Part shown: positions 1 to 64,000 of the stretch, one piece after another
Position numbering within the stretch: position 1 is the stretch's first letter
Layout of the letters: each line of letters begins with the position of its first letter
Assembly (NCBI GenBank): GCA_019240475.1
Contig: JAFAYI010000008.1
Location: 12,980-76,979, forward strand
Direction of reading: 5' to 3'
Source: Acidobacteriaceae bacterium
Lineage (GTDB): Bacteria; Acidobacteriota; Terriglobia; Bryobacterales; Bryobacteraceae
DNA: 64,000 nucleotides
Program-made: the position numbers and the translations under genes
Notes under the pieces: model-generated
What the model saw: only the letters and a program-made list of their open reading frames with translations
Database searches by the model: none
What the model was told of the DNA's origin: nothing

Positions 1-379
1 GTCTGCGGCCCAGAGCTTGCCGGTTCTGAAAGCGCCGGTGATCACCAAGGTCGACCCCGCTTCCGTAACCGCGACTTACAGCGCGTTCTCCCTGATGGTT
101 TTTGGCAGTGGCTACGCGTCCGATTCGGCCATCGAGCTGAATGGCGTTTCGGTGAGCACAGCTTTCATCGACAGCACGGAAATGCACGCTCACGTGCCGC
201 GAAGCGGCTACTTGACGGGAGACGACGGCGCTTTCGTTTTGTTCTTCGATTCCTTGAAGGGACGCGTTCAGACGATTACGTTGATGATCTCGCATCCCAG
301 TTACTCAACTACCAAATCGGTAAGCGTCGCCGTGATGCAAGGAACCACGGCTTCGATCCATATCGACATGAGCTCATAG
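1..379 (+). CDS. 3' end of a gene truncated by the window edge; Ig-like IPT/TIG-type domain protein immediately upstream of the sheath gene
   Basis: The frame is open from nt 2, with no stop before the track's TTG at 17, so the gene starts upstream of the window. PVITKVDPASV..FSLMVFGSGY..IELNGVSVST..IDSTEMHAHVP resembles an IPT/TIG Ig-fold repeat. The stop lies 13 nt before the sheath ATG. Confidence 0.4.
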   Translation, partial: SAAQSLPVLKAPVITKVDPASVTATYSAFSLMVFGSGYASDSAIELNGVSVSTAFIDSTEMHAHVPRSGYLTGDDGAFVLFFDSLKGRVQTITLMISHPSYSTTKSVSVAVMQGTTASIHIDMSS

Positions 380-392
380 CAAAGGAGAAAGC

Positions 393-1943
393 ATGCCAGA
401 GTACCTGTATCCGGGCGTTTATGTTGAGGAGATCGATACCGGGAACAAGCCCATTGAGGGCGTCTCCACCAGCACGGCGGGTTTCCTGGGAATTGCCGAA
501 CGCGGCCCGACTACCGCAACCTTCATCTCCAGTTACGCAGCTTTCCAAAGATCGTTCGGTACTTACTATACGGACATCAAGGGGAATCAGGCCTATCTTG
601 CTTACGCGGTAGAGGGCTTTTTCCTGAACGGGGGGCTGCGCTGCTGGATCGCGCGGGCCACGTCATCGACGGCCAAGACGGCAACTATAACAAGTGGCGC
701 TATCACCGTCAACTCCGCAGGCCCGGGAATATATGGCAATAACATCGCGTTCTGGATCCGCGCGGCTTCCATCGCTCCGAAAGACGCCACGCGCTTCCGG
801 CTGACCCTATATTACTGGGCGTCGTCGGCCGATGCCGCTGCCGCCTTGGCCGCGTTCGATCCCAAGACGGGCATCTTGAATCCCGCACCGGGGCAGTCCG
901 AAGACTTCGATAACCTCTCGACTAATCCGAACTCCTCTATGTATTTCGCCGGAGCGCTTGCGGGTTCTTCGAACCTAGTTACGGTGTCGCCGGCAGCGGG
1001 CGGTGCGCTGGCCGTGACCGCGAAACCCGCCTTACTCGCCGGTGGCGACGACGGCGGCGCGTTGACCCTCGCTGACTTCGAGGGCAGCAGCACGGATCCG
1101 ACAAACTTGACGGGTCTTGCCGCGCTCAACGCCGTCGACGAAATATCGCTGCTTTGCTGCCCGGACGAGAACTCCCAGCCTGCTGGACAGATCGCTGTCC
1201 AACTAGAGGCCGCCTGCAGCAATCTGAAAGACCGGTTCGCCATACTCAATTCACCTGCGAACGCCGGCGTGCCATCGAATGTCGTGCCGACCGTGAACTC
1301 GCAGCGCGGATATGCGGCGTATTACTATCCCTGGCTGAAAGTTATCAATCCGGTCAACAACATCGCGACTTTGATTCCACCGGGCGGCCATATGGCGGGC
1401 ATTTACGCCCGCAGCGATAACAACGAGAATGTCGCTAAAGATCCAGCGAACGAGCCCATCAGCGGCATCGATTCTCTCCAGTTGCCGATCGACAATCAAA
1501 CCCAGGCCGTTCTCAACCCGATTGGCGTCAACTGCCTGCGCTTCTTCAAAGGACAAGGCAATCTGGTCTGGGGTGGACGCACGACCTCGCCGGATCCCGA
1601 CTGGCAATACGTGAACGTCCGCCGACTGTTCATATACATCGAGAAGTCGATACAGCAGGGCACGCAGTGGGTGGTCTTCGAGCCCAACGACGCTACAACG
1701 TGGGCTCGCGTTCGCCGCAGCATCAGCGACTTCCTGACCGGGCTATGGATGCAAGACATGCTGCAGGGCGCCACCAAAGACCAGGCTTTCTTCGTTCGCT
1801 GCGACAGCACGACCATGACGCAGGCCGATATCGAGAACGGGCGCTTGATCGCCGTGATCGGCGTGGCCCCCGTCTATCCGGCAGAATTCGTGATCTTCCG
1901 TATCGGCCAGTGGAGCGGCGGAGCCTCGGTGACCGAAGGTTAG
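393..1943 (+). CDS. contractile injection system tail sheath protein, paralogue 1 (Afp2-4/Pvc2-4-like)
   Basis: The ATG follows an AAAGGAGAAA RBS. The N-terminal MPEYLYPGVYVEEID and the C-terminal GVNCLRFFKGQGNLVWGGRT..WQYVNVRRLFIYIEKS blocks are hallmark phage/CIS sheath motifs. Confidence 0.9.
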   Translation: MPEYLYPGVYVEEIDTGNKPIEGVSTSTAGFLGIAERGPTTATFISSYAAFQRSFGTYYTDIKGNQAYLAYAVEGFFLNGGLRCWIARATSSTAKTATITSGAITVNSAGPGIYGNNIAFWIRAASIAPKDATRFRLTLYYWASSADAAAALAAFDPKTGILNPAPGQSEDFDNLSTNPNSSMYFAGALAGSSNLVTVSPAAGGALAVTAKPALLAGGDDGGALTLADFEGSSTDPTNLTGLAALNAVDEISLLCCPDENSQPAGQIAVQLEAACSNLKDRFAILNSPANAGVPSNVVPTVNSQRGYAAYYYPWLKVINPVNNIATLIPPGGHMAGIYARSDNNENVAKDPANEPISGIDSLQLPIDNQTQAVLNPIGVNCLRFFKGQGNLVWGGRTTSPDPDWQYVNVRRLFIYIEKSIQQGTQWVVFEPNDATTWARVRRSISDFLTGLWMQDMLQGATKDQAFFVRCDSTTMTQADIENGRLIAVIGVAPVYPAEFVIFRIGQWSGGASVTEG

Positions 1944-1967
1944 TGGGAATTACTTCAGGAGAACAGC

Positions 1968-2402
1968 ATGGCACAACGGAACGATCCCTACTCAGGGTTT
2001 AATTTTTTGATCGAAATCGATGGAGTGGTGAAAGGAGGCTTCAGCGAGTGCAGCGGCCTGACCAGCGACACCAATGTTATCGAGTACCGAGAGGGAAACG
2101 AAAAGCAACTCACTGCGCGGCAAATACCGGGCTTGATGAAGTACACGCATATCGTCCTGAAGCGCGGATATAGCTCCGACCAGTCACTGTGGACCTGGCG
2201 CCAGCGGGTCATCGATGGCAACGTCGACCGGCGCTCCGGCTCAATCACGCTGCTCGATGACGCACGAAACCCCGCACTCACCTGGAACTTCAGAGAGGGC
2301 TGGCCATCTAAATTGGACGGCCCAAGTCTCAACGCGAAAACGAGTGACGTCGCAATCGAGACGCTGGAGATCTGCCATGAGGGCATCGAACTGGCCAGCT
2401 GA
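1968..2402 (+). CDS. tail tube protein, paralogue 1 (gp19/Afp1-like)
   Basis: CAGGAGAAC RBS; 144 aa. YSGFNFLIEIDGV.KGGFSECSGL..IEYREGN is the typical gp19-type tube signature. The gene directly follows the sheath. Confidence 0.85.
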   Translation: MAQRNDPYSGFNFLIEIDGVVKGGFSECSGLTSDTNVIEYREGNEKQLTARQIPGLMKYTHIVLKRGYSSDQSLWTWRQRVIDGNVDRRSGSITLLDDARNPALTWNFREGWPSKLDGPSLNAKTSDVAIETLEICHEGIELAS

Positions 2403-2425
2403 TCTGAGTTAAAGGAGAGCTATCC

Positions 2426-4786
2426 ATTCCCCCCTACGTCACTCCCGGTATCTATCAGGCAGCCATACCGCCTGCGCCAGACATTCGTTTGGTGAGGACC
2501 GACATTGCCGGATTCTTCGGCTTTGCCGAGCGCGGGCCGCTGCCCGACCGGGATGAGACGGATCCCGGCAAGCGGACTCAGGCAGCTGTAAAAATAACTT
2601 CCTGGAACGACTTTCGGTTGAAGTTTGGAGGATTTCTTCCTTATAGCTATCTCGCTTATGCCGTGCGGGGATTCTTCGCCACAGGAGGCAAGGAGTGCTA
2701 TGTCGTCCGCGTCGGGGCGGCGGCAAAGAAGCCGGCTACGGCCGTGCTGCCGTTGCCCGCGGCGATCACGTCTAGAACTTTGGCGAATCTTGCGGTGAAC
2801 TCCAGCGCCGGTGATACCCAGATCGCTTTCGATGCGGATGTAGACTTGGCGCCCGGTGCTTGTATCGTGGTCGGCGACCCTTCGCTTAACCCGCAACTGT
2901 CAGTCGCGAGCGTGATCGACCAACGCACTATCACTGTGCAACCCGCGCTTGGAACCACGTATTCTGCCGGCGACCCGGTATTCGCTCTTTCAGGGCCGGC
3001 AGTCGCCGCGCCGGTGACTTCAGTGGCGGCCGCAACCACCGTGGGCCAGACTCGAATTCAGCTCGATTGTTCGCAGGTTCTTGGAATACAGGCAGGATGC
3101 CTGGTTGCGCTCGGCGATCCGATCAATGGTGAATGCGTGTCCGTCGCCAGCGTGGTCGACGATCAGTTCATTACAGTCCAGCCGGCGCTTCAGTCGCTCC
3201 ATCCTGTCGGCGAACCTGTGTATCCGGTCTCCGGGTCCGCGCTTACATCCTCCGTTGCCGCGGGAGCGTCCAATTTGCAGGTCAGCAATGGCGCGTTTCA
3301 ACCGGACGACCTAGTTAGTGTTGAGGGCAACGGCATTCGCGAAATTCGTGTCGTTACAAGCACTCCATCGACCTCCAGCATACAGCTCGGGAGGGCGCTG
3401 CAATTCGGCTACGACGTTGGCGCGCTTGTACGCAAATACGAGACCGCGTTGACTGCAACAGCATTGAGTCCAGGAGAGTGGGGAAACCACATCAAGCTCC
3501 AGATCGTAGCCCTCGATCCTGGCGACGCGGTGACGCACTTCTCGCTGAGGGTCACAGTCGATCAAGGCGCAGATCCCACGCAGCCTATGCAACAGGAGTT
3601 CTATCCGCTCCTGTCGCTCGATCCAAACGACCCGTCTCCGAGCGACATTTACGCGCCCTGCGTTGTTCAGAACATGTCGGCTCTGATCCAACTCGAGTTG
3701 GCCGGCGCCCCCTTCGACTGCAAAGCGTCACCCCGAGTCACGCCGCCTCAAACCTTCCTCCTCTCGGGCGTGGGACCGCTTGCGACCTACGATCTTTATC
3801 TCGAAGGCGGTTCGGATGGCGGTCTACCGGCGCAATCTTACGCGGAGCCTCCAGATGCCGAGACCCAGGATTTTCAGGACGCGCTGGACGTGCTCGGACT
3901 GGTCGATGAAATCGCAATCCTGTGCTGTCCCGACGCCGCCGGTCCTCTGCCGCCGATAAACACGAACCATCGCTGGTCAATGAGCGCGATCCAACAAGCC
4001 ATGGTTGACCAGTGCGTAAACCTGCAATATCGCGTGGCCGTGTTGGATACGCCGATGTCGCTCACGCCCAACGCGACGATGCCACTACAACCGGCTCAGG
4101 CTGTGAGTTGGTTGAAGCAGCAGGCCCACCCGCAGCCGGCAACGCGTTTTGCCGCAGTCTACTATCCCTGGCTCAGCGTGCCGGACGAACTGGGTGTCGA
4201 GGGCCCGAATCGGCGCGTTCCGCCATGCGGGCACGTGGCGGGCGCATACGCTTTCACTGACAACAACTTTGGGGTTCAGAAGCCTCCGGCTAACGTCGAA
4301 CTGCATTTCGTGTCGGATGTGGAGCTCGCCGTAACCGACCAGCAGCAAGGATTTCTGAATCAGCAAGGCATCAACGCCATCCGGCCTATCCCCGGGCGCG
4401 GCATTCGTATCTGGGGAGCACGTTCCATTTCGACGGACTCCGATTGGATCTACATTCATACCCGCAGGCTTATGTCGATGATTGAGGACTCGGTCGAGAA
4501 GGCCAGCCGCTGGGTCGTGTTCCAGAACAACGACGACGACCTGCGCCGGATGCTGACTCATTCGCTCAACGTTTTTCTCGAATCCATTCGGCTCACGGGC
4601 GGGCTGAAAGGACTTCGTGCGGCCGACAGCTACTTCGTCAAATGCGATAGCACGAACAATCCGCCGGCCACCATCGATGCCGGGCAATTGGTCTGCCAGG
4701 TAGGGGTCGCCATTGCAGCTCCCATGGAATTCCTGGTTTTTGACATTCGGCGGTCGGTGGCAGGAGCGCAGGTTGTGGAGGCGTAA
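2426..4786 (+). CDS. tail sheath protein, paralogue 2 (long form with central insertion); probable non-canonical ATT start
   Basis: The track ORF starts at TTG 2489, but the frame is open from 2408. The upstream codons encode PPYVTPGIYQ, which aligns position-for-position with MPEYLYPGVYVE of sheath 1. ATT 2426 lies 8 nt after GGAG (2414-2417). The C-terminal GINAIRPIPGRGIRIWGARS..WIYIHTRRLMSMIEDSV matches the sheath C-domain. Confidence 0.8.
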   Translation: MPPYVTPGIYQAAIPPAPDIRLVRTDIAGFFGFAERGPLPDRDETDPGKRTQAAVKITSWNDFRLKFGGFLPYSYLAYAVRGFFATGGKECYVVRVGAAAKKPATAVLPLPAAITSRTLANLAVNSSAGDTQIAFDADVDLAPGACIVVGDPSLNPQLSVASVIDQRTITVQPALGTTYSAGDPVFALSGPAVAAPVTSVAAATTVGQTRIQLDCSQVLGIQAGCLVALGDPINGECVSVASVVDDQFITVQPALQSLHPVGEPVYPVSGSALTSSVAAGASNLQVSNGAFQPDDLVSVEGNGIREIRVVTSTPSTSSIQLGRALQFGYDVGALVRKYETALTATALSPGEWGNHIKLQIVALDPGDAVTHFSLRVTVDQGADPTQPMQQEFYPLLSLDPNDPSPSDIYAPCVVQNMSALIQLELAGAPFDCKASPRVTPPQTFLLSGVGPLATYDLYLEGGSDGGLPAQSYAEPPDAETQDFQDALDVLGLVDEIAILCCPDAAGPLPPINTNHRWSMSAIQQAMVDQCVNLQYRVAVLDTPMSLTPNATMPLQPAQAVSWLKQQAHPQPATRFAAVYYPWLSVPDELGVEGPNRRVPPCGHVAGAYAFTDNNFGVQKPPANVELHFVSDVELAVTDQQQGFLNQQGINAIRPIPGRGIRIWGARSISTDSDWIYIHTRRLMSMIEDSVEKASRWVVFQNNDDDLRRMLTHSLNVFLESIRLTGGLKGLRAADSYFVKCDSTNNPPATIDAGQLVCQVGVAIAAPMEFLVFDIRRSVAGAQVVEA

Positions 4787-5272
4787 ATGGGGACGCTAAG
4801 AATCGATCCGTTAGGCGCTTATAACTTCTATCTGACGCTGCTGGATGCGCAGAACACGCTGGGCACGTTGATCAACGTCGCTCTCAATTACTTCGTAGCG
4901 GGCTTTTCCGAATGCTCTGGAATCGAGGCCAGCTTCGAAACCATGGATCTGAAAGAGGGAGGGGTAAATTCACACGTGTGGAAGCTTCCCGTCCGGGCCT
5001 CACATTCGAACATAACCATGAAGCACGGCGCCATTTACGCGTACGACGACCTTTGGGATTGGCACTACGGCTGGGTGCAAGGACAAGGAAAACGCAAGGA
5101 CGGCCTGATTGTCCTGAACGACAACGGGGGCAACCCCGCAAAGATGTGGAAATTCCGGCGCGGCATTCCCGTGAAGTGGTCCGGGCCAAGCTTGAATGCT
5201 TCGCAGAACAGTGTTGCAATCGAGTCGCTCGAGATTGCGCACGAAGGGCTGGAGATGCAATTAGGAGATTGA
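4787..5272 (+). CDS. tail tube protein, paralogue 2 (Afp5-like)
   Basis: TAAATG junction with sheath 2. YNFYLTLLD..AGFSECSGIEASFE and the C-terminal AIESLEIAHEGLE mirror tube 1 (AIETLEICHEGIE). Confidence 0.85.
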   Translation: MGTLRIDPLGAYNFYLTLLDAQNTLGTLINVALNYFVAGFSECSGIEASFETMDLKEGGVNSHVWKLPVRASHSNITMKHGAIYAYDDLWDWHYGWVQGQGKRKDGLIVLNDNGGNPAKMWKFRRGIPVKWSGPSLNASQNSVAIESLEIAHEGLEMQLGD

Positions 5273-5276
5273 ACCG

Positions 5277-5483
5277 ATGCGGAACGAACCCAATCAGGTC
5301 TTGATCGATCAAGTCAAGACCGATGTCGTGATTACGGAAGGTATTGGGCCCTTGAGCCGGGCCGATGTCCAGCAGCTAGTCTCCGTTGTGCTCCAGCACA
5401 TTCGGCATGAACAGGACCGGAACGCTCAGCGAGAAAGAGACACGACCATCACCAACGCCGTGTTCCCGTCGCACATCCGGTAA
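5277..5483 (+). CDS. small CIS-associated protein of unknown function (occupies the Afp6/Pvc6 position)
   Basis: 68 aa. The ATG follows an AGGAG RBS. The ORF is wedged between tube 2 and the LysM protein with 4-nt gaps on both sides. No motif recognised. Confidence 0.4.
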   Translation: MRNEPNQVLIDQVKTDVVITEGIGPLSRADVQQLVSVVLQHIRHEQDRNAQRERDTTITNAVFPSHIR

Positions 5484-5487
5484 CGCC

Positions 5488-6165
5488 ATGCAACTCGCCA
5501 AGCTCACTTTCATCACCGAGGACGGAAGCCAAACCATCCAAGCTCTCTACAATCCCGAAAAGTATTCGGTCAATAAGAGCGTGCAATATGCCGAGATCGG
5601 AATTCCTGGGCTGGATGAGCCCGTGCTGCAGTTTATTCGCGGTCAAAACGAAAAGGTGACGCTTGACCTGTTCTTCGACACAACCGAGCAGGGCATGGCG
5701 GACAGCGTCGCCGACGTTCGGACGCTGACTTTGAGCGTATATAACTTGCTGATAGTGGACACTGAAACCCACGCACCGCCGCGTTTCAGCATTGAGTGGG
5801 GAGCCGGTTATTCGCTTTTCGGCCAGGGATTCACTTCACAGCTTTGTGTGCTCGAGAGCATGAACGAGGAATTCACGCTTTTCGCTCCCACTGGCGAGCC
5901 GCTGCGCGCCAAGCTGACCGTGACGATCCGAATGGCTGCCAGTGTGGAGCTGCAATTCAAAGAGAATCCTCGTCACTCGCCGGACCGCACGACCATGGTG
6001 ACCGTCTCTCGAGGACAGCGCATCAGCGACATCGCGTATCAACAGTACGGCGACCCGACCCAATGGCGGCCGATAGCGGATGCGAATCCTTCCATCGGAA
6101 ATCCGCGGTTCCTGACTGCGGGAACGATTCTCACCATTCCCAGTCTGAGGGGAGGAAGCTCGTAG
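5488..6165 (+). CDS. LysM-domain tube-initiator/baseplate hub adaptor (Afp7/Pvc7-like)
   Basis: ATG 5488 lies 4 nt after the previous TAA; the track ORF from 5386 would overlap that gene. The N-terminus is tube-like (LTFITEDG..ALYNPEKYSVNKSVQYAE). The C-terminus is a LysM domain (ISDIAYQQYGDPTQWRPIADANP..LTAGTILTIP). Confidence 0.75.
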   Translation: MQLAKLTFITEDGSQTIQALYNPEKYSVNKSVQYAEIGIPGLDEPVLQFIRGQNEKVTLDLFFDTTEQGMADSVADVRTLTLSVYNLLIVDTETHAPPRFSIEWGAGYSLFGQGFTSQLCVLESMNEEFTLFAPTGEPLRAKLTVTIRMAASVELQFKENPRHSPDRTTMVTVSRGQRISDIAYQQYGDPTQWRPIADANPSIGNPRFLTAGTILTIPSLRGGSS

Positions 6166-7446
6166 ATGGCCAGCGCGCCTGCCGCTCAGCCCGGACTCCG
6201 AACGGACCAGTTGTCGTCCCAAGACGACTTCTACGTCCCGGCTTATCGCGTGCTGCTCAACGGAAAAGACCAACAGCAGCTCGTGCAGGACATCCTCAGC
6301 GTGACGTTTCACGATAGTCTCACGGAAGTCGATTCTGTCGATCTTATCGTAAATAACTGGGACCCGGGCGATCCAGTGCAAGGGCAGGCGGTACAGGGGA
6401 AATTTCGATACCACAATTCGAGCCTCTTCGATCCGGGACAGCAACTCGAAATCCAGATGGGCTACTATCGGCGCGGCAAAGACGATCTGCAACAGATGAT
6501 GCTGGGCAAGATTTCTTCCATGGCCCCCAATTTCCCGGCTTCGGGCGGTTCCACACTGACTGTTCGCGCCCTCAGCCTTCTGCACCAGTTCCGAACCAAG
6601 CAGAAGACGATGCAGTTCAAGAACAAGACCGACTCGCAAATTGCTCAGCAGATTGTCCAGGACATTAACAAGGATGTACACAGCCCGGGGGGCGGCAAGA
6701 AAATACCCAATATCAAAATCCAGATGCTGGACCAGGAGGTCCAGAACAATATCAAGCAAAACAAAGAGAAGCCCTGGCCATACCTGGAAATGCACAATCA
6801 ATATCCGATTGTGTTTCTGATGCAAAGGTCGCGTGAGGTCGGTTATGACATCTCAGTTGATGATCAGACGGACTCGAGCGGGCTGCGCACAGTTACGTTT
6901 CATTACCGGCTGAACAAATCGGTGCTGCGGCCGAGCTATGTGCTGGTGTGGGGCACTTCCTTAATCAGCTTCCAACCGACTCTTCAGACGGCGAGGCAAG
7001 TGGACGCCGTAACGGTAAATGGCTGGAACGTGCAAACTAAACAACCGATCTCGAAGACGGTGAAACGCGCGGACCTGGTTCAAAAAGGCCAGAAGCTCAT
7101 TATGCCGCAGGATCTGGGGATGACCGACAACCCCATGGCGGACCAGATGGAAGTGATCGTCGATCGTGGACTGAGCAGCCCAGACGAAGCGCAGCAGATC
7201 GCCGAGAGGACGCTGCTCCAGATTTCGCAACAGTTTATCGAAGCGAAAGGCAAGACTATCGGTGTTCCGGATCTGCGCGCGGGAAGCAAGGTGCAGATCT
7301 GCATGCGTGCGGCAGACGTGACCAGCAACTCACCGGCTGACCGGTTTTCGGGCATTTATCAGGTAACAGAGACTACGCATACTTTCAGCGATAGTGGCTA
7401 CACGACCGACTTTTCGTGTCGCATGGAATCAAAAACTTTTCTCTAG
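6166..7446 (+). CDS. phage late-control gpD-like / VgrG N-terminal (gp27-like) baseplate hub protein
   Basis: TAGATG junction; 426 aa. FYVPAYRVLLNG..VTFHDSL..DLIVNNWD and the C-terminal YQVTETTHTFSDSGYTTDF are typical of the gpD family. Confidence 0.75.
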   Translation: MASAPAAQPGLRTDQLSSQDDFYVPAYRVLLNGKDQQQLVQDILSVTFHDSLTEVDSVDLIVNNWDPGDPVQGQAVQGKFRYHNSSLFDPGQQLEIQMGYYRRGKDDLQQMMLGKISSMAPNFPASGGSTLTVRALSLLHQFRTKQKTMQFKNKTDSQIAQQIVQDINKDVHSPGGGKKIPNIKIQMLDQEVQNNIKQNKEKPWPYLEMHNQYPIVFLMQRSREVGYDISVDDQTDSSGLRTVTFHYRLNKSVLRPSYVLVWGTSLISFQPTLQTARQVDAVTVNGWNVQTKQPISKTVKRADLVQKGQKLIMPQDLGMTDNPMADQMEVIVDRGLSSPDEAQQIAERTLLQISQQFIEAKGKTIGVPDLRAGSKVQICMRAADVTSNSPADRFSGIYQVTETTHTFSDSGYTTDFSCRMESKTFL

Positions 7447-7472
7447 GCGGAATAGCGAGTAAGGAGGAGACC

Positions 7473-8012
7473 GTGGCGATAGTAAACGGCGTGGCAATAG
7501 GCATCGTAACGGATGTGCGGTTAGGCGAGGTGAGGGTACATTTTCCGTGGCTCGATGAGGCGCATGAAACGGACTGGATTCGAATCGCCACTACTATGAG
7601 CGGCGGCAACGCCGGATCCTTCTTTATGCCTAACGTCAAGGACGAAGTGCTGGTGGCGTTCGATCACGGTGATACCCGCTTGCCGTATGTCATCGGTTTT
7701 CTGTGGAACGGGCAGGACGCGCCGCCCGCCGCCAGTGTCCTCGACCGAAAGCTGGTTTCGAAAAACGGGCACCAGATTCGATTTATGGATTCGACGCCGG
7801 AGGGCGGGACCGCGGGCGCGGTCGTCATCGAAGATGCAAGCGGGAATCGCATCACTCTGTCAGCGGGAAAAGTCGTCGTGCAGAGTAAATTCATGATCGA
7901 AATCGAAGGACCGGCGATTTATCTGCAAGGACCCGATTTGGATCCGGACGGCAGCGGCCCTCCACAAAAAGCCTGGAAACGTAGAGTGCTGCCGAACAGT
8001 AACGACATCTGA
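7473..8012 (+). CDS. gpV/gp5-type OB-fold spike protein
   Basis: GTG 7473 is preferred: the AAGGAGGAG RBS ends 4 nt upstream, whereas the track start GTG 7416 overlaps gpD. GIVTDV..GEVRVHFPWLD..WIRIATTMSGGNAGSFFMPNVKDEVLVAFDHGDTRLPYVIGFLWNG is the VgrG/gpV OB-fold signature. Confidence 0.8.
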   Translation: MAIVNGVAIGIVTDVRLGEVRVHFPWLDEAHETDWIRIATTMSGGNAGSFFMPNVKDEVLVAFDHGDTRLPYVIGFLWNGQDAPPAASVLDRKLVSKNGHQIRFMDSTPEGGTAGAVVIEDASGNRITLSAGKVVVQSKFMIEIEGPAIYLQGPDLDPDGSGPPQKAWKRRVLPNSNDI

Positions 8013-8027
8013 TCAGGCCCAACGCGT

Positions 8028-8798
8028 ATGCAGCAGATTGATATACCGATCCCGGCGGACTTGAAGAAGGCGTTCGAATTCCCGCCATGCGTGCAGGTAA
8101 AGCTGAAAACACCGTCCCCGCTAAAGGTTACGTTGCCGACGGGCGGGACCCTGACTGCGTTCTCGGATCTTTCTAAAGGCATTCCCAGCGACTGCTCTCT
8201 AACTTTCAGCCTGCTGCTGCAGATTGCACCGTTTTTGGCGAGCACCGAATGTCTGTTGAAGGTGCTGGGGCTAATCGGCCCTCTGATCGAGTTCGTCAAG
8301 GCAGTGCCGGATCCGATTAAGATTGCCAGCACCGTGCCGAAGTTCCTCAAAGCCGCGGAGGCCGTGATGCCCTGCATTGCGGTGGTCACTGGTCTCGGAA
8401 TCATCCCGTTCATCAAGGATCTTCTTTGTCTCATCATCAAGGCGCTGAATTGTTTCCTAGGGCAGATGAAGACACTGCTCGGCGTTATGAGCGGGCTGAG
8501 CCTGCAACTGTCCGCGGCCCAAGCCAATGGAGATGCGGATCTGACCGCCGCCATTCGTTGCGAACAGGACAACGCGCAAGCCCTGGCTGGAAATCTGACC
8601 GCCTCAATCCAGCCGATTGGCGTGGTCCTTCAATTGGCAGGCACACTTTTCGGAATCGCCGGCATGAAGCCGATTGAGCTGCCCGCTATCGGCTCGGAAA
8701 CCGATCTCGAATCACTGATCACCCTCGTAAGCACTCTGCAGGGAGTAGTCGGAACTCTGCAAATCGTCGCAGATGGTCTGGGAGGGTGCGACTCATGA
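8028..8798 (+). CDS. hypothetical hydrophobic, helical, Cys-containing protein in the spike-tip/PAAR position
   Basis: ATG start; 256 aa. It lies between the spike and gp25 genes, and its stop overlaps the next ATG (ATGA). It has long hydrophobic helical stretches (LLLQIAPFLAS.., IAVVTGLGIIPFIKDLLCLIIKALNCFLG). No family recognised and no PAAR motifs. Confidence 0.5.
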   Translation: MQQIDIPIPADLKKAFEFPPCVQVKLKTPSPLKVTLPTGGTLTAFSDLSKGIPSDCSLTFSLLLQIAPFLASTECLLKVLGLIGPLIEFVKAVPDPIKIASTVPKFLKAAEAVMPCIAVVTGLGIIPFIKDLLCLIIKALNCFLGQMKTLLGVMSGLSLQLSAAQANGDADLTAAIRCEQDNAQALAGNLTASIQPIGVVLQLAGTLFGIAGMKPIELPAIGSETDLESLITLVSTLQGVVGTLQIVADGLGGCDS

Positions 8799-9196
8799 AG
8801 AGCAGCGACTTCATCGGGCAGGGCTGGAGTTTTCCCATCAAGGTGAATACAAAGGGAGGACTCGATTGGTCTAACGGCCCGGACCGCATTCAAGCCGCCA
8901 TTTGGACCATTCTTTCCACGTCGCCGGGTGAGCGACTGATGCTACCGGGCTTCGGCGCGGGAATCAGCGATTACGTTTTCGAATCGAACAGCCAGATTTT
9001 GTGCGCCCGATTGCAAACAGTTGTTCAAAACGCGCTGACGCAATGGGAACCGCGCATACAGGTTGTTTCTGTTCAGGCAAATCCGTCGACCGTTCAGACC
9101 GGTTTGGTGGAGGTTTCGATCAGCTACCAGATCCGCGATACCAACGAGCTATTTAACATGGTCTACCCGTATTTCCTAACCGAGGGAACTGTCTGA
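8795..9196 (+). CDS. GPW/gp25-family baseplate wedge protein (Afp9-like)
   Basis: ATG 8795 overlaps the upstream stop (ATGA). GWSFPI..DRIQAAIWTILSTSPGERLMLPGFGAGISDYVFE is the gp25/GPW signature. Confidence 0.85.
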   Translation: MKSSDFIGQGWSFPIKVNTKGGLDWSNGPDRIQAAIWTILSTSPGERLMLPGFGAGISDYVFESNSQILCARLQTVVQNALTQWEPRIQVVSVQANPSTVQTGLVEVSISYQIRDTNELFNMVYPYFLTEGTV

Positions 9197-11241
9197 TGCC
9201 GCTTCCCCAGGTTCAGCTCGACAATCGAAGCTATTCAGATCTGGTAACGGAGCTGCGGCGGCGCATTCCGGCGTACACCCCGGAGTGGACCGATTTCAAT
9301 GAGAGCGATCCGGGAATCGCTCTCATTGAGTTGTTCTCCTGGCTTGCGGATATCCTCATCTACCGCATTAACCAGATTCCTGATCGCGCCTATGTGAAGT
9401 TTCTCGAGATGATCGGCATCACGCTGGATCTTCCATCGGCGGCTCAAGCGTACCTGACATTCACGCTTACGTCGAAAGATCTACCGAGTCCGGTTAACGT
9501 TCCGGGCGGAACCACAGTTGGCCTGTCGAATGCCTCGGCGAGTCCGGTCATATTTGAAACGACCGAAGATCTTTGGGTAACTGGCGCGGCGCTTGCGGCA
9601 GTTCAGACCTATGATGGCGCGCGGTATTCGGTCGTGAATAACTTCAATCCAACCGATGGCAGCTCTTACTATCCGTTCAGCCAAACCCCACAGGCCGACG
9701 CCGCACTGTACATGGGATTCGACAGGCCGTTTCCGGCCGCAGCAGGCGTCCAGTATCCGTTGATTTTTCTCGTCCAGACACCGTCGGTGAACGGCGCGGC
9801 GCAGGGCGGAACCGCCGCACAGAGCAGTTCGCAGCCGATTGTCGGCGTTCTCGAGTATTCGACCGCGAGCGGGTGGGCGCCGTTCGCCGGTGTGCAGGAT
9901 ACGACCAACTCACTTACCAACAGTGGAGCGATTTTGTTTCAAGGAGCGTCCGATTGGGTTGCCACTCAATACGGAGCGTTCCGGAAGAGCAGCGATCCCT
10001 CGTACTACTGGATGCGTTACCGCATCGGTCAGTTGGTCGGCCCCGGCTACCAATCGCCGCCGCAACTCACGAATCTTCTGGTGAACACGGTCCAGGCGCT
10101 CAACGCTGTCACCGAAGAGGGCGAAGTGATCGGTGGCAGCAATGGGCTTCCGAATCAGAGCTTCATAATAAGCCACGCGCCGGTGCTTCCCAACGATCCT
10201 GGGGTCACAGGCATCGTAGAAGTGGACGAAGGCGACGGCAACGGTCCAACGCTGTGGGCTGAAGTTCCCGATTTCTCCGGTTCGGGACCAAACGACAAAG
10301 TCTACACGCTCGACCACTCGAGCGGAACGATCACATTCGGCGACGGGGTGCATGGAAAGATACCACGCTGGCTGTCGTCTGACGGTTCCAATCTGGAGAG
10401 TTCCGACACGCCGAACATTCAGGTGACAAGCTACAAATGGGGCGGCGGATCGGCTGGGAACGCAGGATCGAACAGTATTACTTCGCTGATTGATACTGTG
10501 CCGTTCATTGCCAGCGTCACGAACATCCTGCCGGCTCAACTCGGAGCCGACGAGGAAACTGTGGCAGACGCGCAAGAGCGCGCCCCAGAAGCCATTCGCA
10601 CCTTATCGCGCGCAGTCACACCCGAAGATTTCATCGCCCTGGCAAGACGAACACCGGGAGCTCGTATTCAGAGGGCCACCGCTATTCCGCTGCAAAGGCC
10701 GCAGACGCAGGTGGTTCGCGCTCCGGATGGGACCGTCATCACGCCTCCGTTGGCGCCCGGCGTTATCACCGTGATTGTTGTGCCGGATGGTCCGAACCCA
10801 GCAAGGCCGGTCGCGAACGATCAAACTTTGGCGGCGGTTGCGGCCTACCTGGACGGATATCGCCTTATCACCACCGAACTGTATGTCACCACGCCGGTAT
10901 ACCGCCTGGTTGAGGTACACGCCACGGTAACCGCTACTCCCGGCGCTCTCTCAACCGACGTTCAGGCAGCCGTGCAAAACGCATTGCTCGCCTTTTACAA
11001 CCCGCTCACAGGCGGCCAGCAGAGCGCCGGTCTACAGGGCTCAGGTTGGGATTTCGGCGGCACCATCTATGTCTCCGACGCGTATCAGCAGATTTTGCAA
11101 ATCGATAGCGTAGACCGCGTTGAAGGGCCGATCCGGATCTACGTTGATAACCAACTCCAAGCTCAGGATCAAGACATTCCGTTACAGCCCTTTGAGCTAG
11201 TGTATTCGACGAATCACGTCATAAGTGTGAGCTATTCGTAA
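9196..11241 (+). CDS. baseplate J/gp6-like protein (Afp11-like)
   Basis: TGATG junction; 681 aa. YSDLVTELRRRIPAYTPEWTDFNESDPGIALIELFSWLADILIYRIN is typical of baseplate J family N-termini. Confidence 0.85.
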   Translation: MPLPQVQLDNRSYSDLVTELRRRIPAYTPEWTDFNESDPGIALIELFSWLADILIYRINQIPDRAYVKFLEMIGITLDLPSAAQAYLTFTLTSKDLPSPVNVPGGTTVGLSNASASPVIFETTEDLWVTGAALAAVQTYDGARYSVVNNFNPTDGSSYYPFSQTPQADAALYMGFDRPFPAAAGVQYPLIFLVQTPSVNGAAQGGTAAQSSSQPIVGVLEYSTASGWAPFAGVQDTTNSLTNSGAILFQGASDWVATQYGAFRKSSDPSYYWMRYRIGQLVGPGYQSPPQLTNLLVNTVQALNAVTEEGEVIGGSNGLPNQSFIISHAPVLPNDPGVTGIVEVDEGDGNGPTLWAEVPDFSGSGPNDKVYTLDHSSGTITFGDGVHGKIPRWLSSDGSNLESSDTPNIQVTSYKWGGGSAGNAGSNSITSLIDTVPFIASVTNILPAQLGADEETVADAQERAPEAIRTLSRAVTPEDFIALARRTPGARIQRATAIPLQRPQTQVVRAPDGTVITPPLAPGVITVIVVPDGPNPARPVANDQTLAAVAAYLDGYRLITTELYVTTPVYRLVEVHATVTATPGALSTDVQAAVQNALLAFYNPLTGGQQSAGLQGSGWDFGGTIYVSDAYQQILQIDSVDRVEGPIRIYVDNQLQAQDQDIPLQPFELVYSTNHVISVSYS

Positions 11242-13331
11242 TGACTCCCGCGCGCGGCAATTATTTTCTCCTCAACTCGCTCTTCGAAGCGCAATGGCCG
11301 ATCGCTACACAAACGGGTGTTTACATCACGCCGGATGCAGGCGAGATTACTTTAGACCCGCTGCCGGGTAGCGCCAGAGTCCTGGATGCATCGGCAGTAG
11401 GTGCAGTGACGTGCCCGTTGGCCCTAGCCGCCGATTCCCAAGGCCGCTTTTTTGTACTCGACGGTGCAAACAATCGGCTCACAGTGTTGAGCCTAGCCAC
11501 CTCGCGAGCAATGCACATCGCGGCGTTCGGCGGGAAAGGCATTGGGCTACGCCAGTTCAAGAGCCCACAATCGGTAGCAGTCCTACCGTCCGGCGGGATT
11601 GCCGTTGCGGACACGGGCAACCAGAGGGTGCAGCTTTTCTCGGCCACTCCCTACGTTCTGCTGAGAGTCTGGGGCCCGCCCGACTTGGCCGTGCAACCCA
11701 ATGCAGTTGCGAGCGACAGTTCCGGAATCGTTTACATTGGCGACGGCAAGAGCGGATCTGTTCTGCGAGTCTGCACGAGCGGTGAATGGTTGGCGCCAAT
11801 CGGCGCCGGCATCCTGACGAACCCGGTCGCGTTGGCGGTTTCACCCGATAAAACCCTCGCGGTGATCGACAGCAAGAGCGGGAAAACATCGCTCGTGATT
11901 TTTCCTGGGACGGGCGGCAAGCCGGTACACCTCTCAACCGTCGCCGCCCCTTGCAGTCTCACATTTGACGACACCGGCAATCTCTACGCGGGAACCGCTA
12001 ATGCGATCGTTGCGAAATTGCAGGCGGATTCTACACAGCTCAGCGGCTGGTCGCTCGCAGGAGAAGGCGTCAGCGACGTAGATGGGCGGATCTCACAAAT
12101 CGTCTGGGTTAAGGGATCGGGCCTGATTGGAATCCTGAGTAACACCGTCCCCAAGACTGCGCCGCGCCTGTTTTCTATGGCTCCTGCCGGAGCCTACCGG
12201 CTGGCCGGCACGCTCGTCCTTAATAGCCTGGACAGCAGGATCGAGAACTGCTCGTGGCACAGAGTGCGTGTTCTGGGGAAAATTCCCGTGGGCGCAAGCG
12301 TGACGGTTGCCAGTTCTACGAGCGCCGACAACACGCATTGGACACCCTCAATCACCGGTGCTCTCCTGTCCGGCGACAACCCGGATTGCCTCATACAAAG
12401 CCCTCCGGGCCAGTACCTTCAGCTCACCGTCAATCTGCAGTCGAATGGCTCGGTCACGCCCTGTATCGACGCGCTTGAAGTCCACTTCCCGCGCACGAGC
12501 TATCTCCAATATCTACCGGCCGTGTTTCAGGAAGACGATCAGAGCCGGTTGTTCCTGGATCGCTTTCTTTCGATTTTCCAGACCACGTTCGACGGGATAG
12601 ACAGTTCCCTCGACAATCTCCAGGATGTTTTTGATCCGCTCATGACGCCGGCCAACGTCTTTCCGTGGCTTGCAGCCTGGGTTGCTCTTCCCATTGATCC
12701 GACCATGACGCTCGACCGGCAGCGGAAGTTGCTCAAGGGCGCATTCCAGGCCTATTTAAAACGGGGAACCGTCGCCGGATTACAGCAGATTATTCAGGAT
12801 TACACCGGCATCGATCAGATCCGCATTCTCGAGCATTACAGAGTTCGGAATTGGCTCACTCTGCAGGACTCATCCAGCCCTCTCGCTCAAGGCGCCCGTT
12901 TGTGGAGCGCCAAATTCTACTCGCGGTTAAGATTGGGCGTCACATCCAAGGTGGGATCGTTTCGCCTCACAAATTCGCCGCCTCCCTCTGCCGAGCCTTT
13001 CGATTGGGGAGCGAACCAGTTCAGCGTATTCTTCCCAGCGAGCCCTTACACCGCGGCTTCTACATCGTTGGCAATACAGAAGGTCCTCGATCGCGAGAAG
13101 CCGGCGCATACACAAGCCTTTCTGTCGCCGGTGTTTCCACGTCTTCGGCTGGGCGTGCAATCCACGCTCGGTGTCGACGCGTATGTGGGCAAGGTCAATC
13201 CGATGATTCTCGGTAAGCTGTCGACTTTAAATTACGACGCCGTATTGGCACGCTCGCAAAGCCAGCGCGACATGCAAGCCCTGGGACTCAGCCCGTTTCC
13301 GCGGCTCGGTAAGAACGCAACAATTCTGTGA
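11241..13331 (+). CDS. P2 gpI/Afp12-like baseplate protein with N-terminal NHL-repeat beta-propeller
   Basis: TAATG junction. NHL-like repeats are present (GRFFVLDGANNRLTVL; GIAVADTGNQRVQLF; GIVYIGDGKSGSVLRV; TLAVIDSKSGKTSLVIF). They are followed by the tail-protein-I domain (YLQYLPAVFQEDD..LDRFLSIFQ..FPWLAAWVALPID..LLKGAFQAYLKRGTVAGLQ). Confidence 0.8.
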   Translation: MTPARGNYFLLNSLFEAQWPIATQTGVYITPDAGEITLDPLPGSARVLDASAVGAVTCPLALAADSQGRFFVLDGANNRLTVLSLATSRAMHIAAFGGKGIGLRQFKSPQSVAVLPSGGIAVADTGNQRVQLFSATPYVLLRVWGPPDLAVQPNAVASDSSGIVYIGDGKSGSVLRVCTSGEWLAPIGAGILTNPVALAVSPDKTLAVIDSKSGKTSLVIFPGTGGKPVHLSTVAAPCSLTFDDTGNLYAGTANAIVAKLQADSTQLSGWSLAGEGVSDVDGRISQIVWVKGSGLIGILSNTVPKTAPRLFSMAPAGAYRLAGTLVLNSLDSRIENCSWHRVRVLGKIPVGASVTVASSTSADNTHWTPSITGALLSGDNPDCLIQSPPGQYLQLTVNLQSNGSVTPCIDALEVHFPRTSYLQYLPAVFQEDDQSRLFLDRFLSIFQTTFDGIDSSLDNLQDVFDPLMTPANVFPWLAAWVALPIDPTMTLDRQRKLLKGAFQAYLKRGTVAGLQQIIQDYTGIDQIRILEHYRVRNWLTLQDSSSPLAQGARLWSAKFYSRLRLGVTSKVGSFRLTNSPPPSAEPFDWGANQFSVFFPASPYTAASTSLAIQKVLDREKPAHTQAFLSPVFPRLRLGVQSTLGVDAYVGKVNPMILGKLSTLNYDAVLARSQSQRDMQALGLSPFPRLGKNATIL

Positions 13332-14680
13332 AAGAAAAATCCATGCCATCAAGCAATCGAAACACTTCCGGCAACCCGACATCCGCTGCGGCATCCGCGA
13401 GCGTGGCTGTAAGCGTGGACAGCGGCGCTTGTGAGATCCCGGCGTTTTGCCGCAGCAATTTCTATACGGGCAAACTGCTGACCGAGTGCGACCTGACGCG
13501 TGAACAGCGCTACCTGATCGATAAGCTGCGCCTCCACTATGTAGCCCTGCACGGCTGGGGAGTCGCATGCGGCTTGATGGTTAAGCCGCACCCCCAGTAT
13601 GCGGATCGCTTGGTTGTCACTCCGGGATTCGCCGTTGACGATTGCGGCCGGGAGATTCGGCTTCTTAAAGAATGCGTCGTACTGTTTCCCAAGCCCCCGC
13701 AGTCCTTGCCCGACCCTTGCGAGCCGGAGTTCGAGGATGAGGCCTGCGACGAATCCGGAACGGGCATAGAGATCGAACCTGAGAGACACAACTACTACGT
13801 TTGCATTCGCTACACCGAGTGCCGAGAAGACTTCATGCCGGTTGTGTTCTCCGATTGTTGCAACACCTCGAAACAGCCTAACCGCATCTCGGAGTGCGCT
13901 GTGATCGACATCCTTACGGATCCTCCGGAATGCCTGGGCGAGATCCAGCGTCATAAGCAGAGGCCCCGTGAGGAGAACTGTCACGCCTTGCTGGAGCACA
14001 CTTCTCAGAACTGCCCGCCTTCGGGTAAAGAGTGCTGCATCCCGCTCGCGCTGGTCCATGGCTACGTTTACGGCGATTCGCTTACCGAGCACATGATTGA
14101 CAACCGCGTGCGTCCCCACATGCCCAGCGTTCCTCACCTGGAAGCGCTGGTCCGCTGTGTGATGGAGCATCAACCGAAGCACGGGCCGCACCTGACGCGC
14201 ATCTCCCGCGTTCATTGGGAGCACGATCGCGAATACCGTCCTCGCGAATTCGTTCACGAGTTTGTTGGAACGCACGAAGCGCCACGGGGATTTCTGGTTG
14301 AATTCGATAAAGAAGTTCACGAGCAGGGGCTGAATCCCCGCACGTTTCAGGCGACCATCGTGCGCCATCCCTACGAGGGGCATGAAGCGAGACGGGTGGA
14401 AATCGCGCCGGCGCGGGTCACTCGCGGCGAAGACGGACGCCATTGCAGCTTGCACATAGATCCGGAATACGTTCGCCGCCATCTTCAGGAAGAAAACTTC
14501 GATGTGATCCTGACCTTGCAATGCGACAAGGTGATCGACGAAAACGGAATCCCGGTAGACGGCAACCTTCTTGCCGGAGTCCGCGAGTACGACAAGCAAT
14601 ATATGCTCCGGTTCCCGACGGGAAACGGCACGCCGGGAGGCCTGTTTGAAAGTTGGATTCGAGTCAGGCGTGAGAGATAA
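13328..14680 (+). CDS. Cys-rich CIS-associated protein, paralogue A (tail-fibre/Afp13 position), function unknown
   Basis: GTG 13328 overlaps the gpI stop (GTGA); the alternative ATG is at 13343. About 20 Cys by eye. The N-terminal module NFYTGKLLTECDLTREQRYL..HGWGVACGL..VTPGFAVDDCGREI is shared with the next two genes. Confidence 0.6.
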   Translation: MKEKSMPSSNRNTSGNPTSAAASASVAVSVDSGACEIPAFCRSNFYTGKLLTECDLTREQRYLIDKLRLHYVALHGWGVACGLMVKPHPQYADRLVVTPGFAVDDCGREIRLLKECVVLFPKPPQSLPDPCEPEFEDEACDESGTGIEIEPERHNYYVCIRYTECREDFMPVVFSDCCNTSKQPNRISECAVIDILTDPPECLGEIQRHKQRPREENCHALLEHTSQNCPPSGKECCIPLALVHGYVYGDSLTEHMIDNRVRPHMPSVPHLEALVRCVMEHQPKHGPHLTRISRVHWEHDREYRPREFVHEFVGTHEAPRGFLVEFDKEVHEQGLNPRTFQATIVRHPYEGHEARRVEIAPARVTRGEDGRHCSLHIDPEYVRRHLQEENFDVILTLQCDKVIDENGIPVDGNLLAGVREYDKQYMLRFPTGNGTPGGLFESWIRVRRER

Positions 14681-14756
14681 CTGAGCGATGAACAGGGGCG
14701 CGAAGTACAAGGCGCGAAATACACGGAATGCATAGGCGGTAATCGAGGAGACCACG

Positions 14757-16694
14757 ATGCGGCAAGGACCCAATACGAGCACAGGTATGCGAGCGAGCCC
14801 GACTTCGACCCCGGCCGCCACTCAGACCACTTCGAGTTCCTCTACAGGCGGATGCGGCTGCGGATGCCACGATCAGGCCGCGACCGAATGCAGTTGTTGC
14901 AAGCTTCACTGCTTCGAACGTCCGCAATATTTCTGCGGGCAGCTGCTTTCCGATGCGGAGCTCACTTTACAGCAGACGTACTTCCGGGAAAAGAGCAAGC
15001 TGTATCACCGGACCATGGACGGCTTCGGTGTCGTCTGCGGATTTCAGATGTATTGCGATGCTCGCTGCAAAGGCCACATTCGGATTGCCGACGGTTATGC
15101 AATCGATCCGTGCGGCAACGATCTGGTCGTCTGCGAGCCACGAACTTTCGATGTCATCGGCGCGCTCCGCAGGAAGAAGTGGCTGGTCGAAGTGCCGGGC
15201 GACCGGCCCCGAAGCGATAACGGCGCGGCCTTCCGCCTGCACAGCGAGGATGAAAACGGCGATGACTGCATCGACAAACAGTGCTTCTATATCGGGATCT
15301 GCTACTCGGAAGAGCCAATCGACTTTGCGACGCCTTACACTACCGAGTGCGATGCCGCACCCGGCCCATGCCAGCCAACCCGTATCCGGGAAGGTGTGCG
15401 ATTCGAGATCTACGACACGATGCCGGTCCGCCCAAATCCGCTCGACAGCATAGGTAAGCGTATCGAACACTGTTTCAGGATGTTTCGGGAGGGGCAGTTC
15501 TCGAAAAGCCTGGCTAGTAACGCGCCCCGCATTCTCGATATCTTGTGCCGCCCGCAAGACTCCGGCCGGCAACCTTCAGGCCGGGGAACTCCCGGACAGC
15601 CGGCGCCCGATCAGGCGCAGGCGCGCCAGAACCCGGCCGCGCTTTTCAGAGAGATGCAGGCGCAGTTTCTGCATGAACTCCATACCTGCCCCGACCGGTA
15701 CAACTGCGATCTCGAACGAGAGGTGTACCGGCTTCGGCCGCCCGATCTCGATAGTCGCGAAGGCGCGTCCGGCGAACTCGAGAGCTTCACGAGACTCTTT
15801 GAGCTGATCCAAAAGTATGTCTTCAGTTGCGTGCTATCACAACTCGCGTTTTCTTGCCCGGAACCGCAGCAGGACTGCTGTGTACTCATCGGCAGTGTAG
15901 AGGTCACGAACGGATGTCTAACGCGCGTCATCAATTATCCGCGCTGGTACTTGTGGTGCTTCGGGAACTTCTTCGAGGTGTTGCTCTACACGATCGCCAA
16001 TGACGCGGCCCGAACCGCCGCTGCGCCAGTCACTCCTCCCACCCGCGGCGCGCCGGATCCGAAGCCAACGAACACTGGATGTGGTCCGGAGTATGAAATT
16101 GATCTTTGCCAGTTCCTGAATCTATTCAGCGCGGACCATCGCGCATTCGAAAAAGCCGCGCGCAGTTCTGTCGACGCCTTACAAGCTTCCTATCGAGCGC
16201 TGGTGGAAGGATTCAACTTTATGCGGCCAGGCGGAATCGCGCCTAGCGTGCTGCGCAATCTCGACCGTGACGCCGCCGAGAATCTCGCGAGTATGTTTGG
16301 ACTCCAATTGGAACCTTCAACTGGACAGCAACCCGTCAGACCAGATGTTTTTGCGGCCCTCGCGGATAACACGCTCCATTTTCGTTCCCAAACACTTGTA
16401 TACGATACGGACGAGTCGCCCGACGCCTCCGGCAACGCAGTTACTCAAGTCAGCGGCGTGATAGGGGCGCCTGCGTTTGCTGTCGGGCCTTACACGCATT
16501 CCATGATGACGGATCTGATGGAACGGCTCACAAACACGGAGAACCGTCTCCGCCAATGTGAAGCGCGGCTTGGGACTCGGAGACAGGACACACCGCCATC
16601 TACACCGGAGAACTCGCCGTCGACGTCCGAAACGCCGGCGTCCGGTTCAGGGCCTCAAAACCCTGGTCCGCCTCAAAGAGGAACCGTCAAGTGA
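14757..16694 (+). CDS. Cys-rich CIS-associated protein, paralogue B, function unknown
   Basis: The ATG follows a GAGGAG RBS. It has an N-terminal Cys cluster (GGCGCGCH..ECSCCKLHCF). The shared module follows: QYFCGQLLSDAELTLQQTYF..DGFGVVCGF..IADGYAIDPCGNDL. About 30 Cys by eye, with a Pro/Ser/Thr-rich C-terminal tail. Confidence 0.6.
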   Translation: MRQGPNTSTGMRASPTSTPAATQTTSSSSTGGCGCGCHDQAATECSCCKLHCFERPQYFCGQLLSDAELTLQQTYFREKSKLYHRTMDGFGVVCGFQMYCDARCKGHIRIADGYAIDPCGNDLVVCEPRTFDVIGALRRKKWLVEVPGDRPRSDNGAAFRLHSEDENGDDCIDKQCFYIGICYSEEPIDFATPYTTECDAAPGPCQPTRIREGVRFEIYDTMPVRPNPLDSIGKRIEHCFRMFREGQFSKSLASNAPRILDILCRPQDSGRQPSGRGTPGQPAPDQAQARQNPAALFREMQAQFLHELHTCPDRYNCDLEREVYRLRPPDLDSREGASGELESFTRLFELIQKYVFSCVLSQLAFSCPEPQQDCCVLIGSVEVTNGCLTRVINYPRWYLWCFGNFFEVLLYTIANDAARTAAAPVTPPTRGAPDPKPTNTGCGPEYEIDLCQFLNLFSADHRAFEKAARSSVDALQASYRALVEGFNFMRPGGIAPSVLRNLDRDAAENLASMFGLQLEPSTGQQPVRPDVFAALADNTLHFRSQTLVYDTDESPDASGNAVTQVSGVIGAPAFAVGPYTHSMMTDLMERLTNTENRLRQCEARLGTRRQDTPPSTPENSPSTSETPASGSGPQNPGPPQRGTVK

Positions 16695-17980
16695 GCACCA
16701 TTGATCGCATCCGTTATTACGATGGCGAATTCCTGCGCGCCTTCGATTTCGACGACGAGCAGACCTACCACGTCGAGATGCGCCGGCGCCTGAACCGCTA
16801 CTTGCACCTCGCCGGAATCGTCTATGGTCTGCAACTCCAGCAAGAACAGGACGCCGTTGGAGTATCCATTCTGCCAGGGCTTGCGATCGATGCCCTCGGG
16901 CGCGAAATTTATGTCTTTTCGCCCTACACGCTCGGCGACAGTGACATCGTCGGCAATCGCATCTCGCAGGCGGGACAGTACGAGGTTTGGCTTCGATATA
17001 ACAAAACCGCCGGCACACCGCCATCTTCCGGCTATAGCAGTTGCAACCAGACGGACCAATACACTCGCTGGGCTGAGACGTTCAGCGTTGTGCTCCTTCC
17101 ATCCTCCTCGAGCGGGTTTACACCTCCGTCGTTCACGGATGAGGATACAGACGATCCGTCAGAGGATCAGGTTGGCGTTAGGCTAGGCACCGTGTCGATT
17201 GACCCGAATGCGTCGACTGAATTCTATGGCGCGACCCAAGATCATCGGCATTTTGCCGGCATAATCGCTCAACGCATTCAGACGCCGCTTCCTTACGACG
17301 CGACACAGTCGTTCCAATTCCAGACCAAACAGTCGCCGCACAAGCCACCCGTGTCGTTGGCGATCGAACCTAACATTTTCGCCCAGCAGAACTTCATCTT
17401 GGGACCTGATTTTGATCTGACCACCACTCCCGCTGGCAAGCCCATTACAGCCAATCCATCTTTTGGGGCCAACGCTGCGGGAAATGCGAAGCTGGCCGGC
17501 GATCTGGTAGTGCAAGGAAACATCTATTCCAGCGTGCCGGACCAATCAGGTAATCCTCAATGGCTTGGCCTGGCCGCGTATGTGAAGCAACTTGTGCAGC
17601 AAGGTCAGCCAGATATCGCGAGCGGTACGCAATGGATATCAATTCCGGTTCAGCCCCCCAACACCTTCGCCGCAGGCGTCTGGAAGGGAACGACGCAGGT
17701 GCCGGTTACCATGAACCGCTTGACGAGCGGGACCTCGCAGCAGGTTATTGTCTCCATTTCTCAGATTCAAAGCGCAAGCCAGACAGCCCTGAACACGCTG
17801 TTCACGGGAGGCGCGCAAATAGGGCTTCAGATTGTCAACGTGGGTAACTTTCAACCCTCGGGCTCCGGGATGGCCGGATATGTCAACGTGACCTGGCAGG
17901 CGCAACCGGGCTCCGCGGCTCCGGCGACGTGTGCTATCGACAATTTCACAGTGACCTGTTGGGTGATTATATTGCCCTAA
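16691..17980 (+). CDS. CIS-associated protein, paralogue C (Cys-poor), function unknown
   Basis: The GTG overlaps the upstream stop (GTGA). It carries the shared module RYYDGEFLRAFDFDDEQTYH..LAGIVYGLQL..ILPGLAIDALGREI. Only 3 Cys. The C-terminal half is beta-rich and Gln/Thr/Ser-rich, resembling fibre or receptor-binding domains. Confidence 0.6.
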   Translation: MSTIDRIRYYDGEFLRAFDFDDEQTYHVEMRRRLNRYLHLAGIVYGLQLQQEQDAVGVSILPGLAIDALGREIYVFSPYTLGDSDIVGNRISQAGQYEVWLRYNKTAGTPPSSGYSSCNQTDQYTRWAETFSVVLLPSSSSGFTPPSFTDEDTDDPSEDQVGVRLGTVSIDPNASTEFYGATQDHRHFAGIIAQRIQTPLPYDATQSFQFQTKQSPHKPPVSLAIEPNIFAQQNFILGPDFDLTTTPAGKPITANPSFGANAAGNAKLAGDLVVQGNIYSSVPDQSGNPQWLGLAAYVKQLVQQGQPDIASGTQWISIPVQPPNTFAAGVWKGTTQVPVTMNRLTSGTSQQVIVSISQIQSASQTALNTLFTGGAQIGLQIVNVGNFQPSGSGMAGYVNVTWQAQPGSAAPATCAIDNFTVTCWVIILP

Positions 17981-17986
17981 AACGTT

Positions 17987-19642
17987 ATGAGCTTACGGAT
18001 CGCCCTGTTCGACACAACCTGCCACGTCCCGGAATGCCATCGGAACAAGGCAGTAGTTGTGGATCGGCTGGCGCGAAGCCGCTTTCCTCGGGATCTCGCG
18101 GGACACCTCGGCCCCAGCCTGGGCCGCCAGCCCTCAATTGTGCGCATACGCCGGCTTTCGGTGCGAGTCATTCTCCCTGCCTCTGATTTCACCGAAGACG
18201 CACTGTCGCTCGCGTGGAGCCAGGCATTCGGGAAGGCCTTGTTCACCGCACTCGCCTGTCCGGCAACCGCTGGGCCGGTTGAGATTTTTCGCGCGGATTC
18301 GGTCGCCGCGTTTATCGCGTCCGCGATTTGCGATCTGCTCAACGGCACGGCCGCTACTCAATGGCAATACGCCGAATTCGAGGATTTTTTCAAACGTGGC
18401 GCCACACAGGCTGCTCTAGGGTTGCTCTCTGAATGGCCGCTGCAAACGCTACCAGTGCTTCTGGAGCTTGCGCAACACGGCGTCCTCGCGCGCTTGCTGG
18501 CCCGGTTCGATGAAGTGGCGATGGAGCGGCTATTCACCATCCTCGCGCACCCGGACGACGCCGCCTCGGCCCGGCTTTCGCTAGGCAGTTTATTGGTTGC
18601 AGGCAGGCTCGCGCTTGTGCGGCCGCCGGAAAAATTGGCCGCGCTACGAACGCGTGCATACGCGCTCACACTTTTCGTAGAAGCGCACCGCATGTCGAAA
18701 CATGTCTTATCCCCACGAGAGCTATTTCATGCGCTACTCGCAATCGCCGTTTTGATCGATCCGACGACATCCTGGCAGGACGCGCTCCGAATGCATGCGG
18801 TCGCGGCGTCTTTTCCTTCCAGCGTGAAGGCCTTATTCGAACGATTGCGCAACCATAGTGAAGAGGAATGGCAATGTTCTCATTCCTCAGGCATTCGAGG
18901 CGCCTCCGATTTGCAAAACGGCGGTCTATCGCTCCCCGTCACATCTAGTCGCTCAAGAGAGCAGATTCTTGAGTGGAACCGGCTCCGGTCGAGCATGGCT
19001 GCTCAACTGAATCTGCCGGCGCCACCCCTGGCGGCTTCGGAGGTACGCTGGATCTCGACTGAATGGTGCGGTCTTTTTTTTCTTGTTAGTACGTTAGCGA
19101 GGCTCGGCTGGATCGCGGAGTGGAAGCAACTGGCGGTCTTCCAGACGGGTGGCGTTGCGTGTCTGGTGGCCGGCCTAGCCTTGACGATCGCTGAACAATT
19201 CAATCCCTCCGTGCCCATGCTCGATCCTGGAATCGCACTGTTCGCTGGTTACGCCGGCGATCCGGACCTCGCTCATTTGCGCGGCGTATTCCAGCACACC
19301 CCTCGCGCGGTCCGTCTGAGGGTATTGGAATCTGCAATTGGGCAGCCCCCCGTGGACAGTGCGGCCGAGAGTTGGGCGGAGACACTCGACCGCTTGGCAG
19401 TGTTTCTGGTTGAGGCCTTCGCCACGCGCATTCGCGGCTTCCGGCAGGCCACAAGACGAACCGTTCTGCAGAGCTTCATCGCTCGCCCAGGCAGGCTGCG
19501 CATCGAGCGCAGCCGAATCGTAGTGTTCCCGGCTCCCAACCCTTTTCATGTCGCGGTACATCTCTCCGGCCTGGACGCGCCGGTGGAAGCGGACCGTTGG
19601 ATCGGCGGACTCGCTATCAGTTTCGAATTGGGAGATCTGTGA
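17987..19642 (+). CDS. hypothetical Ala/Leu-rich protein translationally coupled to the AAA+ ATPase (tape-measure or assembly-factor candidate)
   Basis: ATG start; 551 aa. Its stop overlaps the ATPase ATG (TGATG). The sequence is helical and Ala/Leu/Arg-rich. No motif recognised, so the role is inferred from position only. Confidence 0.5.
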   Translation: MSLRIALFDTTCHVPECHRNKAVVVDRLARSRFPRDLAGHLGPSLGRQPSIVRIRRLSVRVILPASDFTEDALSLAWSQAFGKALFTALACPATAGPVEIFRADSVAAFIASAICDLLNGTAATQWQYAEFEDFFKRGATQAALGLLSEWPLQTLPVLLELAQHGVLARLLARFDEVAMERLFTILAHPDDAASARLSLGSLLVAGRLALVRPPEKLAALRTRAYALTLFVEAHRMSKHVLSPRELFHALLAIAVLIDPTTSWQDALRMHAVAASFPSSVKALFERLRNHSEEEWQCSHSSGIRGASDLQNGGLSLPVTSSRSREQILEWNRLRSSMAAQLNLPAPPLAASEVRWISTEWCGLFFLVSTLARLGWIAEWKQLAVFQTGGVACLVAGLALTIAEQFNPSVPMLDPGIALFAGYAGDPDLAHLRGVFQHTPRAVRLRVLESAIGQPPVDSAAESWAETLDRLAVFLVEAFATRIRGFRQATRRTVLQSFIARPGRLRIERSRIVVFPAPNPFHVAVHLSGLDAPVEADRWIGGLAISFELGDL

Positions 19643-21855
19643 TGGACGCCTACCGCGACAGCATCGAGCAAATCAGCGATGAGCTGAACCGCCTGGACCT
19701 GCTGATTCGCCGTGCCCTTATCCTCGCCAGGGACCTGCGCGCGTCTGGAAACGAAGAATATCGCGGACTGCTGATCTCTGAGCAGCAGATCGATCGAATC
19801 CTCGAATCCGGAGAGTTCTTGCACCAGCACTGGAAAACTCAGGAGGAAAACGGCGATAAGCTCACAGATTTAGACCAAAAGCTGGAGCAGGCGCGCAAGC
19901 GCATTGATCGGCGTTGCGAAATGACGGGCAACAAGGGACGAAGTCTTACGTTGCCCCACCTGGCCGCTCGATTTGGGTTGTCGCAGGCGGAAGTGGATCT
20001 ATTGCTGATCGCCATGGCGCCGGAACTGGAGACACGTTACGAAATCCTCTACGCCTATCTGCAAGACGACGTAACTCGCAAACGCCCTAGCGTCGATCTC
20101 GCCCTGAACCTCATCTCGCGTACCGGCCGCGAAAAGCTGATCGCACGACGCTTCTTCGCTACAGGAGCGCCGCTGATTCGGTTCCGCTTAGTGGAACTCA
20201 TCGACGAACCGCATGATCGGCAACCAACACTGCTGCGGAGATTCCTTAAGCTGGATGACTCGGTGCTGGGTTTCCTGTTGGAGCAACCTCCTGTCCGGCT
20301 TCCATTGGGTAATCGTGTGGAATCGCAGCAGAGCATCCAAAGCCTCGAACTCGACCCCATGACCCGCGTCGAGCTTCAAAACCTGGCGGACTCGCTGCAA
20401 AGCGCCGGCGCACCCAAGTCCCTGGTTCGCGTAATAGGCTCGGACCCGGCCGAGCTGCAGAGCGTCGCCTCCGCGTTGTCAAACGCTCACGAGCGACCGC
20501 TGATCGCTCTTGAGCTTGCAGCGCTCGAAAATGAATCCACCGACATCGATCTCCTAATTCGTGACGCAACACTTTATGACGCCGTGGTCGCCGTAGTTGC
20601 TCCTCCGGGCGAACCCTCGACCGGCGCGGAAGAGCCGCAACGCGTGGCGCAAGCGCGAAGGCGATTTTGGAATCTAGTGGAGCATGTCCCTCGCATCGTC
20701 GCGCTCGGTCCCGATAGCGTTTTCGGAGAGGCTCCTACGCACTTGCGTATCTGGAAAATCCAGTTGAAGACCGCAAACTTCGAGCAGCGCCGGCAAATGT
20801 GGGAAAGCGCCTTGTCTGAAACCGCTCATGATGCCGATGCAAGTCGTCTGGCCGACACGTTTCGATTCGGCGGTGCACATATACGCCAGGCGGTTGCTAT
20901 GGCGCATTCGCTCGCCGGAATCCGAGATCCCTCCCAACCTGTATCTTCCATGAGCGACCTCTTGGAGTCGGGTCGCGCTCTCAGCGGTTCTAACCTGCGC
21001 CGCTACGCTACGGTCGTTCAGCCCAGGTACTCGTGGTCCGACATTATTCTCCCCGACGAGAAGCGCCGGCAACTGGAACACATTGCCATCCGCGTCAAGC
21101 ATCGCCGCACTGTCCACTATGAATGGGGATTCGGAGAGAAGCTCTCGCGAGGAAAGGGACTGAACGTGCTCTTTTCGGGGCAATCCGGCGTCGGAAAGAC
21201 AATGGCCGCCGAGGTGCTGGCAAGCGATCTGTCTCTGGTCCTGTTCCAGATTGACCTTTCAAGCGTCGTCAGCAAGTACATTGGGGAGACCGAAAAGCAT
21301 CTGGCCGCCATCTTCCGGGAGGCGGAGATGAGCCAGAGCTTGCTGTTCTTCGACGAAGCCGATGCTTTATTCGGCAAACGCACAGAGATCAATGACGCGC
21401 ACGACCGCTACGCCAACCTGGAAGTCAATTACCTGTTGCAGCGCATTGAGCAATACGAAGGTCTGGTAATCCTGGCAACCAATATGCAGCGCAACTTGGA
21501 TGATGCATTCCTGCGCCGCATCCAGGAGGTGATTGATTTTCCCCTTCCCGATGAAATACTGCGCGAGCGCATCTGGCGTCGGCATCTTCCAGCCAACGCC
21601 CCGGTCGACGCAAGTATCGATTACACTTTTCTGGCGCGTCAGTTTAAGCTGACCGGCGGCGACATCAAAAATGCGGTGATGACCGCCGCATTTCTGGCGG
21701 CGAGCGGATCGAAAAGAATCGGAATGGCCGAGATGATCCGCGCAGTTCGCATCGAGCTTCAAAAGCAGGGCAAGCTCGTGATGAAAACCGATTTTGGCAA
21801 GTACTTCGAGGCTGCCCACCAGTCCTCCGATTTGTCTCAACCTTTGAAGAACTAG
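19642..21855 (+). CDS. AAA+ ATPase (Afp15/Pvc15-like CIS assembly/loading ATPase)
   Basis: Start at ATG 19642. The C-terminal AAA+ module has Walker A GQSGVGKTMAAE, Walker B LLFFDEADALFGKR, and ILATNMQRNLDDAFLRR. It has a long N-terminal region, as in eCIS ATPases. Confidence 0.9.
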   Translation: MDAYRDSIEQISDELNRLDLLIRRALILARDLRASGNEEYRGLLISEQQIDRILESGEFLHQHWKTQEENGDKLTDLDQKLEQARKRIDRRCEMTGNKGRSLTLPHLAARFGLSQAEVDLLLIAMAPELETRYEILYAYLQDDVTRKRPSVDLALNLISRTGREKLIARRFFATGAPLIRFRLVELIDEPHDRQPTLLRRFLKLDDSVLGFLLEQPPVRLPLGNRVESQQSIQSLELDPMTRVELQNLADSLQSAGAPKSLVRVIGSDPAELQSVASALSNAHERPLIALELAALENESTDIDLLIRDATLYDAVVAVVAPPGEPSTGAEEPQRVAQARRRFWNLVEHVPRIVALGPDSVFGEAPTHLRIWKIQLKTANFEQRRQMWESALSETAHDADASRLADTFRFGGAHIRQAVAMAHSLAGIRDPSQPVSSMSDLLESGRALSGSNLRRYATVVQPRYSWSDIILPDEKRRQLEHIAIRVKHRRTVHYEWGFGEKLSRGKGLNVLFSGQSGVGKTMAAEVLASDLSLVLFQIDLSSVVSKYIGETEKHLAAIFREAEMSQSLLFFDEADALFGKRTEINDAHDRYANLEVNYLLQRIEQYEGLVILATNMQRNLDDAFLRRIQEVIDFPLPDEILRERIWRRHLPANAPVDASIDYTFLARQFKLTGGDIKNAVMTAAFLAASGSKRIGMAEMIRAVRIELQKQGKLVMKTDFGKYFEAAHQSSDLSQPLKN

Positions 21856-21858
21856 CGT

Positions 21859-23751
21859 ATGGGCGCACCCGAGATCGTTTCCTTCGAAGAAGAGATCGCC
21901 TTCCGAAATCCGGCGAAAGCCGTATCGCCCGAACAATTCACCATTCCAGAAAGCGGGCACGACCCCACGGTTGACAGGTTTTTTGGCGCGAGCGCGCTTT
22001 CTGTACCCCACCTGAAGGCGCCGGTGTTGCAGCGCGCTCAACGCCTCTACGGGAATCAAGCCTCAGGGCAAATCGTCATGCGCGCCCGCGCACTCCAACG
22101 CCGCTGCGCTTGCGGAGGAACATGCGAGAAGTGTCAAGCCGCCGTTCTTAATACGCAAGGAGAACCGTTACAGTCTAGCTCCCGCCGCCCTCTTGAGAAT
22201 CATTTCCAAATCGATCTCGCCGACATCCGCATTCACACCGGCGCCGAAGCAGCGGAGTCCGCACGAAACCTCGACGCGCTTGCCTACACCAGCGGCCGCG
22301 ATATTTATTTCGCTCACGGGATGTATGCGCCCTCCAGCACAAGCGGTCACCGATTGCTCGCGCACGAAGTAGCACACGTAGTGCAGCAGAGTTCCGGCAA
22401 AGAGCCGAGCATCGCCACGAAGTCGGCGCACGGCCCGAAGATCGGCGCGCCGGACGACCCGCTCGAATACGAAGCGGAGGGAGAAGCCGAGGATTACATC
22501 CATGCTCGCCCGAGAGATACGAACGAAGCCGGAAAGCGCGCTCCTTTGGGCACGGGACCTGGATCCATCCAGAGACAATCCGCTCCAGGAGTCCACGTTT
22601 CCTATCCCACGGCTCCGCACGACAAATCAGCTCCCGAGGTCGAATCGATGTACCGGCGCGCGGGATTGCAGGATGCGGCAAATGCAGTCCGACAATGTCG
22701 CGAAGGCAATTGTTCCCATGTGCTCACAGAGGCGGAGGCCTATGAGGCCTATCGAACGGGAAGATTGAGTGCGGGATTGGGTGAGCCTTCAGTAGATGAA
22801 AGGCGAACATCATCTAGCCCAAATATTGCCGCGGGGGGCGTTCTTACCGGGGCCGTTGTCGCAGGAACGCTTCCGGCTGGACAGACTGCGGTCGGCGCCT
22901 CTGCCTCAACAGCCTTGGAACGAGCTGCGCTGCGCTGGGGCACAGCGGAAGTGATCGAGGGTGGGACTGCCGCCAGCACTGCAACCGTTACCGCTGGCAC
23001 CGTTGCTATCCCAGTCGCCGCCGGGATCTATTTGGTTGTAGCAACGGTCGCTCTGCTACGATACGCGAGCTTTCAGACGACTCTGCAACGAGAGGGTTAC
23101 ACAATTTTACCGAATCCTTTTCAGGTATGTATTGCCGGCTGTCATCAGCCAGCCGCGCCCGATTACAAACCGATCGATCCAGGGCTCTGGGAGCCCCTGA
23201 CTCCCCTTGGACCGTCCGATTTTTCAAAGCCGGACTTGGACGCGCTTCGCCGGTGGGTGGAAGCCGAACCTCAGCACCCACCAGGAAACGGGACTACTAA
23301 CGCGCCACCTGAAACGGATCCGGGGCTCTCTCGGCCGATCACAGCAGGGCCGGCGCCGAAGCCCCGACCTGTCATGGACCCTGCATTACCGGAAGCAGAG
23401 AAGCGAAAATGGGAGCGTTGCAATGAGCTGTACGAACAGTACAAAAAGACACAGGGAGACGAAGCGGGATACGGCGAGAACCTGCGACGGCTTCGACTCA
23501 TACTGCAGTCCGGGAACGCGACCCCGCCGGAGCGGCATGCCTTCTGCCTTCTACTTCGATTACGCATCCAGCTCGTGAAACAGTTGCTGAACCAGCGAAT
23601 GGAATACCTTGCCAACTTTTGTGATGAATTCGACTGGTTCAGCCGTGGCACTACCCCTCAACAGCGTGCTAATCAACACTGGCTGGAGGTGCAAAATGTC
23701 ACGGCACACCTGAATCAACTCGAAGGTTATCTGCGACAGTTCTGCCCCTGA
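21859..23751 (+). CDS. DUF4157-domain protein, candidate eCIS payload 1
   Basis: The ATG lies 3 nt after the ATPase stop. It contains CACGGTCEKCQ, then RPLENHFQIDLADIRIHTG..AYTSGRDIYFAHGMY..LLAHEVAHVVQQ (DUF4157 with HExxH). A Gly/Ala-rich hydrophobic stretch follows, then an unassigned C-terminal domain. Confidence 0.75.
   Translation: MGAPEIVSFEEEIAFRNPAKAVSPEQFTIPESGHDPTVDRFFGASALSVPHLKAPVLQRAQRLYGNQASGQIVMRARALQRRCACGGTCEKCQAAVLNTQGEPLQSSSRRPLENHFQIDLADIRIHTGAEAAESARNLDALAYTSGRDIYFAHGMYAPSSTSGHRLLAHEVAHVVQQSSGKEPSIATKSAHGPKIGAPDDPLEYEAEGEAEDYIHARPRDTNEAGKRAPLGTGPGSIQRQSAPGVHVSYPTAPHDKSAPEVESMYRRAGLQDAANAVRQCREGNCSHVLTEAEAYEAYRTGRLSAGLGEPSVDERRTSSSPNIAAGGVLTGAVVAGTLPAGQTAVGASASTALERAALRWGTAEVIEGGTAASTATVTAGTVAIPVAAGIYLVVATVALLRYASFQTTLQREGYTILPNPFQVCIAGCHQPAAPDYKPIDPGLWEPLTPLGPSDFSKPDLDALRRWVEAEPQHPPGNGTTNAPPETDPGLSRPITAGPAPKPRPVMDPALPEAEKRKWERCNELYEQYKKTQGDEAGYGENLRRLRLILQSGNATPPERHAFCLLLRLRIQLVKQLLNQRMEYLANFCDEFDWFSRGTTPQQRANQHWLEVQNVTAHLNQLEGYLRQFCP
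21967..22479 (+). repeat. copy 1 of a ~513-bp direct repeat encoding the DUF4157 cassette
   Basis: The encoded 171 aa (TVDRFFGA..DPLE.EAE) are near-identical to those of 24433-24945, with roughly 15 substitutions by eye. Flanking sequence is unrelated on both sides. Confidence 0.85.
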
Positions 23752-23753
23752 AA

Positions 23754-24263
23754 ATGACCAGCTCAGCGTATACCGCCGTCCAGCGTGCTTGGAACACGAT
23801 GCCCGCACCTCCGGTTGAGGATCTGCAATTGATGGAGTGGGGCTGGGGTGAGAAGGCTGCCCGTGAGTTCGTGGGAGTGGCGCCGAGCAAAGTGAATATC
23901 GAATCAGAGGGCTTCGCGGCTGCAACGCCACTTCTCGATCTGGCGCCTCGGGCAGCCGCAGCTTATCTTGGCCCCTATTTGTTGTCGCTGCTGGCTGGGC
24001 TTGATTTCCAGAAGAAGGTCGGGCTGTTCGATGACGTCCTTATTCGCGCACACACCCTCACGTGCCTGACCAGTCCAGAATTTTGGGCTGGAGTGATTCG
24101 TCCTTTTCTGCCCAACGAATGTCGCCAAGCCTTGGTCGAAGTAGTTGCGTATCTCTCCTCTGAACGCCGGATGCTTTCACTCACCGACGAGCAAGTCGAG
24201 ACCATGCTTGCCGAGGCAGGGCTAAAGAGAAGATCGGGTGAGACCAAACCATGCGGCGAGTGA
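23754..24263 (+). CDS. small protein immediately downstream of payload 1 (immunity/chaperone candidate)
   Basis: The ATG lies 2 nt after the payload 1 stop; 169 aa. No motif recognised with confidence, so the role is inferred from position. Confidence 0.45.
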   Translation: MTSSAYTAVQRAWNTMPAPPVEDLQLMEWGWGEKAAREFVGVAPSKVNIESEGFAAATPLLDLAPRAAAAYLGPYLLSLLAGLDFQKKVGLFDDVLIRAHTLTCLTSPEFWAGVIRPFLPNECRQALVEVVAYLSSERRMLSLTDEQVETMLAEAGLKRRSGETKPCGE

Positions 24264-24321
24264 TGCAGTGGCGTTCATCAGCATGACAGGCGGCTGTGCA
24301 GGAAACGGCTAAAACCCAGGT

Positions 24322-27300
24322 ATGAGTGCGTCCGCTGAGCCAGTTTCAATCGCAAAAGAAACCACCTCCCGAACTCCGGAAGGGGGCGCCCCCGCGCCTC
24401 AATCGACTGTCGCAGGAATCCAAGGCGATCACACGGTGGACCGGTTCTTTGGTGCGGACGCGCTGTCTGTTCCCCGCCTAAAAGCGCCTGTGTTGCAGCG
24501 CGCACAACGCTTGTACGGAAACCAGGCGTCAGGACAAATCGTCATGCGTGCGCGGGCACTTCAACGTCACTGCGCATGCGGAGGAACATGCGCGAAGTGT
24601 CAAGCCGCCGTGCCTGATACGCAAGGAGAACCGTTACAGCTTAGCTCCCGCCGCCCTCTCGAGAATCATTTCCAAACCGATCTCGCCGCCGTCCGCATTC
24701 ACACCGGCGACGAAGCAGCGGAGTCCGCACGAAACCTCGACGCGCTTGCCTACACCAGCGGCCGCGATATTTATTTCGCTCACGGGATGTATGCGCCCTC
24801 CAGCACAAGCGGTCAGCGATTGCTCGCGCACGAAGTGGCGCACGTGGTGCAGCAGAGTTCGGGCAAAGAGCCGAGCATCGCCACGAAATCGGCGCGCGGC
24901 GCGAAGATCGGCGCGCAGGAGGACCCGCTCGAGTCCGAAGCGGAGCGTAGAGCTGAGGAGTTCACTTCGCACCCGCAAACCGCTCTCACCGACGAAGAGG
25001 AACGCAAGAAGCTCTCGACGATCCCAGGGCATCCTCCCATTCAGAGGCAACCAGATCCCGCTCAACCCTTCTCCGAACCGGCGGCCGAGTGGCCCGCAAC
25101 CGAAAGCGCCGCCGACCTCGTCTGCAAAGGAATCGAAGATGACAGCATCGATGAAGTCGTCGCGCCGATGCGCGGCTTGTCCATCGCTGGTCTCGCTTCC
25201 GTGCGAACCGCTGTTCTGTTTCGAAAGACAACACTCCTCGAACACTGGCTGTTGCAGCGGCACGGTGGAAGTACGCTCGGCGCCATCGTTTCCGCCATAG
25301 CTGTGGGGACCACCTTCGGCACTCGTCCGAAGATTACAGCCACAGCGGAAGAAGGCATGCGGCTTCTCTGGCCGGCGCTGCCGCTAATCGATCGTCTCGA
25401 AGTGTACGACGAAGGATATCGCGAAATTGAGCAGGCCCAACTCGACGTCATTCGTGAATCCAGCCTGAAAGAGCGCGCCGAAGCTCTGCAGAAGCCAGAC
25501 CGGCTGCTCGCCATCTACAAAAACATGAGCGCCAAGGAGGAGTTCGAGGCGCGTAATCTGATGGATTCCAGCGAGGTGGCAAAAGGCGACACCGCGGTTC
25601 GAATGATCCAGAGAGGCGACGACAAAGACGTCGTTTATGACGCTCTCATCGCCCTTGATCGAATCGATCGCAAGTTCGTTTGGGACCAACACTACGACGA
25701 GCTTTATCATCTCCTCGATAGTTCCGAGTTCAAGCTGGTATCCACGCTTACTCATGGCTCGGAAGCGCAGATTATCATCGCCCGGCTACGTCTTGCGACG
25801 GAAGATCGCAAGGACGACATGGAAGCGGTCCACGCCACGGTGGATCGCGCCGTGCAGTTGCTTGCCGAACGCCGGCAACTCCGCGAGGCCCGCTCTGCCA
25901 AGTTGCTGACTGCCGACGACCGCGCCGAAATCGATCAGCGATTGCAAGAATTGGGCGAGCTTGATGAGCTCGTGAAGTTCAGGCGCACCGTTGAGGGCGA
26001 CCTGAAGAAGAACACCTTCATGGAACTGCTGGCGGGGGCCGAGGATCAACAGGCTGCTTTCGGTTCCGACATGGACCGGCTCCTGCAGTTTGCGCCTAAC
26101 GGCAGAGACTTCGCGCTAGAAGCCGCAAAGCAGCGCGTTCTAATCGCCGGTGGCAACGAGGATCAGCTAAGAAGTATTCTGCTCACCACGCACGCGCCTC
26201 AGGAGGCGGGCGACAAGAACAAACGGACTGAGTTGAAGCAATGGGAAGAGGACGTTGAATTCCGAAAAGAGCTCCTGAGCGATCCCCAGGTGAGAGAAGT
26301 CTTCGACGGACTCACTCCCGCCACGCGAATGCACGTCCTCTCCGCGCTCAAAGGCGACGCCTTTGACGACGCGCTGGAGCATCTGAACCAATTGAAGAAC
26401 TCCGCGCAATGGGGCGAGTTCTTTGCGCTCGTCCGCACGGTGGCTCTCAACCCCGATTGGCGGGAGCGTTTCATCGCGACTCGCACGCAGTATTGGAGTC
26501 TTTATGCATTCGTCTCGGGCGAAGAGCGCGAAATCATGGAGAAGATTCTCTATGACCCCGAGCACAAAGTGCCCATCATCGCGCTTTTGCGGTACACGGG
26601 CAGCGTATCTACGCTCAAGGCTGCCTTCGCAAACCTTCAGGAGAGCGACCGCGAACAGCTTCGTACCGGTTGGGCGATGGCCAACCATCCCTTCATTGGC
26701 CCGCGCTCGGAGCAGCAGGACACGGCCCTCACGGCGTTCCGGACTTTCGAACAGGAGCTTCTAAAGTCTCAGGGTTCCGATCACGAAGGCTACGAAACGA
26801 TTCTCACCACCGTTCTCGGAACCGCCCCCACTAAATCCGAGATCGCCACAGGCGAAGGCCGCTACAATGCCGCCGCGATTCTTGCCGAGCGTGTCGAAAA
26901 GCGCCTGGGGCTTGAGCGCGGCATTTCCGCGGAGTTCACTGAGACCGACGAAACCATGGACGCCGCCGGACGCCAATTCGCTGCGCTATGGCTTCGTCTG
27001 AAGGGTCAGGCCGAGCTCTCCATCGTCGACTACGCCACGCTCCTGACCCTGTACCAACAGTTCGATAAGCGTGCTGAGGAATTCGGCGAAGCTTCTAAAG
27101 CTATCACGGATGTTGCAGGCACCATCGCGGCGACACTTGCTGGAATCATTGTCGTAGTCGCGACCGGCGGGGCGGCCACACCCGCCGTTGTTGCCATGGC
27201 CGCCGCGGCGGGTGCGGCGGGTGGGTTCGTTGCACGCGAGGCCTTTGGGGGCGACTACTACACGGCTATGAGTAGCGAAGGCGGCCGTGCGCTGTTGCTC

Positions 27301-28836
27301 GATTCCATAAACGGCGCGCTTGCAGTTTTGAGCGGCAGCCTTGCCGCCCGCGGCGTTGAACTTATCGGCCTCAGTGGCGATGCGCTCGCGCAAGGCATGG
27401 CGCGCGTCGGTGAAGGCGCTGTTCAGGAGGCGGCGCAGTCTCTCGGCCGCAAGGCTGTTGTCGCCGGAGTCGAAGCCGCGTTAGACGGGATGATCTCTGG
27501 AAGCATCAGCGAGGCCGCCGCGACCTTCACAGACGATCGCACGTGGCGCGAAGGAATCATGGAAGGCCTCTCGCGCGTCGGCAAGGCAGCGCTTCTCGGC
27601 GGTCTGTTCGGGATGGCTGGCGGAGCCGTCCTTGGATCCGCCATGCCGGTAGTCGGTCGCGTTGCCGGCAGGGCATGGAAGGCGGTGACCGCCGGCACAT
27701 TGGAGAAGACTCTCATTCGTGCAGGCATGGAAGACGTGCTTAAGGCAGCGGAGGCGGCCGCCAGGAGCGGGGACTCGCACGCCCTGGAAATGATGATGAC
27801 GCAAATGGAGGCGAACCTCAGCACCGAAGATGCCGCCCTCTTGCGCAAACAGCTCGGCAAAAAACTGGAGGAAGCGCTAGGGCATCCGCCAGGACGTGCA
27901 GACCTCATGCGCGACCAGGAAAAGCTGCTCGCCGCAAGCGGAAACAAAGAATCCGACCTGACAAAAGATGAGCTTGACGCCGAGCTTGACGTTGTCGCTC
28001 GCAGCGAGCCGCAGATCAGCAACGAACCCGGATACGTCGATGAGGTCGACCTCGGCTATGGACATACGTGGCGGCGCACCGAAGAAGGCACGTGGTGCCG
28101 CTTCACGAGGAAGTCCCTCTGCGGCACCAAGATCCCCGGCGCCCGCAAGATGTCGCGAGGCGCCCTGAATCGGGCAAGGCTCCTCAGTGACAAGGATATT
28201 AATGAGTGGACCAAGAACCTCGACAAACTTGCCGCTGAGGGCGGTGGGGCCGCCGCTGAAGCAGCGAGCCAGACTGCTACCGTCACCTACAACCTGCAGG
28301 ATGCCATTGATGCCGCACTTGTGGATATGAAGGGCAAGTGGGCCGGCAATATGGCCGAGAAGGGCACTCGCTTGCATGCTGCGCTTGCCCGGCGCATTCA
28401 GGAGATGGGCCTGAAGCTGCCCTCGACCATTGATGTCCAGGTTGAACAGCAGCTTAAGAACGTCTTCAACATACCCAAAAACGTTCAGAAGAAAACCGTT
28501 CGTGAGTGGCTGCAATTCGAAGGCAAGGGAGGCGGACGCGCGCACGATTGGTTAGTTCCATATCTGGATAGACGCGTACTCGATACTGCTGTCGGCGAGT
28601 TGAAACTCGACGCGGTCTTTCGCGTCGAGGGACAGACGATCATTTTCGATTTGACCAGTAGGGAAAGCGCCAGTCACCTCGCCAAATCCACACTTTACTC
28701 GCTGCTCGGCAGCGAGGAAAATCAACTGTCTCGCGTACAGGAATACTATTGGGCCCAGAGCTATGCACATGAGGCAGAAGAGAACGAAAGGGCTGCTGTC
28801 CGGCGAAGTTCAACGGCTTCAGCACCAGTAAAATAA
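24322..28836 (+). CDS. large DUF4157-domain protein, candidate eCIS payload 2 (1504 aa)
   Basis: It carries the same DUF4157 cassette as payload 1. This is followed by a long helical region, a Gly/Ala-rich hydrophobic block (about nt 27100-27690), and a distinct C-terminal domain of about 280 aa. Confidence 0.75.
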   Translation: MSASAEPVSIAKETTSRTPEGGAPAPQSTVAGIQGDHTVDRFFGADALSVPRLKAPVLQRAQRLYGNQASGQIVMRARALQRHCACGGTCAKCQAAVPDTQGEPLQLSSRRPLENHFQTDLAAVRIHTGDEAAESARNLDALAYTSGRDIYFAHGMYAPSSTSGQRLLAHEVAHVVQQSSGKEPSIATKSARGAKIGAQEDPLESEAERRAEEFTSHPQTALTDEEERKKLSTIPGHPPIQRQPDPAQPFSEPAAEWPATESAADLVCKGIEDDSIDEVVAPMRGLSIAGLASVRTAVLFRKTTLLEHWLLQRHGGSTLGAIVSAIAVGTTFGTRPKITATAEEGMRLLWPALPLIDRLEVYDEGYREIEQAQLDVIRESSLKERAEALQKPDRLLAIYKNMSAKEEFEARNLMDSSEVAKGDTAVRMIQRGDDKDVVYDALIALDRIDRKFVWDQHYDELYHLLDSSEFKLVSTLTHGSEAQIIIARLRLATEDRKDDMEAVHATVDRAVQLLAERRQLREARSAKLLTADDRAEIDQRLQELGELDELVKFRRTVEGDLKKNTFMELLAGAEDQQAAFGSDMDRLLQFAPNGRDFALEAAKQRVLIAGGNEDQLRSILLTTHAPQEAGDKNKRTELKQWEEDVEFRKELLSDPQVREVFDGLTPATRMHVLSALKGDAFDDALEHLNQLKNSAQWGEFFALVRTVALNPDWRERFIATRTQYWSLYAFVSGEEREIMEKILYDPEHKVPIIALLRYTGSVSTLKAAFANLQESDREQLRTGWAMANHPFIGPRSEQQDTALTAFRTFEQELLKSQGSDHEGYETILTTVLGTAPTKSEIATGEGRYNAAAILAERVEKRLGLERGISAEFTETDETMDAAGRQFAALWLRLKGQAELSIVDYATLLTLYQQFDKRAEEFGEASKAITDVAGTIAATLAGIIVVVATGGAATPAVVAMAAAAGAAGGFVAREAFGGDYYTAMSSEGGRALLLDSINGALAVLSGSLAARGVELIGLSGDALAQGMARVGEGAVQEAAQSLGRKAVVAGVEAALDGMISGSISEAAATFTDDRTWREGIMEGLSRVGKAALLGGLFGMAGGAVLGSAMPVVGRVAGRAWKAVTAGTLEKTLIRAGMEDVLKAAEAAARSGDSHALEMMMTQMEANLSTEDAALLRKQLGKKLEEALGHPPGRADLMRDQEKLLAASGNKESDLTKDELDAELDVVARSEPQISNEPGYVDEVDLGYGHTWRRTEEGTWCRFTRKSLCGTKIPGARKMSRGALNRARLLSDKDINEWTKNLDKLAAEGGGAAAEAASQTATVTYNLQDAIDAALVDMKGKWAGNMAEKGTRLHAALARRIQEMGLKLPSTIDVQVEQQLKNVFNIPKNVQKKTVREWLQFEGKGGGRAHDWLVPYLDRRVLDTAVGELKLDAVFRVEGQTIIFDLTSRESASHLAKSTLYSLLGSEENQLSRVQEYYWAQSYAHEAEENERAAVRRSSTASAPVK
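24433..24945 (+). repeat. copy 2 of the ~513-bp DUF4157 cassette direct repeat
   Basis: See 21967-22479. The repeat occupies the same reading-frame position in both genes, at aa 37/38 onward. Confidence 0.85.
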
Positions 28837-29290
28837 CTTCGGTCAGCTGGTGAATTTGGTCCGGGCCCATCAGAAACTTTCGCTGATTGCGGCCTCGATC
28901 CGGTAGCGCCCCGGCCTGAACTTGGCTAGAAAAAAAAGAAACGAACTCTCATTTGCAATCACTAATGCTTGCGATATAGTAAACGGACCGGGGTTCAATT
29001 GCCGACGTGTAACGACCGCTTTCGTAGCCGCTAGCTGCGCACGGGTTGAGTTGGCGGATCTTATACAAGCTGTTTCACGTGGCTGAATTGGGGGTGTCGA
29101 AGTCGATTGCAGGATTCGAATAACCATTGGCATTCAACGCGCTTTCTGCATGCCGTTCGCAGATTGAACGGTTTAAAACGGGCGTCAAGCACAGCTTGAT
29201 CGCCCATGGTTGAAGACCGCGTTCTCAAACTCCGATGCTGCCTTTTCCTTCTCCGGAATCGGCCGGCACGGTGAAGGAGGTTCCTCATTT

Positions 29291-30769
29291 ATGGGTGCAC
29301 CCACGGGTGGCGCCGCTCCAGGACGAAACGCCGCTGGCACTGTAGAGTGCGTAATATGCGGCCGCGAAAACCCCATTGGACGACTTTATTGTTACAACTG
29401 CAGACAGCGGCTCCCGGCTTCGCGAGCCCCAGATGACGGGCTTCCCCCTACCGTCCAGCCGGATGCTTTGCCGGTCCTGCTCGAACAAACGCAGAATCAA
29501 AACCAACAACTGCGCGAGCAACTCGCATCTCTGCAGCAGGAGCTCGCGAACCTCAAGGCTGCAAGCGCTAAACCAGAGGCTTCCCCAACGCTCGTCAATG
29601 AATTGCAAGAGAAGCTCAAGGTATCGGAGGAAAAGGTGGCCGCATCGACCTTCCACGCGAGCGGGATGGAGAGTAAGTGGAAGGCAGCAGCAGAGACTGT
29701 CGCCAAACTCGAACACCAGCTCGCGGCTAAGGCTGCGGAGTTTGAAGCACACCTTAAGAGTCACCCCGGACCCGAGAAATCGCAACACTCGTCTTCGCTC
29801 CTTGCTGAGCTTGGCGACAAATTAAAGGCGGCTGAGGAAAAAGCCTCCGCCTGGTTTTCGCACGCAGCTCGCATGGAGGGCAAGGCCAAGGCAGCCGAAG
29901 AAAAGGCGGCCACGCTCGAAAACCAGCTTGCTGCCGCGGCTCAAGAAACTCAAGAAATCAAGAAAAATCTGGCCGGAGAGAAGGGGAAGTCGCCTATATC
30001 GATGATCGCCGCAATAGTGGGAATCCTGGGCGGCATGGGCGGCTTTGGAGCAGGCCACTATCTCTTACCGGCTCCGGTCGATTCGGCAAAAATCCGGCAG
30101 TTGTCGGCGCAACTGGCGGGCGCGCAGCAGCAGATTGGCAGCTTAAAATCTTCGCTCGAAAATGCAGTCTCGAAGGCGACTAAGGAACAAAATGATGCGG
30201 ATTCCCGCATCAATTCCGCGGCTGACGGCCAGAAACAGCTACAGCGTCAGCTCAGCGCGGCAGCTACCACGCAGCATTCGGTCGAAGCGCAACTGGTGCA
30301 AGCACAAGCGACGAATGCATCTCTGAATCAGCAACTCAGGGACCGCAATAATTCCTTCGCCGAGCGCGAGCGACAGTTACAAACTCAGGTGAACACTGCG
30401 GTTGCCGCGCAACGCTCGGCTGAGTCCAGGTTGGCCCAGTTGCAAGCCTCTAACGCAACCTTGACCCAACAACTTAAAGAGCGCAACGACGAATTGGGAA
30501 AGGTCCGTGTCGACCTTTCCCCGAGCGGCACTTTGATTTGGAGCGGTAATCTCGCAGGCAAACGCAATATTGACATTACAAATGGCATTCCGAATTTCGG
30601 CTCCGTGACAGGCAAGCTTCCCGGAAAGTCGTGCAAAGTGTCCACTCACGATAGCCGGGTCAAGATCAAGACACGTCCTTCGGACAAGAATCACTGGAAC
30701 GAATTGTCTTTCGATGTGTCGGGAACGGGAATCGTTCAAGCTCGAATTGATTGGGAGCTATCTCACTAG
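29291..30769 (+). CDS. zinc-ribbon / coiled-coil single-pass membrane protein, function unknown
   Basis: ATG 29291 is preferred, with GAAGGAGG 10 nt upstream; the track start is TTG 29210. It has a CxxC..CxxC ribbon (VECVICGRENPIGRLYCYNCRQR), internally repeated coiled coils, and a TM helix (ISMIAAIVGILGGMGGFGAGHYLL). More coiled coil and a beta-rich C-terminal domain follow. Confidence 0.6.
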   Translation: MGAPTGGAAPGRNAAGTVECVICGRENPIGRLYCYNCRQRLPASRAPDDGLPPTVQPDALPVLLEQTQNQNQQLREQLASLQQELANLKAASAKPEASPTLVNELQEKLKVSEEKVAASTFHASGMESKWKAAAETVAKLEHQLAAKAAEFEAHLKSHPGPEKSQHSSSLLAELGDKLKAAEEKASAWFSHAARMEGKAKAAEEKAATLENQLAAAAQETQEIKKNLAGEKGKSPISMIAAIVGILGGMGGFGAGHYLLPAPVDSAKIRQLSAQLAGAQQQIGSLKSSLENAVSKATKEQNDADSRINSAADGQKQLQRQLSAAATTQHSVEAQLVQAQATNASLNQQLRDRNNSFAERERQLQTQVNTAVAAQRSAESRLAQLQASNATLTQQLKERNDELGKVRVDLSPSGTLIWSGNLAGKRNIDITNGIPNFGSVTGKLPGKSCKVSTHDSRVKIKTRPSDKNHWNELSFDVSGTGIVQARIDWELSH

Positions 30770-30828
30770 TTCTCACGGAAGGTCGAGTCGTACGGGTTGG
30801 ACCTTGTTTTCGGGGGTGGGCTTAGGCA

Positions 30829-32169
30829 ATGGCTAACGCTACAGTTGCTTTGGTGGAAGAGGGATCGCATCTTGAGGATGCATTGCGTAAGCACCTGGAA
30901 TCAGCCGGGTTCGATGTGTTGTTGGCTTCTCACGACGCGCTGGACCGTGTGCTTCTTTCGCCTGCTCGCCTGTTCATAGTCGCGAACCGCTCCCCCGATA
31001 CCGCCTACGCCGTTTCTGTACTTCAGCGCCTTCACCGAGCGCGTTCGGTCGTTCCCGTCTTCCTCCTGGCTCGGGTGAGTTCAGAGCAGTTGGCCGTTGC
31101 CGCTCTTAAACAAGGGGTGGCCGATTACTTCGCTCCACCGATCGATTTGCATGACGTGATGACCGTGGTGCGTCGCGCCACCGCTTCCCGATTCGCTTTT
31201 GCGGACCGCGAGTTTAAAGTGGATAACCCGACGGGAGGCCGCGACATGATCGGCGAGAGCATCTCCATGCGCGAGCTTCGCACCTACGTCGGGAAAGTGG
31301 CGCAACGGGAATGTAACGCTCTTATCCTGGGTGAAACGGGAACGGGAAAAGACCTGGTGGCTGAGGCTATTCACTTCAACAGTCCGCGAAAAAGCAAGCC
31401 GTTCGTATCTGTAAACTGCGCTGCAATCCCCGATACGCTGCTCGAAAGCGAACTCTTCGGGTACGAAAAAGGCGCCTTCACTGGCGCGGACGGCTCCAGA
31501 GAAGGCAAAATTGGCCAGGCACAAGGCGGAACCCTCTTTTTAGATGAGATCGGCGATATGACACCCTATGCCCAAGCCAAAATCCTGCGCGTCATTGAAA
31601 GTAAGCAGATTCAACGGTTGGGAGGCAAAGCTTGCATTCCGGTAAATGTGAGAATTCTCGCCGCCACCAATCAAAATCTGCCGAAGCTGATTTCTGAACA
31701 GCGCTTTCGTAAAGACTTATACTTCCGGCTGAATGTTGCGCAAATCCCGCTGCCTTCGCTTCGCGACCGACGCGAGGATATTGGCGCGTTGCTGAACTAT
31801 TATGTGGGCGTATTCAATCACCAGAGCGGGTCACGTGTGGAAGGTTTTACAGCGCGCGCTCTGATGCGGCTCACCGAGTATGATTGGCCTGGCAACGTCC
31901 GAGAACTGCGAAGCATGGTTGAGTCCATTTTCATCGATCCGCCGTACCCCCGCATCGACGAGTGTCATCTGCCGCTGACCGGTTCGAACCTCCACCGCGC
32001 CGAAGTGGATGATCGGCAGCGCTTAATGGAGGCGCTCCGAATTACTCATTGGAATAAGAGTAAGGCGGCCGCAAGGCTGCGTTGGTCGCGCATGAAGGTC
32101 TACCGCAAGTTGGCTCAATATCGCATTGAACAACAAACCGAAAAAGCGATGTCAGCGAACGGCGGGTGA
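30829..32169 (+). CDS. sigma-54-dependent transcriptional activator (NtrC-family EBP) with degenerate receiver domain
   Basis: The AAA+ core has Walker A GETGTGKD, the GAFTGA loop (YEKGAFTGA) and LFLDEIGDM. The C-terminus is a Fis-type HTH ([21 protein letters not shown]). The N-terminal receiver-like domain lacks the canonical acidic pocket. Confidence 0.9.
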
Positions 32170-32292
32170 GAACTCGGACATCGGCCGACTCGAAAAAGAG
32201 TTTGCTGCATCTTGAATTGCAGCCCTCGAAAGCTGCGAGTGCAATATCTCGGTCGGCAACCCGACCCGGAATTGCGCGCCCTCAGTGCTGTC

Positions 32293-34815
32293 CTATTGCA
32301 GCGCACTTGCCGATACCGGCGTTGTCGCGATGCTGGTCAGCTTCCGCTGGCATCCGTCCCAAAGCGCAATCCGCGCCTCAATTCCGCTCTGCGCGGCGCT
32401 CGCCGCCTTGTCCCACAGCTCTTCCCGTTCGCCTGCCAGCCGCTCCAACATTCGCCTCGCCGCGGGACCATGGTTATCCCCATCCAGTTCTATGTGCCTC
32501 TCCAGATAAAACTTGAACGTCGGAACATCCACTTCCGGACTAGCCCAGTGTGAGAGGATCCGTTCGAACATCTCCGGGATGATATCTTCCCGGCCGTACA
32601 GGAAATCCGCTGCCACTTCCACGAGGTGGCCGTTCATCGCAACATCCAATGTGCGCAAGACGAATTTGGAAACATGTGATGGAACCCTTTGGGCTACCAG
32701 CGCATCCGCGGGCGTGCTCCCCGCCTTCAAGGCCGTCAAGAAATTGAGAAATGGGCCGGTATCTGCTCCCACCTCCCGCATTGCAGCCAAATAAATTTCC
32801 AAATGGCTGGCCGGCACGCCATCCGGACCTTCGTCGCTCTCCTCGCTATGGATGATCTCGTTGATGAAACGCGCCAGACTGGCGTCATCGGACGGCATCC
32901 AAGGAAGCCCGGTGCAAGTCAGATCGCGCTGCAGCCGCTTCGCGATCGACATGAAATCCCAAACTGCGTATACATGCTCTTCCATGAACGCGCGCAGCCG
33001 CTCTATACAGTCGACGGTCAGATAGATCGGATGCTGGAGCAATTTGTCCCGCATGGCGAACAATCCGGGGTGCTTCTTCAGAATCGTTGTGGGCAGCTTG
33101 CTCAGGTGCGGCGTGTTGCGTGGATCTGCCGCAGCTGTCAGATTGCGCGGATTGTGGAAGCACAGCGGATCGTCCGCCATGTAGCTGCCCTTGGCCTGCG
33201 CCATACCGCGGCATCCGGGACACCGGTCGCTCTCATAGTAGTAGCAGCTCGCGCACCAGCTATCGGGCGGCCGTTCATATTCGCGTAGATCCTTGACCAC
33301 CGGGCTTTCCGCCAGAATCTTCCGCAGACTGCTTTGCCGAGTGTTCCCGAGCGGAACAAATGTCCCGCTGCACGGACGTACATCCCCTTCGTAGTTCACG
33401 TACAACGAGAAGTAGTTGGCGAGGCATGAATAACCAACGCGCAGCGGCAGCAGGGGCCATGTGTAACCGTATTCGCCGCGGTCCAGCAGCCACAACTCCT
33501 CCCAAAGGTGCTTCAGTTCGAGCGGTGAGAGCAGTTCGCCCGGATCGCCATCGTAGTGGCAGCCTACGAATCTCTCGAAGTACGGAATCATTCCGCGTTC
33601 CCGCGCATATCGCCACATGGTCGGCATGTCGGAAAGGTTCTTCCGAACCACAATACTTTCAAGCGAGATCGGAAGCTTTCCATCCCCGTAGCCGGCTTCC
33701 ATAAGATGGTCGATGCCTTCGAGAACCTTGCGCCACCCTCCCCTTACGCCGACCATCTGGTCGTGTATCCAGGAGCGCGTGCTGTAAAGTTTCACGTACG
33801 GGGCCACCTTGAGCGCTGCCATGTGCTCGGCCTTTTTCCGATCGATCAACGTGCCATTCGTGAAGACCTCAACCTGCATACCGCGCTGCACTGCCCGCTC
33901 GGCCAGATGGAAGAATAACGGCGAAGAGAGCGGTTCGCCGCCGCCGATCAAATCGGCGTTCTTCGCTCCGAGATCGGCCGCCTGATCGATCACGTCGTAA
34001 AGCTCCGCCAAATCCAGTGGCGACTTGGTCGCATTGATATTGACGAAACCTGGCTCGAATTTCTCCAGCTCGAAAACGTTCTTCACATCGCCGAATCCCG
34101 CAAAGCAACCCGTGCAGGCCAGATTGCAGCGATTCGTAAATTCCATGTTGAAGTACAACAGCCGTTCGCGCCGTCGCGCCGACCAATACTCTTCATCGCT
34201 GAATCCCTCCGAATCGAACACCGGCGCCGGTCTCAGCGTTCCTCGCGCAATCTCCAACTCATCGCTTTCCGCGATGCGCTTCAGCACGTCATTCATCTCC
34301 GGTTGCGAGATGGTGTACGAGCGGTCGGTAGGAACCAGCAGCCCGCGGTCGTTCTGATATCTGACGTTCGGACGGGGCTCGACATGAATCTGAGGGCCAT
34401 CCTCTCCGCCGTCCCAGCTAATGCCGCTCGGTAGTGCTTCCGTCAGGCGAACCGGTCCGTCGAACACCACTCGGATGTCGCTTTCGACCGTGTTCTGGCA
34501 TGAGAGCCGCTTCCCTTTGAGGCGCTCGGCATTGGCCGCCTCCACCGCGTTTGGCTGGCTTATACGGCCCTCTATTAGTTCGAACCGGCAGGTCAGGCAT
34601 TTGCCCTCTCCGCCGCAGGTATGCGGAATCGAAATCCCGGAGCCTCGCGTAGCGTCCAAGATCGACTGGGCCGCCTTCACCACAAATGTGCCCTGTCCAC
34701 AGTCCACAGTGAAGGCGCCACCGGGCTGGCTGGAACGTAAGTTCCGCGCTGCTGTTGTATCCTCCACCGGGAAAGTGGCGCCGTTCTGCAACGGACTTCC
34801 GCTCGCTGTGCTCAT
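32293..34815 (-). CDS. three-domain fusion: 2Fe-2S ferredoxin / radical SAM with SPASM extension / DUF3050 (haem-oxygenase-like fold)
   Basis: The ATG has an AAGGAG RBS. The ferredoxin motif is HTCGGEGKCLTCRF..RLSCQ. The rSAM motif is FTNRCNLACTGCFAG (CxxxCxxC). The SPASM region is Cys-rich (RPCSG.., WCASCYYYESDRCPGCRG..DPLCF). The C-terminal HPIYLTV..FMEEHVYAVWDFMSIAKRLQ..PWMP..INEIIHSEESDEG..SHLEIYLAAM resembles DUF3050. Confidence 0.85.
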   Translation of the reverse strand: MSTASGSPLQNGATFPVEDTTAARNLRSSQPGGAFTVDCGQGTFVVKAAQSILDATRGSGISIPHTCGGEGKCLTCRFELIEGRISQPNAVEAANAERLKGKRLSCQNTVESDIRVVFDGPVRLTEALPSGISWDGGEDGPQIHVEPRPNVRYQNDRGLLVPTDRSYTISQPEMNDVLKRIAESDELEIARGTLRPAPVFDSEGFSDEEYWSARRRERLLYFNMEFTNRCNLACTGCFAGFGDVKNVFELEKFEPGFVNINATKSPLDLAELYDVIDQAADLGAKNADLIGGGEPLSSPLFFHLAERAVQRGMQVEVFTNGTLIDRKKAEHMAALKVAPYVKLYSTRSWIHDQMVGVRGGWRKVLEGIDHLMEAGYGDGKLPISLESIVVRKNLSDMPTMWRYARERGMIPYFERFVGCHYDGDPGELLSPLELKHLWEELWLLDRGEYGYTWPLLPLRVGYSCLANYFSLYVNYEGDVRPCSGTFVPLGNTRQSSLRKILAESPVVKDLREYERPPDSWCASCYYYESDRCPGCRGMAQAKGSYMADDPLCFHNPRNLTAAADPRNTPHLSKLPTTILKKHPGLFAMRDKLLQHPIYLTVDCIERLRAFMEEHVYAVWDFMSIAKRLQRDLTCTGLPWMPSDDASLARFINEIIHSEESDEGPDGVPASHLEIYLAAMREVGADTGPFLNFLTALKAGSTPADALVAQRVPSHVSKFVLRTLDVAMNGHLVEVAADFLYGREDIIPEMFERILSHWASPEVDVPTFKFYLERHIELDGDNHGPAARRMLERLAGEREELWDKAASAAQSGIEARIALWDGCQRKLTSIATTPVSASALQ

Positions 34816-34842
34816 TCCTTGCTCCTTAACAACTGTGCTCCG

Positions 34843-35766
34843 CTAATGAACGTACTCGGCGGTACACTCTTCTTGGGGCGCCAGTTCGCGCGCGGTTTGA
34901 GCGAGGAGCCGAACACGATCCTCCCAATCCGCGCCCATATCCATAGGCCGGAATTCGACCCGCAGGGATCCCGGCCGGCCGCGTAGACGCGTCCAGAACC
35001 ATACGCTCGATTCAAGTTCTAAGAACGGTGGATCTGATTCGGGACACGGAATTCGTTCGAATGTGTCAATCGCCCGCCGATACTCCGTGAAGGACTCGAT
35101 CGCGTATGGCACAAATCCCACGCGCCGCAGCGTACCGGATCGATTCCATTCCCCATCCGCCTCCTCGAAAAGCCGCATGGTGGTGCAGGAACTGTCGAGC
35201 AGCCGGCCATTGAACTCGATCGGCATCTGGTAAGGCCGGACGGGCTCGTGGCCACGACGATTGTATTCGTTGAAGAGTCTTAGGGCCGCCGCGTCGGCGG
35301 CGGGCTGCACATGAATATGAATCTCGTTCAGACATGCCAGAACAGTCTCGCCCGGGAACACAAACTTCTCGCCGTCCTCGAAGAGCACCGTCGCGCGGCT
35401 GTTGGCAAAATAGCTTGATGTGGCTCGGCTGCGTGCGTTTGGAGCCAAGAGCGAGGGATCACGAAGCTGGTCCGGCCGCACCCGCGGCACAACCGGCGCG
35501 GCGCAAACCTGGTATCCAAGCTGCACCGCACACTCATGCAGGTGTGCAGCATCCTGGCGCAGTTCCGTCAACGCGAGGTTAATCCCTCGCTTTGTGAGCG
35601 GCCAGGGTCCTGGATTCAGTTCAATCTGAAAGCTCCCTAACTCCGCCGCTGGCATGTTAGGATATGCACGCAATTGCCACAGGCGGATCACTTCTGCGGT
35701 CGAATGCATTGCGGGATATCCGGCGCCGTCGAGAAGAAAGAACTCGAGTTCAACACCGAAAGTCAT
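34843..35766 (-). CDS. GCS2-family carboxylate-amine ligase (YbdK/EgtA-like)
   Basis: Start at ATG 35766, which overlaps the upstream methyltransferase stop (ATGA). The track's 450-aa extension is rejected. Motifs seen are FGVELEFFLLD, FQIELNPGP, NEIHIHVQ and WTRLRGRPGSLRVEFRPMD, spaced as in glutamate-cysteine-ligase family 2. Confidence 0.65.
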   Translation of the reverse strand: MTFGVELEFFLLDGAGYPAMHSTAEVIRLWQLRAYPNMPAAELGSFQIELNPGPWPLTKRGINLALTELRQDAAHLHECAVQLGYQVCAAPVVPRVRPDQLRDPSLLAPNARSRATSSYFANSRATVLFEDGEKFVFPGETVLACLNEIHIHVQPAADAAALRLFNEYNRRGHEPVRPYQMPIEFNGRLLDSSCTTMRLFEEADGEWNRSGTLRRVGFVPYAIESFTEYRRAIDTFERIPCPESDPPFLELESSVWFWTRLRGRPGSLRVEFRPMDMGADWEDRVRLLAQTARELAPQEECTAEYVH

Positions 35767-36398
35767 GCCACGCACCTGGCGGATTCCGGTTCGGGCGACC
35801 AAAACGAAAACGCCGTCTCTCCCGAAGCGTCGCCGTAGACTTGTGTCATTCGGTAAGCCCTGGTCAGCGTCGTAACCGCGCGAATTTGTTTGAATAAACA
35901 CTTGAGTAAAAGTGAGTGCCCGCTTCCGGCAAGAGATTGGAAACAACTCCCGATTACGGCGAGTCCGCCTTTCGGTGAACTGACGCACTTCCGCTCCCAG
36001 GCGGCGAGCTGCCTCGCCGAGGATGGCTCCATGAATGGTGGATTGCAGATAACCAGCGCAGGCTCGCAGGGCGTGAGCGCCTCTCCCGCCCGCCACCGTT
36101 TCGCCCAGCCGGGCACGCCATGCGCCGCCCGATTCGCTTCGGCTGAGGCTACCGCCTGTGGGCTGGAATCCAGAAAATACACGGATTCGAAACACGGTCG
36201 ATTAGCCAGATAGATTGCAATACCCAGCGCTCCCGAGCCGCAGCACATGTCGATGAGACGCGTTGGCCGACGAAAGACGCCCCGCGCGAGCACGTTCCGG
36301 GCAGCCTCGAGCAGGCCCAGCGAAGATTCCCGAGGTAAGAATGTCTGATTGGTCGCGACCAGATCCAGGCCGGCCCATCGGATATTCACAAATCGCAT
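35763..36398 (-). CDS. class I SAM-dependent methyltransferase with NPPF motif (HemK/N-methyltransferase-like)
   Basis: The SAM-binding motif is LIDMCCGSGALGIAIY with acidic YFLDSS, and the catalytic-type motif is VICNPPF. ATG 36398 is preferred over the track's GTG 36452, because a -35/-10 pair would lie inside the longer version. Confidence 0.7.
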   Translation of the reverse strand: MRFVNIRWAGLDLVATNQTFLPRESSLGLLEAARNVLARGVFRRPTRLIDMCCGSGALGIAIYLANRPCFESVYFLDSSPQAVASAEANRAAHGVPGWAKRWRAGEALTPCEPALVICNPPFMEPSSARQLAAWERKCVSSPKGGLAVIGSCFQSLAGSGHSLLLKCLFKQIRAVTTLTRAYRMTQVYGDASGETAFSFWSPEPESARCVA

Positions 36399-36436
36399 TA
36401 TTTCGATACAGCTCTCGCCGCGCGAACCGTGTGCCG

Positions 36437-36466
36437 AGTATAGCCACGCCACACAGAATAAGTCAA
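36437..36466 (-). promoter_or_regulatory. candidate sigma-70-type promoter for the minus-strand methyltransferase-ligase-rSAM operon
   Basis: On the minus strand, TTGACT (36466-36461) is followed by an 18-nt spacer and TATACT (36442-36437). This lies about 40 nt upstream of ATG 36398. Pattern match only. Confidence 0.25.
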
Positions 36467-36570
36467 GACAAATTCATCAGAAATCCTGATCTTACTCTCG
36501 CAATCGCTAATCTCAAAATTTTCATATCTGTAATTGAAAACTTCTAGATTGTCTTTTTTTGATACAGAAT

Positions 36571-36586
36571 TCACGAAAACTCGTGA
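36571..36586. promoter_or_regulatory. 16-bp perfect palindrome TCACGAaaacTCGTGA in the divergent control region (operator candidate)
   Basis: It is the only perfect inverted repeat I noticed in the AT-rich roughly 200-bp gap between the two divergent biosynthetic operons. Confidence 0.3.
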
Positions 36587-36658
36587 CAACAGATAACTCC
36601 TATGATAATTTCGCAGTGTCGTGCGCGACGCGACTAACTTACAGAGTTGGAGGTGTGT

Positions 36659-36958
36659 GTGGCTAAAGCACTGGAAGGAACGCCTGGAGCGAGCATCGAG
36701 TTGCTTGAAGAAGGCGCGGACATGCATGTTGAACGATCCGTCATCAAAGCGGGCGGTACGATTCCGGAACATTCTCACAAGGTCGCGTCCAGCTACGTTG
36801 TGGTCAAGGGCAGCGGAGAGCTGACTGGAAAATCCGGACGGCGTGTGTCCACCGGTGATACGGTTCTGATTCCCGCCGGGCAGCAGCACGGTTGGAAAGG
36901 CGGTGAGGGCGATGGCCTCACCATCGTTGGCGTGTTCAACGGGCCGCAAGAGCAATAA
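36659..36958 (+). CDS. cupin-domain protein
   Basis: GTG 36659 lies 5 nt after GGAGG (36649-36653); the track start is TTG 36647. AGGTIPEHSH..VVVKGSGELT..GDTVLIPAGQQHGW is a classic two-motif cupin metal site. Confidence 0.65.
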   Translation: MAKALEGTPGASIELLEEGADMHVERSVIKAGGTIPEHSHKVASSYVVVKGSGELTGKSGRRVSTGDTVLIPAGQQHGWKGGEGDGLTIVGVFNGPQEQ

Positions 36959-37025
36959 CAGACATTCTCCCGGAAACGCTGGCGTTTCCAGATGCGGGCG
37001 TTTCCGCTTTTCCGCAGGAGCCTAC

Positions 37026-38231
37026 TTGCTAACCCGCGATACGAACCTACGCCTGGCCCCGGGTCTGCAAGTTACCTCCTTAGGTCAGGAAGTCGTGCTG
37101 GAGGGCAGACGCGACGCCATTCCGTGCCCTCGCGACGTTCTATTCGCGCTTCAGAGACTACCCTGCACCCTGGGCGCACTTGTCGATAACTTGCCTTCGC
37201 CGTCGGCCTACGAATGGATGGCCGCCTCGGCCGGTCTAATGGTGCTGATTGGAGCCGGTGTTGTCCTCAGCGGCGAGGATTCCTGCCGGGCGCAGTTTCT
37301 GGATCATGGTTTCGGGTTTGTGGAACCGCATATCGCCATGATCCAGGACGTGAGGCGAACACAGCTCTTTATGGAAGCGATCCGGCGAACTGTGGCGCCC
37401 GGGGATGTCGTGGCCGATCTTGGTACGGGCAGCGGCGTCCTTGCAATTGCCGCGGCTTTGGCAGGCGCGCGTCGCGTCTATGCCTTGGAACGCAGCGGCA
37501 TCGCCGAGGTCGCCGCGCGCATGTTTGAAAAAAACGGCATCGCGGAGCGCGTCACGCTTATCCGGGATAGCTCGAGTTCTCTCTCGCTTCCCGAGCGGGC
37601 GCAAGTGCTGGTCGCCGAACTGATCGGCACAGATCCATTGTGTGAACGCATTCTTGAGTACACCGCCGATGCGGTCGAGCGTTTGCTGGTCCCCCATCCT
37701 CGCCTGATTCCGAGCGCCTTGCGGATTTTCGTGCGAGCGGTCGAACTCCCGGACACAGTCACCCAACGGCATATTGTCGAAAAGCCTCTTGCGGCACGCT
37801 GGGCCGATTTGTATGGATTCGATTTTTCCGCACTGGAGGAAGCGACCGCGGGAATTTCGGCTTACTTTACGGTCGCAACCCCAGTGGCGGCGCAATGGGC
37901 TACTTTAACGGATGCAACGAAACTCGTTGACATCGATCTCGCACGCTGTCCCGCTCTGCCGTTGCAAGTCTCCACCGCTGCGGTCGTGACGACGCCCGGG
38001 GTTATGAACGGCCTCACGGTATTTTGGGAGATCGACCTGGCTCCCGATATCCGCTTCTCGAACGATCCGCAATTATGTGATGCGAATTGCTGCTGGGGCA
38101 CGGCTGTGTGGCTCCTGGCGGAACGCCCACGGGTGCGCGAAGGGCAAACGATCCGCCTGAACTTTCGCTATGCCGCATCGCGATCTTCGGCGAACGCGAC
38201 ACTCGAGCGCTCCGAGGCATGCCGGGCATGA
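37026..38231 (+). CDS. protein-arginine-methyltransferase (PRMT)-like class I methyltransferase
   Basis: TTG 37026 lies 5 nt after GGAG; the track start GTG 36903 overlaps the cupin gene. Motif I is VVADLGTGSGVLAIAAALAGARRVYALE. VLVAELIGTDPLCERIL looks like the PRMT double-E loop. LIPSALRIFV follows, as in the PRMT beta-barrel junction. Confidence 0.65.
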   Translation: MLTRDTNLRLAPGLQVTSLGQEVVLEGRRDAIPCPRDVLFALQRLPCTLGALVDNLPSPSAYEWMAASAGLMVLIGAGVVLSGEDSCRAQFLDHGFGFVEPHIAMIQDVRRTQLFMEAIRRTVAPGDVVADLGTGSGVLAIAAALAGARRVYALERSGIAEVAARMFEKNGIAERVTLIRDSSSSLSLPERAQVLVAELIGTDPLCERILEYTADAVERLLVPHPRLIPSALRIFVRAVELPDTVTQRHIVEKPLAARWADLYGFDFSALEEATAGISAYFTVATPVAAQWATLTDATKLVDIDLARCPALPLQVSTAAVVTTPGVMNGLTVFWEIDLAPDIRFSNDPQLCDANCCWGTAVWLLAERPRVREGQTIRLNFRYAASRSSANATLERSEACRA

Positions 38232-39316
38232 AAATCCGGGTCGACCCCGCTATCCACATTCACTCCGACCTCGGCGCTCCCGGAACTTCGGGACGCCAAC
38301 TGATTCTCGAAAGCCTGCGGTCGGGTCTGCGGTTCGAGTTGTTGGGCACACCTGCATTGCAGGCTTTGAACCGTGCCGCGCATTGGATGGAGGCGGACGA
38401 CTTTCTTGAGGCGCTGACATCTAGCGGCCTGGAACGTGCCAAGGCCGTTGCTTTTCTCGATGACGCACTCGGGAATAGCCTGCTTCAGCGCTTTGCCCCA
38501 GGAGCCCACGACGAGGACGCGCGCGCAATTGCATTGAATCGCGCCAGTGCTTCTCTGGCGCAGCAGTTCCTGCTCGCCAGGTCCCATCAGCAGTATCTCG
38601 ACTATAGCCTCCCCGAGACATGCGGCATTGAAGAAGACCTAATGTCGGCTTACCGCTCACAGGAGACGCCTCCACCGATATTCAAAGACTGCGACCGGCC
38701 ACTCAAAACTGTGACCCTTCCCGCAGTTCGAGAAGCGTTGCCGGCAGTTCTGTGCGATGAGCCTGACGCTTCAGAAAATGCACCGCGCGATGTGAGATGG
38801 CTGGCGGAATTCCTGCGGGCCGCCGTCGGGGCAACAGCGACGCTGGAAGATCCTGTGCAGGGCACGCTCCTTTTGAAGACCTATCCATCCGGCGGAGCAC
38901 GCCATCCCGTGGAGTGCTATCTGGCGGTACGCTCCGTTGAACAACTGGCTCCCGGTTTTTATCACTACTCGGTCCGCCGGCATGAATTAGATCGAATATC
39001 AGATATCCAGGATTCTCTAAGTACCTGCCTGTTTCCCGGCTTCAATTCAGAGTTGGTTATTGTACTTACGGCTCTTCCCGAACGAGCAATGTGGAGATAC
39101 CGGGAAACCACCTCGATCAGCGTCGTGTTGCTCGATGTGGGCCACGCGGTCGGAAATTTTTCACTGCTCTGTGAATGCGAGGGGACGCCGTATCGCATCC
39201 ATACAGGCGCGAATCTTAATCGCGCCGCAAATTACATGTCTCTCGAACAGTTTCGCGAAGTAGTGGTTGCAGCGATCGCACTTGATCTATCAGCGCGCGC
39301 AAAGAATGGGGAATGA
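38228..39316 (+). CDS. SagB-type dehydrogenase / nitroreductase-superfamily protein 1
   Basis: The ATG overlaps the upstream stop (ATGA). LLLKTYPSGGARHPVECYLAVRSVEQLAPGFYHYSVRRHEL matches the SagB-type signature (PSaGa..P.E.Y...gl..G.Y.Y). Confidence 0.7.
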   Translation: MKIRVDPAIHIHSDLGAPGTSGRQLILESLRSGLRFELLGTPALQALNRAAHWMEADDFLEALTSSGLERAKAVAFLDDALGNSLLQRFAPGAHDEDARAIALNRASASLAQQFLLARSHQQYLDYSLPETCGIEEDLMSAYRSQETPPPIFKDCDRPLKTVTLPAVREALPAVLCDEPDASENAPRDVRWLAEFLRAAVGATATLEDPVQGTLLLKTYPSGGARHPVECYLAVRSVEQLAPGFYHYSVRRHELDRISDIQDSLSTCLFPGFNSELVIVLTALPERAMWRYRETTSISVVLLDVGHAVGNFSLLCECEGTPYRIHTGANLNRAANYMSLEQFREVVVAAIALDLSARAKNGE

Positions 39317-40344
39317 TGCGTCGATATCGCGTGAATCCTTTACTGGCGGCCGGGTGGCGCGCAACTGAATTGCAGACGCCTCTGAGATTCACGCTAGAAG
39401 ATGCGCTTTCTAACTGTGCTCGACCGCTCGACGCGGAAGACTTCTGGGTTCTGAACTTTGCCAAGAGTATTGGCGAAGCTGCGCAAACCAGATCCCAATT
39501 ACTGGCCGAAGCAGTTCGATTCGCCCTCTTGCCTGAGCAGGAAGTCGAGCGGACCCTCGCGCCGCTATGGGATGTCCTATTTGTAGCGGAGGACTCCGGA
39601 AGCCAAGTAGACCGTGCGGTCGGTGTATGGGAGCATTTCGACTGCAAGCTGGCGCTCGAGTTCTATGCGCAATCGCTCGACGAAGGGCATCAAAAGCATA
39701 GTCCGGACCGCTCGGTTTCTTCGAGCGGCTTCCCGGAGGCGGACATACCACTGCCCGCGCCCGTGAGTTTTCCCCACACATCGCTGGCAAACGTTCTGTA
39801 CAGACGGCGCACGTGCCGCAATTTTAATGGCCGCTCCGTCCCGCTTGATCTTCTGTCGTCGGTGCTGCATCGAGGGATCGCGCGCGCCTCTGCGCACTTC
39901 CCGCCATTCGCGGTCCAGTATCACCTGATTGTATTGCGCGCCGGGGGCCTCGCCTCCGGTTCTTATATCTACGATGCCGCCCGCCATGCGGTAGCAGCTC
40001 TCCGTCAGAGAGAGTCGACCGACTTGGAGCAGGATCTGGTCCAGATGCTCATCGGACAGAAGTACGTCAAAGGATGTGCCGCAGCGCTGCTGCTGTGGCT
40101 CGATACAGCTTCTCTGGTCATCGGCGATCCGGGGCCTGCAGCTTTTCGGAAGTGGCTGATCGCAACTGGCGCCTTGGCGCAGAGACTCATTGTGTTAGGC
40201 TGCGCATTGGGTTTGGAAACATTTCTCTCGGCCGCGATTCATGATGCGTACGCGCGTCATATTACGTGCAACCGCCTGAAAGACCGCTATGTTCCCATGC
40301 ATTGCGTGGCCTTCGGCTATGCCGATGCTACTAATTCCTGCTAA
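39313..40344 (+). CDS. SagB-type dehydrogenase / nitroreductase-superfamily protein 2
   Basis: The ATG overlaps the upstream stop. LANVLYRRRTCRNFNGRSVPLDLLSSVL is a nitroreductase N-motif, and GGLASGSYIYDAARHAV is a SagB-like segment. Confidence 0.6.
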   Translation: MMRRYRVNPLLAAGWRATELQTPLRFTLEDALSNCARPLDAEDFWVLNFAKSIGEAAQTRSQLLAEAVRFALLPEQEVERTLAPLWDVLFVAEDSGSQVDRAVGVWEHFDCKLALEFYAQSLDEGHQKHSPDRSVSSSGFPEADIPLPAPVSFPHTSLANVLYRRRTCRNFNGRSVPLDLLSSVLHRGIARASAHFPPFAVQYHLIVLRAGGLASGSYIYDAARHAVAALRQRESTDLEQDLVQMLIGQKYVKGCAAALLLWLDTASLVIGDPGPAAFRKWLIATGALAQRLIVLGCALGLETFLSAAIHDAYARHITCNRLKDRYVPMHCVAFGYADATNSC

Positions 40345-40397
40345 CAAACGCCCCATGTTTTACTCAATTAGTTATAACTGCCATTAGGAGATTTTCG

Positions 40398-40610
40398 ATG
40401 AATCCATATGAAATTAAATTACTGGCCAGGCATGCCGATGCTCTGGCACGTCATCCCGGTCTGGCACGCCACGCTGGTCTCGCCCGTCACCCCGGCTTAG
40501 CCCGCCATCCAGGCTTAGCTCGTCATTCGGGCCTTGCTCGCCATCCCGGTCCGGCCCGCCATCCCGGTGTCGTGGCCAGCACAGAGCAGTCAGGCAGCGG
40601 CACTGACTGA
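40398..40610 (+). CDS. 70-aa repeat peptide, candidate multi-core RiPP precursor (nine A-R-H-x-G units)
   Basis: AGGAG lies 7 nt upstream of the ATG. The sequence is MNPYEIKL-LARHADA-LARHPG-LARHAG-LARHPG-LARHPG-LARHSG-LARHPG-PARHPG-VVASTEQSGSGTD. The units differ mostly at synonymous third positions, so the peptide rather than the DNA is conserved. Confidence 0.7.
   Translation: MNPYEIKLLARHADALARHPGLARHAGLARHPGLARHPGLARHSGLARHPGPARHPGVVASTEQSGSGTD
40422..40568 (+). repeat. in-frame tandem repeat of an 18-nt (hexapeptide) unit, about 8 copies; the first unit is 21 nt
   Basis: Read directly: ctg gca cgt cat ccc ggt / ctg gca cgc cac gct ggt / ctc gcc cgt cac ccc ggc / tta gcc cgc cat cca ggc / tta gct cgt cat tcg ggc / ctt gct cgc cat ccc ggt / ccg gcc cgc cat ccc ggt. 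Confidence 0.9.
40587..40609 (+). other. stem-loop at the 3' end of the precursor ORF (7-bp stem CAGTCAG/CTGACTG, 9-nt loop)
   Basis: A perfect 7-bp inverted repeat spans the last codons and the stop codon. No U-tract follows, so it is not a canonical intrinsic terminator. It may be an RNA stability or processing element. Confidence 0.3.
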
Positions 40611-40666
40611 GCCACACGTCCGAACAGGAAACGGCGACACTCTTACTCCGAGTTCCTTCGTAAGCG

Positions 40667-41773
40667 ATGGCCTCCCCGCATGTCCGTCCCGCAGCCGAAT
40701 CGATCGAAATCGACGGTTCTCGTTTTCACCTGATCTGGCTGCGGGATAATTGCCGCTGCAACTTCTGCCAGGACTCCGGGACCATGCAGAAGCTGTTCGA
40801 CATTACGGCAACTGACCTACAACCGCGCGTCCGGAACCTCTGCATAGACCAGGATTCGGTGTGCATCACGTGGGACGAAGCGCCTCTGCATGAATCCGTG
40901 TATGGCCGCAAATGGCTCCAGGCGCATGCCTACGACAAGCTTTCGGAGATGCCCGAGGAACAGCCGCCTGTCGAACTTTGGCACGCCTCGCGCTGGACCG
41001 CGAGCCCCCCTCCGGCCTATTTGCCGGATTCATCCACTTGGCACAATTACCTTAATCGGCTAGGATTCGCGCTGCTAAGGGATCTGCCGCCCGAGTCCTT
41101 CCTGAATTTCCTTCGTAGCATCGGCCCCATCCAGCCAACCGAGTTTGGTGATGTGGCGCCGCTTCGCGCTTCCCTCAACGCCAACGATCTCGGCGAAACC
41201 GGATGCCATCTCGATCCGCACACGGACTACTCCGTGTACATGCATTTCCCGCCCGTGCTCAGCTTTCTGCATTGCATTCGCAACGATTCCGACGGGGGCG
41301 TCTCCATTCTTGTGGATGGATTTGCCGCCGCCGAACATTTTCGCCGCGAAGATCCGGCCGGTTTCGATCTCCTTGCCTGTACTCGCCTTCCGTTTCATCA
41401 GTTATATGGACGCTGGCGCTATCACCACAAGCGGCTCAGACCCATGATCGAGTTGGACGAGGACGGAAGTATCCTCGGTGTCCACGTCGGACACCCGCAC
41501 ACCAGAAACTGGCGCTTTCCGTTTGACACGATGGCCCCGCTGTATATGGCCTACTCTCGCTTTATCAGGATCCTCAACGATGCGTCCCGGCAATTTTATT
41601 ACCGCCTGCAACCGAATGAATGTCTGGTCTTCCTCAACCAGCGTGTGCTGCATGGACGGACTGCGTTCTCCCCGGATGCTGGCGAGCGTCATCTCCAGGT
41701 CGCGTACGTGAACTGGTCTTACTTCGCCGCGCGGCGACGATTTGAAGACCAGAGGAGCAGCGAACTCGTTTGA
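40667..41773 (+). CDS. Fe(II)/2-oxoglutarate dioxygenase of the gamma-butyrobetaine/trimethyllysine hydroxylase type (TauD superfamily with DUF971-like N-domain)
   Basis: The N-terminal IEIDGSRFHLIWLRDNCRCNFC carries the CxCxxC zinc motif of the GBBH N-domain. The facial triad candidates are HLDPHTDYS (HxD) and the distal RVLHGRTAF. Confidence 0.8.
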   Translation: MASPHVRPAAESIEIDGSRFHLIWLRDNCRCNFCQDSGTMQKLFDITATDLQPRVRNLCIDQDSVCITWDEAPLHESVYGRKWLQAHAYDKLSEMPEEQPPVELWHASRWTASPPPAYLPDSSTWHNYLNRLGFALLRDLPPESFLNFLRSIGPIQPTEFGDVAPLRASLNANDLGETGCHLDPHTDYSVYMHFPPVLSFLHCIRNDSDGGVSILVDGFAAAEHFRREDPAGFDLLACTRLPFHQLYGRWRYHHKRLRPMIELDEDGSILGVHVGHPHTRNWRFPFDTMAPLYMAYSRFIRILNDASRQFYYRLQPNECLVFLNQRVLHGRTAFSPDAGERHLQVAYVNWSYFAARRRFEDQRSSELV

Positions 41774-42201
41774 TGTCGGGCAGCATCATCTCATGCGAGA
41801 GCCCTCGAGAACGACTGCAAGTTTCGCCCGCCGTCATCACGAAACTGATCGGACGCGATCTCGTGCTTCTCGACCTTCAGTCCGGTCGGTATTATATGCT
41901 CGCTCCCACCGCCAGAGTGTTTTGGACCGAGATTCTTCGGGAGGATTCTCGATCGCCGATTCTCGATCGATTATCGGCCTTGTTCCGTGCAGGTCCCGGG
42001 CAACTCGAAGCCGATCTGGGTGAGTTCTCGGCGGCCATTCGGGCGGCCGGCCTGATCACGCACGGGCTAGATCGCGAATGTCGTTCCGGGATTCCCGCGG
42101 ATCTCTCGGTATCCGATCTGCCGCCATACTCCAAGCCGGAGTTGTTTCTGGCTGGCCATGTACGTGATTTCACCTCTGAGCCACTACGAAAAGACGAATG
42201 A
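41773..42201 (+). CDS. PqqD-family protein (RiPP recognition element candidate)
   Basis: The ATG overlaps the upstream stop (TGATG). LIGRDLVLLDLQSGRYYMLAPTARVFWTEIL..LDRLSALF..QLEADLGEFSAAIRAAGLI matches the PqqD/RRE pattern. Confidence 0.7.
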   Translation: MSGSIISCESPRERLQVSPAVITKLIGRDLVLLDLQSGRYYMLAPTARVFWTEILREDSRSPILDRLSALFRAGPGQLEADLGEFSAAIRAAGLITHGLDRECRSGIPADLSVSDLPPYSKPELFLAGHVRDFTSEPLRKDE

Positions 42202-42706
42202 GGCAGAATGTTTTCTCTTATGTGTGAAAATTCGGGAGTTGGCATGCACGTCTTTCCTGCCGAGTTGCAAGAACCCTGCCAGAGACGGCTGGGTCTTCTT
42301 GATTTTGCCGGAATCCACTGAATTCTTCCATACCCGCGGGTAGGTGAGGTCCAGCGAGAGATGGACGGACATGCTTTCGAAGGTCATCATGGTACTCGGC
42401 AACGCCGCTCATGAGTTGCCCGTGAAAGAAGAAGTGAGACGTGCGACGACGTAGAGGTCGTCTTGAAAAAACAGCCGACCCCTTCTCAACGTAACGAAAC
42501 CTCAGCACAGTCGCTAACCTGATCGGAAATCACGCAGCAGTAGAGTCTTGTGGCGTAGCGACGATAAATCCAGAGTCATTTGGATAGGGAGACTAGAAGG
42601 AGCCGCGGGTGACGGCGGCGCGCTGAAGGAGAAAGAACCTCGGCAGCAAGCTCGAACTAAGCGCTCCGCGAAGGCCGTCTTGATTTATTGGCGTTCAGCA
42701 GATGAG

Positions 42707-42952
42707 TCAGCTAGCAGTGTGATCGGCAAGGGTGAGGAGATGCTGATAAGGGAATCGGTCGCGGATGTTGCTGGAGAAGTATTGGCCCTTGGAGTCGGCG
42801 GCCAGAAAGTCGTGATACTGTTGCGGCGGAAAATCGAAATAGCAGTACAGTTCACCGCTTCGAAAACGCAGATAGAGCGTGCGCTGGCCGGCGAGGTATG
42901 CGGCTGAAGTGAAGACGCTGGAGTCTAAAGGCAACCAGTCCACGACGTACAC
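42707..42952 (-). CDS. KTSC-domain protein
   Basis: 81 aa. SSVFTSAAYLAGQRTLYLRFRSGELYCYFDFPPQQYHDFLAADSKGQYF is the KTSC domain pattern. Confidence 0.7.
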   Translation of the reverse strand: MYVVDWLPLDSSVFTSAAYLAGQRTLYLRFRSGELYCYFDFPPQQYHDFLAADSKGQYFSSNIRDRFPYQHLLTLADHTAS

Positions 42953-43306
42953 CTATTCCTATTTTCGACGACGCGCAAAGCGGCGAGCGCGACCACGCCA
43001 CTTCATCCCAGACTCGAACACGCGAATCCGATGAAGCGGCAGCCGAGAGCTATCCAGGGCGGGTATCGATATGATCTCAGCAACTATTTTCTCGAGCACC
43101 ACTTTGGGATTTCTTCTTGACAGACTTCAATCGATCCATTAACGTTCAACTAAAGGTTAGCGAAATTCGCATAAGCGCGACAATGCGAGCAATCCTGCAG
43201 TTCGTCCCTTGCCATTCGCGCGAATTGCTACGACTCGTGATTTTGACGTTTTCTCAACGTGACTGTCAGAGTTCCAGGCCTTGCTCTGAACCTTCAAGGA
43301 GATTGT

Positions 43307-46300
43307 ATGACCATAATTGGGTCCACCCGCGGATGTGAATCACGGCTGCTGATCCGACATTCACTGTTGCTAGCCGTTTTTTTTGCGATCTCAGCAGTGC
43401 TTTGCGCACAAGGTTACTTCGGAACGGTGAGCGGCACAATCACGGACTCGAGCCAAGCCGTCGTGCCGGGCGCAGGAGTCACACTTACAGATCAGCAGAA
43501 GGGCTATCAGTACAGAGCTTCCACCGACGGCAGCGGACGGTATGTTTTCACGTCGATTCCGCCGGGGACCTATTCGGTTACGGCCGAGGTGCAAGGCTTC
43601 GACAAGGCAGTTCTCACCAATGTCACGGTCAACGTCAGCGAGAACGCGAGCGCGAACCTGACGTTGAGAGTCGCTACTACGCGCCAGTCGGTGGACGTGC
43701 AGTCGCAATCGCAAACCCTATCGACCGAAGATGCCGTTACGGGGCAGGTGATCAATCGGCGATTCATCAACGACCTGCCTCTCGTCGACCGCTATGTACT
43801 GGATTTTGTCGAACTCGGGCCGGGTATCAACAATATGAGCGATCAAAACTCGGTGGGCGACACCGGAACCAATTTCGTTTCGAATGGCAGTCGAGGCGCA
43901 AGCGCCGACGTGCTCATGGACGGCGCTTCCATCACCAACTTTGAGCCCAACGGCGGAATCACTCAGGTGACGTATACGCCCTCGGCCGAAGCTGTCGAAG
44001 AATTCAAAGTGCAACAGACGAACTTTAGCGCGGAATACGGCTTCTCAGGTGCGTCCGTTGTGAACATGATCACACGCTCTGGAACGAATGCCTTTCACGG
44101 CAGCGCCTACGACTTTCTTCGCAACCAGATCACGGACGCGAACAACTGGTTCAACAACGAGTACGGCGTTCCGATTCCTCCCGTCCACCGGAATAACTAC
44201 GGCGGAACAATCGGTGGACCGATCATCAAGAATAAAACCTTCTTCTTCTTCGACTACGACGGCACACGCGCTTCCAGCATGGCGACGTATCAAGCCGGCG
44301 TCCCGAGCGCGGCGGAACGGAACGGCGACTTTGGTGAACTGTGCGCAGCCAACGGCGGAACGTTCAATTCGGCCGGCGTCTGCAGCGTAATTGCGGGCCA
44401 GCTCTATGATCCCTATTCCGGCACCTTTCAGACACCCGATAACCAAGCAGCCGGTGCATACCGCAGCGCGTACATTCCCTTTAACAATCTGACGGCCTAC
44501 ACGAGTCCGGGGAATCCGAACCTGAACGGAACGCCTTACCAGCTTGCTCAGGTCCCCGGCAATCTGATTGACCCCGTGGCCCAGAAGATGATGAGCTTGT
44601 TTCCCCTGCCGAACATCGCAGGTGGCAACATCTATGACAACTGGATTGGATCAGGGGCAACTCCGAGCGCGGATGATAAGTTTGACATCCGAATCGATCA
44701 CCGGTTTAGCGAGAAGAACCAGATCACATTCAAGTATTCTCAGGACCTGAACAGCACAAGCCCGTACAACTGTTTCAAGAACTTCACGGACCCTTGCGGC
44801 AGCGGCGCAAACAGCGGATCGTCGCATCTGTTTGCAATCAACGATACGCACACCTTTAGCCCGACGCTTCTGCTGACCAGCACGTTCGGCTACACCCGCG
44901 GATCGACACTGATAGACGCTTATAACTCTAGCCAGAATAAGGATCCACTTGGCACGTTGGGTTTTCCGTCTTATCTGCAATCAAATGGGTTTTCGGGAGT
45001 CCCCGCTATATTCATCGAGAGCGGGTATTACTCAGCGGGGTTCACTAGTATTGGGCAAGATCCTTACGGCAACTACCGGCAAGGCCAAGATACCGGCCAG
45101 CTTACAGAACTGCTGACGAAGATCAAGGGGAATCACGAATTGAAATTCGGCTTCGAGGGACGCCTGCATCAACAAAACTATATTCAGACCAACGCTCCGC
45201 TCGGATACTTCCAATTCAATAGTACGGGTAGCTCTCAATGTCCAGTTTCGGACGTGACGCAGTGCGGCGGAGATGCGATGGCCAGCTTCATGATGGGCCA
45301 GATGGCTGGCGGAGGTCAGACCTTTTACGAGCTGCAGTTTGAGCCGGCAACGGAGAATTATCAATATGCCGGATATGTTCAGGATAACTGGAAAGTCATC
45401 CCCAAGCTGACACTGAATATCGGCCTTCGCTACGACGTATCCCTTCCCAGAACGGAACGCCACAATCGCATGGACTGGTTCGATCCGAATGTTGTGAATC
45501 CGCTGAACGGTGGAAGCATCTCCTACGCGGATCCGATTTCGGGACAAAACGTTACCCGCACATTGATAGGCGGCGAAATGTTCACGAACGCCAATATACG
45601 CAATAACTGGCTGACGGATTGGAAGGATTTTCAGCCCCGCTTTGGATTCTCTTACCTTCTTGACAAGAAGACCGTAGTTCGTGGCGGCTATGGGATTTAC
45701 TATGACCAATCGCGTTCGGGGGCAAACGGGCTATTGAGCTACGGATCACAAGGCTTTAATCAATACACCAACGTCATTACAACTTATCAGAACGATGGTG
45801 CTACTCCGTATCTCCATTTGAATAACCCGTTTCCAAACGGCCTGACGGAACCGCCGGGAAGGTCGCTCGGGTTACTCAACGACGTTGGTTATGGCGCGAT
45901 TGGCCCCCTTCGTACTGCCGCCGCTGCTCAAACACCTTACGAGCAAAGCTGGAGCTTCGGGATCCAGCGTGACCTCGGAGGAAATACGATGCTGGATGTT
46001 GAGTACGTTGGGAAAAAGGGCACACATCTGTATTTTGCTGGCGATAACAATTACGATGTGCTGGGACCGCAGATTGAGAGCCTCACGCCGACCCAGATTG
46101 GTAATCTAGGTAATTACGTCGCCAATCCATTTGCGTCGCTCCTGAATGGTTCTTATTACACGAACAGCGTACTGACGAGCCCCACGGTCCAGGCTTATCA
46201 ACTCCTGTTACCGTATCCTCAGTACACCGGCGTAACGACAGATGAGCCGCCCAGTGCTACTTCGATTTACAATGCTCTGCAACTCACGGTCGAAAAGCGC

Positions 46301-47041
46301 TATTCAAACGGGCTGCAATTTATGGCCAATTACACTTGGTCGAAATCCATTGACGATTCTTCCATGTACGACACGAACGTCGCGTGGATCGGAAACTACG
46401 GTCCTAATTCAGGTTGGGCGCTGCAGGACCCGAATCGGGCTTATTTAGAGCGCAGCCTTTCGACTTTCGATGTTCCGTCTCAATTCAAACTAAATTACGT
46501 TTACGATTTGCCCATCGGCCGAGGCCGAAGCTTCTTCAGCACGATGCCTAGAGCATTGGATTTAATCATTGGTGGGTGGAAAACGGCAGGCGTGTGGACG
46601 GTCCAGGAAGGATTCCCCCTGCAATTCACCGTAGAGAACGGCGGAACGCCTATTTTTACTTATGGACCACAGCGGCCAAACCTGCTTGGGCCACCGGAAA
46701 AGAGCGGCGGGCCGGAGACCAATTGGATCAACAATTACTTCGAGAATCCGGATGTTTTCCAGATCCCGCAGCCCTATACGCTAGGGAATGCGCCGCGAGC
46801 GGTTGGAACTGTTCGCAGCCCGTTCTTCTTTACAACCAATCTGTCGCTCATGAAAGACTTCGGGCTCTCTTCTCGGCATGAAGACCTCAAGCTGGAGCTG
46901 CGCCTGGAAGCGCAGAACGCATTTAATCATCCGGTATTCGGCACGCCTGACACGATTGTCGGCGACCCCAACTTCGGCGTTATCAACTATACGTCTGTTG
47001 GGCCGAGGCAGTGCCAGTTGTCTTTGAAACTATACTTCTAA
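43307..47041 (+). CDS. TonB-dependent outer-membrane receptor with N-terminal carboxypeptidase-regulatory-like domain
   Basis: ATG 43307 follows a GGAG. It has a signal peptide, a CarboxypepD_reg domain (GTVSGTITD..GAGVTLTD..DGSGRYVFTSIPPGTYSV), and a plug region (GQVINRRFINDLPLVDR). The protein ends in an aromatic residue (..LSLKLYF), typical of beta-barrel OMPs. Confidence 0.85.
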   Translation: MTIIGSTRGCESRLLIRHSLLLAVFFAISAVLCAQGYFGTVSGTITDSSQAVVPGAGVTLTDQQKGYQYRASTDGSGRYVFTSIPPGTYSVTAEVQGFDKAVLTNVTVNVSENASANLTLRVATTRQSVDVQSQSQTLSTEDAVTGQVINRRFINDLPLVDRYVLDFVELGPGINNMSDQNSVGDTGTNFVSNGSRGASADVLMDGASITNFEPNGGITQVTYTPSAEAVEEFKVQQTNFSAEYGFSGASVVNMITRSGTNAFHGSAYDFLRNQITDANNWFNNEYGVPIPPVHRNNYGGTIGGPIIKNKTFFFFDYDGTRASSMATYQAGVPSAAERNGDFGELCAANGGTFNSAGVCSVIAGQLYDPYSGTFQTPDNQAAGAYRSAYIPFNNLTAYTSPGNPNLNGTPYQLAQVPGNLIDPVAQKMMSLFPLPNIAGGNIYDNWIGSGATPSADDKFDIRIDHRFSEKNQITFKYSQDLNSTSPYNCFKNFTDPCGSGANSGSSHLFAINDTHTFSPTLLLTSTFGYTRGSTLIDAYNSSQNKDPLGTLGFPSYLQSNGFSGVPAIFIESGYYSAGFTSIGQDPYGNYRQGQDTGQLTELLTKIKGNHELKFGFEGRLHQQNYIQTNAPLGYFQFNSTGSSQCPVSDVTQCGGDAMASFMMGQMAGGGQTFYELQFEPATENYQYAGYVQDNWKVIPKLTLNIGLRYDVSLPRTERHNRMDWFDPNVVNPLNGGSISYADPISGQNVTRTLIGGEMFTNANIRNNWLTDWKDFQPRFGFSYLLDKKTVVRGGYGIYYDQSRSGANGLLSYGSQGFNQYTNVITTYQNDGATPYLHLNNPFPNGLTEPPGRSLGLLNDVGYGAIGPLRTAAAAQTPYEQSWSFGIQRDLGGNTMLDVEYVGKKGTHLYFAGDNNYDVLGPQIESLTPTQIGNLGNYVANPFASLLNGSYYTNSVLTSPTVQAYQLLLPYPQYTGVTTDEPPSATSIYNALQLTVEKRYSNGLQFMANYTWSKSIDDSSMYDTNVAWIGNYGPNSGWALQDPNRAYLERSLSTFDVPSQFKLNYVYDLPIGRGRSFFSTMPRALDLIIGGWKTAGVWTVQEGFPLQFTVENGGTPIFTYGPQRPNLLGPPEKSGGPETNWINNYFENPDVFQIPQPYTLGNAPRAVGTVRSPFFFTTNLSLMKDFGLSSRHEDLKLELRLEAQNAFNHPVFGTPDTIVGDPNFGVINYTSVGPRQCQLSLKLYF

Positions 47042-47043
47042 CT

Positions 47044-49248
47044 GTGTCTGTTCTATCGGGTGAACTAAAACGAGGGTTGGTCGTTCTGCTTCTGGTTGGC
47101 AGCTTGGGCGCGCAGAACGTTGTCGTAGACGCCACGCCAGGCCACGCCGTAAATTCTTTCAGTCCAGCCACATCTCTCGGCGGCGCGATCGACCGCCTGC
47201 GAGGCGGACCGACCAAAGAAGACAACGAAAGGAATACGGAACGGCTGCTCACCAGTCCGGTACTGAAAGAGATGCTCGGCGCAGGGTGGCAAACTGTCAC
47301 GTACCGGCAGAATACCGAGCTGATGATAGAGGCTTGGCATTGGAACGCACGCGGAACGTGGAGCAATCCGGCGAAACAGGAAGGTTATTTCGTGGGCAGC
47401 CCGGATCCCACCAGCGGGAAGATTATGCACTCCTGGGCCTATCCTTTGCCGCATCGCGGAGCCACAATGGGCGATGGAGACGGATGGTCCCGTCTGACCG
47501 ACGGCGATCCGCGCTCTTATTGGAAGAGTAATCCATATCTGGCCGAGCCATTTACGGGTGAGAACGATTCCAAACACCCACAGTGGGTGATGATCGATCT
47601 GGGCTCCAAAGTCAATGTGAATGCGATTCGGGTTGCATGGGCGAATCCTTATGCAACGCGCTACATCGTGCAGTTCTGGACGGGAGAACTAGAGCCGTTT
47701 TACGATGGCATCAATAAGGGAAGCTGGCAGGCATTCCCAAAGGGGGCGATCCATGACGGAGCGGGCGGAACGGCCACGTTGAAGCTCATGAACTGGCAGA
47801 TTCCGGTCCGATACTTGCGGATCTGGATGACGCAATCGTCTAATACATGCGATACGCACGGCGCGGAAGATAAACGGAACTGTCTGGGATACGCAATCGA
47901 CGAACTGTACGTGGGAACTATCGCGCCTGACGGGCAGTTCACCGATGTGGTCAAACATGTGCCCAGTCGGCAGCAAACTGTGACGTGGCCCTCTTCAGTG
48001 GATCCCTGGCATTCGGCGGCCGACCTGGATTACGGCAGAGGCGACCAGATTGGATTAGATTTCTTTTTCACTTGTGGAGTGACTCGCGGACTTCCCGCAA
48101 TGATTCCCATTGCAATCCTGTATAACAATCCCGAGGATGCCGCGAACGAAATTGCCTATCTATATAAACGGAAGTATCCGCTGTTGGGGATCGAGATGGG
48201 AGAGGAGGCGGACGGCCAGCGCGTGCTTCCTGAAGATTACGCCAGCCTGTATCTCCAGTTTGCAAAGGCGATCCATAAGCTGGTTCCGCAGGCGCGCCTT
48301 GGCGGCCCATCCTTCGAGGGAACCGAAGGAGATGTCGATTCGTGGGCGGATGCGAATGGAAGGGTTTCTTTTCTGGGCCGTTTTGTAGATTACTTGAGAG
48401 CGCACGATGCTCTGAAAGAATTCGCTTTCTTTTCTTTCGAACACTATCCTTGCGGCGCTGGAGGCGGAGAAGGAAAGATCTGCAAAGACTGGAGTTCTCT
48501 CTATTGGGAGCCGACTTATGTAAATCATTTAATCCAGGCTTGGAAAGATAACGGTCTTCCCCCAAACGTACCTTTCTACATGACAGAAGGAAACGATCTC
48601 GAGGACGGAGGCCCGGAAACCGTAAAGCGGGGCCTCTGGCTTGCGGACTACGTGGGATCCATGATGACGGCGGGCGCGAGCGGCACTTACTATTTCCATT
48701 ACATCGCTACGCCGCACGATGGCTTTTTAACTATAGATAAAGATAATCGTGTCGTGACTTACCCGCCGCAGTATCTGGCAGCCGAGGTAATTTCGAAGGA
48801 ATGGGTACAGCCGGTCGACGCGATTCATAAACTTTTCAAGACGGCGAGCGACGTAAAGGACGCGGAAGGAAATACTCTGGTCACTGCGTATACCGTGAAG
48901 CGTCCGGACGGCAAGTGGTCTGTGATGTTAGTCAATAAAGACCGCGATCATGATCATGCTGTCGCAGTCGTGTTCGCCGATACGACGAAGAAGCAGAATC
49001 GGTATTTTGTCGGCCGAGTGAATCGCGTGGTATTCGGTCCGGAAGAATATCAGTGGCATTCGGAGTCTGGATCAGGAGCCGCGATTCTAAGTGAGGATGA
49101 TCGTCCACGCAGGATAACCGGCCACGCGGATCCGGACGGTCCGCCATCAAAATCGATTGTTCACTCTCATGGCGCTGATACTCTGTACAGTTTGCCGAAG
49201 GCGTCGATCACTGTGCTGCGAGGCCATATCGGACCTCCGCAAGGGTAA
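47044..49248 (+). CDS. secreted discoidin (F5/8 type C) domain protein with probable glycoside-hydrolase-like C-terminal region
   Basis: GTG 47044 lies 2 nt after the receptor stop and gives the signal peptide ..LKRGLVVLLLVGSLGAQN. SYWKSNP..PQWVMIDLGSKVNVNAIRVAWANPYATRYIVQFW is discoidin-like. The hydrolase assignment is tentative. Confidence 0.6.
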   Translation: MSVLSGELKRGLVVLLLVGSLGAQNVVVDATPGHAVNSFSPATSLGGAIDRLRGGPTKEDNERNTERLLTSPVLKEMLGAGWQTVTYRQNTELMIEAWHWNARGTWSNPAKQEGYFVGSPDPTSGKIMHSWAYPLPHRGATMGDGDGWSRLTDGDPRSYWKSNPYLAEPFTGENDSKHPQWVMIDLGSKVNVNAIRVAWANPYATRYIVQFWTGELEPFYDGINKGSWQAFPKGAIHDGAGGTATLKLMNWQIPVRYLRIWMTQSSNTCDTHGAEDKRNCLGYAIDELYVGTIAPDGQFTDVVKHVPSRQQTVTWPSSVDPWHSAADLDYGRGDQIGLDFFFTCGVTRGLPAMIPIAILYNNPEDAANEIAYLYKRKYPLLGIEMGEEADGQRVLPEDYASLYLQFAKAIHKLVPQARLGGPSFEGTEGDVDSWADANGRVSFLGRFVDYLRAHDALKEFAFFSFEHYPCGAGGGEGKICKDWSSLYWEPTYVNHLIQAWKDNGLPPNVPFYMTEGNDLEDGGPETVKRGLWLADYVGSMMTAGASGTYYFHYIATPHDGFLTIDKDNRVVTYPPQYLAAEVISKEWVQPVDAIHKLFKTASDVKDAEGNTLVTAYTVKRPDGKWSVMLVNKDRDHDHAVAVVFADTTKKQNRYFVGRVNRVVFGPEEYQWHSESGSGAAILSEDDRPRRITGHADPDGPPSKSIVHSHGADTLYSLPKASITVLRGHIGPPQG

Positions 49249-49390
49249 GCTGCAATCGCGCTGTTACTCAGTCGAGTGGGCAGCCGCTCTCGGGCTCGAC
49301 GCCGCTCTTGCCCTACCGATTCAGCGGCGTCCTCATCGAGCACTTAACCAAGTTCCCGACAGAAATGGCCTTCCGTAGCGGCAGTCGACC

Positions 49391-49869
49391 TTGTCGCGTA
49401 ATGACGAGCACAGTGCTGCTTTGGCTCAGTTTCAGAGCAAACCGGTGTTCCGAGCACTCAGGCGTTTAAGTCTGAAATTGCAAGACGTTTGCCAAAGTGT
49501 TCTCTTGCATCGGGTCATGTCGCATCTTGCGGAGCTTTTCTTCACACCTATGCGGTTTTCTACAAAGCCGGCCATCGTGCGCTGATCTGCAGCGGTCTTG
49601 ACGTCTGGCTCGTTGAACATGGTGTTCGACGCCTGATCATTTCCGGTATTCGTTCGGAACAATGCTGCGAAAGAACGGGGCAGCATGCTTCGGACTCCGG
49701 TTATGAAGTGGACTATGTCATTGACGCGGCGCTCACTTTCACGATGATTGATCGGCATGGAAAGCAGTGAAGCGCGGCGGAGATCAAACCGCGAAGCGAG
49801 CTGGTGCTCGAAGACCGTCTTGCTCGCATCATTGGTTTCGACGAAGCTCTCGCCGGTACCGTCGCGTAG
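49391..49869 (+). pseudogene. decayed isochorismatase/cysteine-hydrolase family gene (frameshift plus in-frame TGA)
   Basis: LDVWLVEHGVRRLIISGIRSEQCCERTGQHASDSGYEVDYVIDAALTF is the family core. Upstream homology (..VLLHRVMSH..) is in another frame. TGA at 49768-49770 interrupts ..DRHGKQ*SAAEIKP..RIIGFDEALAG, which continues in frame to TAG 49869. Confidence 0.5.
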
Positions 49870-49922
49870 ATCATTGGGTAGCCACAAACAGCCCGCGCAC
49901 GAGGTCCAAAAGAGAGACCCCA

Positions 49923-50420
49923 ATGTCAAGCGAACGTGAAACAACTCATGGCGTGATGGAAGACAGCGGCTCTTACAATCTGCATGCCCGAATTCCGACA
50001 GGAGGTGCAGCGTTGCGTTGCCCTCACTGGAACAGGCCGCCATCGAGGTGCTGCGCACACGTGTGGTCCCCGATCGGCCCATCAGTGTGTTGCAAATCGA
50101 CCAAGCAGAAAACGATGTCAACAAGCTATTCGGCTTGCTTCACGGCGATCCGGAGCGCTATTCGTAAGACGATCCAATGTATTCCCGTCCGCTATCGGAA
50201 GATCGTTCTGCCAAACTGCACTTCCGAGGGAAAACGTTCATCTCGCATGGTCGTCCTGTGCGGCGGTTGAGCCGTATTCCGACGCCTATCGGTGGCGGCC
50301 TCCGATGATTGGAAGCGGTATCTATCGCTGCGAGGCGAGTTGCCAACGAGTTGGTTTCGACTCTTCGGGCCACCTACGGCGTGCCTGGAACGATATATGC
50401 AACACCGCCTCGACAGGTCC
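49923..50420 (+). pseudogene. decayed SAM-dependent (Methyltransf_7/SABATH-like) methyltransferase remnant; boundaries approximate
   Basis: Family-like segments are spread over three frames. They are VMEDSGSYNLHARIPTGGAAL, then ALPSLEQAAIEV..ISVLQID, then NVFPSAIGRSF..LPRENVHLAWSS, then ASDDWKRYLSLRGEL. The region is too short for a full-length gene before the next gene. Confidence 0.4.
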
Positions 50421-50549
50421 GAAAGCCGACCCTCACTCCGTGTCGGGTGGGAACCGGAGCATCAAACAAGCTACAGTGGCGATGCCCTGAAGCGCGCTAG
50501 GGCTCTCGCTTCCTCGACTGTATCGTTTCGGCGGGCAATCACAAACACT

Positions 50550-52130
50550 TCACCAAGTGAGTTCGAGCAAGGAAACGGACTCCAGCGGAAGATCGAACGT
50601 CAGTATCCGGCGCGTGTCAATCCATTCGGGCGACTGGAGCAGCGCAAGTTGTCCGGCCCGCTCCAATTCGCCATACTGCTCGGGGGTCGGCGTTTGCGGC
50701 GACCCCAGTTGCTTCCAGATTGTGTAGCTGTTGCTATTCGCCGAATCGATGCGGTAATGACGAACCAGGACTCGCTTGGGCAGCCCGCTCACGTTGACCC
50801 CGACAGGCGTCGTTTGACCAGAACTGTCGTCGTCCCGGTAATTCCAGACCAGTATCGCAAGACGGCGATCACCTCGTCCCGCCATAACATCGATCGAAGG
50901 AGCCGAAGAACTGAAAGCCTCAACCCGTGGGTCCCCTACCATCCCGGCCATGCGGAAGAGATTGAGCACCGGCTTGTCTATGCCATTTGTGGCGAGATCT
51001 CGGAAGCCATCGAAGTACGGCTGCCCTTCGAACTCGAACGCCCACGTCGTGACCGCTTCCAGATGAATCTGTTTGGCTGCTGCCAGGTCCACCAGCCGCT
51101 TATAAGCGGCCGCTTCATAAGCGGGATAGAGCTGCCCGTTGCGATACGCGTTTTGCGGATACACCCGGGCCGAGCAAGCGGCGCATCCTTCCGGATCGGC
51201 CTCGGTCAGTAGCACCGGCAATTTCTGGAACTGTGGATAAGACGCTACTATGTCGAACCCTGCTTCCGCATCGCTCAATTCCTTATCGATGTCCATGCGA
51301 ACGTGATCGCCTGCAGCGACCGGGCGGCCTTTGGCGTGAAAGGAAATAAAATCGAGCGGGACATTAGTGTCGGAGCAGTGTTGAAGAAATTGGCGCAAGA
51401 ACTCGGCAGCTTTAGGCGAGGCCGGCCCCGTGGACGCCGGGCCGCCGACACGGGCGTTCGGAACCGCGCGCCGGACCGCGGCGGCTGCGTAGTCGTACAG
51501 CTTGTCATACTCCATAGGCGTGCCGTGCCAATACGCGATGTCGGGCTCATTCCAGACCTCCCAATCCCATTGCTGCACCTGGGCTCGGCCAAATCTTTCG
51601 ACACAATGGGACACCCATGCGAATACCAGTTGTCCCCATTTGTCGTAGTCCTTGGGCGGATACGTCCAGCCGATGAAATAGTCCTCGTTCTTTGTCTTGC
51701 CGGGTTGCCAGTTCGGTTGATAGGGATCGGGATGCGTCGAAAGGGCACGTGGCATGAACCCGATCTCGACCAATGGAATCACGCCGGAATCGACAAGAGT
51801 GGAAAGGATTTTGTCGGAGATCGCCCAATCGTATATGGGTTTACCGCTCGCATCTTCCGTGTAAGCGTTCGTCGAACCCCACTTCAGCCCCGACTCTCCG
51901 TTCCCCGTCGCGAGCAGGAAGTGCGTCCGAATATGGATCGGCGATTCGCTCGTCGCCGCGAGCTCATGGATCAGTCTGCGGCCGTTTGGCGCGGTTGTGT
52001 AGTTCGGTTCGTCGTAGCCGAAGTACGCCCAGGAGTGCGGGAATCGGCCGATCTGTTTGCTCGCGTCCACTGCGATTGTGACTTGCGCGGCCGCAAGCAC
52101 CGGAACAAGGGCGAAATAGAGGAGGCGCAT
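50550..52130 (-). CDS. glycoside hydrolase family 39-like (beta-xylosidase-type), secreted
   Basis: ATG 52130 gives the signal peptide MRLLYFALVPVLAAAQV. QQWDWEVWNEPDIAYW is the GH39 acid/base region, and VLLTEADPEG is a plausible nucleophile region. Confidence 0.75.
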   Translation of the reverse strand: MRLLYFALVPVLAAAQVTIAVDASKQIGRFPHSWAYFGYDEPNYTTAPNGRRLIHELAATSESPIHIRTHFLLATGNGESGLKWGSTNAYTEDASGKPIYDWAISDKILSTLVDSGVIPLVEIGFMPRALSTHPDPYQPNWQPGKTKNEDYFIGWTYPPKDYDKWGQLVFAWVSHCVERFGRAQVQQWDWEVWNEPDIAYWHGTPMEYDKLYDYAAAAVRRAVPNARVGGPASTGPASPKAAEFLRQFLQHCSDTNVPLDFISFHAKGRPVAAGDHVRMDIDKELSDAEAGFDIVASYPQFQKLPVLLTEADPEGCAACSARVYPQNAYRNGQLYPAYEAAAYKRLVDLAAAKQIHLEAVTTWAFEFEGQPYFDGFRDLATNGIDKPVLNLFRMAGMVGDPRVEAFSSSAPSIDVMAGRGDRRLAILVWNYRDDDSSGQTTPVGVNVSGLPKRVLVRHYRIDSANSNSYTIWKQLGSPQTPTPEQYGELERAGQLALLQSPEWIDTRRILTFDLPLESVSLLELTW

Positions 52131-52187
52131 TCCTCTTGTGATGGTAATCCGCCGATTGCATCGCGATAAACTTTGAACCACGAGAAG

Positions 52188-53606
52188 ATGAACTCAATCG
52201 GACGAACAAAACTGCACAGCATCCGCGTCGCTGGAGTGCTGGCGCTCGCCGGCGTGAGCTTATGGGCACAGGATCGCGGGCGAACTGCCCAGGTGTTGTT
52301 CGATGCCATGGATACGAACCACGATGGGACACTCACACACAGCGAAATGGAGTCTGCCTTCAACTCCTGGTTTTCGGCTTGGCGCGGCAACGGTGAAAGC
52401 TTGACCCGGGATCAGATTGCCGCCGGACTGAGCAAACTGTTCCCCCCGCCGCCCGCGGCCAAACCGGGGCAGCCCAACACTTTCAATATCGCCGGTAATT
52501 CGACCCCAATCGCAGTGCCGCAAGCTGCCGTGGATGCCATGATGGCGGCATTGCCAGGCACGCCGGGCGTTAAGCCGCTGCGTTCACGCAACGTATTAGT
52601 GCTGGCGCATACGGGAGCGGGCGGGTTCGTACATGCCTCCATTCCGCTCGCCGCAAAAACCGTGGAAGCTCTTGGAGCTCGCGGCGGCTTATGGACTACC
52701 ACGGTCACTTACAACGCGGCGGACATCAACACCTCCAATCTGCAACAATATGACGCGATTTTCCTGGATAGTACGACGGGCTGCTTCCTTGACGACAAGG
52801 ATCCGTCCGTGACGGCGGCGCGGCGTTCTGCGTTCATCCAATTCGTGAGGGCCGGCAAGGGTATCGCCGCGATTCACGCCGCAACCGACGCATATCACAC
52901 AGACTGTCTGGCGGCTGAGGCGGCGGCAAATGGCGGGCCGGCCCCCAATTTCGCAACCAGCCTTCTCGCTGCTCAGCTAGTCGCAGCGGCGGCAAAAAAT
53001 GATAGCGCTTCGGTAAACCAGCAGCAGTGGAGCGCAATGGCCGGCGACTGGTATCGACAGCTCGAAACGGGCAACACCGGCAAGGTCAGCCAAGCCGATT
53101 TTGTGAAGCGCTTCCGTTCGCTATTGCCGCCTATGAACCGACGCATGTCTCCCGAACCCAGACCGGTGCTGCAGTGGCCGGAGTTCAACAAGCTGATCGG
53201 CGGCTACTTCAAGTTTCACTGGCCCGACCCACAACTCATTTACGTCAAAATCGACGATCCGAACAGCCCGTTAACGGCAATGTTCCACGGCCAGGAGTTC
53301 GAGATTCGCGATGAGACCTATACCTTTGCGCAGGACTCGTTTTCACGCCGGAACGTGCATGTGCTGACAAGCATCGACTACACCAAGATGAGCCCCGAGG
53401 ACAAGGCCAAGGAAGTGAATCCGAGGACGGACCGAGATTACGCCTTGAGTTACATCCGCCGCGAGGGCCAAGGGCGTGTGTATTATGAAGGGCATGGCCA
53501 TGATTTCCGGGTCTATGCAATGACGCCCATGCTCGAACACATTCGAGCCGGAATTCAATACGCGTTGGGCGACCTGAAAGCGGATGACCGGCCTTCGGCG
53601 CAATAA
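52188..53606 (+). CDS. secreted ThuA-like domain protein with N-terminal EF-hand
   Basis: ATG 52188 gives the signal peptide ..VAGVLALAGVSLWAQD. The EF-hand loop is DTNHDGTLTHSEM. The ThuA-like segments are NVLVLAHTGAGGFVHASIP and YIRREGQGRVYYEGHGHD. Confidence 0.7.
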   Translation: MNSIGRTKLHSIRVAGVLALAGVSLWAQDRGRTAQVLFDAMDTNHDGTLTHSEMESAFNSWFSAWRGNGESLTRDQIAAGLSKLFPPPPAAKPGQPNTFNIAGNSTPIAVPQAAVDAMMAALPGTPGVKPLRSRNVLVLAHTGAGGFVHASIPLAAKTVEALGARGGLWTTTVTYNAADINTSNLQQYDAIFLDSTTGCFLDDKDPSVTAARRSAFIQFVRAGKGIAAIHAATDAYHTDCLAAEAAANGGPAPNFATSLLAAQLVAAAAKNDSASVNQQQWSAMAGDWYRQLETGNTGKVSQADFVKRFRSLLPPMNRRMSPEPRPVLQWPEFNKLIGGYFKFHWPDPQLIYVKIDDPNSPLTAMFHGQEFEIRDETYTFAQDSFSRRNVHVLTSIDYTKMSPEDKAKEVNPRTDRDYALSYIRREGQGRVYYEGHGHDFRVYAMTPMLEHIRAGIQYALGDLKADDRPSAQ

Positions 53607-53863
53607 GGATAGAAGCCGCGGGGCTTAGTATGGCTCACATGCGCGTTCCAGATTAGCTATCCGAAGCGCAATCCGTGGTCCAAACATTCGTCGGGTCTCA
53701 ATCCGTATGATGTCAGAAGATTAAGTCATCTGATCGGCCAACGGTAATCGTCAGATGCGTGGGTCAAGTTAGGAGCTATCCTTCACTGAACCACGCAACA
53801 CTTCGGATTGAAGGAATTTTCGAGCGCCTGCTGCTCGCGGCATTTGCCCACGTAAGCTCCAAA

Positions 53864-54628
53864 TTAACTAACTCCCCGGAAATACGGCTTCGCCAGCGGG
53901 AATAGAGTATTGACCATGAAATCGGGAAGGACATATTGGGGAAAACACCCCGAAGTGTTTCCAGCGTGTATGATATGGCAGCAAAGAGCCGACGTGTCGC
54001 GTACAAACTCGAACGAGTGCTGCTTGACAGCCTCCCTCATGAACGAAAGATCTTCGCAAAAGTTGAGGTCGGGAAATTTGACCGAGTTCCAGACGCTGCG
54101 CCTGTAGCCGTATGAAAAACCAAATCCAAGCTGGAATTTGAGAGACTCCTGCTGATCATCGCTTCCAAACGCTACGACACGCCTCGGTTGACCCTTCTTA
54201 CAGACAAAGTGCGGGCCCACCGTTTTAGTCTGATCCCAATAACGCAGCTGACTTGTAACTTCATCATAGATAAAGAACCCGGTCAGTTTAATACAATCTA
54301 AGTTCCGGCTCATCATTAAAGCGAGGTGATGAGATAGATACCCGGCGGCGTAATAATCGTCGTCATCAAAGTGGACGACGTACTCGCCGGAAGCGCGCCG
54401 AATTAGGTCATTTCTCTTTGTGCCGACAGACCGACGGCTAGGATGGTGATGGTACTTGACCCGCTCGTCATGGCAACTCTTGGCGAAGCCTGAAATGTCT
54501 GGGCTATCATCGTCGATAAGCCACTCAAAATTCGGCCAATCCTGGCTCTTCACACAGGAGTACAGTAGCCGAAGGAATTGGTCTCTGCCATACGTAGGGG
54601 TAATGATGCTCACCAGCGGTTCAGACAT
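53864..54628 (-). CDS. glycosyltransferase family 2
   Basis: VSIITPTYGRDQFLRLLYSCVKSQDWPNFEWLIDDDSPD and HFDDDDYY (DxD) are typical of the GT2 GT-A fold. Confidence 0.8.
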   Translation of the reverse strand: MSEPLVSIITPTYGRDQFLRLLYSCVKSQDWPNFEWLIDDDSPDISGFAKSCHDERVKYHHHPSRRSVGTKRNDLIRRASGEYVVHFDDDDYYAAGYLSHHLALMMSRNLDCIKLTGFFIYDEVTSQLRYWDQTKTVGPHFVCKKGQPRRVVAFGSDDQQESLKFQLGFGFSYGYRRSVWNSVKFPDLNFCEDLSFMREAVKQHSFEFVRDTSALCCHIIHAGNTSGCFPQYVLPDFMVNTLFPLAKPYFRGVS

Positions 54629-54815
54629 ATCTCATTCGGACGAACCATTGAATGTACCATCCAACTCCGACACGCAGGTCTTTCATGCCGGCCATTCAAA
54701 TGCGCTCCGGCGCGGTTCGCTGCCGTATAATCAATCGCCTCGGCCCGACCGGGCAAAAATGCCCGGAACACGACGGGACTTTGACCCCTAATCCATCTTC
54801 TGAGATATTTCCTAG

Positions 54816-55856
54816 TTGAAAACAACTCAGAACAAGAAACCCAGTTCAATGGTCCATCTCAATACCCTGGTAGGCGGACGGAACGTCTCCATCCTGCGGC
54901 CGCTGTTAGAACACTATCGGAATCTCGGCGTCGAGTCGTATATTATCAACATCCATTTAAACCAGGAAGGCGATCCCATTTTGGAGGAAATAACTTCCAT
55001 CACCAAAGACTTTGGCGTTCCCATTGCATCGGTTTCGGTTGGCAGCTGGCTGGAGATCCTGCGCCGAGTCTACCGGGAGAGCCGGACGCGCTACCCGAAC
55101 GACTGGCATATTCTCGCCGATCAGGATGAGTTCCAGGTGTATCCAATGGGGCTCTCGGAACTCGAGGCATTCTGCGAGGAGAGGGGGTTCGATTATGTAC
55201 GCGGTTGCTGGGTGGACAGACTGGCTGCAGACGGTGGCTTCCCACAGCTAGACTGCTATTCCTCGCTCTGGGATCAATGCCCGGTAGGAGCGTTTCTGTC
55301 ATATCCCATTGGCGCAGCGGACCCTAGAAAAGTGGTCTTTGCCAAGAGCCATGTAGACGTTTGCGTTGGACAGCATCTGGCATGGAACGGCACGGGTTGC
55401 CCAATCAGCGAGGCCTTCATTCAGATTCATCATTTCAAATGGGTGGAGGGTATTATCGCGGAACTCGAGGCGCGTGCAGGCATATTGAAACACGGAGGCT
55501 ACGGGTTTCATGTTGAGTCCTCCCGGTTTGTGAAATACTTTCAAGCTAACAATGGATTAGTAAATCTGGAAGATCGCCGACTTCTAGCAACTAAGTGCGG
55601 CCAGGATTATCCACACTGGCCGCTTATCCAAAGGTGGTTTATGCTTCTAAATAACTATGTCGAGCTCGGCAGGAGATTTATTCCCGGACCGGCTAGTTTG
55701 ACACTGGAGGCCGAGACACTCTCAATGGACGCAGACCGGTTGCGGGCTAACCTTGCGTCTGCCACGGGCAGCGACTCTCTTTTGATCGCGGGACGGCACG
55801 ATCCCACCTTTGGCCTCGAACCTTTAAGGGAGATTTGGTTCAAGACCAGAAATTGA
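54816..55856 (+). CDS. hypothetical protein, possibly GT-A-fold glycosyltransferase-like
   Basis: The track start is TTG 54816; the alternative ATG is at 54849. DWHILADQDEFQVYP is a DxD-like motif. The assignment is weak. Confidence 0.35.
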   Translation: MKTTQNKKPSSMVHLNTLVGGRNVSILRPLLEHYRNLGVESYIINIHLNQEGDPILEEITSITKDFGVPIASVSVGSWLEILRRVYRESRTRYPNDWHILADQDEFQVYPMGLSELEAFCEERGFDYVRGCWVDRLAADGGFPQLDCYSSLWDQCPVGAFLSYPIGAADPRKVVFAKSHVDVCVGQHLAWNGTGCPISEAFIQIHHFKWVEGIIAELEARAGILKHGGYGFHVESSRFVKYFQANNGLVNLEDRRLLATKCGQDYPHWPLIQRWFMLLNNYVELGRRFIPGPASLTLEAETLSMDADRLRANLASATGSDSLLIAGRHDPTFGLEPLREIWFKTRN

Positions 55857-55868
55857 AGAAGGCCTCAG

Positions 55869-57491
55869 ATGGTACAGCTTGCCCTACCACCCGAGCCCTT
55901 CGATGCCGTCGTGGTTGGCTCCGGGGCGACAGGCGGGTGGGCCGCCAGGAAACTCACGCTAGCGGGGATGCGCGTTGCGTTGATTGAGGCTGGCGAGAAA
56001 ACGAAGCCGGCTGATTTCGCAGGCTACGACATCCACCCGGACGATGCCGTTTGCGGCACTCCTTGCGATCTTGGGAGGGAGCGCGCCATTCAGGCCTCTT
56101 GCTATGCTTGCCGGCCCCCAAAGCATCCGTGGTTCGTCAACGATCTGGAAAATCCATACCAACAAGCCAAACCTTTTCATTGGATCCGGATGCGAGTGTT
56201 AGGTGGGCGATTGCTGGCGTGGGAACGCCAAAGCTATAGGATGAGCAATCTGGATTTCAAAGCCGCAAGCCACGATGGCTACGGGGATAACTGGCCGTTT
56301 TCCTATGAGGACCTAGTGCCGTACTACGAAGAAGTGGAGAGATACTTGGGAATCACCGGCATTCCCGAGAAGCTTGCCTATTTGCCGGACAGCATTTTCC
56401 TTCCGGCCGCAGCGAACAATTTAACAATGGAGTTACTGGGGAATGCGGGAGCGAAGCTTAATCGTGTGATCACGCCCGCCCGCCTGGCTGTGATGACTCG
56501 AACTTATGAGAGTCATCAGGCTTGTTACTCTTCCGCTCCAAGCGAGAATGGCGTATTAAGTTCATCGCATTTTTCGAGCCCCTGGATGGCGCTGACCGAT
56601 GCGGCCAGAACAGGACGACTTACGCTGATAACGGACGCTATTGCCAGCCACATTCCTGTCGCCAAGGGAAAAGCGACCGGGATTGCCTATGTCAATCGTA
56701 TTTCGCGAACCTCACACGAGCTACGCGCAAAGATAGTAGTGCTTTGTGCTTCGACGCTGGAATCCACAAGACTTCTTCTGAACTCGAAGATTTGCAATTC
56801 AAGCGGTATGCTGGGCCGGTATCTAATGGACCATATTGGAGGATACGCGTGGGGCGCCGCGGAAGGCAGGAGACCCGAGCCAAACGATCCGCACCAACGC
56901 CATCGCGTATATATTCCGCGCTTCCGCAATACGAGCGAAAAGCTCACGAACGGGTTCATCCGCGGCTATGGGTTTCAGGCACGGATCATTCCCGATGCTC
57001 AAACCAGGCAAAGCTTCGGCGCCAGCGCGACGCCGGCAGACTGCACGGTTCGGCTTTCCTCGTTTGGCGAATGCCTCGCACGCCGAGAAAATTTCGTGGA
57101 GATCGATCCGGACAGACTCGATGCGTGGGGTATACCGGTGCTGCGGATCAGAGCGTGTTGGAGCGGAAACGAAATAAGAATCTGGCGCGACGCCACCGCG
57201 GAAGCCGCCCAATTGCTGGAGACAGCCGGGCTCAGAAGAATCGGTACAGCCGCCCAGCCATCCAAGCCAGGTCTTTCTATTCACGAGACCGGTACAGCCC
57301 GTATGGGCGATAGCCCCCGGAGCAGCGTCCTCAATCAGTATTGCCAAGCGCACGACGTGCCAAATATCTTTGTGACGGACGGCGCCTGTTGGGTCTCAAG
57401 CGGCTGCCAAAATCCAACGCTCACAATGATGGCAATTACGGGTCGCGCGTGTACTTTCATCATCCAGGAATATTCGAAAACAAAGTGCTGA
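55869..57491 (+). CDS. GMC-family FAD-dependent oxidoreductase
   Basis: The N-terminal FAD motif is VVVGSGATGGWAARKLTLAGMRVALIEAG. The C-terminal GTARMGDSPRSSVLNQYCQAHDVPNIFVTDGA is typical of the GMC family. Confidence 0.85.
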   Translation: MVQLALPPEPFDAVVVGSGATGGWAARKLTLAGMRVALIEAGEKTKPADFAGYDIHPDDAVCGTPCDLGRERAIQASCYACRPPKHPWFVNDLENPYQQAKPFHWIRMRVLGGRLLAWERQSYRMSNLDFKAASHDGYGDNWPFSYEDLVPYYEEVERYLGITGIPEKLAYLPDSIFLPAAANNLTMELLGNAGAKLNRVITPARLAVMTRTYESHQACYSSAPSENGVLSSSHFSSPWMALTDAARTGRLTLITDAIASHIPVAKGKATGIAYVNRISRTSHELRAKIVVLCASTLESTRLLLNSKICNSSGMLGRYLMDHIGGYAWGAAEGRRPEPNDPHQRHRVYIPRFRNTSEKLTNGFIRGYGFQARIIPDAQTRQSFGASATPADCTVRLSSFGECLARRENFVEIDPDRLDAWGIPVLRIRACWSGNEIRIWRDATAEAAQLLETAGLRRIGTAAQPSKPGLSIHETGTARMGDSPRSSVLNQYCQAHDVPNIFVTDGACWVSSGCQNPTLTMMAITGRACTFIIQEYSKTKC

Positions 57492-57531
57492 GCGCGGGAG
57501 ACCGGCCCGTTCAGGAGAGCTGCCTGCGGAC

Positions 57532-58512
57532 GTGAAAAAACTCATCTTTGCCAGCCCGGGCCAGGTCGTGTTGGAACAGCGTGACCTTCCATCGCTTGGG
57601 AAGAATAGCGTGCTGGTCCGTTCCGAGTGCTCGCTGGTCAGCAACGGCACTGAGCGCACTGCCTTTCAAGGCCGATTTGGCGTGGGAACCCACTGGGAAC
57701 GGTGGGTTCAATATCCGTTCTCTCCCGGGTACGCGACTGCCGGAACGGTCTTGGAAATTGGCCCTAATGTTTCACTGGTGAAAGTAGGTGAGCGCGTTGC
57801 ACTGCGTGCTCCGCATGCCTCTCACCACGTCGTAGCTGAGGGCGCTTGTATCCCTATTCCGGGTCCGGTCAGTCCTGAAGACGCGGTGTGGTTCGCGTTG
57901 TCGAAGATCGCGTTCTCAGGCGCGTGGGCCGCTGAACTCAAACTAGGAGCATCCGTCGCGATTATCGGCGCGGGGCCCGTTGCACAGATGTTGGTCCGGT
58001 GGGTTGCTGGTGGGCTGCCGGCGACGCTGGGGATTTTAGCAAAGGATCGCGTGCGGTTGGAACGGGCGAAATCAGGCGGAATGGTTGTGACTATCGAGGG
58101 GCGGACAGAGGAAATTTCTGCCGCGCAACTTGAAAAAGCGTTGGGCGGGCGGCCGCAGGTCATCTTTGATTGCACGGCGGATCCGGGGGTCCTGAGCTGG
58201 GCGCTCGGCGCAATCGCCGATTACGGCAAAGTAGTGCTGCTCGGGGACCCGGCCATGCCGAACGAGCGGCGCCTGACGCCGGATGTGCTGTTGCGCAGCA
58301 TAAGTATCACTGGAGTCCACGACCGCAGCACTTTTGGACGGTGGAATACGCAGACCATTTCGAAGCTGTTTTTCAAGCGGCTGAGGGAAGGCTCTTTCAG
58401 CGTGGGCGGGCTTTGCACGCACGTATTCGCGCCAGAAGAGGCTCCGCAGGCGTATGCGCTGCTCGATAACAGCGGCGCGGCAGGGGTTCTAGGCATTCGC
58501 TTTGACTGGTGA
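57532..58512 (+). CDS. medium-chain (zinc-type) alcohol dehydrogenase family oxidoreductase
   Basis: GTG start. The GroES-like N-domain has PGYATAGTVLEIGPNV..VGERVAL, and the Rossmann motif is VAIIGAGPVAQMLV. Confidence 0.7.
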   Translation: MKKLIFASPGQVVLEQRDLPSLGKNSVLVRSECSLVSNGTERTAFQGRFGVGTHWERWVQYPFSPGYATAGTVLEIGPNVSLVKVGERVALRAPHASHHVVAEGACIPIPGPVSPEDAVWFALSKIAFSGAWAAELKLGASVAIIGAGPVAQMLVRWVAGGLPATLGILAKDRVRLERAKSGGMVVTIEGRTEEISAAQLEKALGGRPQVIFDCTADPGVLSWALGAIADYGKVVLLGDPAMPNERRLTPDVLLRSISITGVHDRSTFGRWNTQTISKLFFKRLREGSFSVGGLCTHVFAPEEAPQAYALLDNSGAAGVLGIRFDW

Positions 58513-58590
58513 CCGCTAGGACACCAACCGGAAATGAGGTGAGATTTCCCTGGAGCCATAGGCACAGGTCCTAGAGAGGCATAGCATTCG

Positions 58591-59790
58591 ATGAACACCG
58601 GCTCCGTGGTTTACGCCACCAGGAAAGATCCGAGAAACCGGCGCGCGCAGTTTCTTGTGTTTGGGAGCCCTCTCATTGGAGCAGAAGAGATTGAAGAGGT
58701 GGTTGCCACCTTAAAAAGCGGTTGGATCGGAAAAGGCCCCAGGGTGGCGGAATTTGAGGAGATGATGGCGCTGTATACCGGCGCTAAGCACGCTATTGCA
58801 GTGAGTTCCTGCACGGCAGCTCTTCATCTTTCGCTCTTGGCGCTTGGCATCGGTGATGGAGACGAGGTTATTACGACGCCGATGACTTTTGCCGCAACCG
58901 CGAATGCGATCCTGCACGCGGGGGCGCGGCCTGTATTCGCGGATGTCGATCTCGCAACAATGTTGATCGAGCCGCGTGAAATCGAGAGAGCCATCACTCC
59001 GCGCACGAAAGCGATAGTGCCGGTCCATCTCGCCGGCCGGCCTTGCCGCATGGATGAAATAGGAGCAATCGCAAGAAAGCATGGCCTGTACATCATCGAA
59101 GATGCGGCTCACTGTATTGAAGGTGAGTACAAGAGCCGCCACGTGGGAAGTATTGGGGACCTGACTTGCTTCAGTTTCTACGTCACCAAGAATGTCACCA
59201 CCGTCGAAGGTGGAATGGTAACAACCAGTAACAAGAAATGGGCGGAAAAGATTCGTGTTCTAGCGATGCACGGCATGGACCAGGATGCCTTTCGACGTTT
59301 TCAGGGGGCCGAGTACAAACATTACGAAGTTGTGGCCCCCGGTTATAAGTACAATATGACCGACTTTCAGGCGGCTTTAGGCGTCCACCAGCTCAGACGA
59401 GTCGAGAGTTGTCTCCGCCGGCGCGAGGAGATATGGAATTACTATGCATCGGCATTCTTCGACCTGCCGGTTCGTTTGCCTGCGCGGGATGAAGCCCGAA
59501 CGCGCCATGCGCGCCATCTCTATACCCTCCTCGTGCACGAACCGGACTGCGGGAAGAGCCGGGACGAAGTGCTAGCCGGCCTGATGCAACGCAATATCGG
59601 CGTGGGCGTACACTACAGACCCGTCCACCTGCATCCTTATTACAGACAGACGTTCGGGTTCAAGCCTGGCGCCTATCCGAATTCCGAATGGATTGGCGAG
59701 CGAACGGTGTCGCTGCCTTTGAGCGCGCGGCTGAGCAATGAAGATGTCGATGACGTCGTCGAAGCGGTGCGCGATACACTTGCGGCGTGA
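58591..59790 (+). CDS. DegT/DnrJ/EryC1/StrS-family PLP-dependent sugar aminotransferase
   Basis: Family-typical segments are FEEMMALYTGAKHAIAVSSCTAALHL, PMTFAATANAI and CFSFYVTKNVTTVEGGMV (PLP lysine region). Confidence 0.9.
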   Translation: MNTGSVVYATRKDPRNRRAQFLVFGSPLIGAEEIEEVVATLKSGWIGKGPRVAEFEEMMALYTGAKHAIAVSSCTAALHLSLLALGIGDGDEVITTPMTFAATANAILHAGARPVFADVDLATMLIEPREIERAITPRTKAIVPVHLAGRPCRMDEIGAIARKHGLYIIEDAAHCIEGEYKSRHVGSIGDLTCFSFYVTKNVTTVEGGMVTTSNKKWAEKIRVLAMHGMDQDAFRRFQGAEYKHYEVVAPGYKYNMTDFQAALGVHQLRRVESCLRRREEIWNYYASAFFDLPVRLPARDEARTRHARHLYTLLVHEPDCGKSRDEVLAGLMQRNIGVGVHYRPVHLHPYYRQTFGFKPGAYPNSEWIGERTVSLPLSARLSNEDVDDVVEAVRDTLAA

Positions 59791-59917
59791 ACTGGCATAG
59801 GTTTTTTGGCGCACCGGGTCTAAGGGTCGGTTCGAGTTCGCGGGAGCGCCAAAGAAAATCTAGGTAAACCGTATCTTTTGACGGTCTTTCTGGTATTTAA
59901 CAGGCGAGGACCGGCGA

Positions 59918-60451
59918 GTGCCAATTCAGGAACAGGAGTTCAGGGATGCCTTCATCGAGCATCGCCACGCGGTCTACCGCTATGCGTGGCGCCTTACCAG
60001 CTCGCCAACGGCAGCCGAGGATATCACGCAAGAGGCATTTTTCGCACTGCTCCGGGTTCGCGCGAAGATCGATAGTCCATCTGGGGTCCGGAATTTTCTA
60101 TTTGTCACCGCGCGTAACCTCGTGCTGAAGTATTGGCGCAACAACCAGAGGTGGACCGCCCTTGATGAAGACGATGAGCAACTGTGCCGTGGACCCTCCT
60201 CTTTTGATAGCTCAGATGTCTCGCGAGCCGTCGCGGCGGCTATAAAGGCCCTGCCACCGTTGCAGAGGGAAGTCCTGGTGATGTCCGTATACAGCGGGTT
60301 CTCGGCCGTTGAGATCGCGGGAATCACAGCGGTCGAGGTGACAGCGGTAAAGGCACGCCTGCACCGCGCGCGGAACAACATGAAACGCATGCTGCAGGCC
60401 TTGAAGCCCGCAGGGAACGAAACGGAGGTCGGAAGTGGAACCTCTCACTGA
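59918..60451 (+). CDS. ECF-type RNA polymerase sigma-70 family factor
   Basis: GTG start. Region 2 is AEDITQEAFFALL, and region 4 is LPPLQREVLVMSVYSGFSAVEIAGI..VKARLHRARNNMKRML. Confidence 0.85.
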   Translation: MPIQEQEFRDAFIEHRHAVYRYAWRLTSSPTAAEDITQEAFFALLRVRAKIDSPSGVRNFLFVTARNLVLKYWRNNQRWTALDEDDEQLCRGPSSFDSSDVSRAVAAAIKALPPLQREVLVMSVYSGFSAVEIAGITAVEVTAVKARLHRARNNMKRMLQALKPAGNETEVGSGTSH

Positions 60452-60746
60452 TCTTGAATTGGACCATCTTCTGCGGCAGTGGGAGGCGCCCGCAGTCCCG
60501 GAAAGCCTCAACAGCAAAGTGCTGGGCGCCCGGGAGCGGCGCAGTCGATGGCGTTTTCTACTAACAGGAAGTATTCGCGTGCCAGTACCGCTGGGAATCG
60601 CAACGGCGGCAGTGCTGATGCTTTTGATTCTCTTGGTGTGGAACACTCCCTCAGAGCAGCCGAACCGCAGTGAAACTCTGCGGGATTTCAAACCCATTCG
60701 ACAACTTGAGCCTCGGATCATCAGGAGCACTTATGAAATTCGATAA
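60435..60746 (+). CDS. probable anti-sigma factor (single TM helix)
   Basis: It overlaps the sigma gene end by 17 nt; 103 aa. It has one hydrophobic helix (PLGIATAAVLMLLILLVW). The role is inferred from position and topology. Confidence 0.45.
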   Translation: MEPLTDLELDHLLRQWEAPAVPESLNSKVLGARERRSRWRFLLTGSIRVPVPLGIATAAVLMLLILLVWNTPSEQPNRSETLRDFKPIRQLEPRIIRSTYEIR

Positions 60747-61503
60747 ACTTATCTTCTTTTCCCTGTCTGCTTTCTTTGCCGGTCTCCTTCCGGCGCAATC
60801 CGGTTTTTCCACCACGACATCGCTTTCTGACGGGACTGCGGTGTGGATCAATACGAGCATTGAGCCGCCTTACCCCGCGATGGGATCCTCATTTGTGACG
60901 GCGGCGACCGGCTTGCCCGGCGAGGAGGGCCTGGGGGTTCGGCGGTATCTGTATGACAAACAGAAGCATGTCTATTTCGGGTACGACATTCTGATGAGGC
61001 CGGAGCCGGGCGGTGTTCTTGGGCTCACGTTCCGGATTGCGGAACAGCCTCCTCAAGACCCGGCGCTCAAAGGTGTGCATTGGACCCAACTCCCCGCGCC
61101 GCTTGTGCCGCCGAAAGAGGAGCGAGTGAAATCAGGCGACACAATTGTATTGGATGTGTTTCAGAATCCGAGCACCGGGCAAAAAATCGTGGAGCACGTC
61201 CGTTTTGAACGGCCCGACCGGCTGCTATGCGAGGCTGCCCCGGCCGGCGGCGAGAAACTGGCGTGCTTGACCGCAATCCTTGAAGGGCTGCGGGAAACGC
61301 TCAACTCGGCTCTGCGACAGGCTGAAAAAGTGCCCACCTCTGCGGCCGCCTTTCAGGCAGCCCGGACCCAGCGATCCTGGGAACGTTACGAAGAAGAGGC
61401 GTGTCCGGTGGGCCGGGATCGATCTGAGCAGGTGGTTTGCGAGATCTCCCTGACCCGAAGTCGGGTTCGAGAACTCACGGCGGCTTTGTCGGAGAAACAC
61501 TAA
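60733..61503 (+). CDS. secreted hypothetical protein
   Basis: ATG 60733 gives the signal peptide MKFDKLIFFSLSAFFAGLLPAQS; the track start at 60670 overlaps the anti-sigma gene. The C-terminal AFQAARTQRSWERYEEEAC weakly resembles the LprI/DUF1311 region. Confidence 0.45.
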   Translation: MKFDKLIFFSLSAFFAGLLPAQSGFSTTTSLSDGTAVWINTSIEPPYPAMGSSFVTAATGLPGEEGLGVRRYLYDKQKHVYFGYDILMRPEPGGVLGLTFRIAEQPPQDPALKGVHWTQLPAPLVPPKEERVKSGDTIVLDVFQNPSTGQKIVEHVRFERPDRLLCEAAPAGGEKLACLTAILEGLRETLNSALRQAEKVPTSAAAFQAARTQRSWERYEEEACPVGRDRSEQVVCEISLTRSRVRELTAALSEKH

Positions 61504-61531
61504 TTCCAAGGCGTAAGAGCGATGGCGTGCG

Positions 61532-62749
61532 TCACGCAGGAACCGGGATTTCTTCGGACGTCCACTCGCTGATGGCTCGTTGTGGTGCTTCGCCGCCGCC
61601 CTTGTCTTCTTGCACGACGGCTAGAATCCGCTGGTCGAGCCATTGTTGGATGAGTTGCTCGATGAACGTCCAAGCGGTTCGGGAACACAACTCCTTCAAA
61701 GCGGAAATCCTGATCGGCTCAAAACTGGTCAGCCTGGCAACTGCCTCTCTATAGTTCTCGGGTATGGCCCAGCTGCTACCGCCCGCAGTTACTTCAAAGC
61801 ATCCCGGCGACTGCGACGGCCCGGTGTAACTTCCGCGAGGATGCACGTTCCTGATCGCCGCCGAAGGTGGGAGATTCGCTATGCGGACCGCAGCCAACGC
61901 CGGCAAGGAGAACCATTGGCGCCGGCTCGGCCGCACAGTGTTTTCACGCTGGAACTGTTCCATTAGGCCGGGGGCCAAACGGCTACCTAAAATCTCTCGC
62001 AGCTCCAGGCCGGCCTGATCCGTCCAAGCGGCCAATCGCTGCCGCAAGACCGCTTCTCCGCGTAGAGAGTGGGCCAACCATTGCATAAGCTCAATCGCCA
62101 TGGGCGAATTGATACTGACGGTGAGATGCAGAGACGACTCATTGACAGGCGTGACCTGATGCCACCAGCCACGCGGCAGGTAAAGAACGTCGCCCTCGGA
62201 GATGGCCGCATCGAACACGGGCTCGCCCGCCGGCGGCTCCTTACACTTGGGCTGCGCCTTACTCGGATCGGGATAACGCGGCGGGTGAACTCGCCAGTTC
62301 TTCCTTCCCGCTAATTGGATGATGAATACGTCCTGCTCATCCCAATGCAAGTCAAAGCCCGGGGTGGCTTTCCAGCTTGCGTAGGCGTTGATGTTTACCG
62401 GAGATCGAAACTTCTCCTCAAGGCACACCGCCAAGTGCCGCAACGGCGTGTGCAATTCATCCACCTCGTCGATGATCAGCGTCGCCCCGGAAGCAAGGCA
62501 AGACTCTAGGTCCTGTGCGTGGATGATCCGCTCGGCGCCAATCACATGCGAATAGGTCTTGGCATCGACTTCCGCTCCATTCCGGTAAAGGCGGAGGCGC
62601 GGCGCTGGAAGCCGGCACTGCTCCAGGATGCGGTTGAGGTCGTTCCATCCGAAGAGCCCTTCAAACCGGCGGGCGTCCGTGGCTGAGTGGTAGACATGAA
62701 TCTTGGCCCAGGCCGTATCAAGAAATTCATCCCATGACATCGGCCGCAT
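61532..62749 (-). CDS. JmjC/cupin-type Fe(II)/2OG oxygenase-like protein
   Basis: GFDLHWDEQDVFIIQLAGRKNWRV (HxD) and DVLYLPRGWWHQV are typical of the JmjC/RoxA-YcfD type. The start is ATG 62749. GTG 62773, which overlaps the ABC stop as GTGA, is also possible. Confidence 0.65.
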   Translation of the reverse strand: MRPMSWDEFLDTAWAKIHVYHSATDARRFEGLFGWNDLNRILEQCRLPAPRLRLYRNGAEVDAKTYSHVIGAERIIHAQDLESCLASGATLIIDEVDELHTPLRHLAVCLEEKFRSPVNINAYASWKATPGFDLHWDEQDVFIIQLAGRKNWRVHPPRYPDPSKAQPKCKEPPAGEPVFDAAISEGDVLYLPRGWWHQVTPVNESSLHLTVSINSPMAIELMQWLAHSLRGEAVLRQRLAAWTDQAGLELREILGSRLAPGLMEQFQRENTVRPSRRQWFSLPALAAVRIANLPPSAAIRNVHPRGSYTGPSQSPGCFEVTAGGSSWAIPENYREAVARLTSFEPIRISALKELCSRTAWTFIEQLIQQWLDQRILAVVQEDKGGGEAPQRAISEWTSEEIPVPA

Positions 62750-62769
62750 TAACTCGGAAAGAAATGGAT

Positions 62770-64000
62770 TCACAGTGCCTTCTCTATTGGGAATATATGC
62801 GAGATGCGTTCGTGCTCCTGGAGTTGTCCTCGCTCCAGAACATAGTGGTGGTCGATCGGCAAGTAATTTCGCTGCCAATGGTGGCTAATGATGAGCGTTG
62901 TTTTTCCCTGTCGGGCACTTGGCAGGGAAGCATAGATGGCGGCCTCGTTCTCTTGATCGAGATTGGTTGTCGCTTCATCTAGAACCAGCAGTCCGCCAGG
63001 CCGTAGCAGGGCTCTCGCGAGCGCAATCCGCTGTCTCTGACCGCCGGATAGTTTGGCGCCGTGTGGCCCAACCATAGTTTGAAAACCACTTGGCATCTGC
63101 TCAATGAACTCGAGAGCATTTGCGAGCGCTGCGGCGCGCCGCACTTCGGAATCCGTCGCGTCGGGTTTGCCGAGACGTATGTTGTCGGCAATGGATTCGG
63201 AAAATAGAAAAGTATCTTGCGAAACGATGGCCATTTGCCTGCGCAGCTCGCGTAGGTCGTAGTCGTCGAGGTCGGCACCGTGGAAGTAGATACGCCCGGC
63301 GGTCGGTCTGAGCAGCCGGGGCAACAATTTCACCAGGGTCGTTTTTCCGCTTCCACTCGGGCCTGAAATCAAGACAACTTGGCCGGGGCTGACGTTCAAG
63401 TTTACAGACCGAAGGACGGGCGCGCGCCCCGGGTACGAGAAAGTTACGTCTTCCAGACATAAGTCACCATGCCGCGCGGTAGCCCGCGGAGCCTGCCTTG
63501 CGCGCCCGGGAGAGTGCGGCCTGGGCGTGGCGGGAGCCGATTCGGATTCGGATCTGATCCACTCCAATACTTTGCGCATACCTGTAGCGGCGCTTTGCAG
63601 GCCAAGCACTTGCTGCACGCCGGTATTGAGCGGCCCCAGCAGACAAGTCAGGGTTGTTGTCAGGCCGACGAGCCCGCCGAGCGTGAGCTTGCCGGATACG
63701 ATATACAGGCTTCCCCATAGCGTGACCCCGGAGCTGATTGCGAGCACAATGGCTTGTCCAGCCGTGCTGGCGCCGATCATCAGCAAGCGCGCCTGCAGTA
63801 AAGATCGGGCACGCTTGACCGCCGACCGGTAGACCCGGCGTTTGCGGCGCGCCTCCGCGGCGAACAGTTTGGTGGTTGACAGCCCTGTGAGGCTATCGTA
63901 AAGCTCTTTGGAAGCCGCCGCGGTACTTTCACTCACTTTTACAAAGGCGAGCGTGGTTCTTTTCTTCAGACGGATGATGACCAGCGCGTGCAACGCAAGG
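62770..64000 (-). CDS. ABC exporter, fused permease/ATPase; 5' end lies beyond the window
   Basis: Walker A is ISGPSGSGKTTL, the signature motif is LSGGQRQRIALARA, and Walker B is LLVLDEATTNLD. The frame stays open to nt 64000. The upstream part is the C-terminal end of the TM domain. Confidence 0.85.
   Translation of the reverse strand, partial: LALHALVIIRLKKRTTLAFVKVSESTAAASKELYDSLTGLSTTKLFAAEARRKRRVYRSAVKRARSLLQARLLMIGASTAGQAIVLAISSGVTLWGSLYIVSGKLTLGGLVGLTTTLTCLLGPLNTGVQQVLGLQSAATGMRKVLEWIRSESESAPATPRPHSPGRARQAPRATARHGDLCLEDVTFSYPGRAPVLRSVNLNVSPGQVVLISGPSGSGKTTLVKLLPRLLRPTAGRIYFHGADLDDYDLRELRRQMAIVSQDTFLFSESIADNIRLGKPDATDSEVRRAAALANALEFIEQMPSGFQTMVGPHGAKLSGGQRQRIALARALLRPGGLLVLDEATTNLDQENEAAIYASLPSARQGKTTLIISHHWQRNYLPIDHHYVLERGQLQEHERISHIFPIEKAL

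What the first reader, a model, noticed from the sequence alone, without database searches (positions are those of the whole stretch)
13328..17980. Three tandem paralogues with a shared N-terminal module and divergent C-termini occupy the tail-fibre position
All three proteins share a module of about 170 aa. Its pattern is [FY][YF]xGx[LF]Lxxx[DE][LF]xx[EQ]QxY ... G[VI]xxG[LF] ... PGxA[IV]DxxGx[ED][IL] ... [YF][VI]x[IL]xYxE. After this module they diverge completely. A and B are very Cys-rich, with about 20 and about 30 Cys by eye, including GGCGCGCH..CSCCKLHC in B. C has only 3 Cys and a beta-rich, Q/T/S-rich tail. A conserved anchor with variable distal domains is the classic logic of receptor-binding fibre diversification. 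However, I do not recognise the module as Afp13/adenovirus-like or any phage fibre family, and I have not seen disulfide- or metal-rich fibres described for eCIS.
Basis: partly seen in the sequence, partly recalled or inferred. Interest (0 to 1): 0.68.

Follow-up and report, generated by a model that had tools for sequence, protein, structure and literature searches.

The report
Three TssK-like baseplate proteins, two cysteine-rich
Three neighbouring genes of a phage-tail-like injection machine share a known baseplate-anchoring "shoulder" domain; only the third looks like a variable target-binding fibre, while the first two are an old, conserved pair unusually rich in cysteine whose role has not been described.

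Summary
A (13328-14680), B (14757-16694) and C (16691-17980) lie between the gpJ/gpI wedge genes and the AAA ATPase of an eCIS locus in an Acidobacteriaceae MAG. They share an N-terminal module of 135-175 aa (profile-profile E 7e-29 to 9e-10) and nothing after it. A has 21 Cys, B 31 and C 3.

The module is already known. It is the TssK/Alg19/Cis19-type "shoulder" that docks trimeric fibres onto the wedge protein. The evidence is sequence hits to PDB 7b5h Cis19, 9wt0 and the N-terminus of NCBIfam CIS13_fam, plus Foldseek hits of the B and C models to TssK and Cis19. Operons with three fibres sharing one such anchor (eBAP3) were catalogued in 2026.

The trio is not a recent diversification. The order A-B-C(-C') holds in 60 of 63 sufficiently long loci from more than 10 phyla.
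- A is conserved over its full length.
- B is conserved through its neck.
- Only C-type genes vary in length and head; C's head looks like a phage receptor-binding or lectin head.

The unreported part is that A and B keep a fivefold cysteine excess (A also histidine). This suggests metal sites or disulfides. The verdict is a new variant of a known kind, of moderate interest.

The parts
11241..13331 (+). Wedge protein (Cis12/gpI/TssG-like) with an N-terminal NHL-repeat extension. It is the probable docking partner of A, B and C through its C-terminal loops.
   Evidence: Pfam hits NHL 2e-16 and Tail_P2_I 3e-8. The same gene lies directly upstream of A in L001 and L003. The C-terminal 175 aa carry repeated R-x-G...G-x-D-T-x-L motifs conserved across loci. 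The docking role is inferred from Alg12-Alg19 and TssG-TssK (PMC13314943; PMC12923769).
13328..14680 (+). Paralogue A: shoulder, then a Cys/His-rich middle, then a family-specific C-terminal domain. It has 21 Cys and 24 His.
   Evidence: ORF. It is 100% identical to MAG Acidobacteriaceae JO340_03655. The family has 229 hits, all conserved over the full length. Composition.
13433..13927 (+). A shoulder module (about residues 36-200).
   Evidence: hhalign to the B family E 7e-29 and to the C family 2e-15. The profile hits 7b5h_AA residues 18-92 at E 3e-6 and CIS13_fam positions 3-80 at E 1.7e-13.
14168..14677 (+). A C-terminal domain (residues 281-450), ending in the conserved PTG-x-G-x-PGGLFESW motif.
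   Evidence: Mean pairwise identity is 51% within the family. A full scan of 1.84 billion representatives finds it only at the C-terminus of A-type proteins (83 hits). The motif is also present in the Kutzneria orthologue. Its fold was not modelled.
14757..16694 (+). Paralogue B: N-terminal Cys cluster, shoulder, helical neck, variable C-terminal part and a low-complexity tail. It has 31 Cys.
   Evidence: ORF. The family has 342 hits. The AF2 model has pLDDT 74. Foldseek hits 7b5h_AB at E 1.6e-4 and TssK entries 5y0e, 6n38 and 5mwn at E 4e-4 to 1e-3, over about 370 columns.
14853..14936 (+). B N-terminal cysteine cluster (residues 33-60: C-G-C-G-C ... C-x-C-C-x3-C ... C).
   Evidence: C35, C47, C48, C52 and C60 are 91-99% conserved in the close family and 79-96% in the wider set. 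Residues 1-47 of the model fall below pLDDT 50, so the geometry is unknown.
14913..15425 (+). B shoulder module (about residues 53-223).
   Evidence: hhalign results. The model shows a long helix at 66-86 followed by a beta-sandwich at 91-219.
15438..16031 (+). B helical neck (about residues 228-425).
   Evidence: The model has helices at 228-263, 293-325, 337-363 and 405-422. This region aligns with the TssK N-terminal domain structures. Mean identity is 46% within the family.
16691..17980 (+). Paralogue C: shoulder, beta-rich middle and variable beta-sandwich head. It has 3 Cys and is the best candidate for a true receptor-binding fibre.
   Evidence: ORF. The family has 107 hits. The AF2 model has pLDDT 82. 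Foldseek PDB hits TssK and Cis19 with probability up to 0.98, plus Helix pomatia agglutinin. Foldseek BFVD top hits are phage H-type-lectin, minor-tail and tail-fibre proteins, E 6e-7.
16691..17101 (+). C shoulder module (residues 1-137).
   Evidence: CIS13_fam positions 3-142 at E 2.9e-14. hhalign results. Mean identity is 65% within the family.
17591..17977 (+). C head (residues 301-429), a beta-sandwich and the most variable part.
   Evidence: Mean identity is 27% within the family. In distant loci, C-type genes keep only the shoulder and range from 414 to 983 aa. Weak Pfam hit to the SpaA_2 prealbumin-like fold, E 0.045.

Best explanation
A, B and C are three ancient paralogues of the TssK/Alg19/Cis19 class of baseplate-peripheral proteins. 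Each begins with a 'shoulder' domain (one long helix plus a beta-sandwich). In characterised relatives this domain forms a trimer whose central helices clamp a loop of the wedge protein. Here the wedge protein is the TssG-like Tail_P2_I protein encoded directly upstream (11241-13331).

The most likely arrangement is one homotrimer of each paralogue on each of the six wedges, docked on separate C-terminal loops of that protein.

The distal parts differ in role:
- C (and a fourth C-like paralogue in some loci) is the variable, cysteine-poor, beta-rich receptor-binding fibre with a lectin-like head.
- A and B are slowly evolving, cysteine-rich (A also histidine-rich) fixed components. Their conserved cysteines most probably form structural metal sites or disulfides that rigidify or lock the baseplate periphery. 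They would act as structural or checkpoint elements, as Alg19 and TssK do, rather than as interchangeable target binders.

Shown here: paralogy and its extent, the shoulder fold for B and C, gene context, deep conservation of order, cysteine conservation, and the gradient of variability.

Inferred: trimerisation, docking on Cis12 loops, presence in particles, metal or disulfide chemistry, and the division of labour.
For: - Locus identity as an eCIS.
- Paralogy limited to the N-terminal 135-175 aa.
- Sequence link of the module to solved shoulders: the A-family profile hits 7b5h_AA (Cis19 crown trimer) at E 3e-6 and 9wt0_a (1443 aa, the length of Alg19) at E 0.01.
- All three hit only the N-terminal 80-142 positions of NCBIfam CIS13_fam.
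- Fold: the B and C models hit TssK (5y0e, 6n38, 5mwn, 5m30, 6giy) and Cis19 chains as top PDB matches.
- Published mechanism for this domain: the Alg19 shoulder helices bind the Alg12 C-terminal loop, like TssG-TssK, and deleting Alg19 abolishes cell binding and destabilises the pre-firing state (PMC13314943).
- Tail_P2_I loci are modelled to hold up to four eBAP3 fibres through loops (PMC12923769).
- Deep conservation: 345 genomes encode an A relative.
- Of 63 loci with enough downstream sequence, 51 are A-B-C and 9 are A-B-C-C.
- Synteny gpJ, gpI(NHL), A, B, C, 491-538-aa ORF, AAA is seen in a Gemmataceae MAG and another MAG.
- Variability gradient: A 56/42/51%, B 62/46/27%, C 65/46/27% identity along the protein.
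- C-type genes range from 414 to 983 aa with only the shoulder retained.
- C resembles phage receptor-binding and H-type-lectin proteins.
- Cysteines: about 14 in A and about 27 in B are at least 87-90% conserved in the close families.
- A core set persists phylum-wide: A C35, C81, position 91, C106, C159, C177 plus H70, H75, H88; B C47, C52, C94, C104, C119, C126, C205.
- The Kutzneria A orthologue carries HHHGHGCGCHQCHEQCLEPRCPCG.
- There is a fivefold Cys excess over the rest of the locus.
Against: - No multimer prediction or particle data exist, so trimer state, stoichiometry and docking sites are untested.
- A was not modelled. Its shoulder fold is inferred from homology to B.
- Foldseek scores are modest (E 1.6e-4 to 3e-2, TM 0.1-0.3) because only part of each chain aligns.
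- eCIS assemble in the reducing cytoplasm. That argues against disulfides at assembly but does not prove metal binding.
- The window's own A lacks two otherwise conserved cysteines (S32 and Y91), so at least one putative site is dispensable here.
- The eBAP3 HMM was not available, so assignment to eBAP3 rather than eBAP4 is indirect.
Confidence: 0.7

Rival explanations
1. A, B and C assemble into one A:B:C heterotrimer per wedge. The three homologous shoulders would form a pseudo-threefold unit on a single asymmetric Cis12 loop, and the three different distal parts would project from it.
For: - Near-obligate 1:1:1 co-occurrence and fixed gene order across phyla.
- Overlapping or adjacent genes suggest coupled expression.
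- The docking loop is intrinsically asymmetric, and Cis19 trimers already break C3 symmetry above the shoulder (PMC8894136; PMC13314943).
Against: - Nine of 63 loci carry four shoulder paralogues (A-B-C-C), which does not fit a trimer.
- The regions after the shoulder are structurally incompatible as a common stalk: a helical neck in B against beta structure in C.
- All characterised relatives (TssK, Alg19, Cis19, Cis13) are homotrimers.
- Published modelling places up to four separate fibres on one Tail_P2_I protein.
Confidence: 0.12
2. One reading: three alternative receptor-binding fibres produced by diversification of distal domains on a common anchor, widening target range. The cysteines would stabilise extracellular binding domains.
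For: - Position and anchor logic.
- Multi-fibre eBAP3 operons are interpreted this way in the literature.
- The C-terminal part of B is variable, at 27% identity.
Against: - A is conserved along its whole length. Its C-terminal domain is retained from Acidobacteriota to Actinomycetota (coverage about 0.95 in nearly all loci; 51% identity; same terminal motif in Kutzneria).
- A and B exist as fixed orthologues in more than 10 phyla, whereas target-binding tips normally turn over, as C does.
Confidence: 0.13
3. A and B are not parts of the finished particle. They would be assembly factors or regulators, for example scaffolds or chaperones for fibre or baseplate assembly, or cytoplasmic redox or metal sensors that gate assembly. 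They would use a shoulder domain only to bind the wedge transiently.
For: - Cysteine/histidine richness is typical of intracellular metal-binding proteins.
Against: - They carry the same fold as bona fide structural trimers.
- There are no enzyme or chaperone family hits in Pfam, NCBIfam or PHROGs.
- A has a large conserved distal domain and B a TssK-like neck.
Confidence: 0.05

Closest known systems
Alg19, tail fibre of AlgoCIS (Algoriphagus machipongonensis). PDB 9wt0 is presumed to be its shoulder and neck.
   Same: - The N-terminal shoulder is detectable by sequence profile.
- It is a trimer docked on the C-terminal loop of the gp6/gp7-like wedge protein.
- It has a role in cell binding and in stabilising the pre-firing state.
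   Different: - It is a single 1443-aa gene with a neck, a middle part and an Ig/PKD chain.
- The baseplate has Afp11/Afp12-type wedges with a cage.
- It is not cysteine-rich.
- That 9wt0 is Alg19 is my inference from the identical length and the trimer copy number.
Cis19, crown protein of the Anabaena thylakoid-anchored CIS (PDB 7b5h chains AA-AC). It is the prototype of eBAP4.
   Same: - It is the best solved-structure match by sequence (E 3e-6) and by fold (probability up to 0.98).
- It forms pseudo-C3 trimers on the baseplate periphery.
   Different: - It is 1476 aa with bulky alpha+beta domains.
- It coexists with a membrane-anchoring Cis13, whereas A, B and C have no transmembrane segment.
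- eBAP4 loci lack Tail_P2_I genes, while this locus has one.
TssK of type VI secretion systems (PDB 5y0e, 5mwn, 5m30, 6n38, 6giy).
   Same: - It has a shoulder, helical neck and head architecture. B aligns over about 370 columns including the neck.
- It binds loops of TssG, the counterpart of the Tail_P2_I protein.
   Different: - It is one gene forming two identical trimers per wedge.
- Its head binds the membrane complex.
- There is no detectable sequence similarity and no cysteine enrichment.
Multi-fibre eBAP3 operons (Nachmias et al., Nat Commun 2026, PMC12923769).
   Same: - Several consecutive genes share one shoulder-like anchor of about 200 aa downstream of a Tail_P2_I gene.
- An example with three architecturally distinct eBAP3 fibres is shown.
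- Runs of 3-4 consecutive eBAP3 genes are listed for Streptomyces and Saccharopolyspora.
   Different: - The operons are presented there as rapidly evolving receptor binders.
- The main text has no mention of cysteine or of Acidobacteriota.
- The fixed A-B-C order and the slow evolution of A and B are not described.
- In the Kutzneria loci of that catalogue only one gene per locus is listed.
Cyanophage Pam3 gp24 fibres (PMC9942802).
   Same: Cysteines at the fibre-wedge junction give a redox-dependent attachment, and reduction releases the fibres and triggers contraction.
   Different: - The fibre N-terminus is unrelated (alpha-helical).
- The cysteine-rich platforms lie on the wedge proteins. 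Here the wedge protein has only 6 Cys and none conserved in its C-terminal loops.
Afp13/Pvc13 adenovirus-like fibres (eBAP1/2).
   Same: They occupy the same operon position and the same general role.
   Different: There is no sequence or fold match. Those fibres use short (about 50 aa) anchors and beta-spiral shafts folding back on the sheath.

Membership tests
TssK/Alg19/Cis19 shoulder-domain proteins | N-terminal shoulder fold (long helix packed on a beta-sandwich). | tested here: met
   The B and C AF2 models have TssK and Cis19 as their top PDB Foldseek hits. Secondary structure is a helix followed by about 8 strands. A is met by homology only (hhalign to B, E 7e-29).
TssK/Alg19/Cis19 shoulder-domain proteins | Detectable sequence relationship to a solved member. 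| tested here: met
   Profile hits to 7b5h_AA at E 2e-4 (three-sequence profile) and 3e-6 (A family), and to 9wt0_a at E 0.01. The B family alone is not significant (E 0.68) and the C family alone gives nothing.
TssK/Alg19/Cis19 shoulder-domain proteins | Encoded next to, and docking as a trimer on a loop of, the TssG/gpI/Cis12-type wedge protein. | tested here: inconclusive
   Adjacency is met.
eBAP3 anchor (Nachmias et al. 2026) | Match to the authors' eBAP3 HMM (about 200 aa, shoulder-like) in a locus with Tail_P2_I and Baseplate_J. | not testable with these tools
   The HMM is not available. Indirect support: the locus has Tail_P2_I and Baseplate_J. Kutzneria loci are typed eBAP3 in the paper, and a Kutzneria genome carries A-B-C-C homologues.
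NCBIfam NF053767 CIS13_fam (equivalog) | Whole-protein score of at least 370 bits over the 392-position profile. | tested here: not met
   A scores 50.6, B 30.5 and C 53.1 bits, matching only profile positions 2-142. The Kutzneria homologues score 23-99 bits over positions 3-157 only. The three share the shoulder with that family but are not members.
eBAP5 / DUF6519 | Pfam DUF6519 match. | tested here: not met
   No Pfam hit at E up to 1 for A and B, and only a sub-threshold SpaA_2 hit for C.
Afp13/Pvc13-type fibres | Adenovirus-like beta-spiral shaft repeats and a short N-terminal anchor. | tested here: not met
   No Pfam, PHROGs or PDB sequence hits. The models show no beta-spiral.
H-type lectin head (for C only) | H_lectin domain by sequence, or a confident fold match of the head. 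| tested here: inconclusive
   There is no Pfam hit. Foldseek to Helix pomatia agglutinin gives E 0.05-0.07, probability 0.8-0.93 and TM(target) 0.42-0.49. The BFVD top hit is annotated as an H-type lectin domain, E 6e-7, but the alignment spans the whole chain.
Metal-binding or disulfide-rich protein (for A and B) | Conserved cysteines and histidines arranged in 4-ligand sites or pairs in 3D. | not testable with these tools
B residues 1-47 are below pLDDT 50 and A was not modelled.

The most novel reading that the evidence does not exclude
A and B are not receptor binders. They would be a deeply conserved pair of cysteine/histidine-rich, TssK-like baseplate modules that form a metal- or redox-dependent lock. 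The lock would stay reduced or metal-loaded in the producer's cytoplasm. It would change state after release or on target contact, coupling the chemical environment to firing. This is the eCIS counterpart of the redox-dependent fibre attachment seen in cyanophage Pam3, and C alone would provide target specificity.
Probability: 0.15. Interest if true: 0.7.

Novelty: new variant of a known kind. Interest (0 to 1): 0.42.

Why it matters
Fibres of eCIS are being catalogued and engineered on the assumption that every gene carrying a baseplate anchor is a swappable, fast-evolving receptor binder. In a large clade (345 of about 186,000 species genomes, more than 10 phyla), two of the three or four anchored proteins appear to be fixed, cysteine-rich parts. 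If so, they are part of the core machine, acting in stability, checkpointing or triggering.

That has three consequences:
- Retargeting efforts should be directed at the C-type gene.
- Fibre counts per locus would need correcting.
- The clade would offer a testable route to how metal or redox chemistry might control firing.

Cultured carriers exist (Granulicella, Kutzneria, Amycolatopsis, Pseudoduganella), so this can be tested directly.

Tried and rejected
- Pfam, PHROGs and single-sequence PDB searches gave nothing useful for A, B or C. Only profiles reached Cis19 and Alg19.
- NCBIfam CIS13_fam looked like a family assignment, but it matches only the shoulder and falls far below its cut-off.
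- I tried to group cysteines into sites by correlated presence and absence across 178-189 homologues. Strong associations appear, for example B C176/C239/C442/443 and C182/C375. They track the split between the close family and distant clades, so I do not count them as evidence for sites.
- I tried to count docking loops in the Cis12 C-terminus and relate them to the number of paralogues. All loci share four G-x-D-T-x-L-like motifs. A-B-C-C loci have a longer loop with a conserved LAC.H..D.PPSRPP motif. These loci form one clade, so the correlation is confounded.
- L005, the closest relative with 'A only', turned out to be a chimeric or rearranged contig in which A is fused to a glycyl-tRNA-synthetase-like sequence.
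- A full-library search with A's C-terminal domain found no other context for it.
- A membrane-anchoring role like Anabaena Cis13 was rejected, because there is no hydrophobic segment above 1.44.
- A Streptomyces CisA-like interpretation was rejected, because CisA is a membrane protein and is not shoulder-like.
- Model coordinates are not exposed to the script environment, so Cys-Cys distances could not be measured.

Full report
**Observation.** The three ORFs exist as described: A 13328-14680 (450 aa), B 14757-16694 (645 aa) and C 16691-17980 (429 aa), all on the + strand. The A start overlaps the stop of the upstream gene by 4 nt, and B and C overlap by 4 nt. Pairwise BLASTP of the N-termini gives E 3e-12, 1e-7 and 9e-9. 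I built orthologue alignments of 109, 107 and 98 sequences. Profile-profile comparison of these gives E 7e-29 over 175 columns (A-B), 2e-15 over 135 (A-C) and 9e-10 over 134 (B-C), with no similarity beyond the module. Cysteine counts are 21, 31 and 3. That is 4.7%, 4.8% and 0.7%, against 0.92% for the other 17 ORFs of the locus. A also has 24 His.

**Context.** The window carries a complete eCIS operon. In order it has two sheath and two tube genes, a CIS_tube initiator, a VgrG OB-fold spike, gp25, Baseplate_J and a Tail_P2_I protein with N-terminal NHL repeats. A, B and C follow, then a 551-aa ORF, a WHD-AAA ATPase and two eCIS_core (DUF4157) proteins. A, B and C are identical to hypothetical proteins JO340_03655/03660 and their neighbour in an Acidobacteriaceae MAG. 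The genes therefore do occupy the fibre position.

**What the shared module is.** Pfam and PHROGs are silent. NCBIfam NF053767 ('CIS13 family contractile injection system protein') hits the N-terminus of all three at E 2e-13, 2e-7 and 3e-14. The hits cover only profile positions 2-142 of 392 and score 30-53 bits against a cut-off of 370. Profiles of the trio and of the A family hit two solved chains.
- 7b5h_AA (All3314), residues 18-92, at E 2e-4 and 3e-6.
- 9wt0_a, a 1443-residue PKD-domain protein, at E 0.01.

All3314 is Cis19, whose trimers form the 'crown' of the Anabaena thylakoid-anchored CIS (PMC8894136). Alg19, the AlgoCIS tail fibre, has exactly 1443 residues. Its N-terminal 'shoulder' folds like lactococcal-phage receptor-binding proteins and TssK. 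It binds the C-terminal loop of the wedge protein Alg12 through three central helices, 'reminiscent of TssG-TssK' (PMC13314943). That 9wt0 is Alg19 is my inference.

AF2 models of C (pLDDT 82) and B (pLDDT 74) start with one long helix followed by a beta-sandwich. Their best PDB Foldseek matches are TssK structures and the three Cis19 chains. For B the E-values run from 1.6e-4 to 1e-3 over about 370 columns, which includes the helical neck. For C they run from 5e-3 to 3e-2, with probability up to 0.98. The module is thus the known TssK-type shoulder anchor.

Nachmias et al. (PMC12923769) named five such anchors, eBAP1-5.
- eBAP3 is about 200 aa, shoulder-like and TssK-like. It occurs in loci whose Tail_P2_I protein resembles TssG and is modelled to hold up to four fibres by loops.
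- eBAP4 is the Cis19 N-terminus, in loci lacking Tail_P2_I.

This locus has Tail_P2_I, and Kutzneria loci are typed eBAP3 in that paper. eBAP3 is therefore the likely label, but I could not run the HMM.

**The trio is old and fixed.** Each protein has a large full-length orthologue family (229, 342 and 107 hits), often on the same contigs. A Gemmataceae MAG and another MAG show the same order: gpJ, gpI(NHL), A, B, C, a 491-538-aa ORF, then AAA. A scan of one genome per species found A relatives in 345 genomes. They span Acidobacteriota, Eremiobacterota, Planctomycetota, Verrucomicrobiota, Nitrospirota, Myxococcota, Gemmatimonadota, Chloroflexota, Actinomycetota and Proteobacteria. Cultured carriers include Granulicella sp. 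L46, Kutzneria sp. CA-103260, two Amycolatopsis and Pseudoduganella umbonata.

I ran the A, B and C family HMMs over all ORFs of the fetched loci. The order was always A, then B, then C-like. Of 63 loci with at least 6.5 kb downstream of A, 51 are A-B-C, 9 are A-B-C-C, 2 are A-B, and 1 is a chimeric contig.
- A-type proteins carry 12-29 Cys.
- B-type proteins carry 25-42 Cys in full-length copies.
- C-type proteins carry 0-9 Cys.

**Which parts vary.** Mean pairwise identity within the close families falls along each protein as follows.
- A: 56% in the shoulder, 42% in the middle, 51% in the C-terminal domain.
- B: 62% in the shoulder, 46% in the neck, 27% at the C-terminus.
- C: 65% in the shoulder, 46% in the middle, 27% in the head.

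In distant phyla, A still aligns over about 95% of the profile. This includes its terminal PTG-x-G-x-PGGLFESW motif, which is also present in Kutzneria. C-type genes there keep only the shoulder and range from 414 to 983 aa. A's C-terminal domain occurs nowhere else among 1.84 billion representative proteins.

C's model resembles phage receptor-binding proteins. The BFVD top hits are an 'H-type lectin domain' siphovirus protein (E 6e-7) and minor-tail and tail-fibre proteins. In the PDB its head weakly matches Helix pomatia agglutinin. The 'conserved anchor, variable tip' logic therefore applies to C and to the end of B, but not to A.

**The cysteines.** In the close families about 14 Cys of A and about 27 of B are at least 87-90% conserved. 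Across phyla a core set persists.
- A: C35, C81, position 91 (Cys in 95% of homologues, Tyr in this window), C106, C159 and C177, with H70, H75 and H88 at 97%.
- B: C47, C52, C94, C104, C119, C126 and C205.

By the A-B alignment, four of these are shared positions inside the shoulder (A 35/81/91/106 against B 48/94/104/119). C has none of them. The Kutzneria A orthologue contains HHHGHGCGCHQCHEQCLEPRCPCG.

These proteins are made in the cytoplasm and have no signal or transmembrane segments. This favours metal sites, although disulfides formed after release cannot be excluded. I could not measure geometry, for three reasons: coordinates are not exposed, B's N-terminal cluster is modelled below pLDDT 50, and A was not modelled. 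A literature search found no cysteine-rich eCIS fibre. The closest precedent is cyanophage Pam3, whose fibres are disulfide-linked to cysteine-rich wedge platforms and fall off, with contraction, on reduction. Here the wedge protein has no conserved cysteines in its C-terminal loops.

**Mechanism proposed.** Each paralogue forms a homotrimer through its shoulder and docks on a separate C-terminal loop of the TssG-like wedge protein. That gives three (or four) different trimers per wedge. C is the variable receptor binder. A and B are fixed, metal- or disulfide-stabilised peripheral modules with a structural or checkpoint role, comparable to the stabilising role shown for Alg19 and the connector role of TssK.

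An A:B:C heterotrimer is the main rival. It is attractive because of the strict co-occurrence. It is disfavoured by the four-paralogue loci, the mismatched necks, and the fact that all characterised relatives are homotrimers.

**Comparison and novelty.** The anchor, its TssK ancestry, and operons with three eBAP3 fibres of different architecture are published. Runs of 3-4 consecutive eBAP3 genes are listed for Streptomyces and Saccharopolyspora. Three things are not described in what I could search.
- The first two genes form a conserved, ordered A-B pair across more than 10 phyla.
- They evolve slowly, and A does so along its whole length.
- They carry a fivefold cysteine excess (plus histidine in A) with a phylum-wide conserved core.

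The paper's main text does not mention cysteine or Acidobacteriota. I rate this a new variant of a known kind, of moderate interest.

**Limits.** There is no multimer modelling, no model of A, no access to coordinates, no eBAP HMMs and no particle data. The Foldseek E-values are modest. The conclusion rests on their agreement with the sequence-profile hits and the gene context.

Noticed in passing
window 8028-8798 (+): A 256-aa ORF between the VgrG-OB gene and gp25 has no Pfam or NCBIfam hit but 8 Cys (3.1%) and no His. ORFs of the same size (256 and 250 aa) sit at the same place in L001 and L003. It may be a spike-tip or PAAR-like or plug component, and it is a second cysteine-enriched protein of the baseplate.
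   Followed up: partly
window 11241-12200 (+), N-terminal third of the Tail_P2_I wedge protein: The wedge protein carries N-terminal NHL repeats, a beta-propeller (Pfam NHL 2e-16). These are conserved in the Gemmataceae and other loci. This is an unusual peripheral extension of a gpI/TssG-like protein and might itself bind ligands.
   Followed up: partly
window 12800-13328 (+) and the equivalent C-termini in L028, L032-L034, L036, L038, L040, L047, L053, L060 and L077: The last ~175 aa of the wedge protein contain four repeated R-x-G / G-x-D-T-x-L-like motifs in all loci. Loci with four shoulder paralogues (A-B-C-C) have a longer loop with a conserved LAC.H..D.PPSRPP motif between the second and third motif. 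This could be an extra docking loop, but these loci form one clade.
   Followed up: partly
window 13421-13423 (S32) and 13598-13600 (Y91) of A: This genome's A lacks two cysteines that are otherwise conserved: Cys in 76% and 95% of 189 homologues. They are replaced by Ser32 and Tyr91. At least one putative Cys site is therefore incomplete in this particular locus.
   Followed up: partly
window 17987-19642 (+): A 551-aa ORF in the Afp14 (tape-measure or length-determining) position has no family hit. It has one hydrophobic stretch (Kyte-Doolittle 1.84 at residue 384). A size-conserved ORF of 491-538 aa sits in the same position in related loci.
   Followed up: no
window 21859-23751 and 24322-28836 (+): There are two proteins with the eCIS_core (DUF4157) domain, of 630 and 1504 aa, with a 169-aa ORF between them. 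They are likely cap-associated or cargo proteins of the system.
   Followed up: no
window 30829-32169 (+): A sigma-54-dependent response regulator (receiver, AAA+ and Fis-type HTH domains) lies directly downstream of the eCIS operon. It is a candidate regulator of the locus.
   Followed up: no
window 32293-34815 (-): An 840-aa fusion protein combines a 2Fe-2S ferredoxin domain, radical SAM, SPASM and DUF3050. It is probably unrelated to the eCIS and was not seen in the related loci that I inspected.
   Followed up: no
L005 3669-6245: In the closest genome-collection relative (an Eremiobacteria MAG, 78% identity to A), the A reading frame runs straight into a glycyl-tRNA-synthetase-like sequence, and no B or C follows. 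This is a chimeric contig or a decayed locus.
   Followed up: yes
L039, L041, L042, L045, L046, L049, L052, L054, L056, L061, L063, L064, L067, L070, L071, L073, L076, L079-L082: In many Acidobacteriaceae, Verrucomicrobiota and Chloroflexota loci the A-type protein is about 780-950 aa instead of about 440. It still matches about 95% of the A profile, so a large insertion lies between the shoulder and the conserved C-terminal domain.
   Followed up: no

Follow-up and report, generated by a model that had tools for sequence, protein, structure and literature searches.

DUF4157 lies at the N-terminus of eCIS-associated toxins (Geller 2021, PMC8213781; Danov 2024, PMC11297309), as the initial annotation of this locus accurately took from the published surveys, and in the same two studies the linkers of DUF4157 toxins sometimes exceed 1000 aa. 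In AlgoCIS of Algoriphagus machipongonensis, two adjacent cargo genes lie beside an AAA+ ATPase gene. [quoted passage not shown] Tme of Streptomyces davawensis has an N-terminal DUF4157, TM helices and, at its C-terminus, a nuclease (PMC11126660). Effectors of the Tme and Sle1/Sle2 type combine a long body and predicted TM helices with a C-terminal functional domain that can be exchanged, and some relatives have a downstream immunity gene (PMC11126660, PMC13277306). Archaeal DUF4157 toxins are neutralised by downstream genes (PMC11566945). Classical polymorphic toxins (Rhs, CdiA, MafB and the Zhang/Aravind Ntox families) carry unrelated C-terminal toxins on a conserved N-terminal delivery part, with a sharp junction motif, an immunity gene directly 3' and orphan displaced tips.

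The locus described here lies in a window of 64,000 nucleotides, the whole stretch of acidobacterial DNA that was analysed. Its eCIS operon is judged complete, with two sheath genes, two gp19 tube genes, CIS_tube, a VgrG-like OB domain, gp25, baseplate J, P2-I and three CIS13-family fibre N-termini, and the place before the ATPase where a tape-measure gene usually lies is taken by a conserved 551-aa gene. At the end of the operon, after the ATPase, were found the 630-aa and 1504-aa ORFs reported in the initial annotation, here called A and B, with a 169-aa ORF between them. Only 3 nt separate the ATPase stop codon from the start of A, and 2 nt the stop of A from the start of the 169-aa ORF. 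An equivalent ATPase gene stands immediately 5' of the toxins in another locus (L007) and on the contig of a B homologue (P0011).

19597..21855, plus strand: AAA+ ATPase with an N-terminal winged-helix domain, of the Pvc15/Afp15/Alg15 cargo-loading type (Pfam WHD E 2.7e-48, AAA E 2.8e-26)
21859..23751, plus strand: candidate toxin A, 630 aa (handle, trunk and tip), ATG start
23754..24263, plus strand: 169-aa ORF, putative cognate immunity protein of the A tip
24322..28836, plus strand: candidate toxin B, 1504 aa (handle, long trunk, pre-toxin segment and tip), ATG start
29210..30769, plus strand: coiled-coil protein of 519 aa, with CxxC...CxxC and a stretch of hydrophobic residues; a 420-aa ORF shares 36% identity with it (E 1e-72)

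A is 100% identical to a database entry (P0001) labelled 'DUF4157 domain-containing protein [Acidobacteriaceae bacterium]'. For B, the ATG start is preferred to the GTG (aa 39) chosen in P0008, since P0013 has the MSAxAEP N-terminus too, and A and the 974-aa L007 toxin start in a similar way. The 519-aa protein gave only coiled-coil-type matches in Pfam, NCBIfam and PHROGs; its 420-aa relative follows the toxin cluster of L007, and by this kinship it is a conserved accessory of such loci.

We consider it probable, at about 0.8, that the eCIS encoded immediately upstream carries A and B as cargo toxins, and that both are polymorphic toxins of three tiers. The likeness to Cgo1 and Cgo2 extends to the paired genes beside an ATPase, the very unequal sizes, and the shared N-terminal part followed by different C-terminal domains. 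Unlike in AlgoCIS, both bodies have predicted TM segments, A has a dedicated putative immunity gene, the C-terminal domains match no annotated family, and the locus is known from sequence alone. A resembles the haloarchaeal CIS DUF4157 toxins in its immediately downstream partner gene, predicted here to neutralise it; theirs is a contact-dependent system of archaea, and they are likened by description only (PMC11566945).

Comparison of homologues indicates three tiers in each protein: a handle specific to the locus, a trunk specific to the family and a C-terminal tip that is polymorphic, with the exchangeable warhead confined, as judged from alignments, to the last ~125 aa of A or ~228 aa of B. 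The 'common handle, variable warhead' arrangement first proposed is thus supported, with its two tiers becoming three. Both trunks hold predicted TM segments (inferred by hydropathy only) though the bodies are unrelated in sequence, and the same trunks carry other tips in sister proteins, including Ntox16 (E 4.7e-12), Ntox4 (E 4.6e-10) and weak HNH-type and deaminase-type matches. That neither C-terminal region is recognisable was borne out by searches of Pfam, NCBIfam, PHROGs and PDB sequences, and the tips match none of the Pfam toxin domains of the eCIS-associated toxins; the 'linker' of such toxins here separates into conserved trunk families, and their recombination junctions are sharp (PMC8213781, PMC11297309). 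In A, the features beyond the handle are as follows.

22591..23370, plus strand: A trunk, aa 245-504, with a Cys-rich helical part, a G/A/T-rich hydrophobic region, a motif and a Pro-rich linker
22960..23058, plus strand: predicted TM helix of A, aa 368-400 (Kyte-Doolittle maximum 2.44)
23371..23748, plus strand: A tip, aa 505-630, predicted four-helix toxin domain, starting at a VM(P/D)xxL junction

The A trunk, whose motif GYxILPNPxxVCIxGCHQPxAP stands between the hydrophobic region and the Pro-rich linker, is kept in P0002-P0007, its conserved part spanning aa ~245-470. Alignments of A to sisters with other tips stop at aa 468-471 (524 for P0005), while P0003, which shares the tip, aligns as far as aa 628. 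The tip has 74 representative homologues, C-terminal in every one, in proteins of 59-1943 aa; its chassis among 65 scanned were eCIS_core (22), Tox-PAAR-like (5) and RHS/PT-HINT (1). C521, R580, C588, D589 and H607 are invariant, and Y528, C563, Y583, W593 and R603 nearly so. The AF2 model has four helices (pLDDT 96.8, pTM 0.87), and no match to the tip was found in Pfam, in the PDB or with Foldseek, one of the checks that the initial annotation had proposed. The A tip is a C-terminal module that is mobile and, by this model, belongs to an undescribed four-helix domain family.

The TM helices predicted in both trunks also suit a reading in which A and B are not injected and work within or at the membrane of the producer itself (for example in programmed lysis or differentiation), as do Streptomyces Tme and Sle1, which are membrane-associated and act in the producer (PMC11126660, PMC13277306). 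We regard this as unlikely: the three CIS13-family fibre genes suggest external target binding and an extracellular system, the A tip and its putative immunity gene form a standard cassette of interbacterial competition, found also on PAAR and Rhs chassis, and PHROGs gave no detectable similarity of A or B to tape-measure proteins. The host differs from that of Tme in being an acidobacterium rather than an actinobacterium. As injected cargo, A and B would have trunks that probably enter the target membrane and carry the tip across or hold it.

The handle, about 240 aa long, is common to A and B.

21859..22575, plus strand: A handle, aa 1-239, with N-terminal region, LQR motifs (aa 57-59, 79-81), Cys4 motif, DUF4157 core and closing IQR (aa 237-239)
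22105..22134, plus strand: A Cys4 motif CACGGTCEKC, aa 83-92
22165..22398, plus strand: A DUF4157 core, aa 103-180 (Pfam PF13699, 94.9 bits, E 3.2e-27)
22363..22377, plus strand: HEVAH of A, aa 169-173
24322..25047, plus strand: B handle, aa 1-242, with LQR motifs (aa 58-60, 80-82), Cys4 motif, DUF4157 core and closing IQR (aa 240-242)
24571..24600, plus strand: B Cys4 motif CACGGTCAKC, aa 84-93
24631..24864, plus strand: B DUF4157 core, aa 104-181 (Pfam PF13699, 94.1 bits, E 6.1e-27)
24829..24843, plus strand: HEVAH of B, aa 170-174

The initial assignment of DUF4157 (PF13699, now eCIS_core) stands in the Pfam profile search, both matches (E~1e-27) scoring well over the gathering score of 22; the CxCGGTCxKC motif with which both proteins were said to begin is present, but only after some 80 residues. 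The NTD was assessed for disorder from its composition alone. An [LIVM]-Q-R motif flanks the DUF4157 core on both sides, 6-11x above chance. By BLASTP, A and B are 70% identical over about 260 aa (E 1e-99), rising to 88-90% in the handle core (aa 38-214), far more alike than Cgo1 and Cgo2; their handle DNA is 90% identical across 520 ungapped nt, with one 60-nt window fully identical. Past aa ~243 neither BLASTP nor profile-profile comparison gave an alignment, and hhalign aligned the module alone (E 1.9e-41), in keeping with the earlier statement that the proteins are otherwise unrelated. Identity falls to 55-61% against the handles of the closest orthologues of B and to 38-41% against the A-family handles recovered in the search; elsewhere, likeness is 74% within L007 and 50-54% within L003, and 34-61% between loci. 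The handle is thus near-identical between the two genes of its locus, yet differs from those of their closest relatives elsewhere. By analogy with Cgo1 and Cgo2, its N-terminal part would be the signal by which the neighbouring AAA+ ATPase loads the cargo into the tube lumen.

The HExxH is intact in A and B and invariant in all 31 aligned B-family members, and the DUF4157-annotated metallopeptidase of VgrG2b is an HExxH-dependent antibacterial toxin (PMC6899460). The DUF4157 module might then itself serve as warhead, acting as a zinc metallopeptidase in the manner of the VgrG2b C-terminal domain, with the C-terminal regions as accessories. This is less probable still, as the 169-aa partner follows the C-terminal tip rather than the module, the same pair occurs on PAAR-like proteins that lack DUF4157, sister proteins have recognised C-terminal toxin domains, and the toxicity of Cgo1 is independent of its metalloprotease motifs (PMC8894135); neither the A handle, in a single-sequence search, nor the full-length B-family profile matched a solved structure, VgrG2b included.

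A homologue of the 169-aa ORF lies directly 3' of an A-type tip in 23/23 loci examined, including L001 (52% identity, E 3e-50), 3/3 Byssovorax contigs and 18/18 metagenome loci, and therefore the ORF is read as encoding the immunity protein cognate to the A tip. It has no Pfam family, and inspection showed no signal peptide or TM segment. One Byssovorax locus has a second tandem copy. After P0002, which has the A trunk and an Ntox16 tip, an unrelated DUF6714 ORF follows instead; judging by this linkage, the predicted partner belongs to the A tip specifically and is swapped when the tip differs.

The 169-aa ORF could instead be a chaperone or adaptor of A that shields the TM segment or helps loading. 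TM-containing T6SS effectors require dedicated chaperones. Chaperone roles near DUF4157 toxins have also been the subject of speculation (Danov 2024, PMC11297309). We rate this reading lower again, since the ORF tracks the tip and not the TM-bearing trunk, is absent after the same trunk in P0002, and also accompanies A-type tips on short PAAR-like proteins that showed no long run of uncharged residues; the tandem copy, too, resembles immunity arrays. With the translationally coupled 169-aa protein as immunity protein, the A tip would act in the bacterial cytoplasm and be neutralised in the producer, and A would therefore be an antibacterial effector.

The features of B beyond the handle are as follows.

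25069..27879, plus strand: B trunk, aa 250-1186, a conserved region, then a Gly/Ala-rich hydrophobic region
27112..27234 and 27586..27657, plus strand: TM segments of B predicted by hydropathy, aa 931-971 and 1089-1112
27880..28149, plus strand: B pre-toxin segment, aa 1187-1276, kept in 28 homologues (29 sequences with B)
28150..28833, plus strand: B tip, aa 1277-1504, rare putative toxin domain

The trunk is 34-75% identical across 30 homologues (Acidobacteria, an Anaerolineales MAG, Massilia and others) and had no match in Pfam, PHROGs or the PDB. Distal sequences of the family diverge immediately past the pre-toxin segment (GHPPG...RSEPQIS.EPGYVDEVDLGxGHTWRR..EGTWCRFT..SLCGTKIPGA), which places the apparent recombination junction after it. 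BLASTP at E 1e-4 leaves them in at least 8 unlinked clusters, and hhalign found no similarity of seven non-B tip groups to the B tip. That tip is common only to P0009-P0013 and P0050-P0052, recurs as an orphan cassette in L010-L012 and had no match in Pfam or the PDB; its poor AF2 model (pLDDT 38.7) is possibly of an alpha/beta fold. Because no conserved partner or immunity gene was found in six distinct genomic contexts, the toxicity of B is the weakest link of the explanation. Around two close homologues (P0009, P0010), Pfam recognised no eCIS gene in the 8-10 kb inspected to each side, so the particle linkage of B homologues is not universal. Least probable of all is that B is mainly structural, a tape-measure-like protein with an incidental C-terminal domain, as its length, predicted TM segments and missing immunity gene and the tape-measure kinship of Tme-type proteins (PMC11126660) might suggest, given that PHROGs gives no tape-measure match, the separate 551-aa gene holds that position, tips of the family are polymorphic (Ntox4, HNH-like and deaminase-like domains among them) with one displaced as an orphan, and homologues of B occur also away from CIS genes.

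As polymorphic toxins, A and B resemble the classical families in their junction motifs (VMPxGLS before the A tip, ...WCRF..CGT.IPG before B tips), in the immunity gene directly 3' of A and in the displaced tips of L010-L012. They differ in that delivery would be by eCIS loading through the DUF4157 handle, not by T5SS, T6SS or T7SS, and in that B-type tips have no immunity genes. The B tip, a different and rare domain, may be harmless to the producer (for example, with a non-self or eukaryotic target) or inactive until delivery. The design of handle and warhead is already known, and the A and B tips that it would deliver here are both undescribed.

A contractile injection system operon runs along the plus strand of the window and ends in two large candidate toxins, A (ORF A) and B (ORF B), on either side of a small ORF.

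393-1943 and 2489-4786, plus strand: two sheath genes
1968-2402 and 4787-5272, plus strand: two gp19-type tube genes
5386-6165, plus strand: CIS_tube protein
7416-8012, plus strand: VgrG-like OB-fold protein
8786-9196, plus strand: gp25
9196-11241, plus strand: baseplate J
11241-13331, plus strand: P2-I/NHL protein
13328-17980, plus strand: three consecutive genes with CIS13-family N-termini (450, 645 and 429 aa)
17987-19642, plus strand: conserved 551-aa gene
19597-21855, plus strand: AAA+ ATPase with a winged-helix domain
21859-23751, plus strand: ORF A, 630 aa, beginning 3 nt past the ATPase stop
23754-24263, plus strand: 169-aa ORF, beginning 2 nt past the A stop
24322-28836, plus strand: ORF B, 1504 aa, beginning 58 nt after the 169-aa ORF

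[quoted passage not shown] A public protein (P0001) is 100% identical to A, and its annotated source is an Acidobacteriaceae MAG. The public gene call for B (P0008, 1466 aa) starts at a GTG 38 codons downstream (24436 rather than 24322); an MSAxAEP-type N-terminus shared with the B homologue P0013, together with similar starts in A and in a 974-aa toxin of locus L007 in another genome, argues for the upstream ATG at 24322 over this GTG. Beyond their CIS13 (tail-fibre) N-terminal segment, the three genes at 13328-17980 had no Pfam or NCBIfam match, and they may encode alternative receptor-binding fibres.

Several genes follow the toxin region. A 519-aa protein (29210-30769) has an N-terminal CxxC...CxxC, long coiled coils and one hydrophobic stretch. 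Since a homologue (36% identity, E 1e-72) likewise lies downstream of the toxin cluster in L007, it counts as a conserved accessory of eCIS of this type. A sigma-54-dependent activator of the response-regulator type (30829-32169; receiver, Sigma54_activat, HTH_8), encoded shortly after the toxin region, is a possible regulator of the eCIS operon. Unusual enzymes are clustered at 32293-41773, perhaps as a small-molecule or peptide-modification pathway, and include the following.

Within 32293-41773, minus strand: radical SAM/SPASM protein fused to DUF3050 and 2Fe-2S domains, 840 aa
Within 32293-41773: GCS2-like ligase and PRMT-like methyltransferase
Within 32293-41773: two nitroreductase-family proteins and a TauD/GBBH-like dioxygenase

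Both toxins open with a shared handle. The initial annotation had placed a DUF4157 domain at both N-termini, and this is borne out by PF13699 (DUF4157, renamed eCIS_core), which matches A at 94.9 bits and B at 94.1 bits (E~1e-27) over its full 79 positions, against a Pfam gathering score of 22. The HExxH motif is kept as HEVAH in A (aa 169-173) and B (aa 170-174), and its H, E and H are invariant across 31 B-family members. It is less likely that DUF4157, with this motif intact, is itself the toxin, as in VgrG2b (PMC6899460), than that toxicity would lie in the variable C-termini described below. No solved structure was matched by the A handle (searched as a single sequence) or by a full-length B-family profile. 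The CxCGGTCxKC motif noted earlier is also present in 25 of the 65 DUF4157 proteins that were sampled, lying ~70-115 residues before HExxH, and is thus frequent but optional in these proteins. Judged from composition only, disorder-promoting residues make up 60-62% of the putative N-terminal loading region.

The handles of A and B are very alike. BLASTP aligned the two proteins at 70% identity over ~260 aa (E 1e-99), with 88-90% in the core (aa 38-214), and profile-profile alignment between A and B was restricted to the handle module. At the DNA level identity is 90% over 520 ungapped nt, one 60-nt window being fully identical, and the 173 codons compared hold 31 synonymous and 18 non-synonymous differences. 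With its closest orthologues B shares just 55-61% identity in the module, against 63-76% in the full-length alignments, and the A module is closer to B-family modules (54-61%) than to those of its own trunk family (~38-41%). Within-locus handle identity is 72-90% for A and B (21859-22575 against 24322-25047), 74% for the L007 toxins (4290-7214 against 8001-12569) and 50-54% for those of L003 (2235-8260), compared with 34-61% between loci. In all three loci handle likeness follows the locus and not the toxin family, even where the trunks belong to different families, so that a handle belongs to the resident system. Homogenisation within the genome, or selection for a fit to the resident loading machinery, is a likely cause. 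In AlgoCIS, cargo N-terminal domains are alike within a system and not between systems (bioRxiv 10.64898/2026.05.27.728243), a pattern that the locus-specific handles of the window match.

Beyond the handle, profile-profile alignment found no remote homology between the trunks, confirming that the C-terminal regions of A and B are unrelated. Neither these regions nor the tips gave anything meaningful against Pfam, NCBIfam, PHROGs or PDB sequences. The picture of a common handle with a variable warhead was supported and can be sharpened to a trunk with an exchangeable tip, as homologues of both proteins exchange tips: each family has a conserved N-terminal part, a sharp junction and unrelated C-terminal domains, as in polymorphic toxins. 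At least six homologues make up the A family (counts that come from the word-indexed search are lower bounds). Alignment to A reaches aa 628 in P0003, ends at aa 468-471 in four others and at aa 524 in P0005; the tips of P0002 and P0007 are Ntox16 (PF15523), while P0006 ends in yet another tip. The conserved A trunk combines a Cys-rich segment with a hydrophobic region rich in Gly, Ala and Thr, in which a TM helix is strongly predicted (aa 368-400), and with the segment 'GYxILPNPxxVCIxGCHQPxAP'.

The B family is larger, with at least 42 matches in Acidobacteria, an Anaerolineales MAG, Massilia and others. Its trunk (aa ~100-1186) is conserved at 34-75% identity across 30 aligned homologues, includes two predicted TM segments (aa 931-971 and aa 1089-1112), and has no Pfam, PHROGs or PDB relatives. 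A 90-aa pre-toxin segment follows in 28 homologues (GHPPG...EPGYVDEVDLGNGHTWRR..DGTWCRFS..CGT.IPG), and the ~150-300 aa distal to it fall into at least eight clusters with no BLASTP link at E 1e-4, among them Ntox4 (E 4.6e-10) and two weak matches, one of GmrSD/HNH type and one of deaminase type. The B tip showed no hhalign similarity to the seven non-B tip groups tested. GC content differs only mildly between tips and trunks and was not counted as evidence; in B, GC3 is 0.61 in the tip and 0.69-0.72 in the trunk and pre-toxin segment. The PPG at the junction is kept in most B-family members with a pre-toxin segment, usually preceded by H or R. HPPG was also considered as a demarcation motif shared by A (aa 473) and B (aa 1188); it is missing from P0003, which shares the A tip, and its occurrence at the A junction is judged coincidental. 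In L010-L012 (L010 2-5245), a full-length B-family toxin that is 72% identical to B over aa 1-1281 carries a different tip; it is adjoined without a gap by a 200-aa orphan ORF consisting of a B-type tip (P0052), and then by an unrelated 566-aa ORF. This orphan looks like a displaced cassette left by recombination, as is typical of polymorphic toxin loci.

The A tip (aa 505-630) belongs to an undescribed domain family. An exhaustive phmmer search gave 74 cluster representatives at E<=1e-3 and 39 at E<=1e-10, and in all 74 the match forms the extreme C-terminus of host proteins of 59-1943 aa. The chassis among 65 scanned include eCIS_core (22), Tox-PAAR-like (5) and RHS with PT-HINT (1). The domain starts at a conserved VMPxGLS junction and has invariant C521, R580, C588, D589 and H607 and nearly invariant Y528, C563, Y583, W593 and R603. 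An AF2 model from 39 sequences has four helices (pLDDT 96.8, pTM 0.87), with the conserved polar residues clustered at the helix 3-4 loop and the start of helix 4. That this is a new enzymatic toxin fold with a C/D/H/R active site seems rather unlikely. There was no Pfam or PDB profile match, and Foldseek gave no match below E 0.08 against PDB and BFVD; all that came back were helical bundles of a generic kind, from BAG, syntaxin and tape-measure segments, with best E values of 0.15 and 0.08. No description of the family was found in the literature, and a search of the accessible literature for its motif strings gave no match.

Three known families were considered for this tip. A divergent Ntox16 was ruled out (hhalign probability 0.4%). 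PT6 of Nachmias et al. is unlikely, being an 85-aa Moraxella domain; the A-tip motif strings are also absent from the supplement of that study. An HEPN RNase is a four-helix bundle with R-x(4-6)-H where the last helix begins; the A-tip model has four helices and has R603 and H607 at that point, but their spacing is R-x3-H, Foldseek ranked HEPN toxins 14th and lower (E 0.47, TM ~0.35), and no HEPN Pfam match recurred among the 39 members.

The 169-aa ORF tracks this tip closely. A homologue lies directly after every A-type tip examined (23 of 23 loci; reference-genome loci were retrieved with an A-tip query, the immunity-protein query having come back empty with back-translated patterns that were too specific). 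The L001 homologue is 52% identical (E 3e-50), and those on three contigs of Byssovorax cruenta are 46-66% identical, one locus (L004 371-1040) having an A-type tip followed by two tandem immunity-gene copies. Metagenome loci likewise have a homologue after the tip in 18 of 18 cases; 16 of them give a match of 139-168 residues that begins -3 to +40 nt from the toxin stop, while one of the other two is cut by the contig end and one has only a 20-residue match. Both DUF4157-type and short PAAR-like chassis occur among the loci with this pairing. In P0002, where an A-type trunk carries an Ntox16 tip, the next gene instead encodes a DUF6714 protein unrelated to the 169-aa ORF (a divergent DUF6714 identity for the latter was rejected at hhalign probability 0.7% and BLASTP E 0.65). 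The downstream gene thus changes with the tip while the trunk stays the same, as is characteristic of cognate immunity, and it is less likely that the 169-aa protein is a chaperone instead. Because A needs immunity, it would be an antibacterial toxin. By inspection the 169-aa protein has neither a signal peptide nor a TM segment, so the cytoplasm is the probable site of action of the A tip. In general, conservation is higher among the immunity proteins (42-76% identity) than among A-type tips (27-40%).

The B-type tip was found only in P0009-P0013 and P0050-P0052 and had no Pfam, PDB or hhalign link. AF2 gave a poor model of the pre-toxin segment and tip from nine sequences (pLDDT 38.7). In this unreliable model an invariant D1430 (LKLD) precedes a predicted strand, D1443-L-T ends the next, and K1455 follows; the D...D-x-T...K pattern weakly hints at a PD-(D/E)xK-like nuclease. 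No conserved same-strand ORF lies downstream of the tip in six contexts (the window, L002, L007/L008, L009, L013 and the P0011 contig). Around two close B homologues, Pfam recognised no CIS gene in the 8-10 kb examined to each side. Each such 'orphan' homologue comes after a ~370-410-aa ORF for which no Pfam match is recorded (L002 8738-9844, L009 6621-7850, L013 869-1975), the L002 and L009 copies being 94% identical and nothing similar being encoded in the window; this ORF may be an adaptor for orphan toxins.

Functional statements on A and B draw on sequence and on experiments with other systems. In AlgoCIS, cargo sits in the tube lumen, loading depends on an N-terminal domain and not on DUF4157, and the ATPase is implicated (PMC8894135; bioRxiv 10.64898/2026.05.27.728243). 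The best-supported model by analogy is that the handle would direct A and B into the particle via the ATPase encoded next to them, the trunks, which have predicted TM segments, would engage the target membrane, as proposed for Tme (PMC11126660), and the tips would intoxicate the target. Action inside the producer, like that of Streptomyces CIS effectors, is judged less likely. The resemblance of A and B to Tme-type CIS effectors is one of architecture only: DUF4157 at the N-terminus, predicted TM helices and a functional domain at the C-terminus. Remote homology to phage tape-measure proteins was not detected. It is also less likely that B, despite its length, is a structural, tape-measure-like component; neither A nor B had a PHROGs match at E<=0.01 or a Pfam match beyond eCIS_core.

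A separate lead on DUF4157 comes from [LIVM]-Q-R motifs, which occur three times in each toxin.

22027-22035, 22093-22101 and 22567-22575: [LIVM]-Q-R in A, at aa 57, 79 and 237
24493-24501, 24559-24567 and 25039-25047: [LIVM]-Q-R in B, at aa 58, 80 and 240

The last of these, IQR (A aa 237-239, B aa 240-242), coincides with the exact end of the shared handle. Among 60 non-redundant modules the motif occurred 58 times at -140 to -20 from HExxH, against 5.3 +/- 2.4 in shuffles, and 38 times at +8 to +110, against 6.0 +/- 2.4. It brackets the DUF4157 core with a 6-11-fold enrichment over shuffles, a statistic inflated by the shared ancestry of the modules. Its density per 100 aa is 0.69 inside the module and 0.086 elsewhere, and no mention of it around DUF4157 was found in the searchable literature. 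The motifs may be processing sites for the HExxH domain, in which case the handle would be cut off after loading or injection, freeing trunk and tip. That DUF4157 is in fact a cis-acting protease cutting at these sites we consider improbable.

The locus repeats an arrangement already published for Cgo1/Cgo2, for DUF4157 EATs and for polymorphic toxins. A DUF4157 handle with a variable toxin loaded into an eCIS is an established design, to which the locus mainly adds parts and not a new principle, namely two tips that had not been described and a new immunity family in strict linkage. What is new is a confidently modelled toxin domain family with its strictly linked immunity family, spread across eCIS, PAAR-like and Rhs chassis, and a ~1500-aa trunk family that is widespread and has a conserved junction at its pre-toxin segment. 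With two very different cargos behind a 90%-identical handle in one locus, the region is also a natural experiment for eCIS engineering. The [LIVM]-Q-R motifs offer a cheap, testable lead on the role of DUF4157, and if the processing reading were true, a domain whose eCIS role is still called elusive would gain a concrete, testable function.

Follow-up and report, generated by a model that had tools for sequence, protein, structure and literature searches.

A putative RiPP gene cluster with a tandem-repeat precursor in an Acidobacteriaceae bacterium, related to trifolitoxin-like (tiarin) pathways

Tiarins are trifolitoxin-like modified peptides, a family defined by a TfxB/TfxC-type enzyme pair (bioRxiv 10.64898/2025.12.02.691738). 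The preprint devoted to them reports that these pathways give peptide antibiotics inhibiting an aminoacyl-tRNA synthetase, that a conserved Gln becomes the chromophore and that the position preceding it sets the target (bioRxiv 10.64898/2025.12.02.691738). Precursors built of short-motif repeats, each modified alike by a radical SAM/SPASM enzyme, are known from WprB/WprP (PMC11851443, PMC12957482) and from a poly-cyclopropylglycine peptide (PMC9062424); in the Wpr system, a protease afterwards excises the uniform units (PMC11851443, PMC12957482). HamA/HamB (fragin) and SznE/SznF (streptozocin) are N-N bond-forming systems, the latter route leading from N-methylarginine to an N-nitrosourea (PMC12522199, PMC11705231).

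The locus analysed here spans positions 32293-42201 of the window, the whole stretch of 64,000 nucleotides of Acidobacteriaceae DNA. Its ten-gene content, assigned with Pfam and NCBIfam, agrees with the domain list of the original prediction, and the gene positions, the overlaps between neighbours and the AT-rich divergent gap all lie where that prediction placed them. The coupled junctions it listed were verified: on the minus strand an ATGA at 35763-35766, on the plus strand ATGA again at 38228-38231 and 39313-39316 and TGATG at 41771-41775. The divergent intergenic region (36399..36658; 41.5% GC against 58.3% for the locus) presumably holds the promoters of both operons; it contains two sigma-70-like sites on the minus strand, a count not above chance, and an Rfam search of it gave no match. 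The absence of YcaO, lanthipeptide or lasso enzymes, protease and exporter, reported at the outset for the locus, extends to about 10 kb on either side and downstream to 64 kb. The statement that no known RiPP class matches the locus proved too strong, since its SagB pair, leader motif and register match tiarins and trifolitoxin.

This pair is encoded by two translationally coupled plus-strand genes. SagB1 (38228..39316) is a TfxB-type SagB dehydrogenase (TIGR03605, 85.4 bits for a cut-off of 78.4) and SagB2 (39313..40344) a SagB-related, TfxC-type dehydrogenase of nitroreductase fold (PF00881). Searched against 72,556 plasmids, SagB1 gave its best match in the Natrinema pallidum tiarin cluster, and it shares 39% identity over 196 aa (E 7e-36) with the SagB protein encoded in the Natrinema tiarin cluster. 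SagB1 matches the TfxB-type partners, and SagB2 most closely the TfxC-type partners, of pairs from Natrinema, Thermus, Halorussus and Anoxybacillus, the first two being listed in the tiarin preprint and the last two judged tiarin-like from gene context; the one exception for SagB2 is a lone Bacillus cereus SagB, whose 61 bits are the second-highest score outside the SagB2 orthologues. Judged from these matches, the two genes are a TfxB/TfxC-type pair, the enzymes that define the tiarin family. The AlphaFold model of SagB1 (pLDDT 84.7) is closest in fold to ThcOx, and residues 1-88 (38228-38491, plus strand) were recognized by Foldseek and hhalign as a peptide-recognition element (RRE): the top 15 Foldseek matches of the N-domain model alone are all RRE structures, and hhalign relates this domain to the PqqD family of the locus with a probability of 92.7%. 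The RRE-like N-terminal domain of SagB2 aligns in turn with the SagB1 RRE profile (hhalign probability 88.3%, E 3e-6).

The precursor gene (40398..40610, plus strand) is preceded by an AGGAG ribosome-binding site 8 nt 5' of the ORF. The peptide, MNPYEIKLLARHADALARHPGLARHAGLARHPGLARHPGLARHSGLARHPGPARHPGVVASTEQSGSGTD, has 70 aa with seven ARHxG units, and Tandem Repeats Finder gives the repeat array (40442-40568) a period of 18 and 7.1 copies. Homologous precursors were found in seven other loci (L002, L008, L020, L022, L027, L043/L044 and L042); members of the family begin with a short leader M-x-[DE]-Y-x-I-[KR]-P, to which 4 to 10 hexapeptides G-L-A-R-H-x are joined in tandem, and the non-repetitive leader is kept across eight loci. 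In 41 units from six loci, a count standing apart from L043/L044 and L042, A, R, H and G never vary, though their codons do; position x and the Leu are variable (P, A, V, S, D, E), and no Cys, Ser or Thr is conserved. Pairwise codon differences between units are 63 synonymous vs 22 non-synonymous in the window and 116 vs 18 in L008. By this synonymous excess, the ARH-repeat ORF, initially proposed as a peptide precursor, is real and under protein-level selection.

As in tiarin clusters, a TfxB-type FMN dehydrogenase (SagB domain) stands next to a TfxC-type one (nitroreductase fold), both have a recognition domain at the N terminus, the precursor is short and its leader bears an acidic/aliphatic motif [DE][FY]xI..., and accessory methyltransferases and oxygenases are variable. 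In an alignment of the L020 precursor EYDIKPIELESAGLARH with EYDIEEVDDDEEPALHQ, the tiarin of Natrinema, the Tyr stands 15 residues from the modified position in both; leader motif and modified position are generally about 15 residues apart in the two systems, Arg directly precedes this position as in the S-R-Q-G-C of trifolitoxin, and some tiarin precursors are duplicated too. In contrast, the conserved tiarin Gln is replaced here by an invariant His, the core is a bare hexapeptide amplified 4 to 10 times, and the cluster has no aaRS/GNAT immunity gene, YcaO or conserved pump; across the compared loci, it is not consistently accompanied by an aminoacyl-tRNA synthetase copy, a GNAT acetyltransferase, an exporter or a protease. 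Since the tiarin-defining Gln is missing from the repeats, the dehydrogenase pair may perform different chemistry. The extra conserved enzymes also set the cluster apart, namely a PRMT, a GBBH-like dioxygenase with PqqD, a cupin, an NPPF methyltransferase, a GCS2 ligase and a ferredoxin-radical SAM-HamA fusion. The terms DUF3050, TauD, PqqD, Radical_SAM, SPASM, Fer2, cupin and dioxygenase were not found in the accessible supplementary files of the tiarin survey. The search covered these eight names, and the files do list a generic AdoMet methyltransferase entry.

The plus operon opens with the small single-domain cupin (36659..36958; Pfam Cupin_2), whose metal site is H-x-H...H without a carboxylate at the usual Glu position and which is kept in L002, in L043/L044 and, as a three-barrel protein, in L008. 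In the PDB it matches generic cupins, with SznF not among them. The PRMT-type arginine N-methyltransferase (37026..38231, plus strand; PrmA and PRMT_C domains) was reassigned, by comparison with orthologues, from a start at 36903 to the TTG at 37026, downstream of CAGGAG. All 60 of its listed PDB matches are named arginine N-methyltransferases except 8rbk, an unnamed protein, and its intact double-E loop aligns with that of CARM1. It carries an additional domain, of about 100 aa, at the N terminus; a weak match to the SagB1 RRE profile (hhalign probability 46%, E 2e-4, 76 columns) suggests that this is probably a peptide-recognition element. Beyond the precursor, the same strand encodes the GBBH/TmpA-like Fe(II)/2-oxoglutarate dioxygenase (40667..41773; TauD and GBBH_N, N-terminal Zn domain) and a PqqD-type peptide-recognition protein (41773..42201; PF05402), whose start overlaps the dioxygenase stop. 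The dioxygenase keeps the Fe ligands HxD...H, the 2OG-binding Arg and the Cys3His Zn site, and its trimethylammonium cage is altered (Y177F, W181A, Y194E and N191D in human BBOX1 numbering). PqqD and TauD form a single polypeptide in L008, and PqqD is, on this evidence, the partner of the dioxygenase and not of the radical SAM enzyme; the initial joint reading of PqqD with the rSAM/SPASM protein, in which no recognition domain was detected, is abandoned. RRE domains are carried or supplied by four proteins: the TfxB-like and TfxC-like dehydrogenases, PqqD and, probably, the PRMT. Of the tailoring originally envisaged for Arg and His, the Arg part is backed by the PRMT with its intact loop, while the His part is suggested only by the invariance of this residue and its location at the tiarin Gln position.

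On the minus strand, the HemK/MTS-type N-methyltransferase (35763..36398; Pfam MTS) bears the motif CNPPF, scores 58.9 bits against TIGR03534, under the cut-off, and has the N-methyltransferases RlmG, GenN and HemK as its nearest solved structures. The adjacent GCS2/YbdK-superfamily carboxylate-amine ligase (34843..35766) matches Pfam GCS2 weakly (23.9 bits, cut-off 21) and nothing in the PDB; its clade is rare and distinct, with only 27 representatives at E<=1e-3 among 1.84 billion proteins, and its gene adjoins the radical SAM gene in every related locus. The latter gene (32293..34815) encodes an 840-aa fusion of a [2Fe-2S] ferredoxin (Fer2), a radical SAM domain with CNLACTGC, a SPASM domain and a C-terminal HamA-type heme-oxygenase-like oxygenase domain (DUF3050, 278 bits). 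This last domain scores 200 bits against PDB 9VWB (HamA) and keeps H40, E84, H96, R167, H199 and R240, the residues that the HamA structure paper names; mechanistically, the joining of an O2-dependent oxygenase to an O2-sensitive radical SAM enzyme is puzzling. Relatives of the fusion are rare, about 16 among 5.8 billion proteins, and its radical SAM part falls under every NCBIfam radical SAM cut-off. Neither in the fusion nor in the rest of the triad was a recognition domain detected.

This triad is a rare separate module, also found in other genomes without any peptide, so that its substrate may not be the peptide. In some of these genomes its neighbours are small-molecule enzymes (PanD-like decarboxylase, spermine synthase, AdoMet decarboxylase), and twice it lies in mobile or defence-rich surroundings, with GmrSD, a type I restriction enzyme and an integrase in L004, and with a DUF1156 methylase, a helicase and an AAA-peptidase pair in L007. 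The fusion proteins of peptide-linked loci form a tight group of 70-85% identity, against 45-58% for the stand-alone ones. A search with the PADLOC defence library gave no model matches beyond generic domains.

All ten gene types occur together, in rearranged order, in at least four complete loci: the window, L002, L008 and L043/L044. The window (Acidobacteriaceae) and L002 (Eremiobacterota) represent different phyla, and the other two are metagenome contigs. Three gene blocks change order and orientation between these loci while the triad stays inside, and the precursor ORF keeps its place beside the recognition-domain enzymes. Short contigs (L020, L022 and L027) carry partial gene sets, and the precursor and the TfxB/TfxC-type pair are together in every locus long enough to show both. 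L042 has a (GLARH[DE])n precursor and a SagB pair, with ATP-grasp enzymes instead of the other modules and no triad; in L043/L044 a PanD-like gene lies within the cluster. The enzymes other than the SagB pair are exchangeable modules, and the gene adjacency is not due to chance: precursor homologues sit with the same enzymes in other genomes, the co-occurrence on which the original prediction had staked itself. The conserved peptide-modifying locus it proposed is supported, but the minus operon is a module of its own, which elsewhere stands alone without the repeat peptide.

We consider, with slightly better than even confidence, that the locus is a RiPP gene cluster which has diverged from the trifolitoxin-like (tiarin) pathways and whose precursor holds many cores. 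The reactions are all deduced from the families to which the enzymes belong. The leader-guided FMN dehydrogenase pair would oxidise or cyclise the Arg-His of each repeat, a target proposed because His takes the place of the tiarin chromophore Gln and Arg the target-setting position. The PRMT would then N-methylate the Arg guanidine, and the GBBH-like dioxygenase, with its aromatic trimethylammonium cage lost and acidic residues gained, would hydroxylate a cationic side chain, probably (methyl)arginine. Later, leader-independent steps would fall to the enzymes free of recognition domains: the cupin, the NPPF N-methyltransferase, the GCS2-type ATP-dependent ligase and the fusion, a putative self-reducing ferredoxin-radical SAM/SPASM-HamA-like oxygenase, could provide radical C-H functionalisation, N- or C-oxygenation, N-methylation and amide ligation. 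By analogy with tiarins, our leading guess for the product is an antibiotic inhibiting an aminoacyl-tRNA synthetase, for which the lack of conserved immunity, exporter and protease genes is odd.

PQQ and mycofactocin are cofactors that arise from a peptide with the help of a radical SAM/SPASM enzyme and a PqqD-type protein. A similar small molecule or cofactor would here be a rather unlikely product: each G-L-A-R-H-x would serve as a disposable scaffold, in which the radical SAM enzyme would cross-link Arg and His; after oxidation and methylation, housekeeping peptidases would excise the pair. Each precursor would thus yield 5 to 10 molecules of one small heteroaromatic compound, which the GCS2 ligase and the N-methyltransferase would finish. 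Tandem identical cores suit such stoichiometric amplification, and the unconserved exporter, immunity gene and dedicated protease, the co-presence of a radical SAM/SPASM enzyme, PqqD and several oxidoreductases, the PanD-like gene of L043/L044 and a recognition-free triad that elsewhere neighbours small-molecule enzymes point the same way. However, PqqD goes with the dioxygenase, no peptidase is conserved either, tiarins as nearest kin of the core enzymes are peptide antibiotics and not cofactors, and the variation at x and Leu is as compatible with a retained peptide as with a scaffold.

That two or three neighbouring systems work independently here, the plus strand being tiarin-like and the triad related to small molecules or defence and not acting on peptides, seems improbable to us. 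In distant genomes the triad does occur by itself, in two cases amid mobile or defence-rich surroundings, it has no detected recognition domain, and the L042 peptide and SagB pair exist without it; yet it is kept inside four complete loci despite block reshuffling, the peptide-linked fusions group apart from the stand-alone ones, and the PADLOC matches are generic. Very improbable, and disfavoured, is a repeat that is no substrate at all, whether a non-coding tandem repeat or a mis-called ORF. Similar 18-nt repeats, reading ARHPGL in one frame, do occur in Streptomyces and other high-GC genomes, apparently non-coding or out of frame, and for a Candidatus Velthaea repeat none of the ten cluster proteins was detected in an 8-kb stretch (7.4 kb downstream). 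Against this, the leader outside the repeats is conserved across eight loci, a ribosome-binding site precedes the window copy, differences between units are overwhelmingly synonymous and the ORF stays beside the recognition-domain enzymes despite rearrangements.

The divergent tiarin-like cluster that we favour shares with PQQ and mycofactocin systems a radical SAM/SPASM enzyme, a PqqD-family protein, a small precursor, follow-up oxidases and the absence of a dedicated exporter. It differs in that its PqqD goes with a dioxygenase of the TauD family, its precursor carries tandem repeats, PqqB/PqqC and MftD/MftE homologues are missing and the radical SAM protein scores 51 bits against the PqqE cut-off of 381 and 57 against the MftC cut-off of 265. 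A precursor of short-motif repeats is shared with the repeat-motif radical SAM peptides, but the cluster has no conserved S9 protease and its radical SAM enzyme is joined to a ferredoxin and an oxygenase, without a recognisable recognition domain; by sequence it does not belong to them, the WgkB-type models scoring 42 bits (cut-off 650). ThcOx, the cyanobactin azoline oxidase (PDB 5LQ4, 8PZ5), is the best full-length structural match of SagB1 (TM-score 0.65) and likewise combines a recognition-type N-domain with an FMN nitroreductase domain, but it oxidises YcaO-made azolines, whereas this cluster has no YcaO and its repeats no conserved Cys, Ser or Thr. A HamA-family heme-oxygenase-like iron oxygenase with its ligands kept and a small cupin gene nearby recall HamA/HamB, and an arginine guanidino N-methyltransferase, an oxygenase of HamA fold and a cupin form the component list of SznE/SznF. 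Here, however, the oxygenase is joined to a radical SAM enzyme, the substrate is presumably peptidyl arginine, the NRPS carrier protein and HamC-type N-oxygenase are missing, the methyltransferase is a PRMT and not an SznE homologue, and the cupin has no SznF match; N-N bond formation by this cluster is pure speculation. Relative to the trifolitoxin system, the core enzymes resemble known ones, and the target residue and most of the non-core enzymes are new.

The locus (32293-42201) comes from the metagenome-assembled genome of an Acidobacteriaceae bacterium (contig in ENA ERZ27313870) and consists of two divergent operons, whose gene annotations in the original prediction were all borne out by Pfam and NCBIfam. 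The minus-strand operon encodes a HemK/MTS-type methyltransferase carrying a CNPPF motif (35763-36398; Pfam and NCBIfam), a GCS2/YbdK-type ligase recognized by a weak Pfam match (34843-35766) and an 840-aa protein (32293-34815; Pfam) in which a [2Fe-2S] ferredoxin is fused to radical SAM (CNLACTGC), SPASM and DUF3050 domains. The plus-strand operon encodes a 99-aa cupin, a PRMT-like methyltransferase, two SagB/nitroreductase proteins, a 70-aa peptide, a dioxygenase with GBBH_N and TauD domains, and PqqD. The four start/stop overlaps between adjoining genes are located where they had been placed, SagB1 (38228-39316) and SagB2 (39313-40344) overlapping by ATGA, and the divergent gap of 260 bp (36399-36658) is indeed AT-rich, with a GC content of 41.5% against 58.3% for the locus. 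The sole correction to the gene calls concerns the PRMT, whose start is revised to a TTG at 37026, which is preceded by CAGGAG and corresponds to the position where the orthologues begin. Rfam returned no match in the 31.5-43.5 kb interval of the window, a promoter and terminator scan found sites no more frequently than expected by chance, and no -24/-12 promoter motif was apparent on reading the divergent gap by eye.

The adjacency of these genes, for which co-occurrence in other genomes had been named in advance as the check, is not fortuitous, since the set recurs in four complete loci. Among 5.8 billion proteins, the rare fusion protein has about 16 relatives, and the full gene set, differently arranged, is found on the contigs that code for the close ones (70-85% identity); gene presence or absence was tabulated by tblastn. 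In an Eremiobacterota metagenome-assembled genome (L002, GCA_963795695.1), which belongs to a different phylum from the Acidobacteriaceae of the window, the fusion gene is followed by the peptide, TauD and PqqD genes, and both SagB genes are found on the opposite strand. In the complete locus L008, a single protein of 516 aa combines TauD and PqqD, the cupin has three barrels and the PRMT gene comes after the SagB genes. In the last complete locus (L043/L044), peptide-TauD-PqqD precedes PanD-like, fusion, GCS2 and MTS genes on the minus strand, followed in turn by cupin-PRMT-SagB1-SagB2. These rearranged orders reveal three gene blocks that were shuffled yet kept together in the four complete loci.

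A sigma-54-dependent activator (Sigma54_activat and HTH_8; 30829-32169, plus strand) stands directly beside the fusion gene, as does a 492-519-aa protein without Pfam match (29210-30769, plus strand), and neither is kept next to the cluster in L002, L008 or L043. On the other side, just downstream of PqqD, a small KTSC-domain protein (42707-42952, minus strand) and a TonB-dependent-receptor-like outer membrane protein (CarboxypepD_reg and OMP_b-brl_4; 43259-47041, plus strand) are likewise not conserved in the other loci. Further upstream extends a same-strand run of large ORFs (19597-28836, plus strand) that probably covers about 1 to 29 kb. The products of 21859-23751 (630 aa) and 24322-28836 (1504 aa) match PF13699 eCIS_core, an indication that this run encodes an extracellular contractile injection system or is related to toxins; several ORFs in their vicinity (13349-19642) are without Pfam match. 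At the far end of the window (61532-63993, minus strand), the gene for a JmjC_2/Cupin_8 protein and the end of an ABC exporter gene (ABC_membrane and ABC_tran) overlap; the exporter runs out of the window, and the two may belong to a further locus devoted to peptide modification or export.

Protein searches fail on the precursor because its repeat is filtered as low-complexity, and DNA pattern scans of genomes and metagenomes were used instead; together with the loci found through their enzymes, they provided eight precursors. All eight begin with a leader free of repeats, M-x-[DE]-Y-[ED]-I-[KR]-P, in which Phe replaces Tyr in L022, a short contig with a partial gene set, and the [ED] position is occupied by Thr or Ser in L002 and in the variant locus L042. 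Next come 4 to 10 G-L-A-R-H-x units. A, R, H and G are invariant over the 41 units of the six loci counted, their codons varying freely: pairwise codon differences among units are synonymous vs non-synonymous in 63 vs 22 cases in the window, 116 vs 18 in L008 and 35 vs 0 in L002. Position x is P, A, V or S in seven of the precursors, the Leu is occasionally replaced by I, V, P or T, and the repeat unit contains no conserved Cys, Ser or Thr. The window gene (40398-40610, plus strand) is preceded by an AGGAG site 8 nt upstream. On sequence grounds, the ARH-repeat peptide is a real precursor. Gln is absent from the repeats and occurs shortly past the last one in five of the seven P/A/V/S-type precursors (window 40569-40607, L008, L022, L027 and L044), within the tails TEQSG, LARQT, ARDQF, SSQTE and SNQD; in L008 it stands in for the His of the last unit. 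No such Gln was found in the C-terminal tails of L002 and L020 or after the repeats of L042. Where present, the tail Gln may be a vestige of the tiarin X-Gln core.

Other candidates were discarded. The only database protein retrieved with the precursor query (contig L010, 6751-7107) is an unrelated false ORF across a repeat beside CRISPR-associated (Cas10, RAMP) genes, and the pattern matches in L012, L013, L015-L019, L021, L023, L025, L026 and L028-L032 are out-of-frame or non-coding GC-rich repeats. An orphan (G-L-A-R-H-P)n-like repeat without start codon was encountered in Candidatus Velthaea sp. (L011 7397-7531, minus strand; L024 787-921, plus strand), a genus that shares its phylum with L002. 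The 8-kb Velthaea stretch (7.4 kb on the downstream side of the repeat) yielded no match to any of the ten cluster proteins, and the repeat may be either a precursor in decay or non-coding.

The variant locus L042 helps to delimit the core of the gene set. Its precursor gene (9829-10002, minus strand), antisense to a mis-called 62-aa ORF and located beside a SagB1/SagB2 pair, encodes MDQYSIKPLLARSHDG-IARHDG-(LARHDG)3-(LARHEG)3-LARHDG. Among its neighbours (6198-12087), an ATP-grasp and pre-ATP-grasp pair and a Cupin_8 protein take the place of TauD, PqqD, PRMT, the cupin and the triad formed by the methyltransferase, the ligase and the radical SAM fusion, and the acidic residue at position x (D/E) co-varies with the ATP-grasp genes. 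This gene content defines a core consisting of the ARH-repeat precursor and the SagB pair, the other enzymes being modular tailoring functions; precursor and pair are present in every locus long enough to show both.

Such a pair is the hallmark of tiarins, the trifolitoxin-like peptides, which are defined by neighbouring genes for two FMN dehydrogenases, TfxB (SagB-type) and TfxC (nitroreductase-type), the only enzymes of the tfx cluster with peptide-recognition (RRE) domains (bioRxiv 10.64898/2025.12.02.691738). Tiarin precursors combine a weakly conserved acidic/aliphatic leader motif with a highly conserved core Gln that becomes a fluorophore, and the residue preceding this Gln sets the aminoacyl-tRNA synthetase to be inhibited, ArgRS in the case of the S-R-Q-G-C of trifolitoxin (bioRxiv 10.64898/2025.12.02.691738). 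Assignment to tiarins calls for TfxC-type and TfxB-type genes within about 2.7 kb of each other, and the overlapping SagB1 and SagB2 genes fall within this distance. The best match of SagB1 among 72,556 plasmids comes from one of the tiarin clusters listed in the preprint, that of Natrinema pallidum, and is its SagB protein; SagB2 matches the TfxC homologue of that cluster. SagB1 shares 39% identity over 196 aa with the Natrinema TfxB-type protein (pairwise E 7e-36), and SagB2 shares 27% (E 3e-11) with WP_138655625, a TfxC homologue also listed there. Since a tblastn search with TfxA found no match in the plasmids, the genuine Rhizobium TfxB and TfxC lie outside this comparison and four reference pairs were used instead, those of Natrinema and Thermus being listed in the preprint and those of Halorussus and Anoxybacillus being judged tiarin-like from gene context. 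When all these proteins were compared with one another, SagB1 clustered with the B-type partners of the pairs and SagB2 with the C-type ones; SagB1 and SagB2 are barely similar to each other (19 bits), and a lone Bacillus cereus SagB scores 61 bits against SagB2, between the C-type partners.

For SagB1, the RRE question was settled by a deep hhalign profile and AlphaFold. The SagB1 model, for which 27 sequences were aligned (pLDDT 84.7), resembles the cyanobactin oxidase ThcOx along its entire length. Modelled alone, residues 1-92 reach a pLDDT of 91.5 with a strand-strand-strand-helix-helix-helix layout, and the top 15 Foldseek matches of this domain in the PDB are all recognition elements, among them TbiB1 and lasso B1, both with bound leaders, ThcOx, MadB, McbB, PbtF and TruD. 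Its similarity to the PqqD family of the locus reaches an hhalign probability of 92.7%. SagB1 thus carries, like TfxB, a predicted RRE at its N-terminus. By profile comparison only, the N-termini of SagB2 and of the four TfxC-type proteins match the SagB1 RRE profile with a probability of 88.3% (E 3e-6, 84 columns), and the first 100 residues of the PRMT do so more weakly (46%, E 2e-4, 76 columns); Pfam found no match in the isolated N-terminal domains.

The precursors tell a parallel story. The locus leader resembles the aliphatic/acidic motifs EYDIEEV, DFKIEEI and DFEIFEL of published tiarin precursors, with the same spacing to the modified residue. When the partial locus L020 (EYDIKPIELESAGLARH) is aligned with the Natrinema tiarin (EYDIEEVDDDEEPALHQ), the Tyr is situated 15 residues from the His in the former and from the Gln in the latter. 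This spacing (14 in L022) is observed in six of the seven P/A/V/S-type precursors, the exception being L002 with its longer leader (23 residues); in L042 it is slightly shorter. The shared register puts the invariant His in place of the tiarin Gln and the Arg at the specificity position. We lean towards considering the locus as a His-for-Gln, multi-core branch of tiarin-like pathways, a model to which we grant slightly better than an even chance.

Two of the additional enzymes would suit the invariant residues of the repeat. The PRMT matches PF22528 PRMT_C above cut-off (38.6 bits), and 59 of the 60 PDB matches listed are named arginine methyltransferases, the other being an unnamed protein (8rbk). 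Its double-E loop, AELIGTDPLCE, aligns with SEPMGYMLFYE of CARM1, retains both Glu residues and is conserved in the orthologues, in line with the Rossmann fold, double-E loop and C-terminal beta-barrel characteristic of the PRMT family. These similarities and the intact loop point to a probable methylation of the invariant Arg. The dioxygenase shares with γ-butyrobetaine, trimethyllysine and TmpA hydroxylases the iron, 2-oxoglutarate and zinc sites, its HxD...H motif, 2OG-binding Arg and C-x-C-x2-C...H site all aligning with human BBOX1, but it differs from them by its aromatic cage and by NCBIfam scores below the equivalog cut-offs (237 vs 400 and 219 vs 415). The trimethylammonium cage has kept only Y366 of its four residues, the others being changed (Y177F, W181A, Y194E), and Asn191, which binds the substrate carboxylate in BBOX1, is replaced by Asp; all of these changes are identical in the window, L002 and L008. 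A trimethylammonium substrate was discarded on account of this altered cage, which, together with the Asn191 to Asp change, suggests that the group bound by the enzyme would be a guanidinium or an imidazolium and not a quaternary amine. As a protein coupled or fused to PqqD, the dioxygenase is guided by the leader.

The CX3CX2C motif and SPASM cysteines of the fusion protein are present, and its best radical SAM scores remain below the curated cut-offs of characterized radical SAM/SPASM maturases such as PqqE, MftC, sactisynthases and WgkB (NirJ2, 86 bits vs 500; MftC, 57 vs 265; PqqE, 51 vs 381). It also differs from these maturases in having neither a recognition domain nor a dedicated PqqD partner: hhalign found no RRE in the linker (residues 118-222; probability <1%), and the only PqqD is coupled or fused to TauD. 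The original prediction of a heavily tailored, peptide-derived product holds as to its peptide origin, and family membership suggests that tailoring would be centred on Arg and His; the link between PqqD and the radical SAM enzyme was rejected as wrong. The DUF3050 domain (278 bits with PF11251) is a close homologue of HamA, an iron oxygenase that acts in the fragin diazeniumdiolate pathway, and scores 200 bits with it over residues 588-825 (PDB 9VWB). Every residue that the HamA structure paper names is kept (H40, E84, H96, R167, H199 and R240), so that both the domain and the metal/2OG residues of the HamA/PvfA family are found in the fusion.

The triad also exists as a separate module in distant genomes devoid of the repeat peptide (L034 3273-10297; L006 6973-13807; L007 8335-13134; L004 9061-13905), where a tandem-repeat search revealed no alternative repeat precursor. 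A PanD-like decarboxylase is found beside it in L006, L007 and L034 and a B12-radical SAM enzyme in L006 and L034, the latter also encoding spermine synthase and AdoMet decarboxylase. The L004 and L007 triads lie in mobile or defence-rich surroundings with restriction, DISARM-like and integrase genes. Depending on the lineage, the fusion partner of the radical SAM domain is HamA-like, an acyl-CoA-dehydrogenase or an ABC-ATPase, and the clade of the GCS2-type ligase counts 27 representatives among 1.84 billion proteins. PADLOC reported generic radical SAM and methyltransferase similarities only, and the stand-alone plasmid DUF3050 genes of Burkholderia glumae and Thiodictyon offered no useful context. 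In contig L009, a 460-aa protein (2010-3392, plus strand) encoded upstream of methyltransferase, radical SAM and ligase genes displays, by eye, a TIR-like N-terminus (FLSHA...) and two cupin barrels; the radical SAM protein there is without DUF3050 domain. In view of the triads without peptide and of the lack of a recognition domain in the fusion, we assign the triad and the cupin to late steps, at which they would act independently of the leader, either on the peptide or on a released fragment.

A more elaborate scenario can be drawn from these components, in which each G-L-A-R-H-x repeat would become a separate warhead. One precursor would then yield 5 to 10 copies of an inhibitor that mimics arginine and targets arginyl-tRNA synthetase, and the product would be a Trojan-horse relative of trifolitoxin with multiple warheads. 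Each warhead would contain an N-oxygenated or N-N-bonded methylarginine, a chemistry so far without example among ribosomal peptides. The PRMT, the HamA-type oxygenase and the cupin would assemble it on the peptide with the logic of the SznE/SznF streptozocin route, and the ferredoxin-radical SAM fusion would add a cross-link. PRMT, heme-oxygenase-like oxygenase and cupin do reproduce the SznE/SznF component list (PMC11705231), a likeness in components only. The cupin, with its H-x-H...H site, has RemF, DddK and generic cupins among its PDB matches and not SznF, which is also absent from the matches of the oxygenase domain (E up to 0.01), where HamA 9VWB is listed. Without homology to SznF, N-N chemistry is speculative, and we regard the scenario as a whole as highly improbable.

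Should the model of a His-for-Gln, multi-core branch hold true, the tiarin family would gain members that swap its defining Gln for His and multiply the core, and they would test the real activity of TfxB and TfxC at a time when the structure of the trifolitoxin chromophore is under revision. To our knowledge, ribosomal peptide pathways offer no precedent for a eukaryote-like arginine methyltransferase with a leader-binding domain, for a PqqD-guided butyrobetaine-hydroxylase-like dioxygenase or for one protein joining ferredoxin, radical SAM and an oxygen-dependent HamA-type oxygenase, three enzyme types that would then be added to ribosomal peptide biosynthesis. A rare three-gene module (N-methyltransferase, GCS2-type ligase and radical SAM) would likewise move among peptide clusters, polyamine-type contexts and mobile elements. 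The window and L002 originate from uncultured soil and peat lineages (Acidobacteriaceae and Eremiobacterota) whose natural products are almost unexplored.

Compared with known systems, the locus departs from the HamA/PvfA context, where an amino acid tethered to an NRPS carrier is processed together with the N-oxygenase HamC/PvfB, no NRPS, carrier protein or AurF-like gene being present in the window locus, L002, L008 or L043/L044. It also departs from the azol(in)e peptides (TOMM/LAP), characterized by YcaO and core Cys, Ser or Thr residues. An aminoacyl-tRNA synthetase paralogue or GNAT immunity gene is frequent but not universal in tiarin clusters (bioRxiv 10.64898/2025.12.02.691738). The locus differs from them in this respect, neither gene appearing in the Pfam lists of L002, L008, L043, L042 and the window (about 13 to 64 kb scanned), and in having no YcaO (Pfam lists) or conserved pump in the window, L002, L008 and L043/L044. 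In the portion of the tiarin survey supplementary files that was searched, there was no DUF3050, TauD, PqqD, Radical_SAM, SPASM, Fer2, cupin or dioxygenase entry. Contrary to the initial view that the locus matches no known RiPP class, tiarins constitute its recognisable closest class, from which it is set apart by cores that lack the chromophore Gln, by their arrangement as a tandem array and by eight further conserved enzymes.
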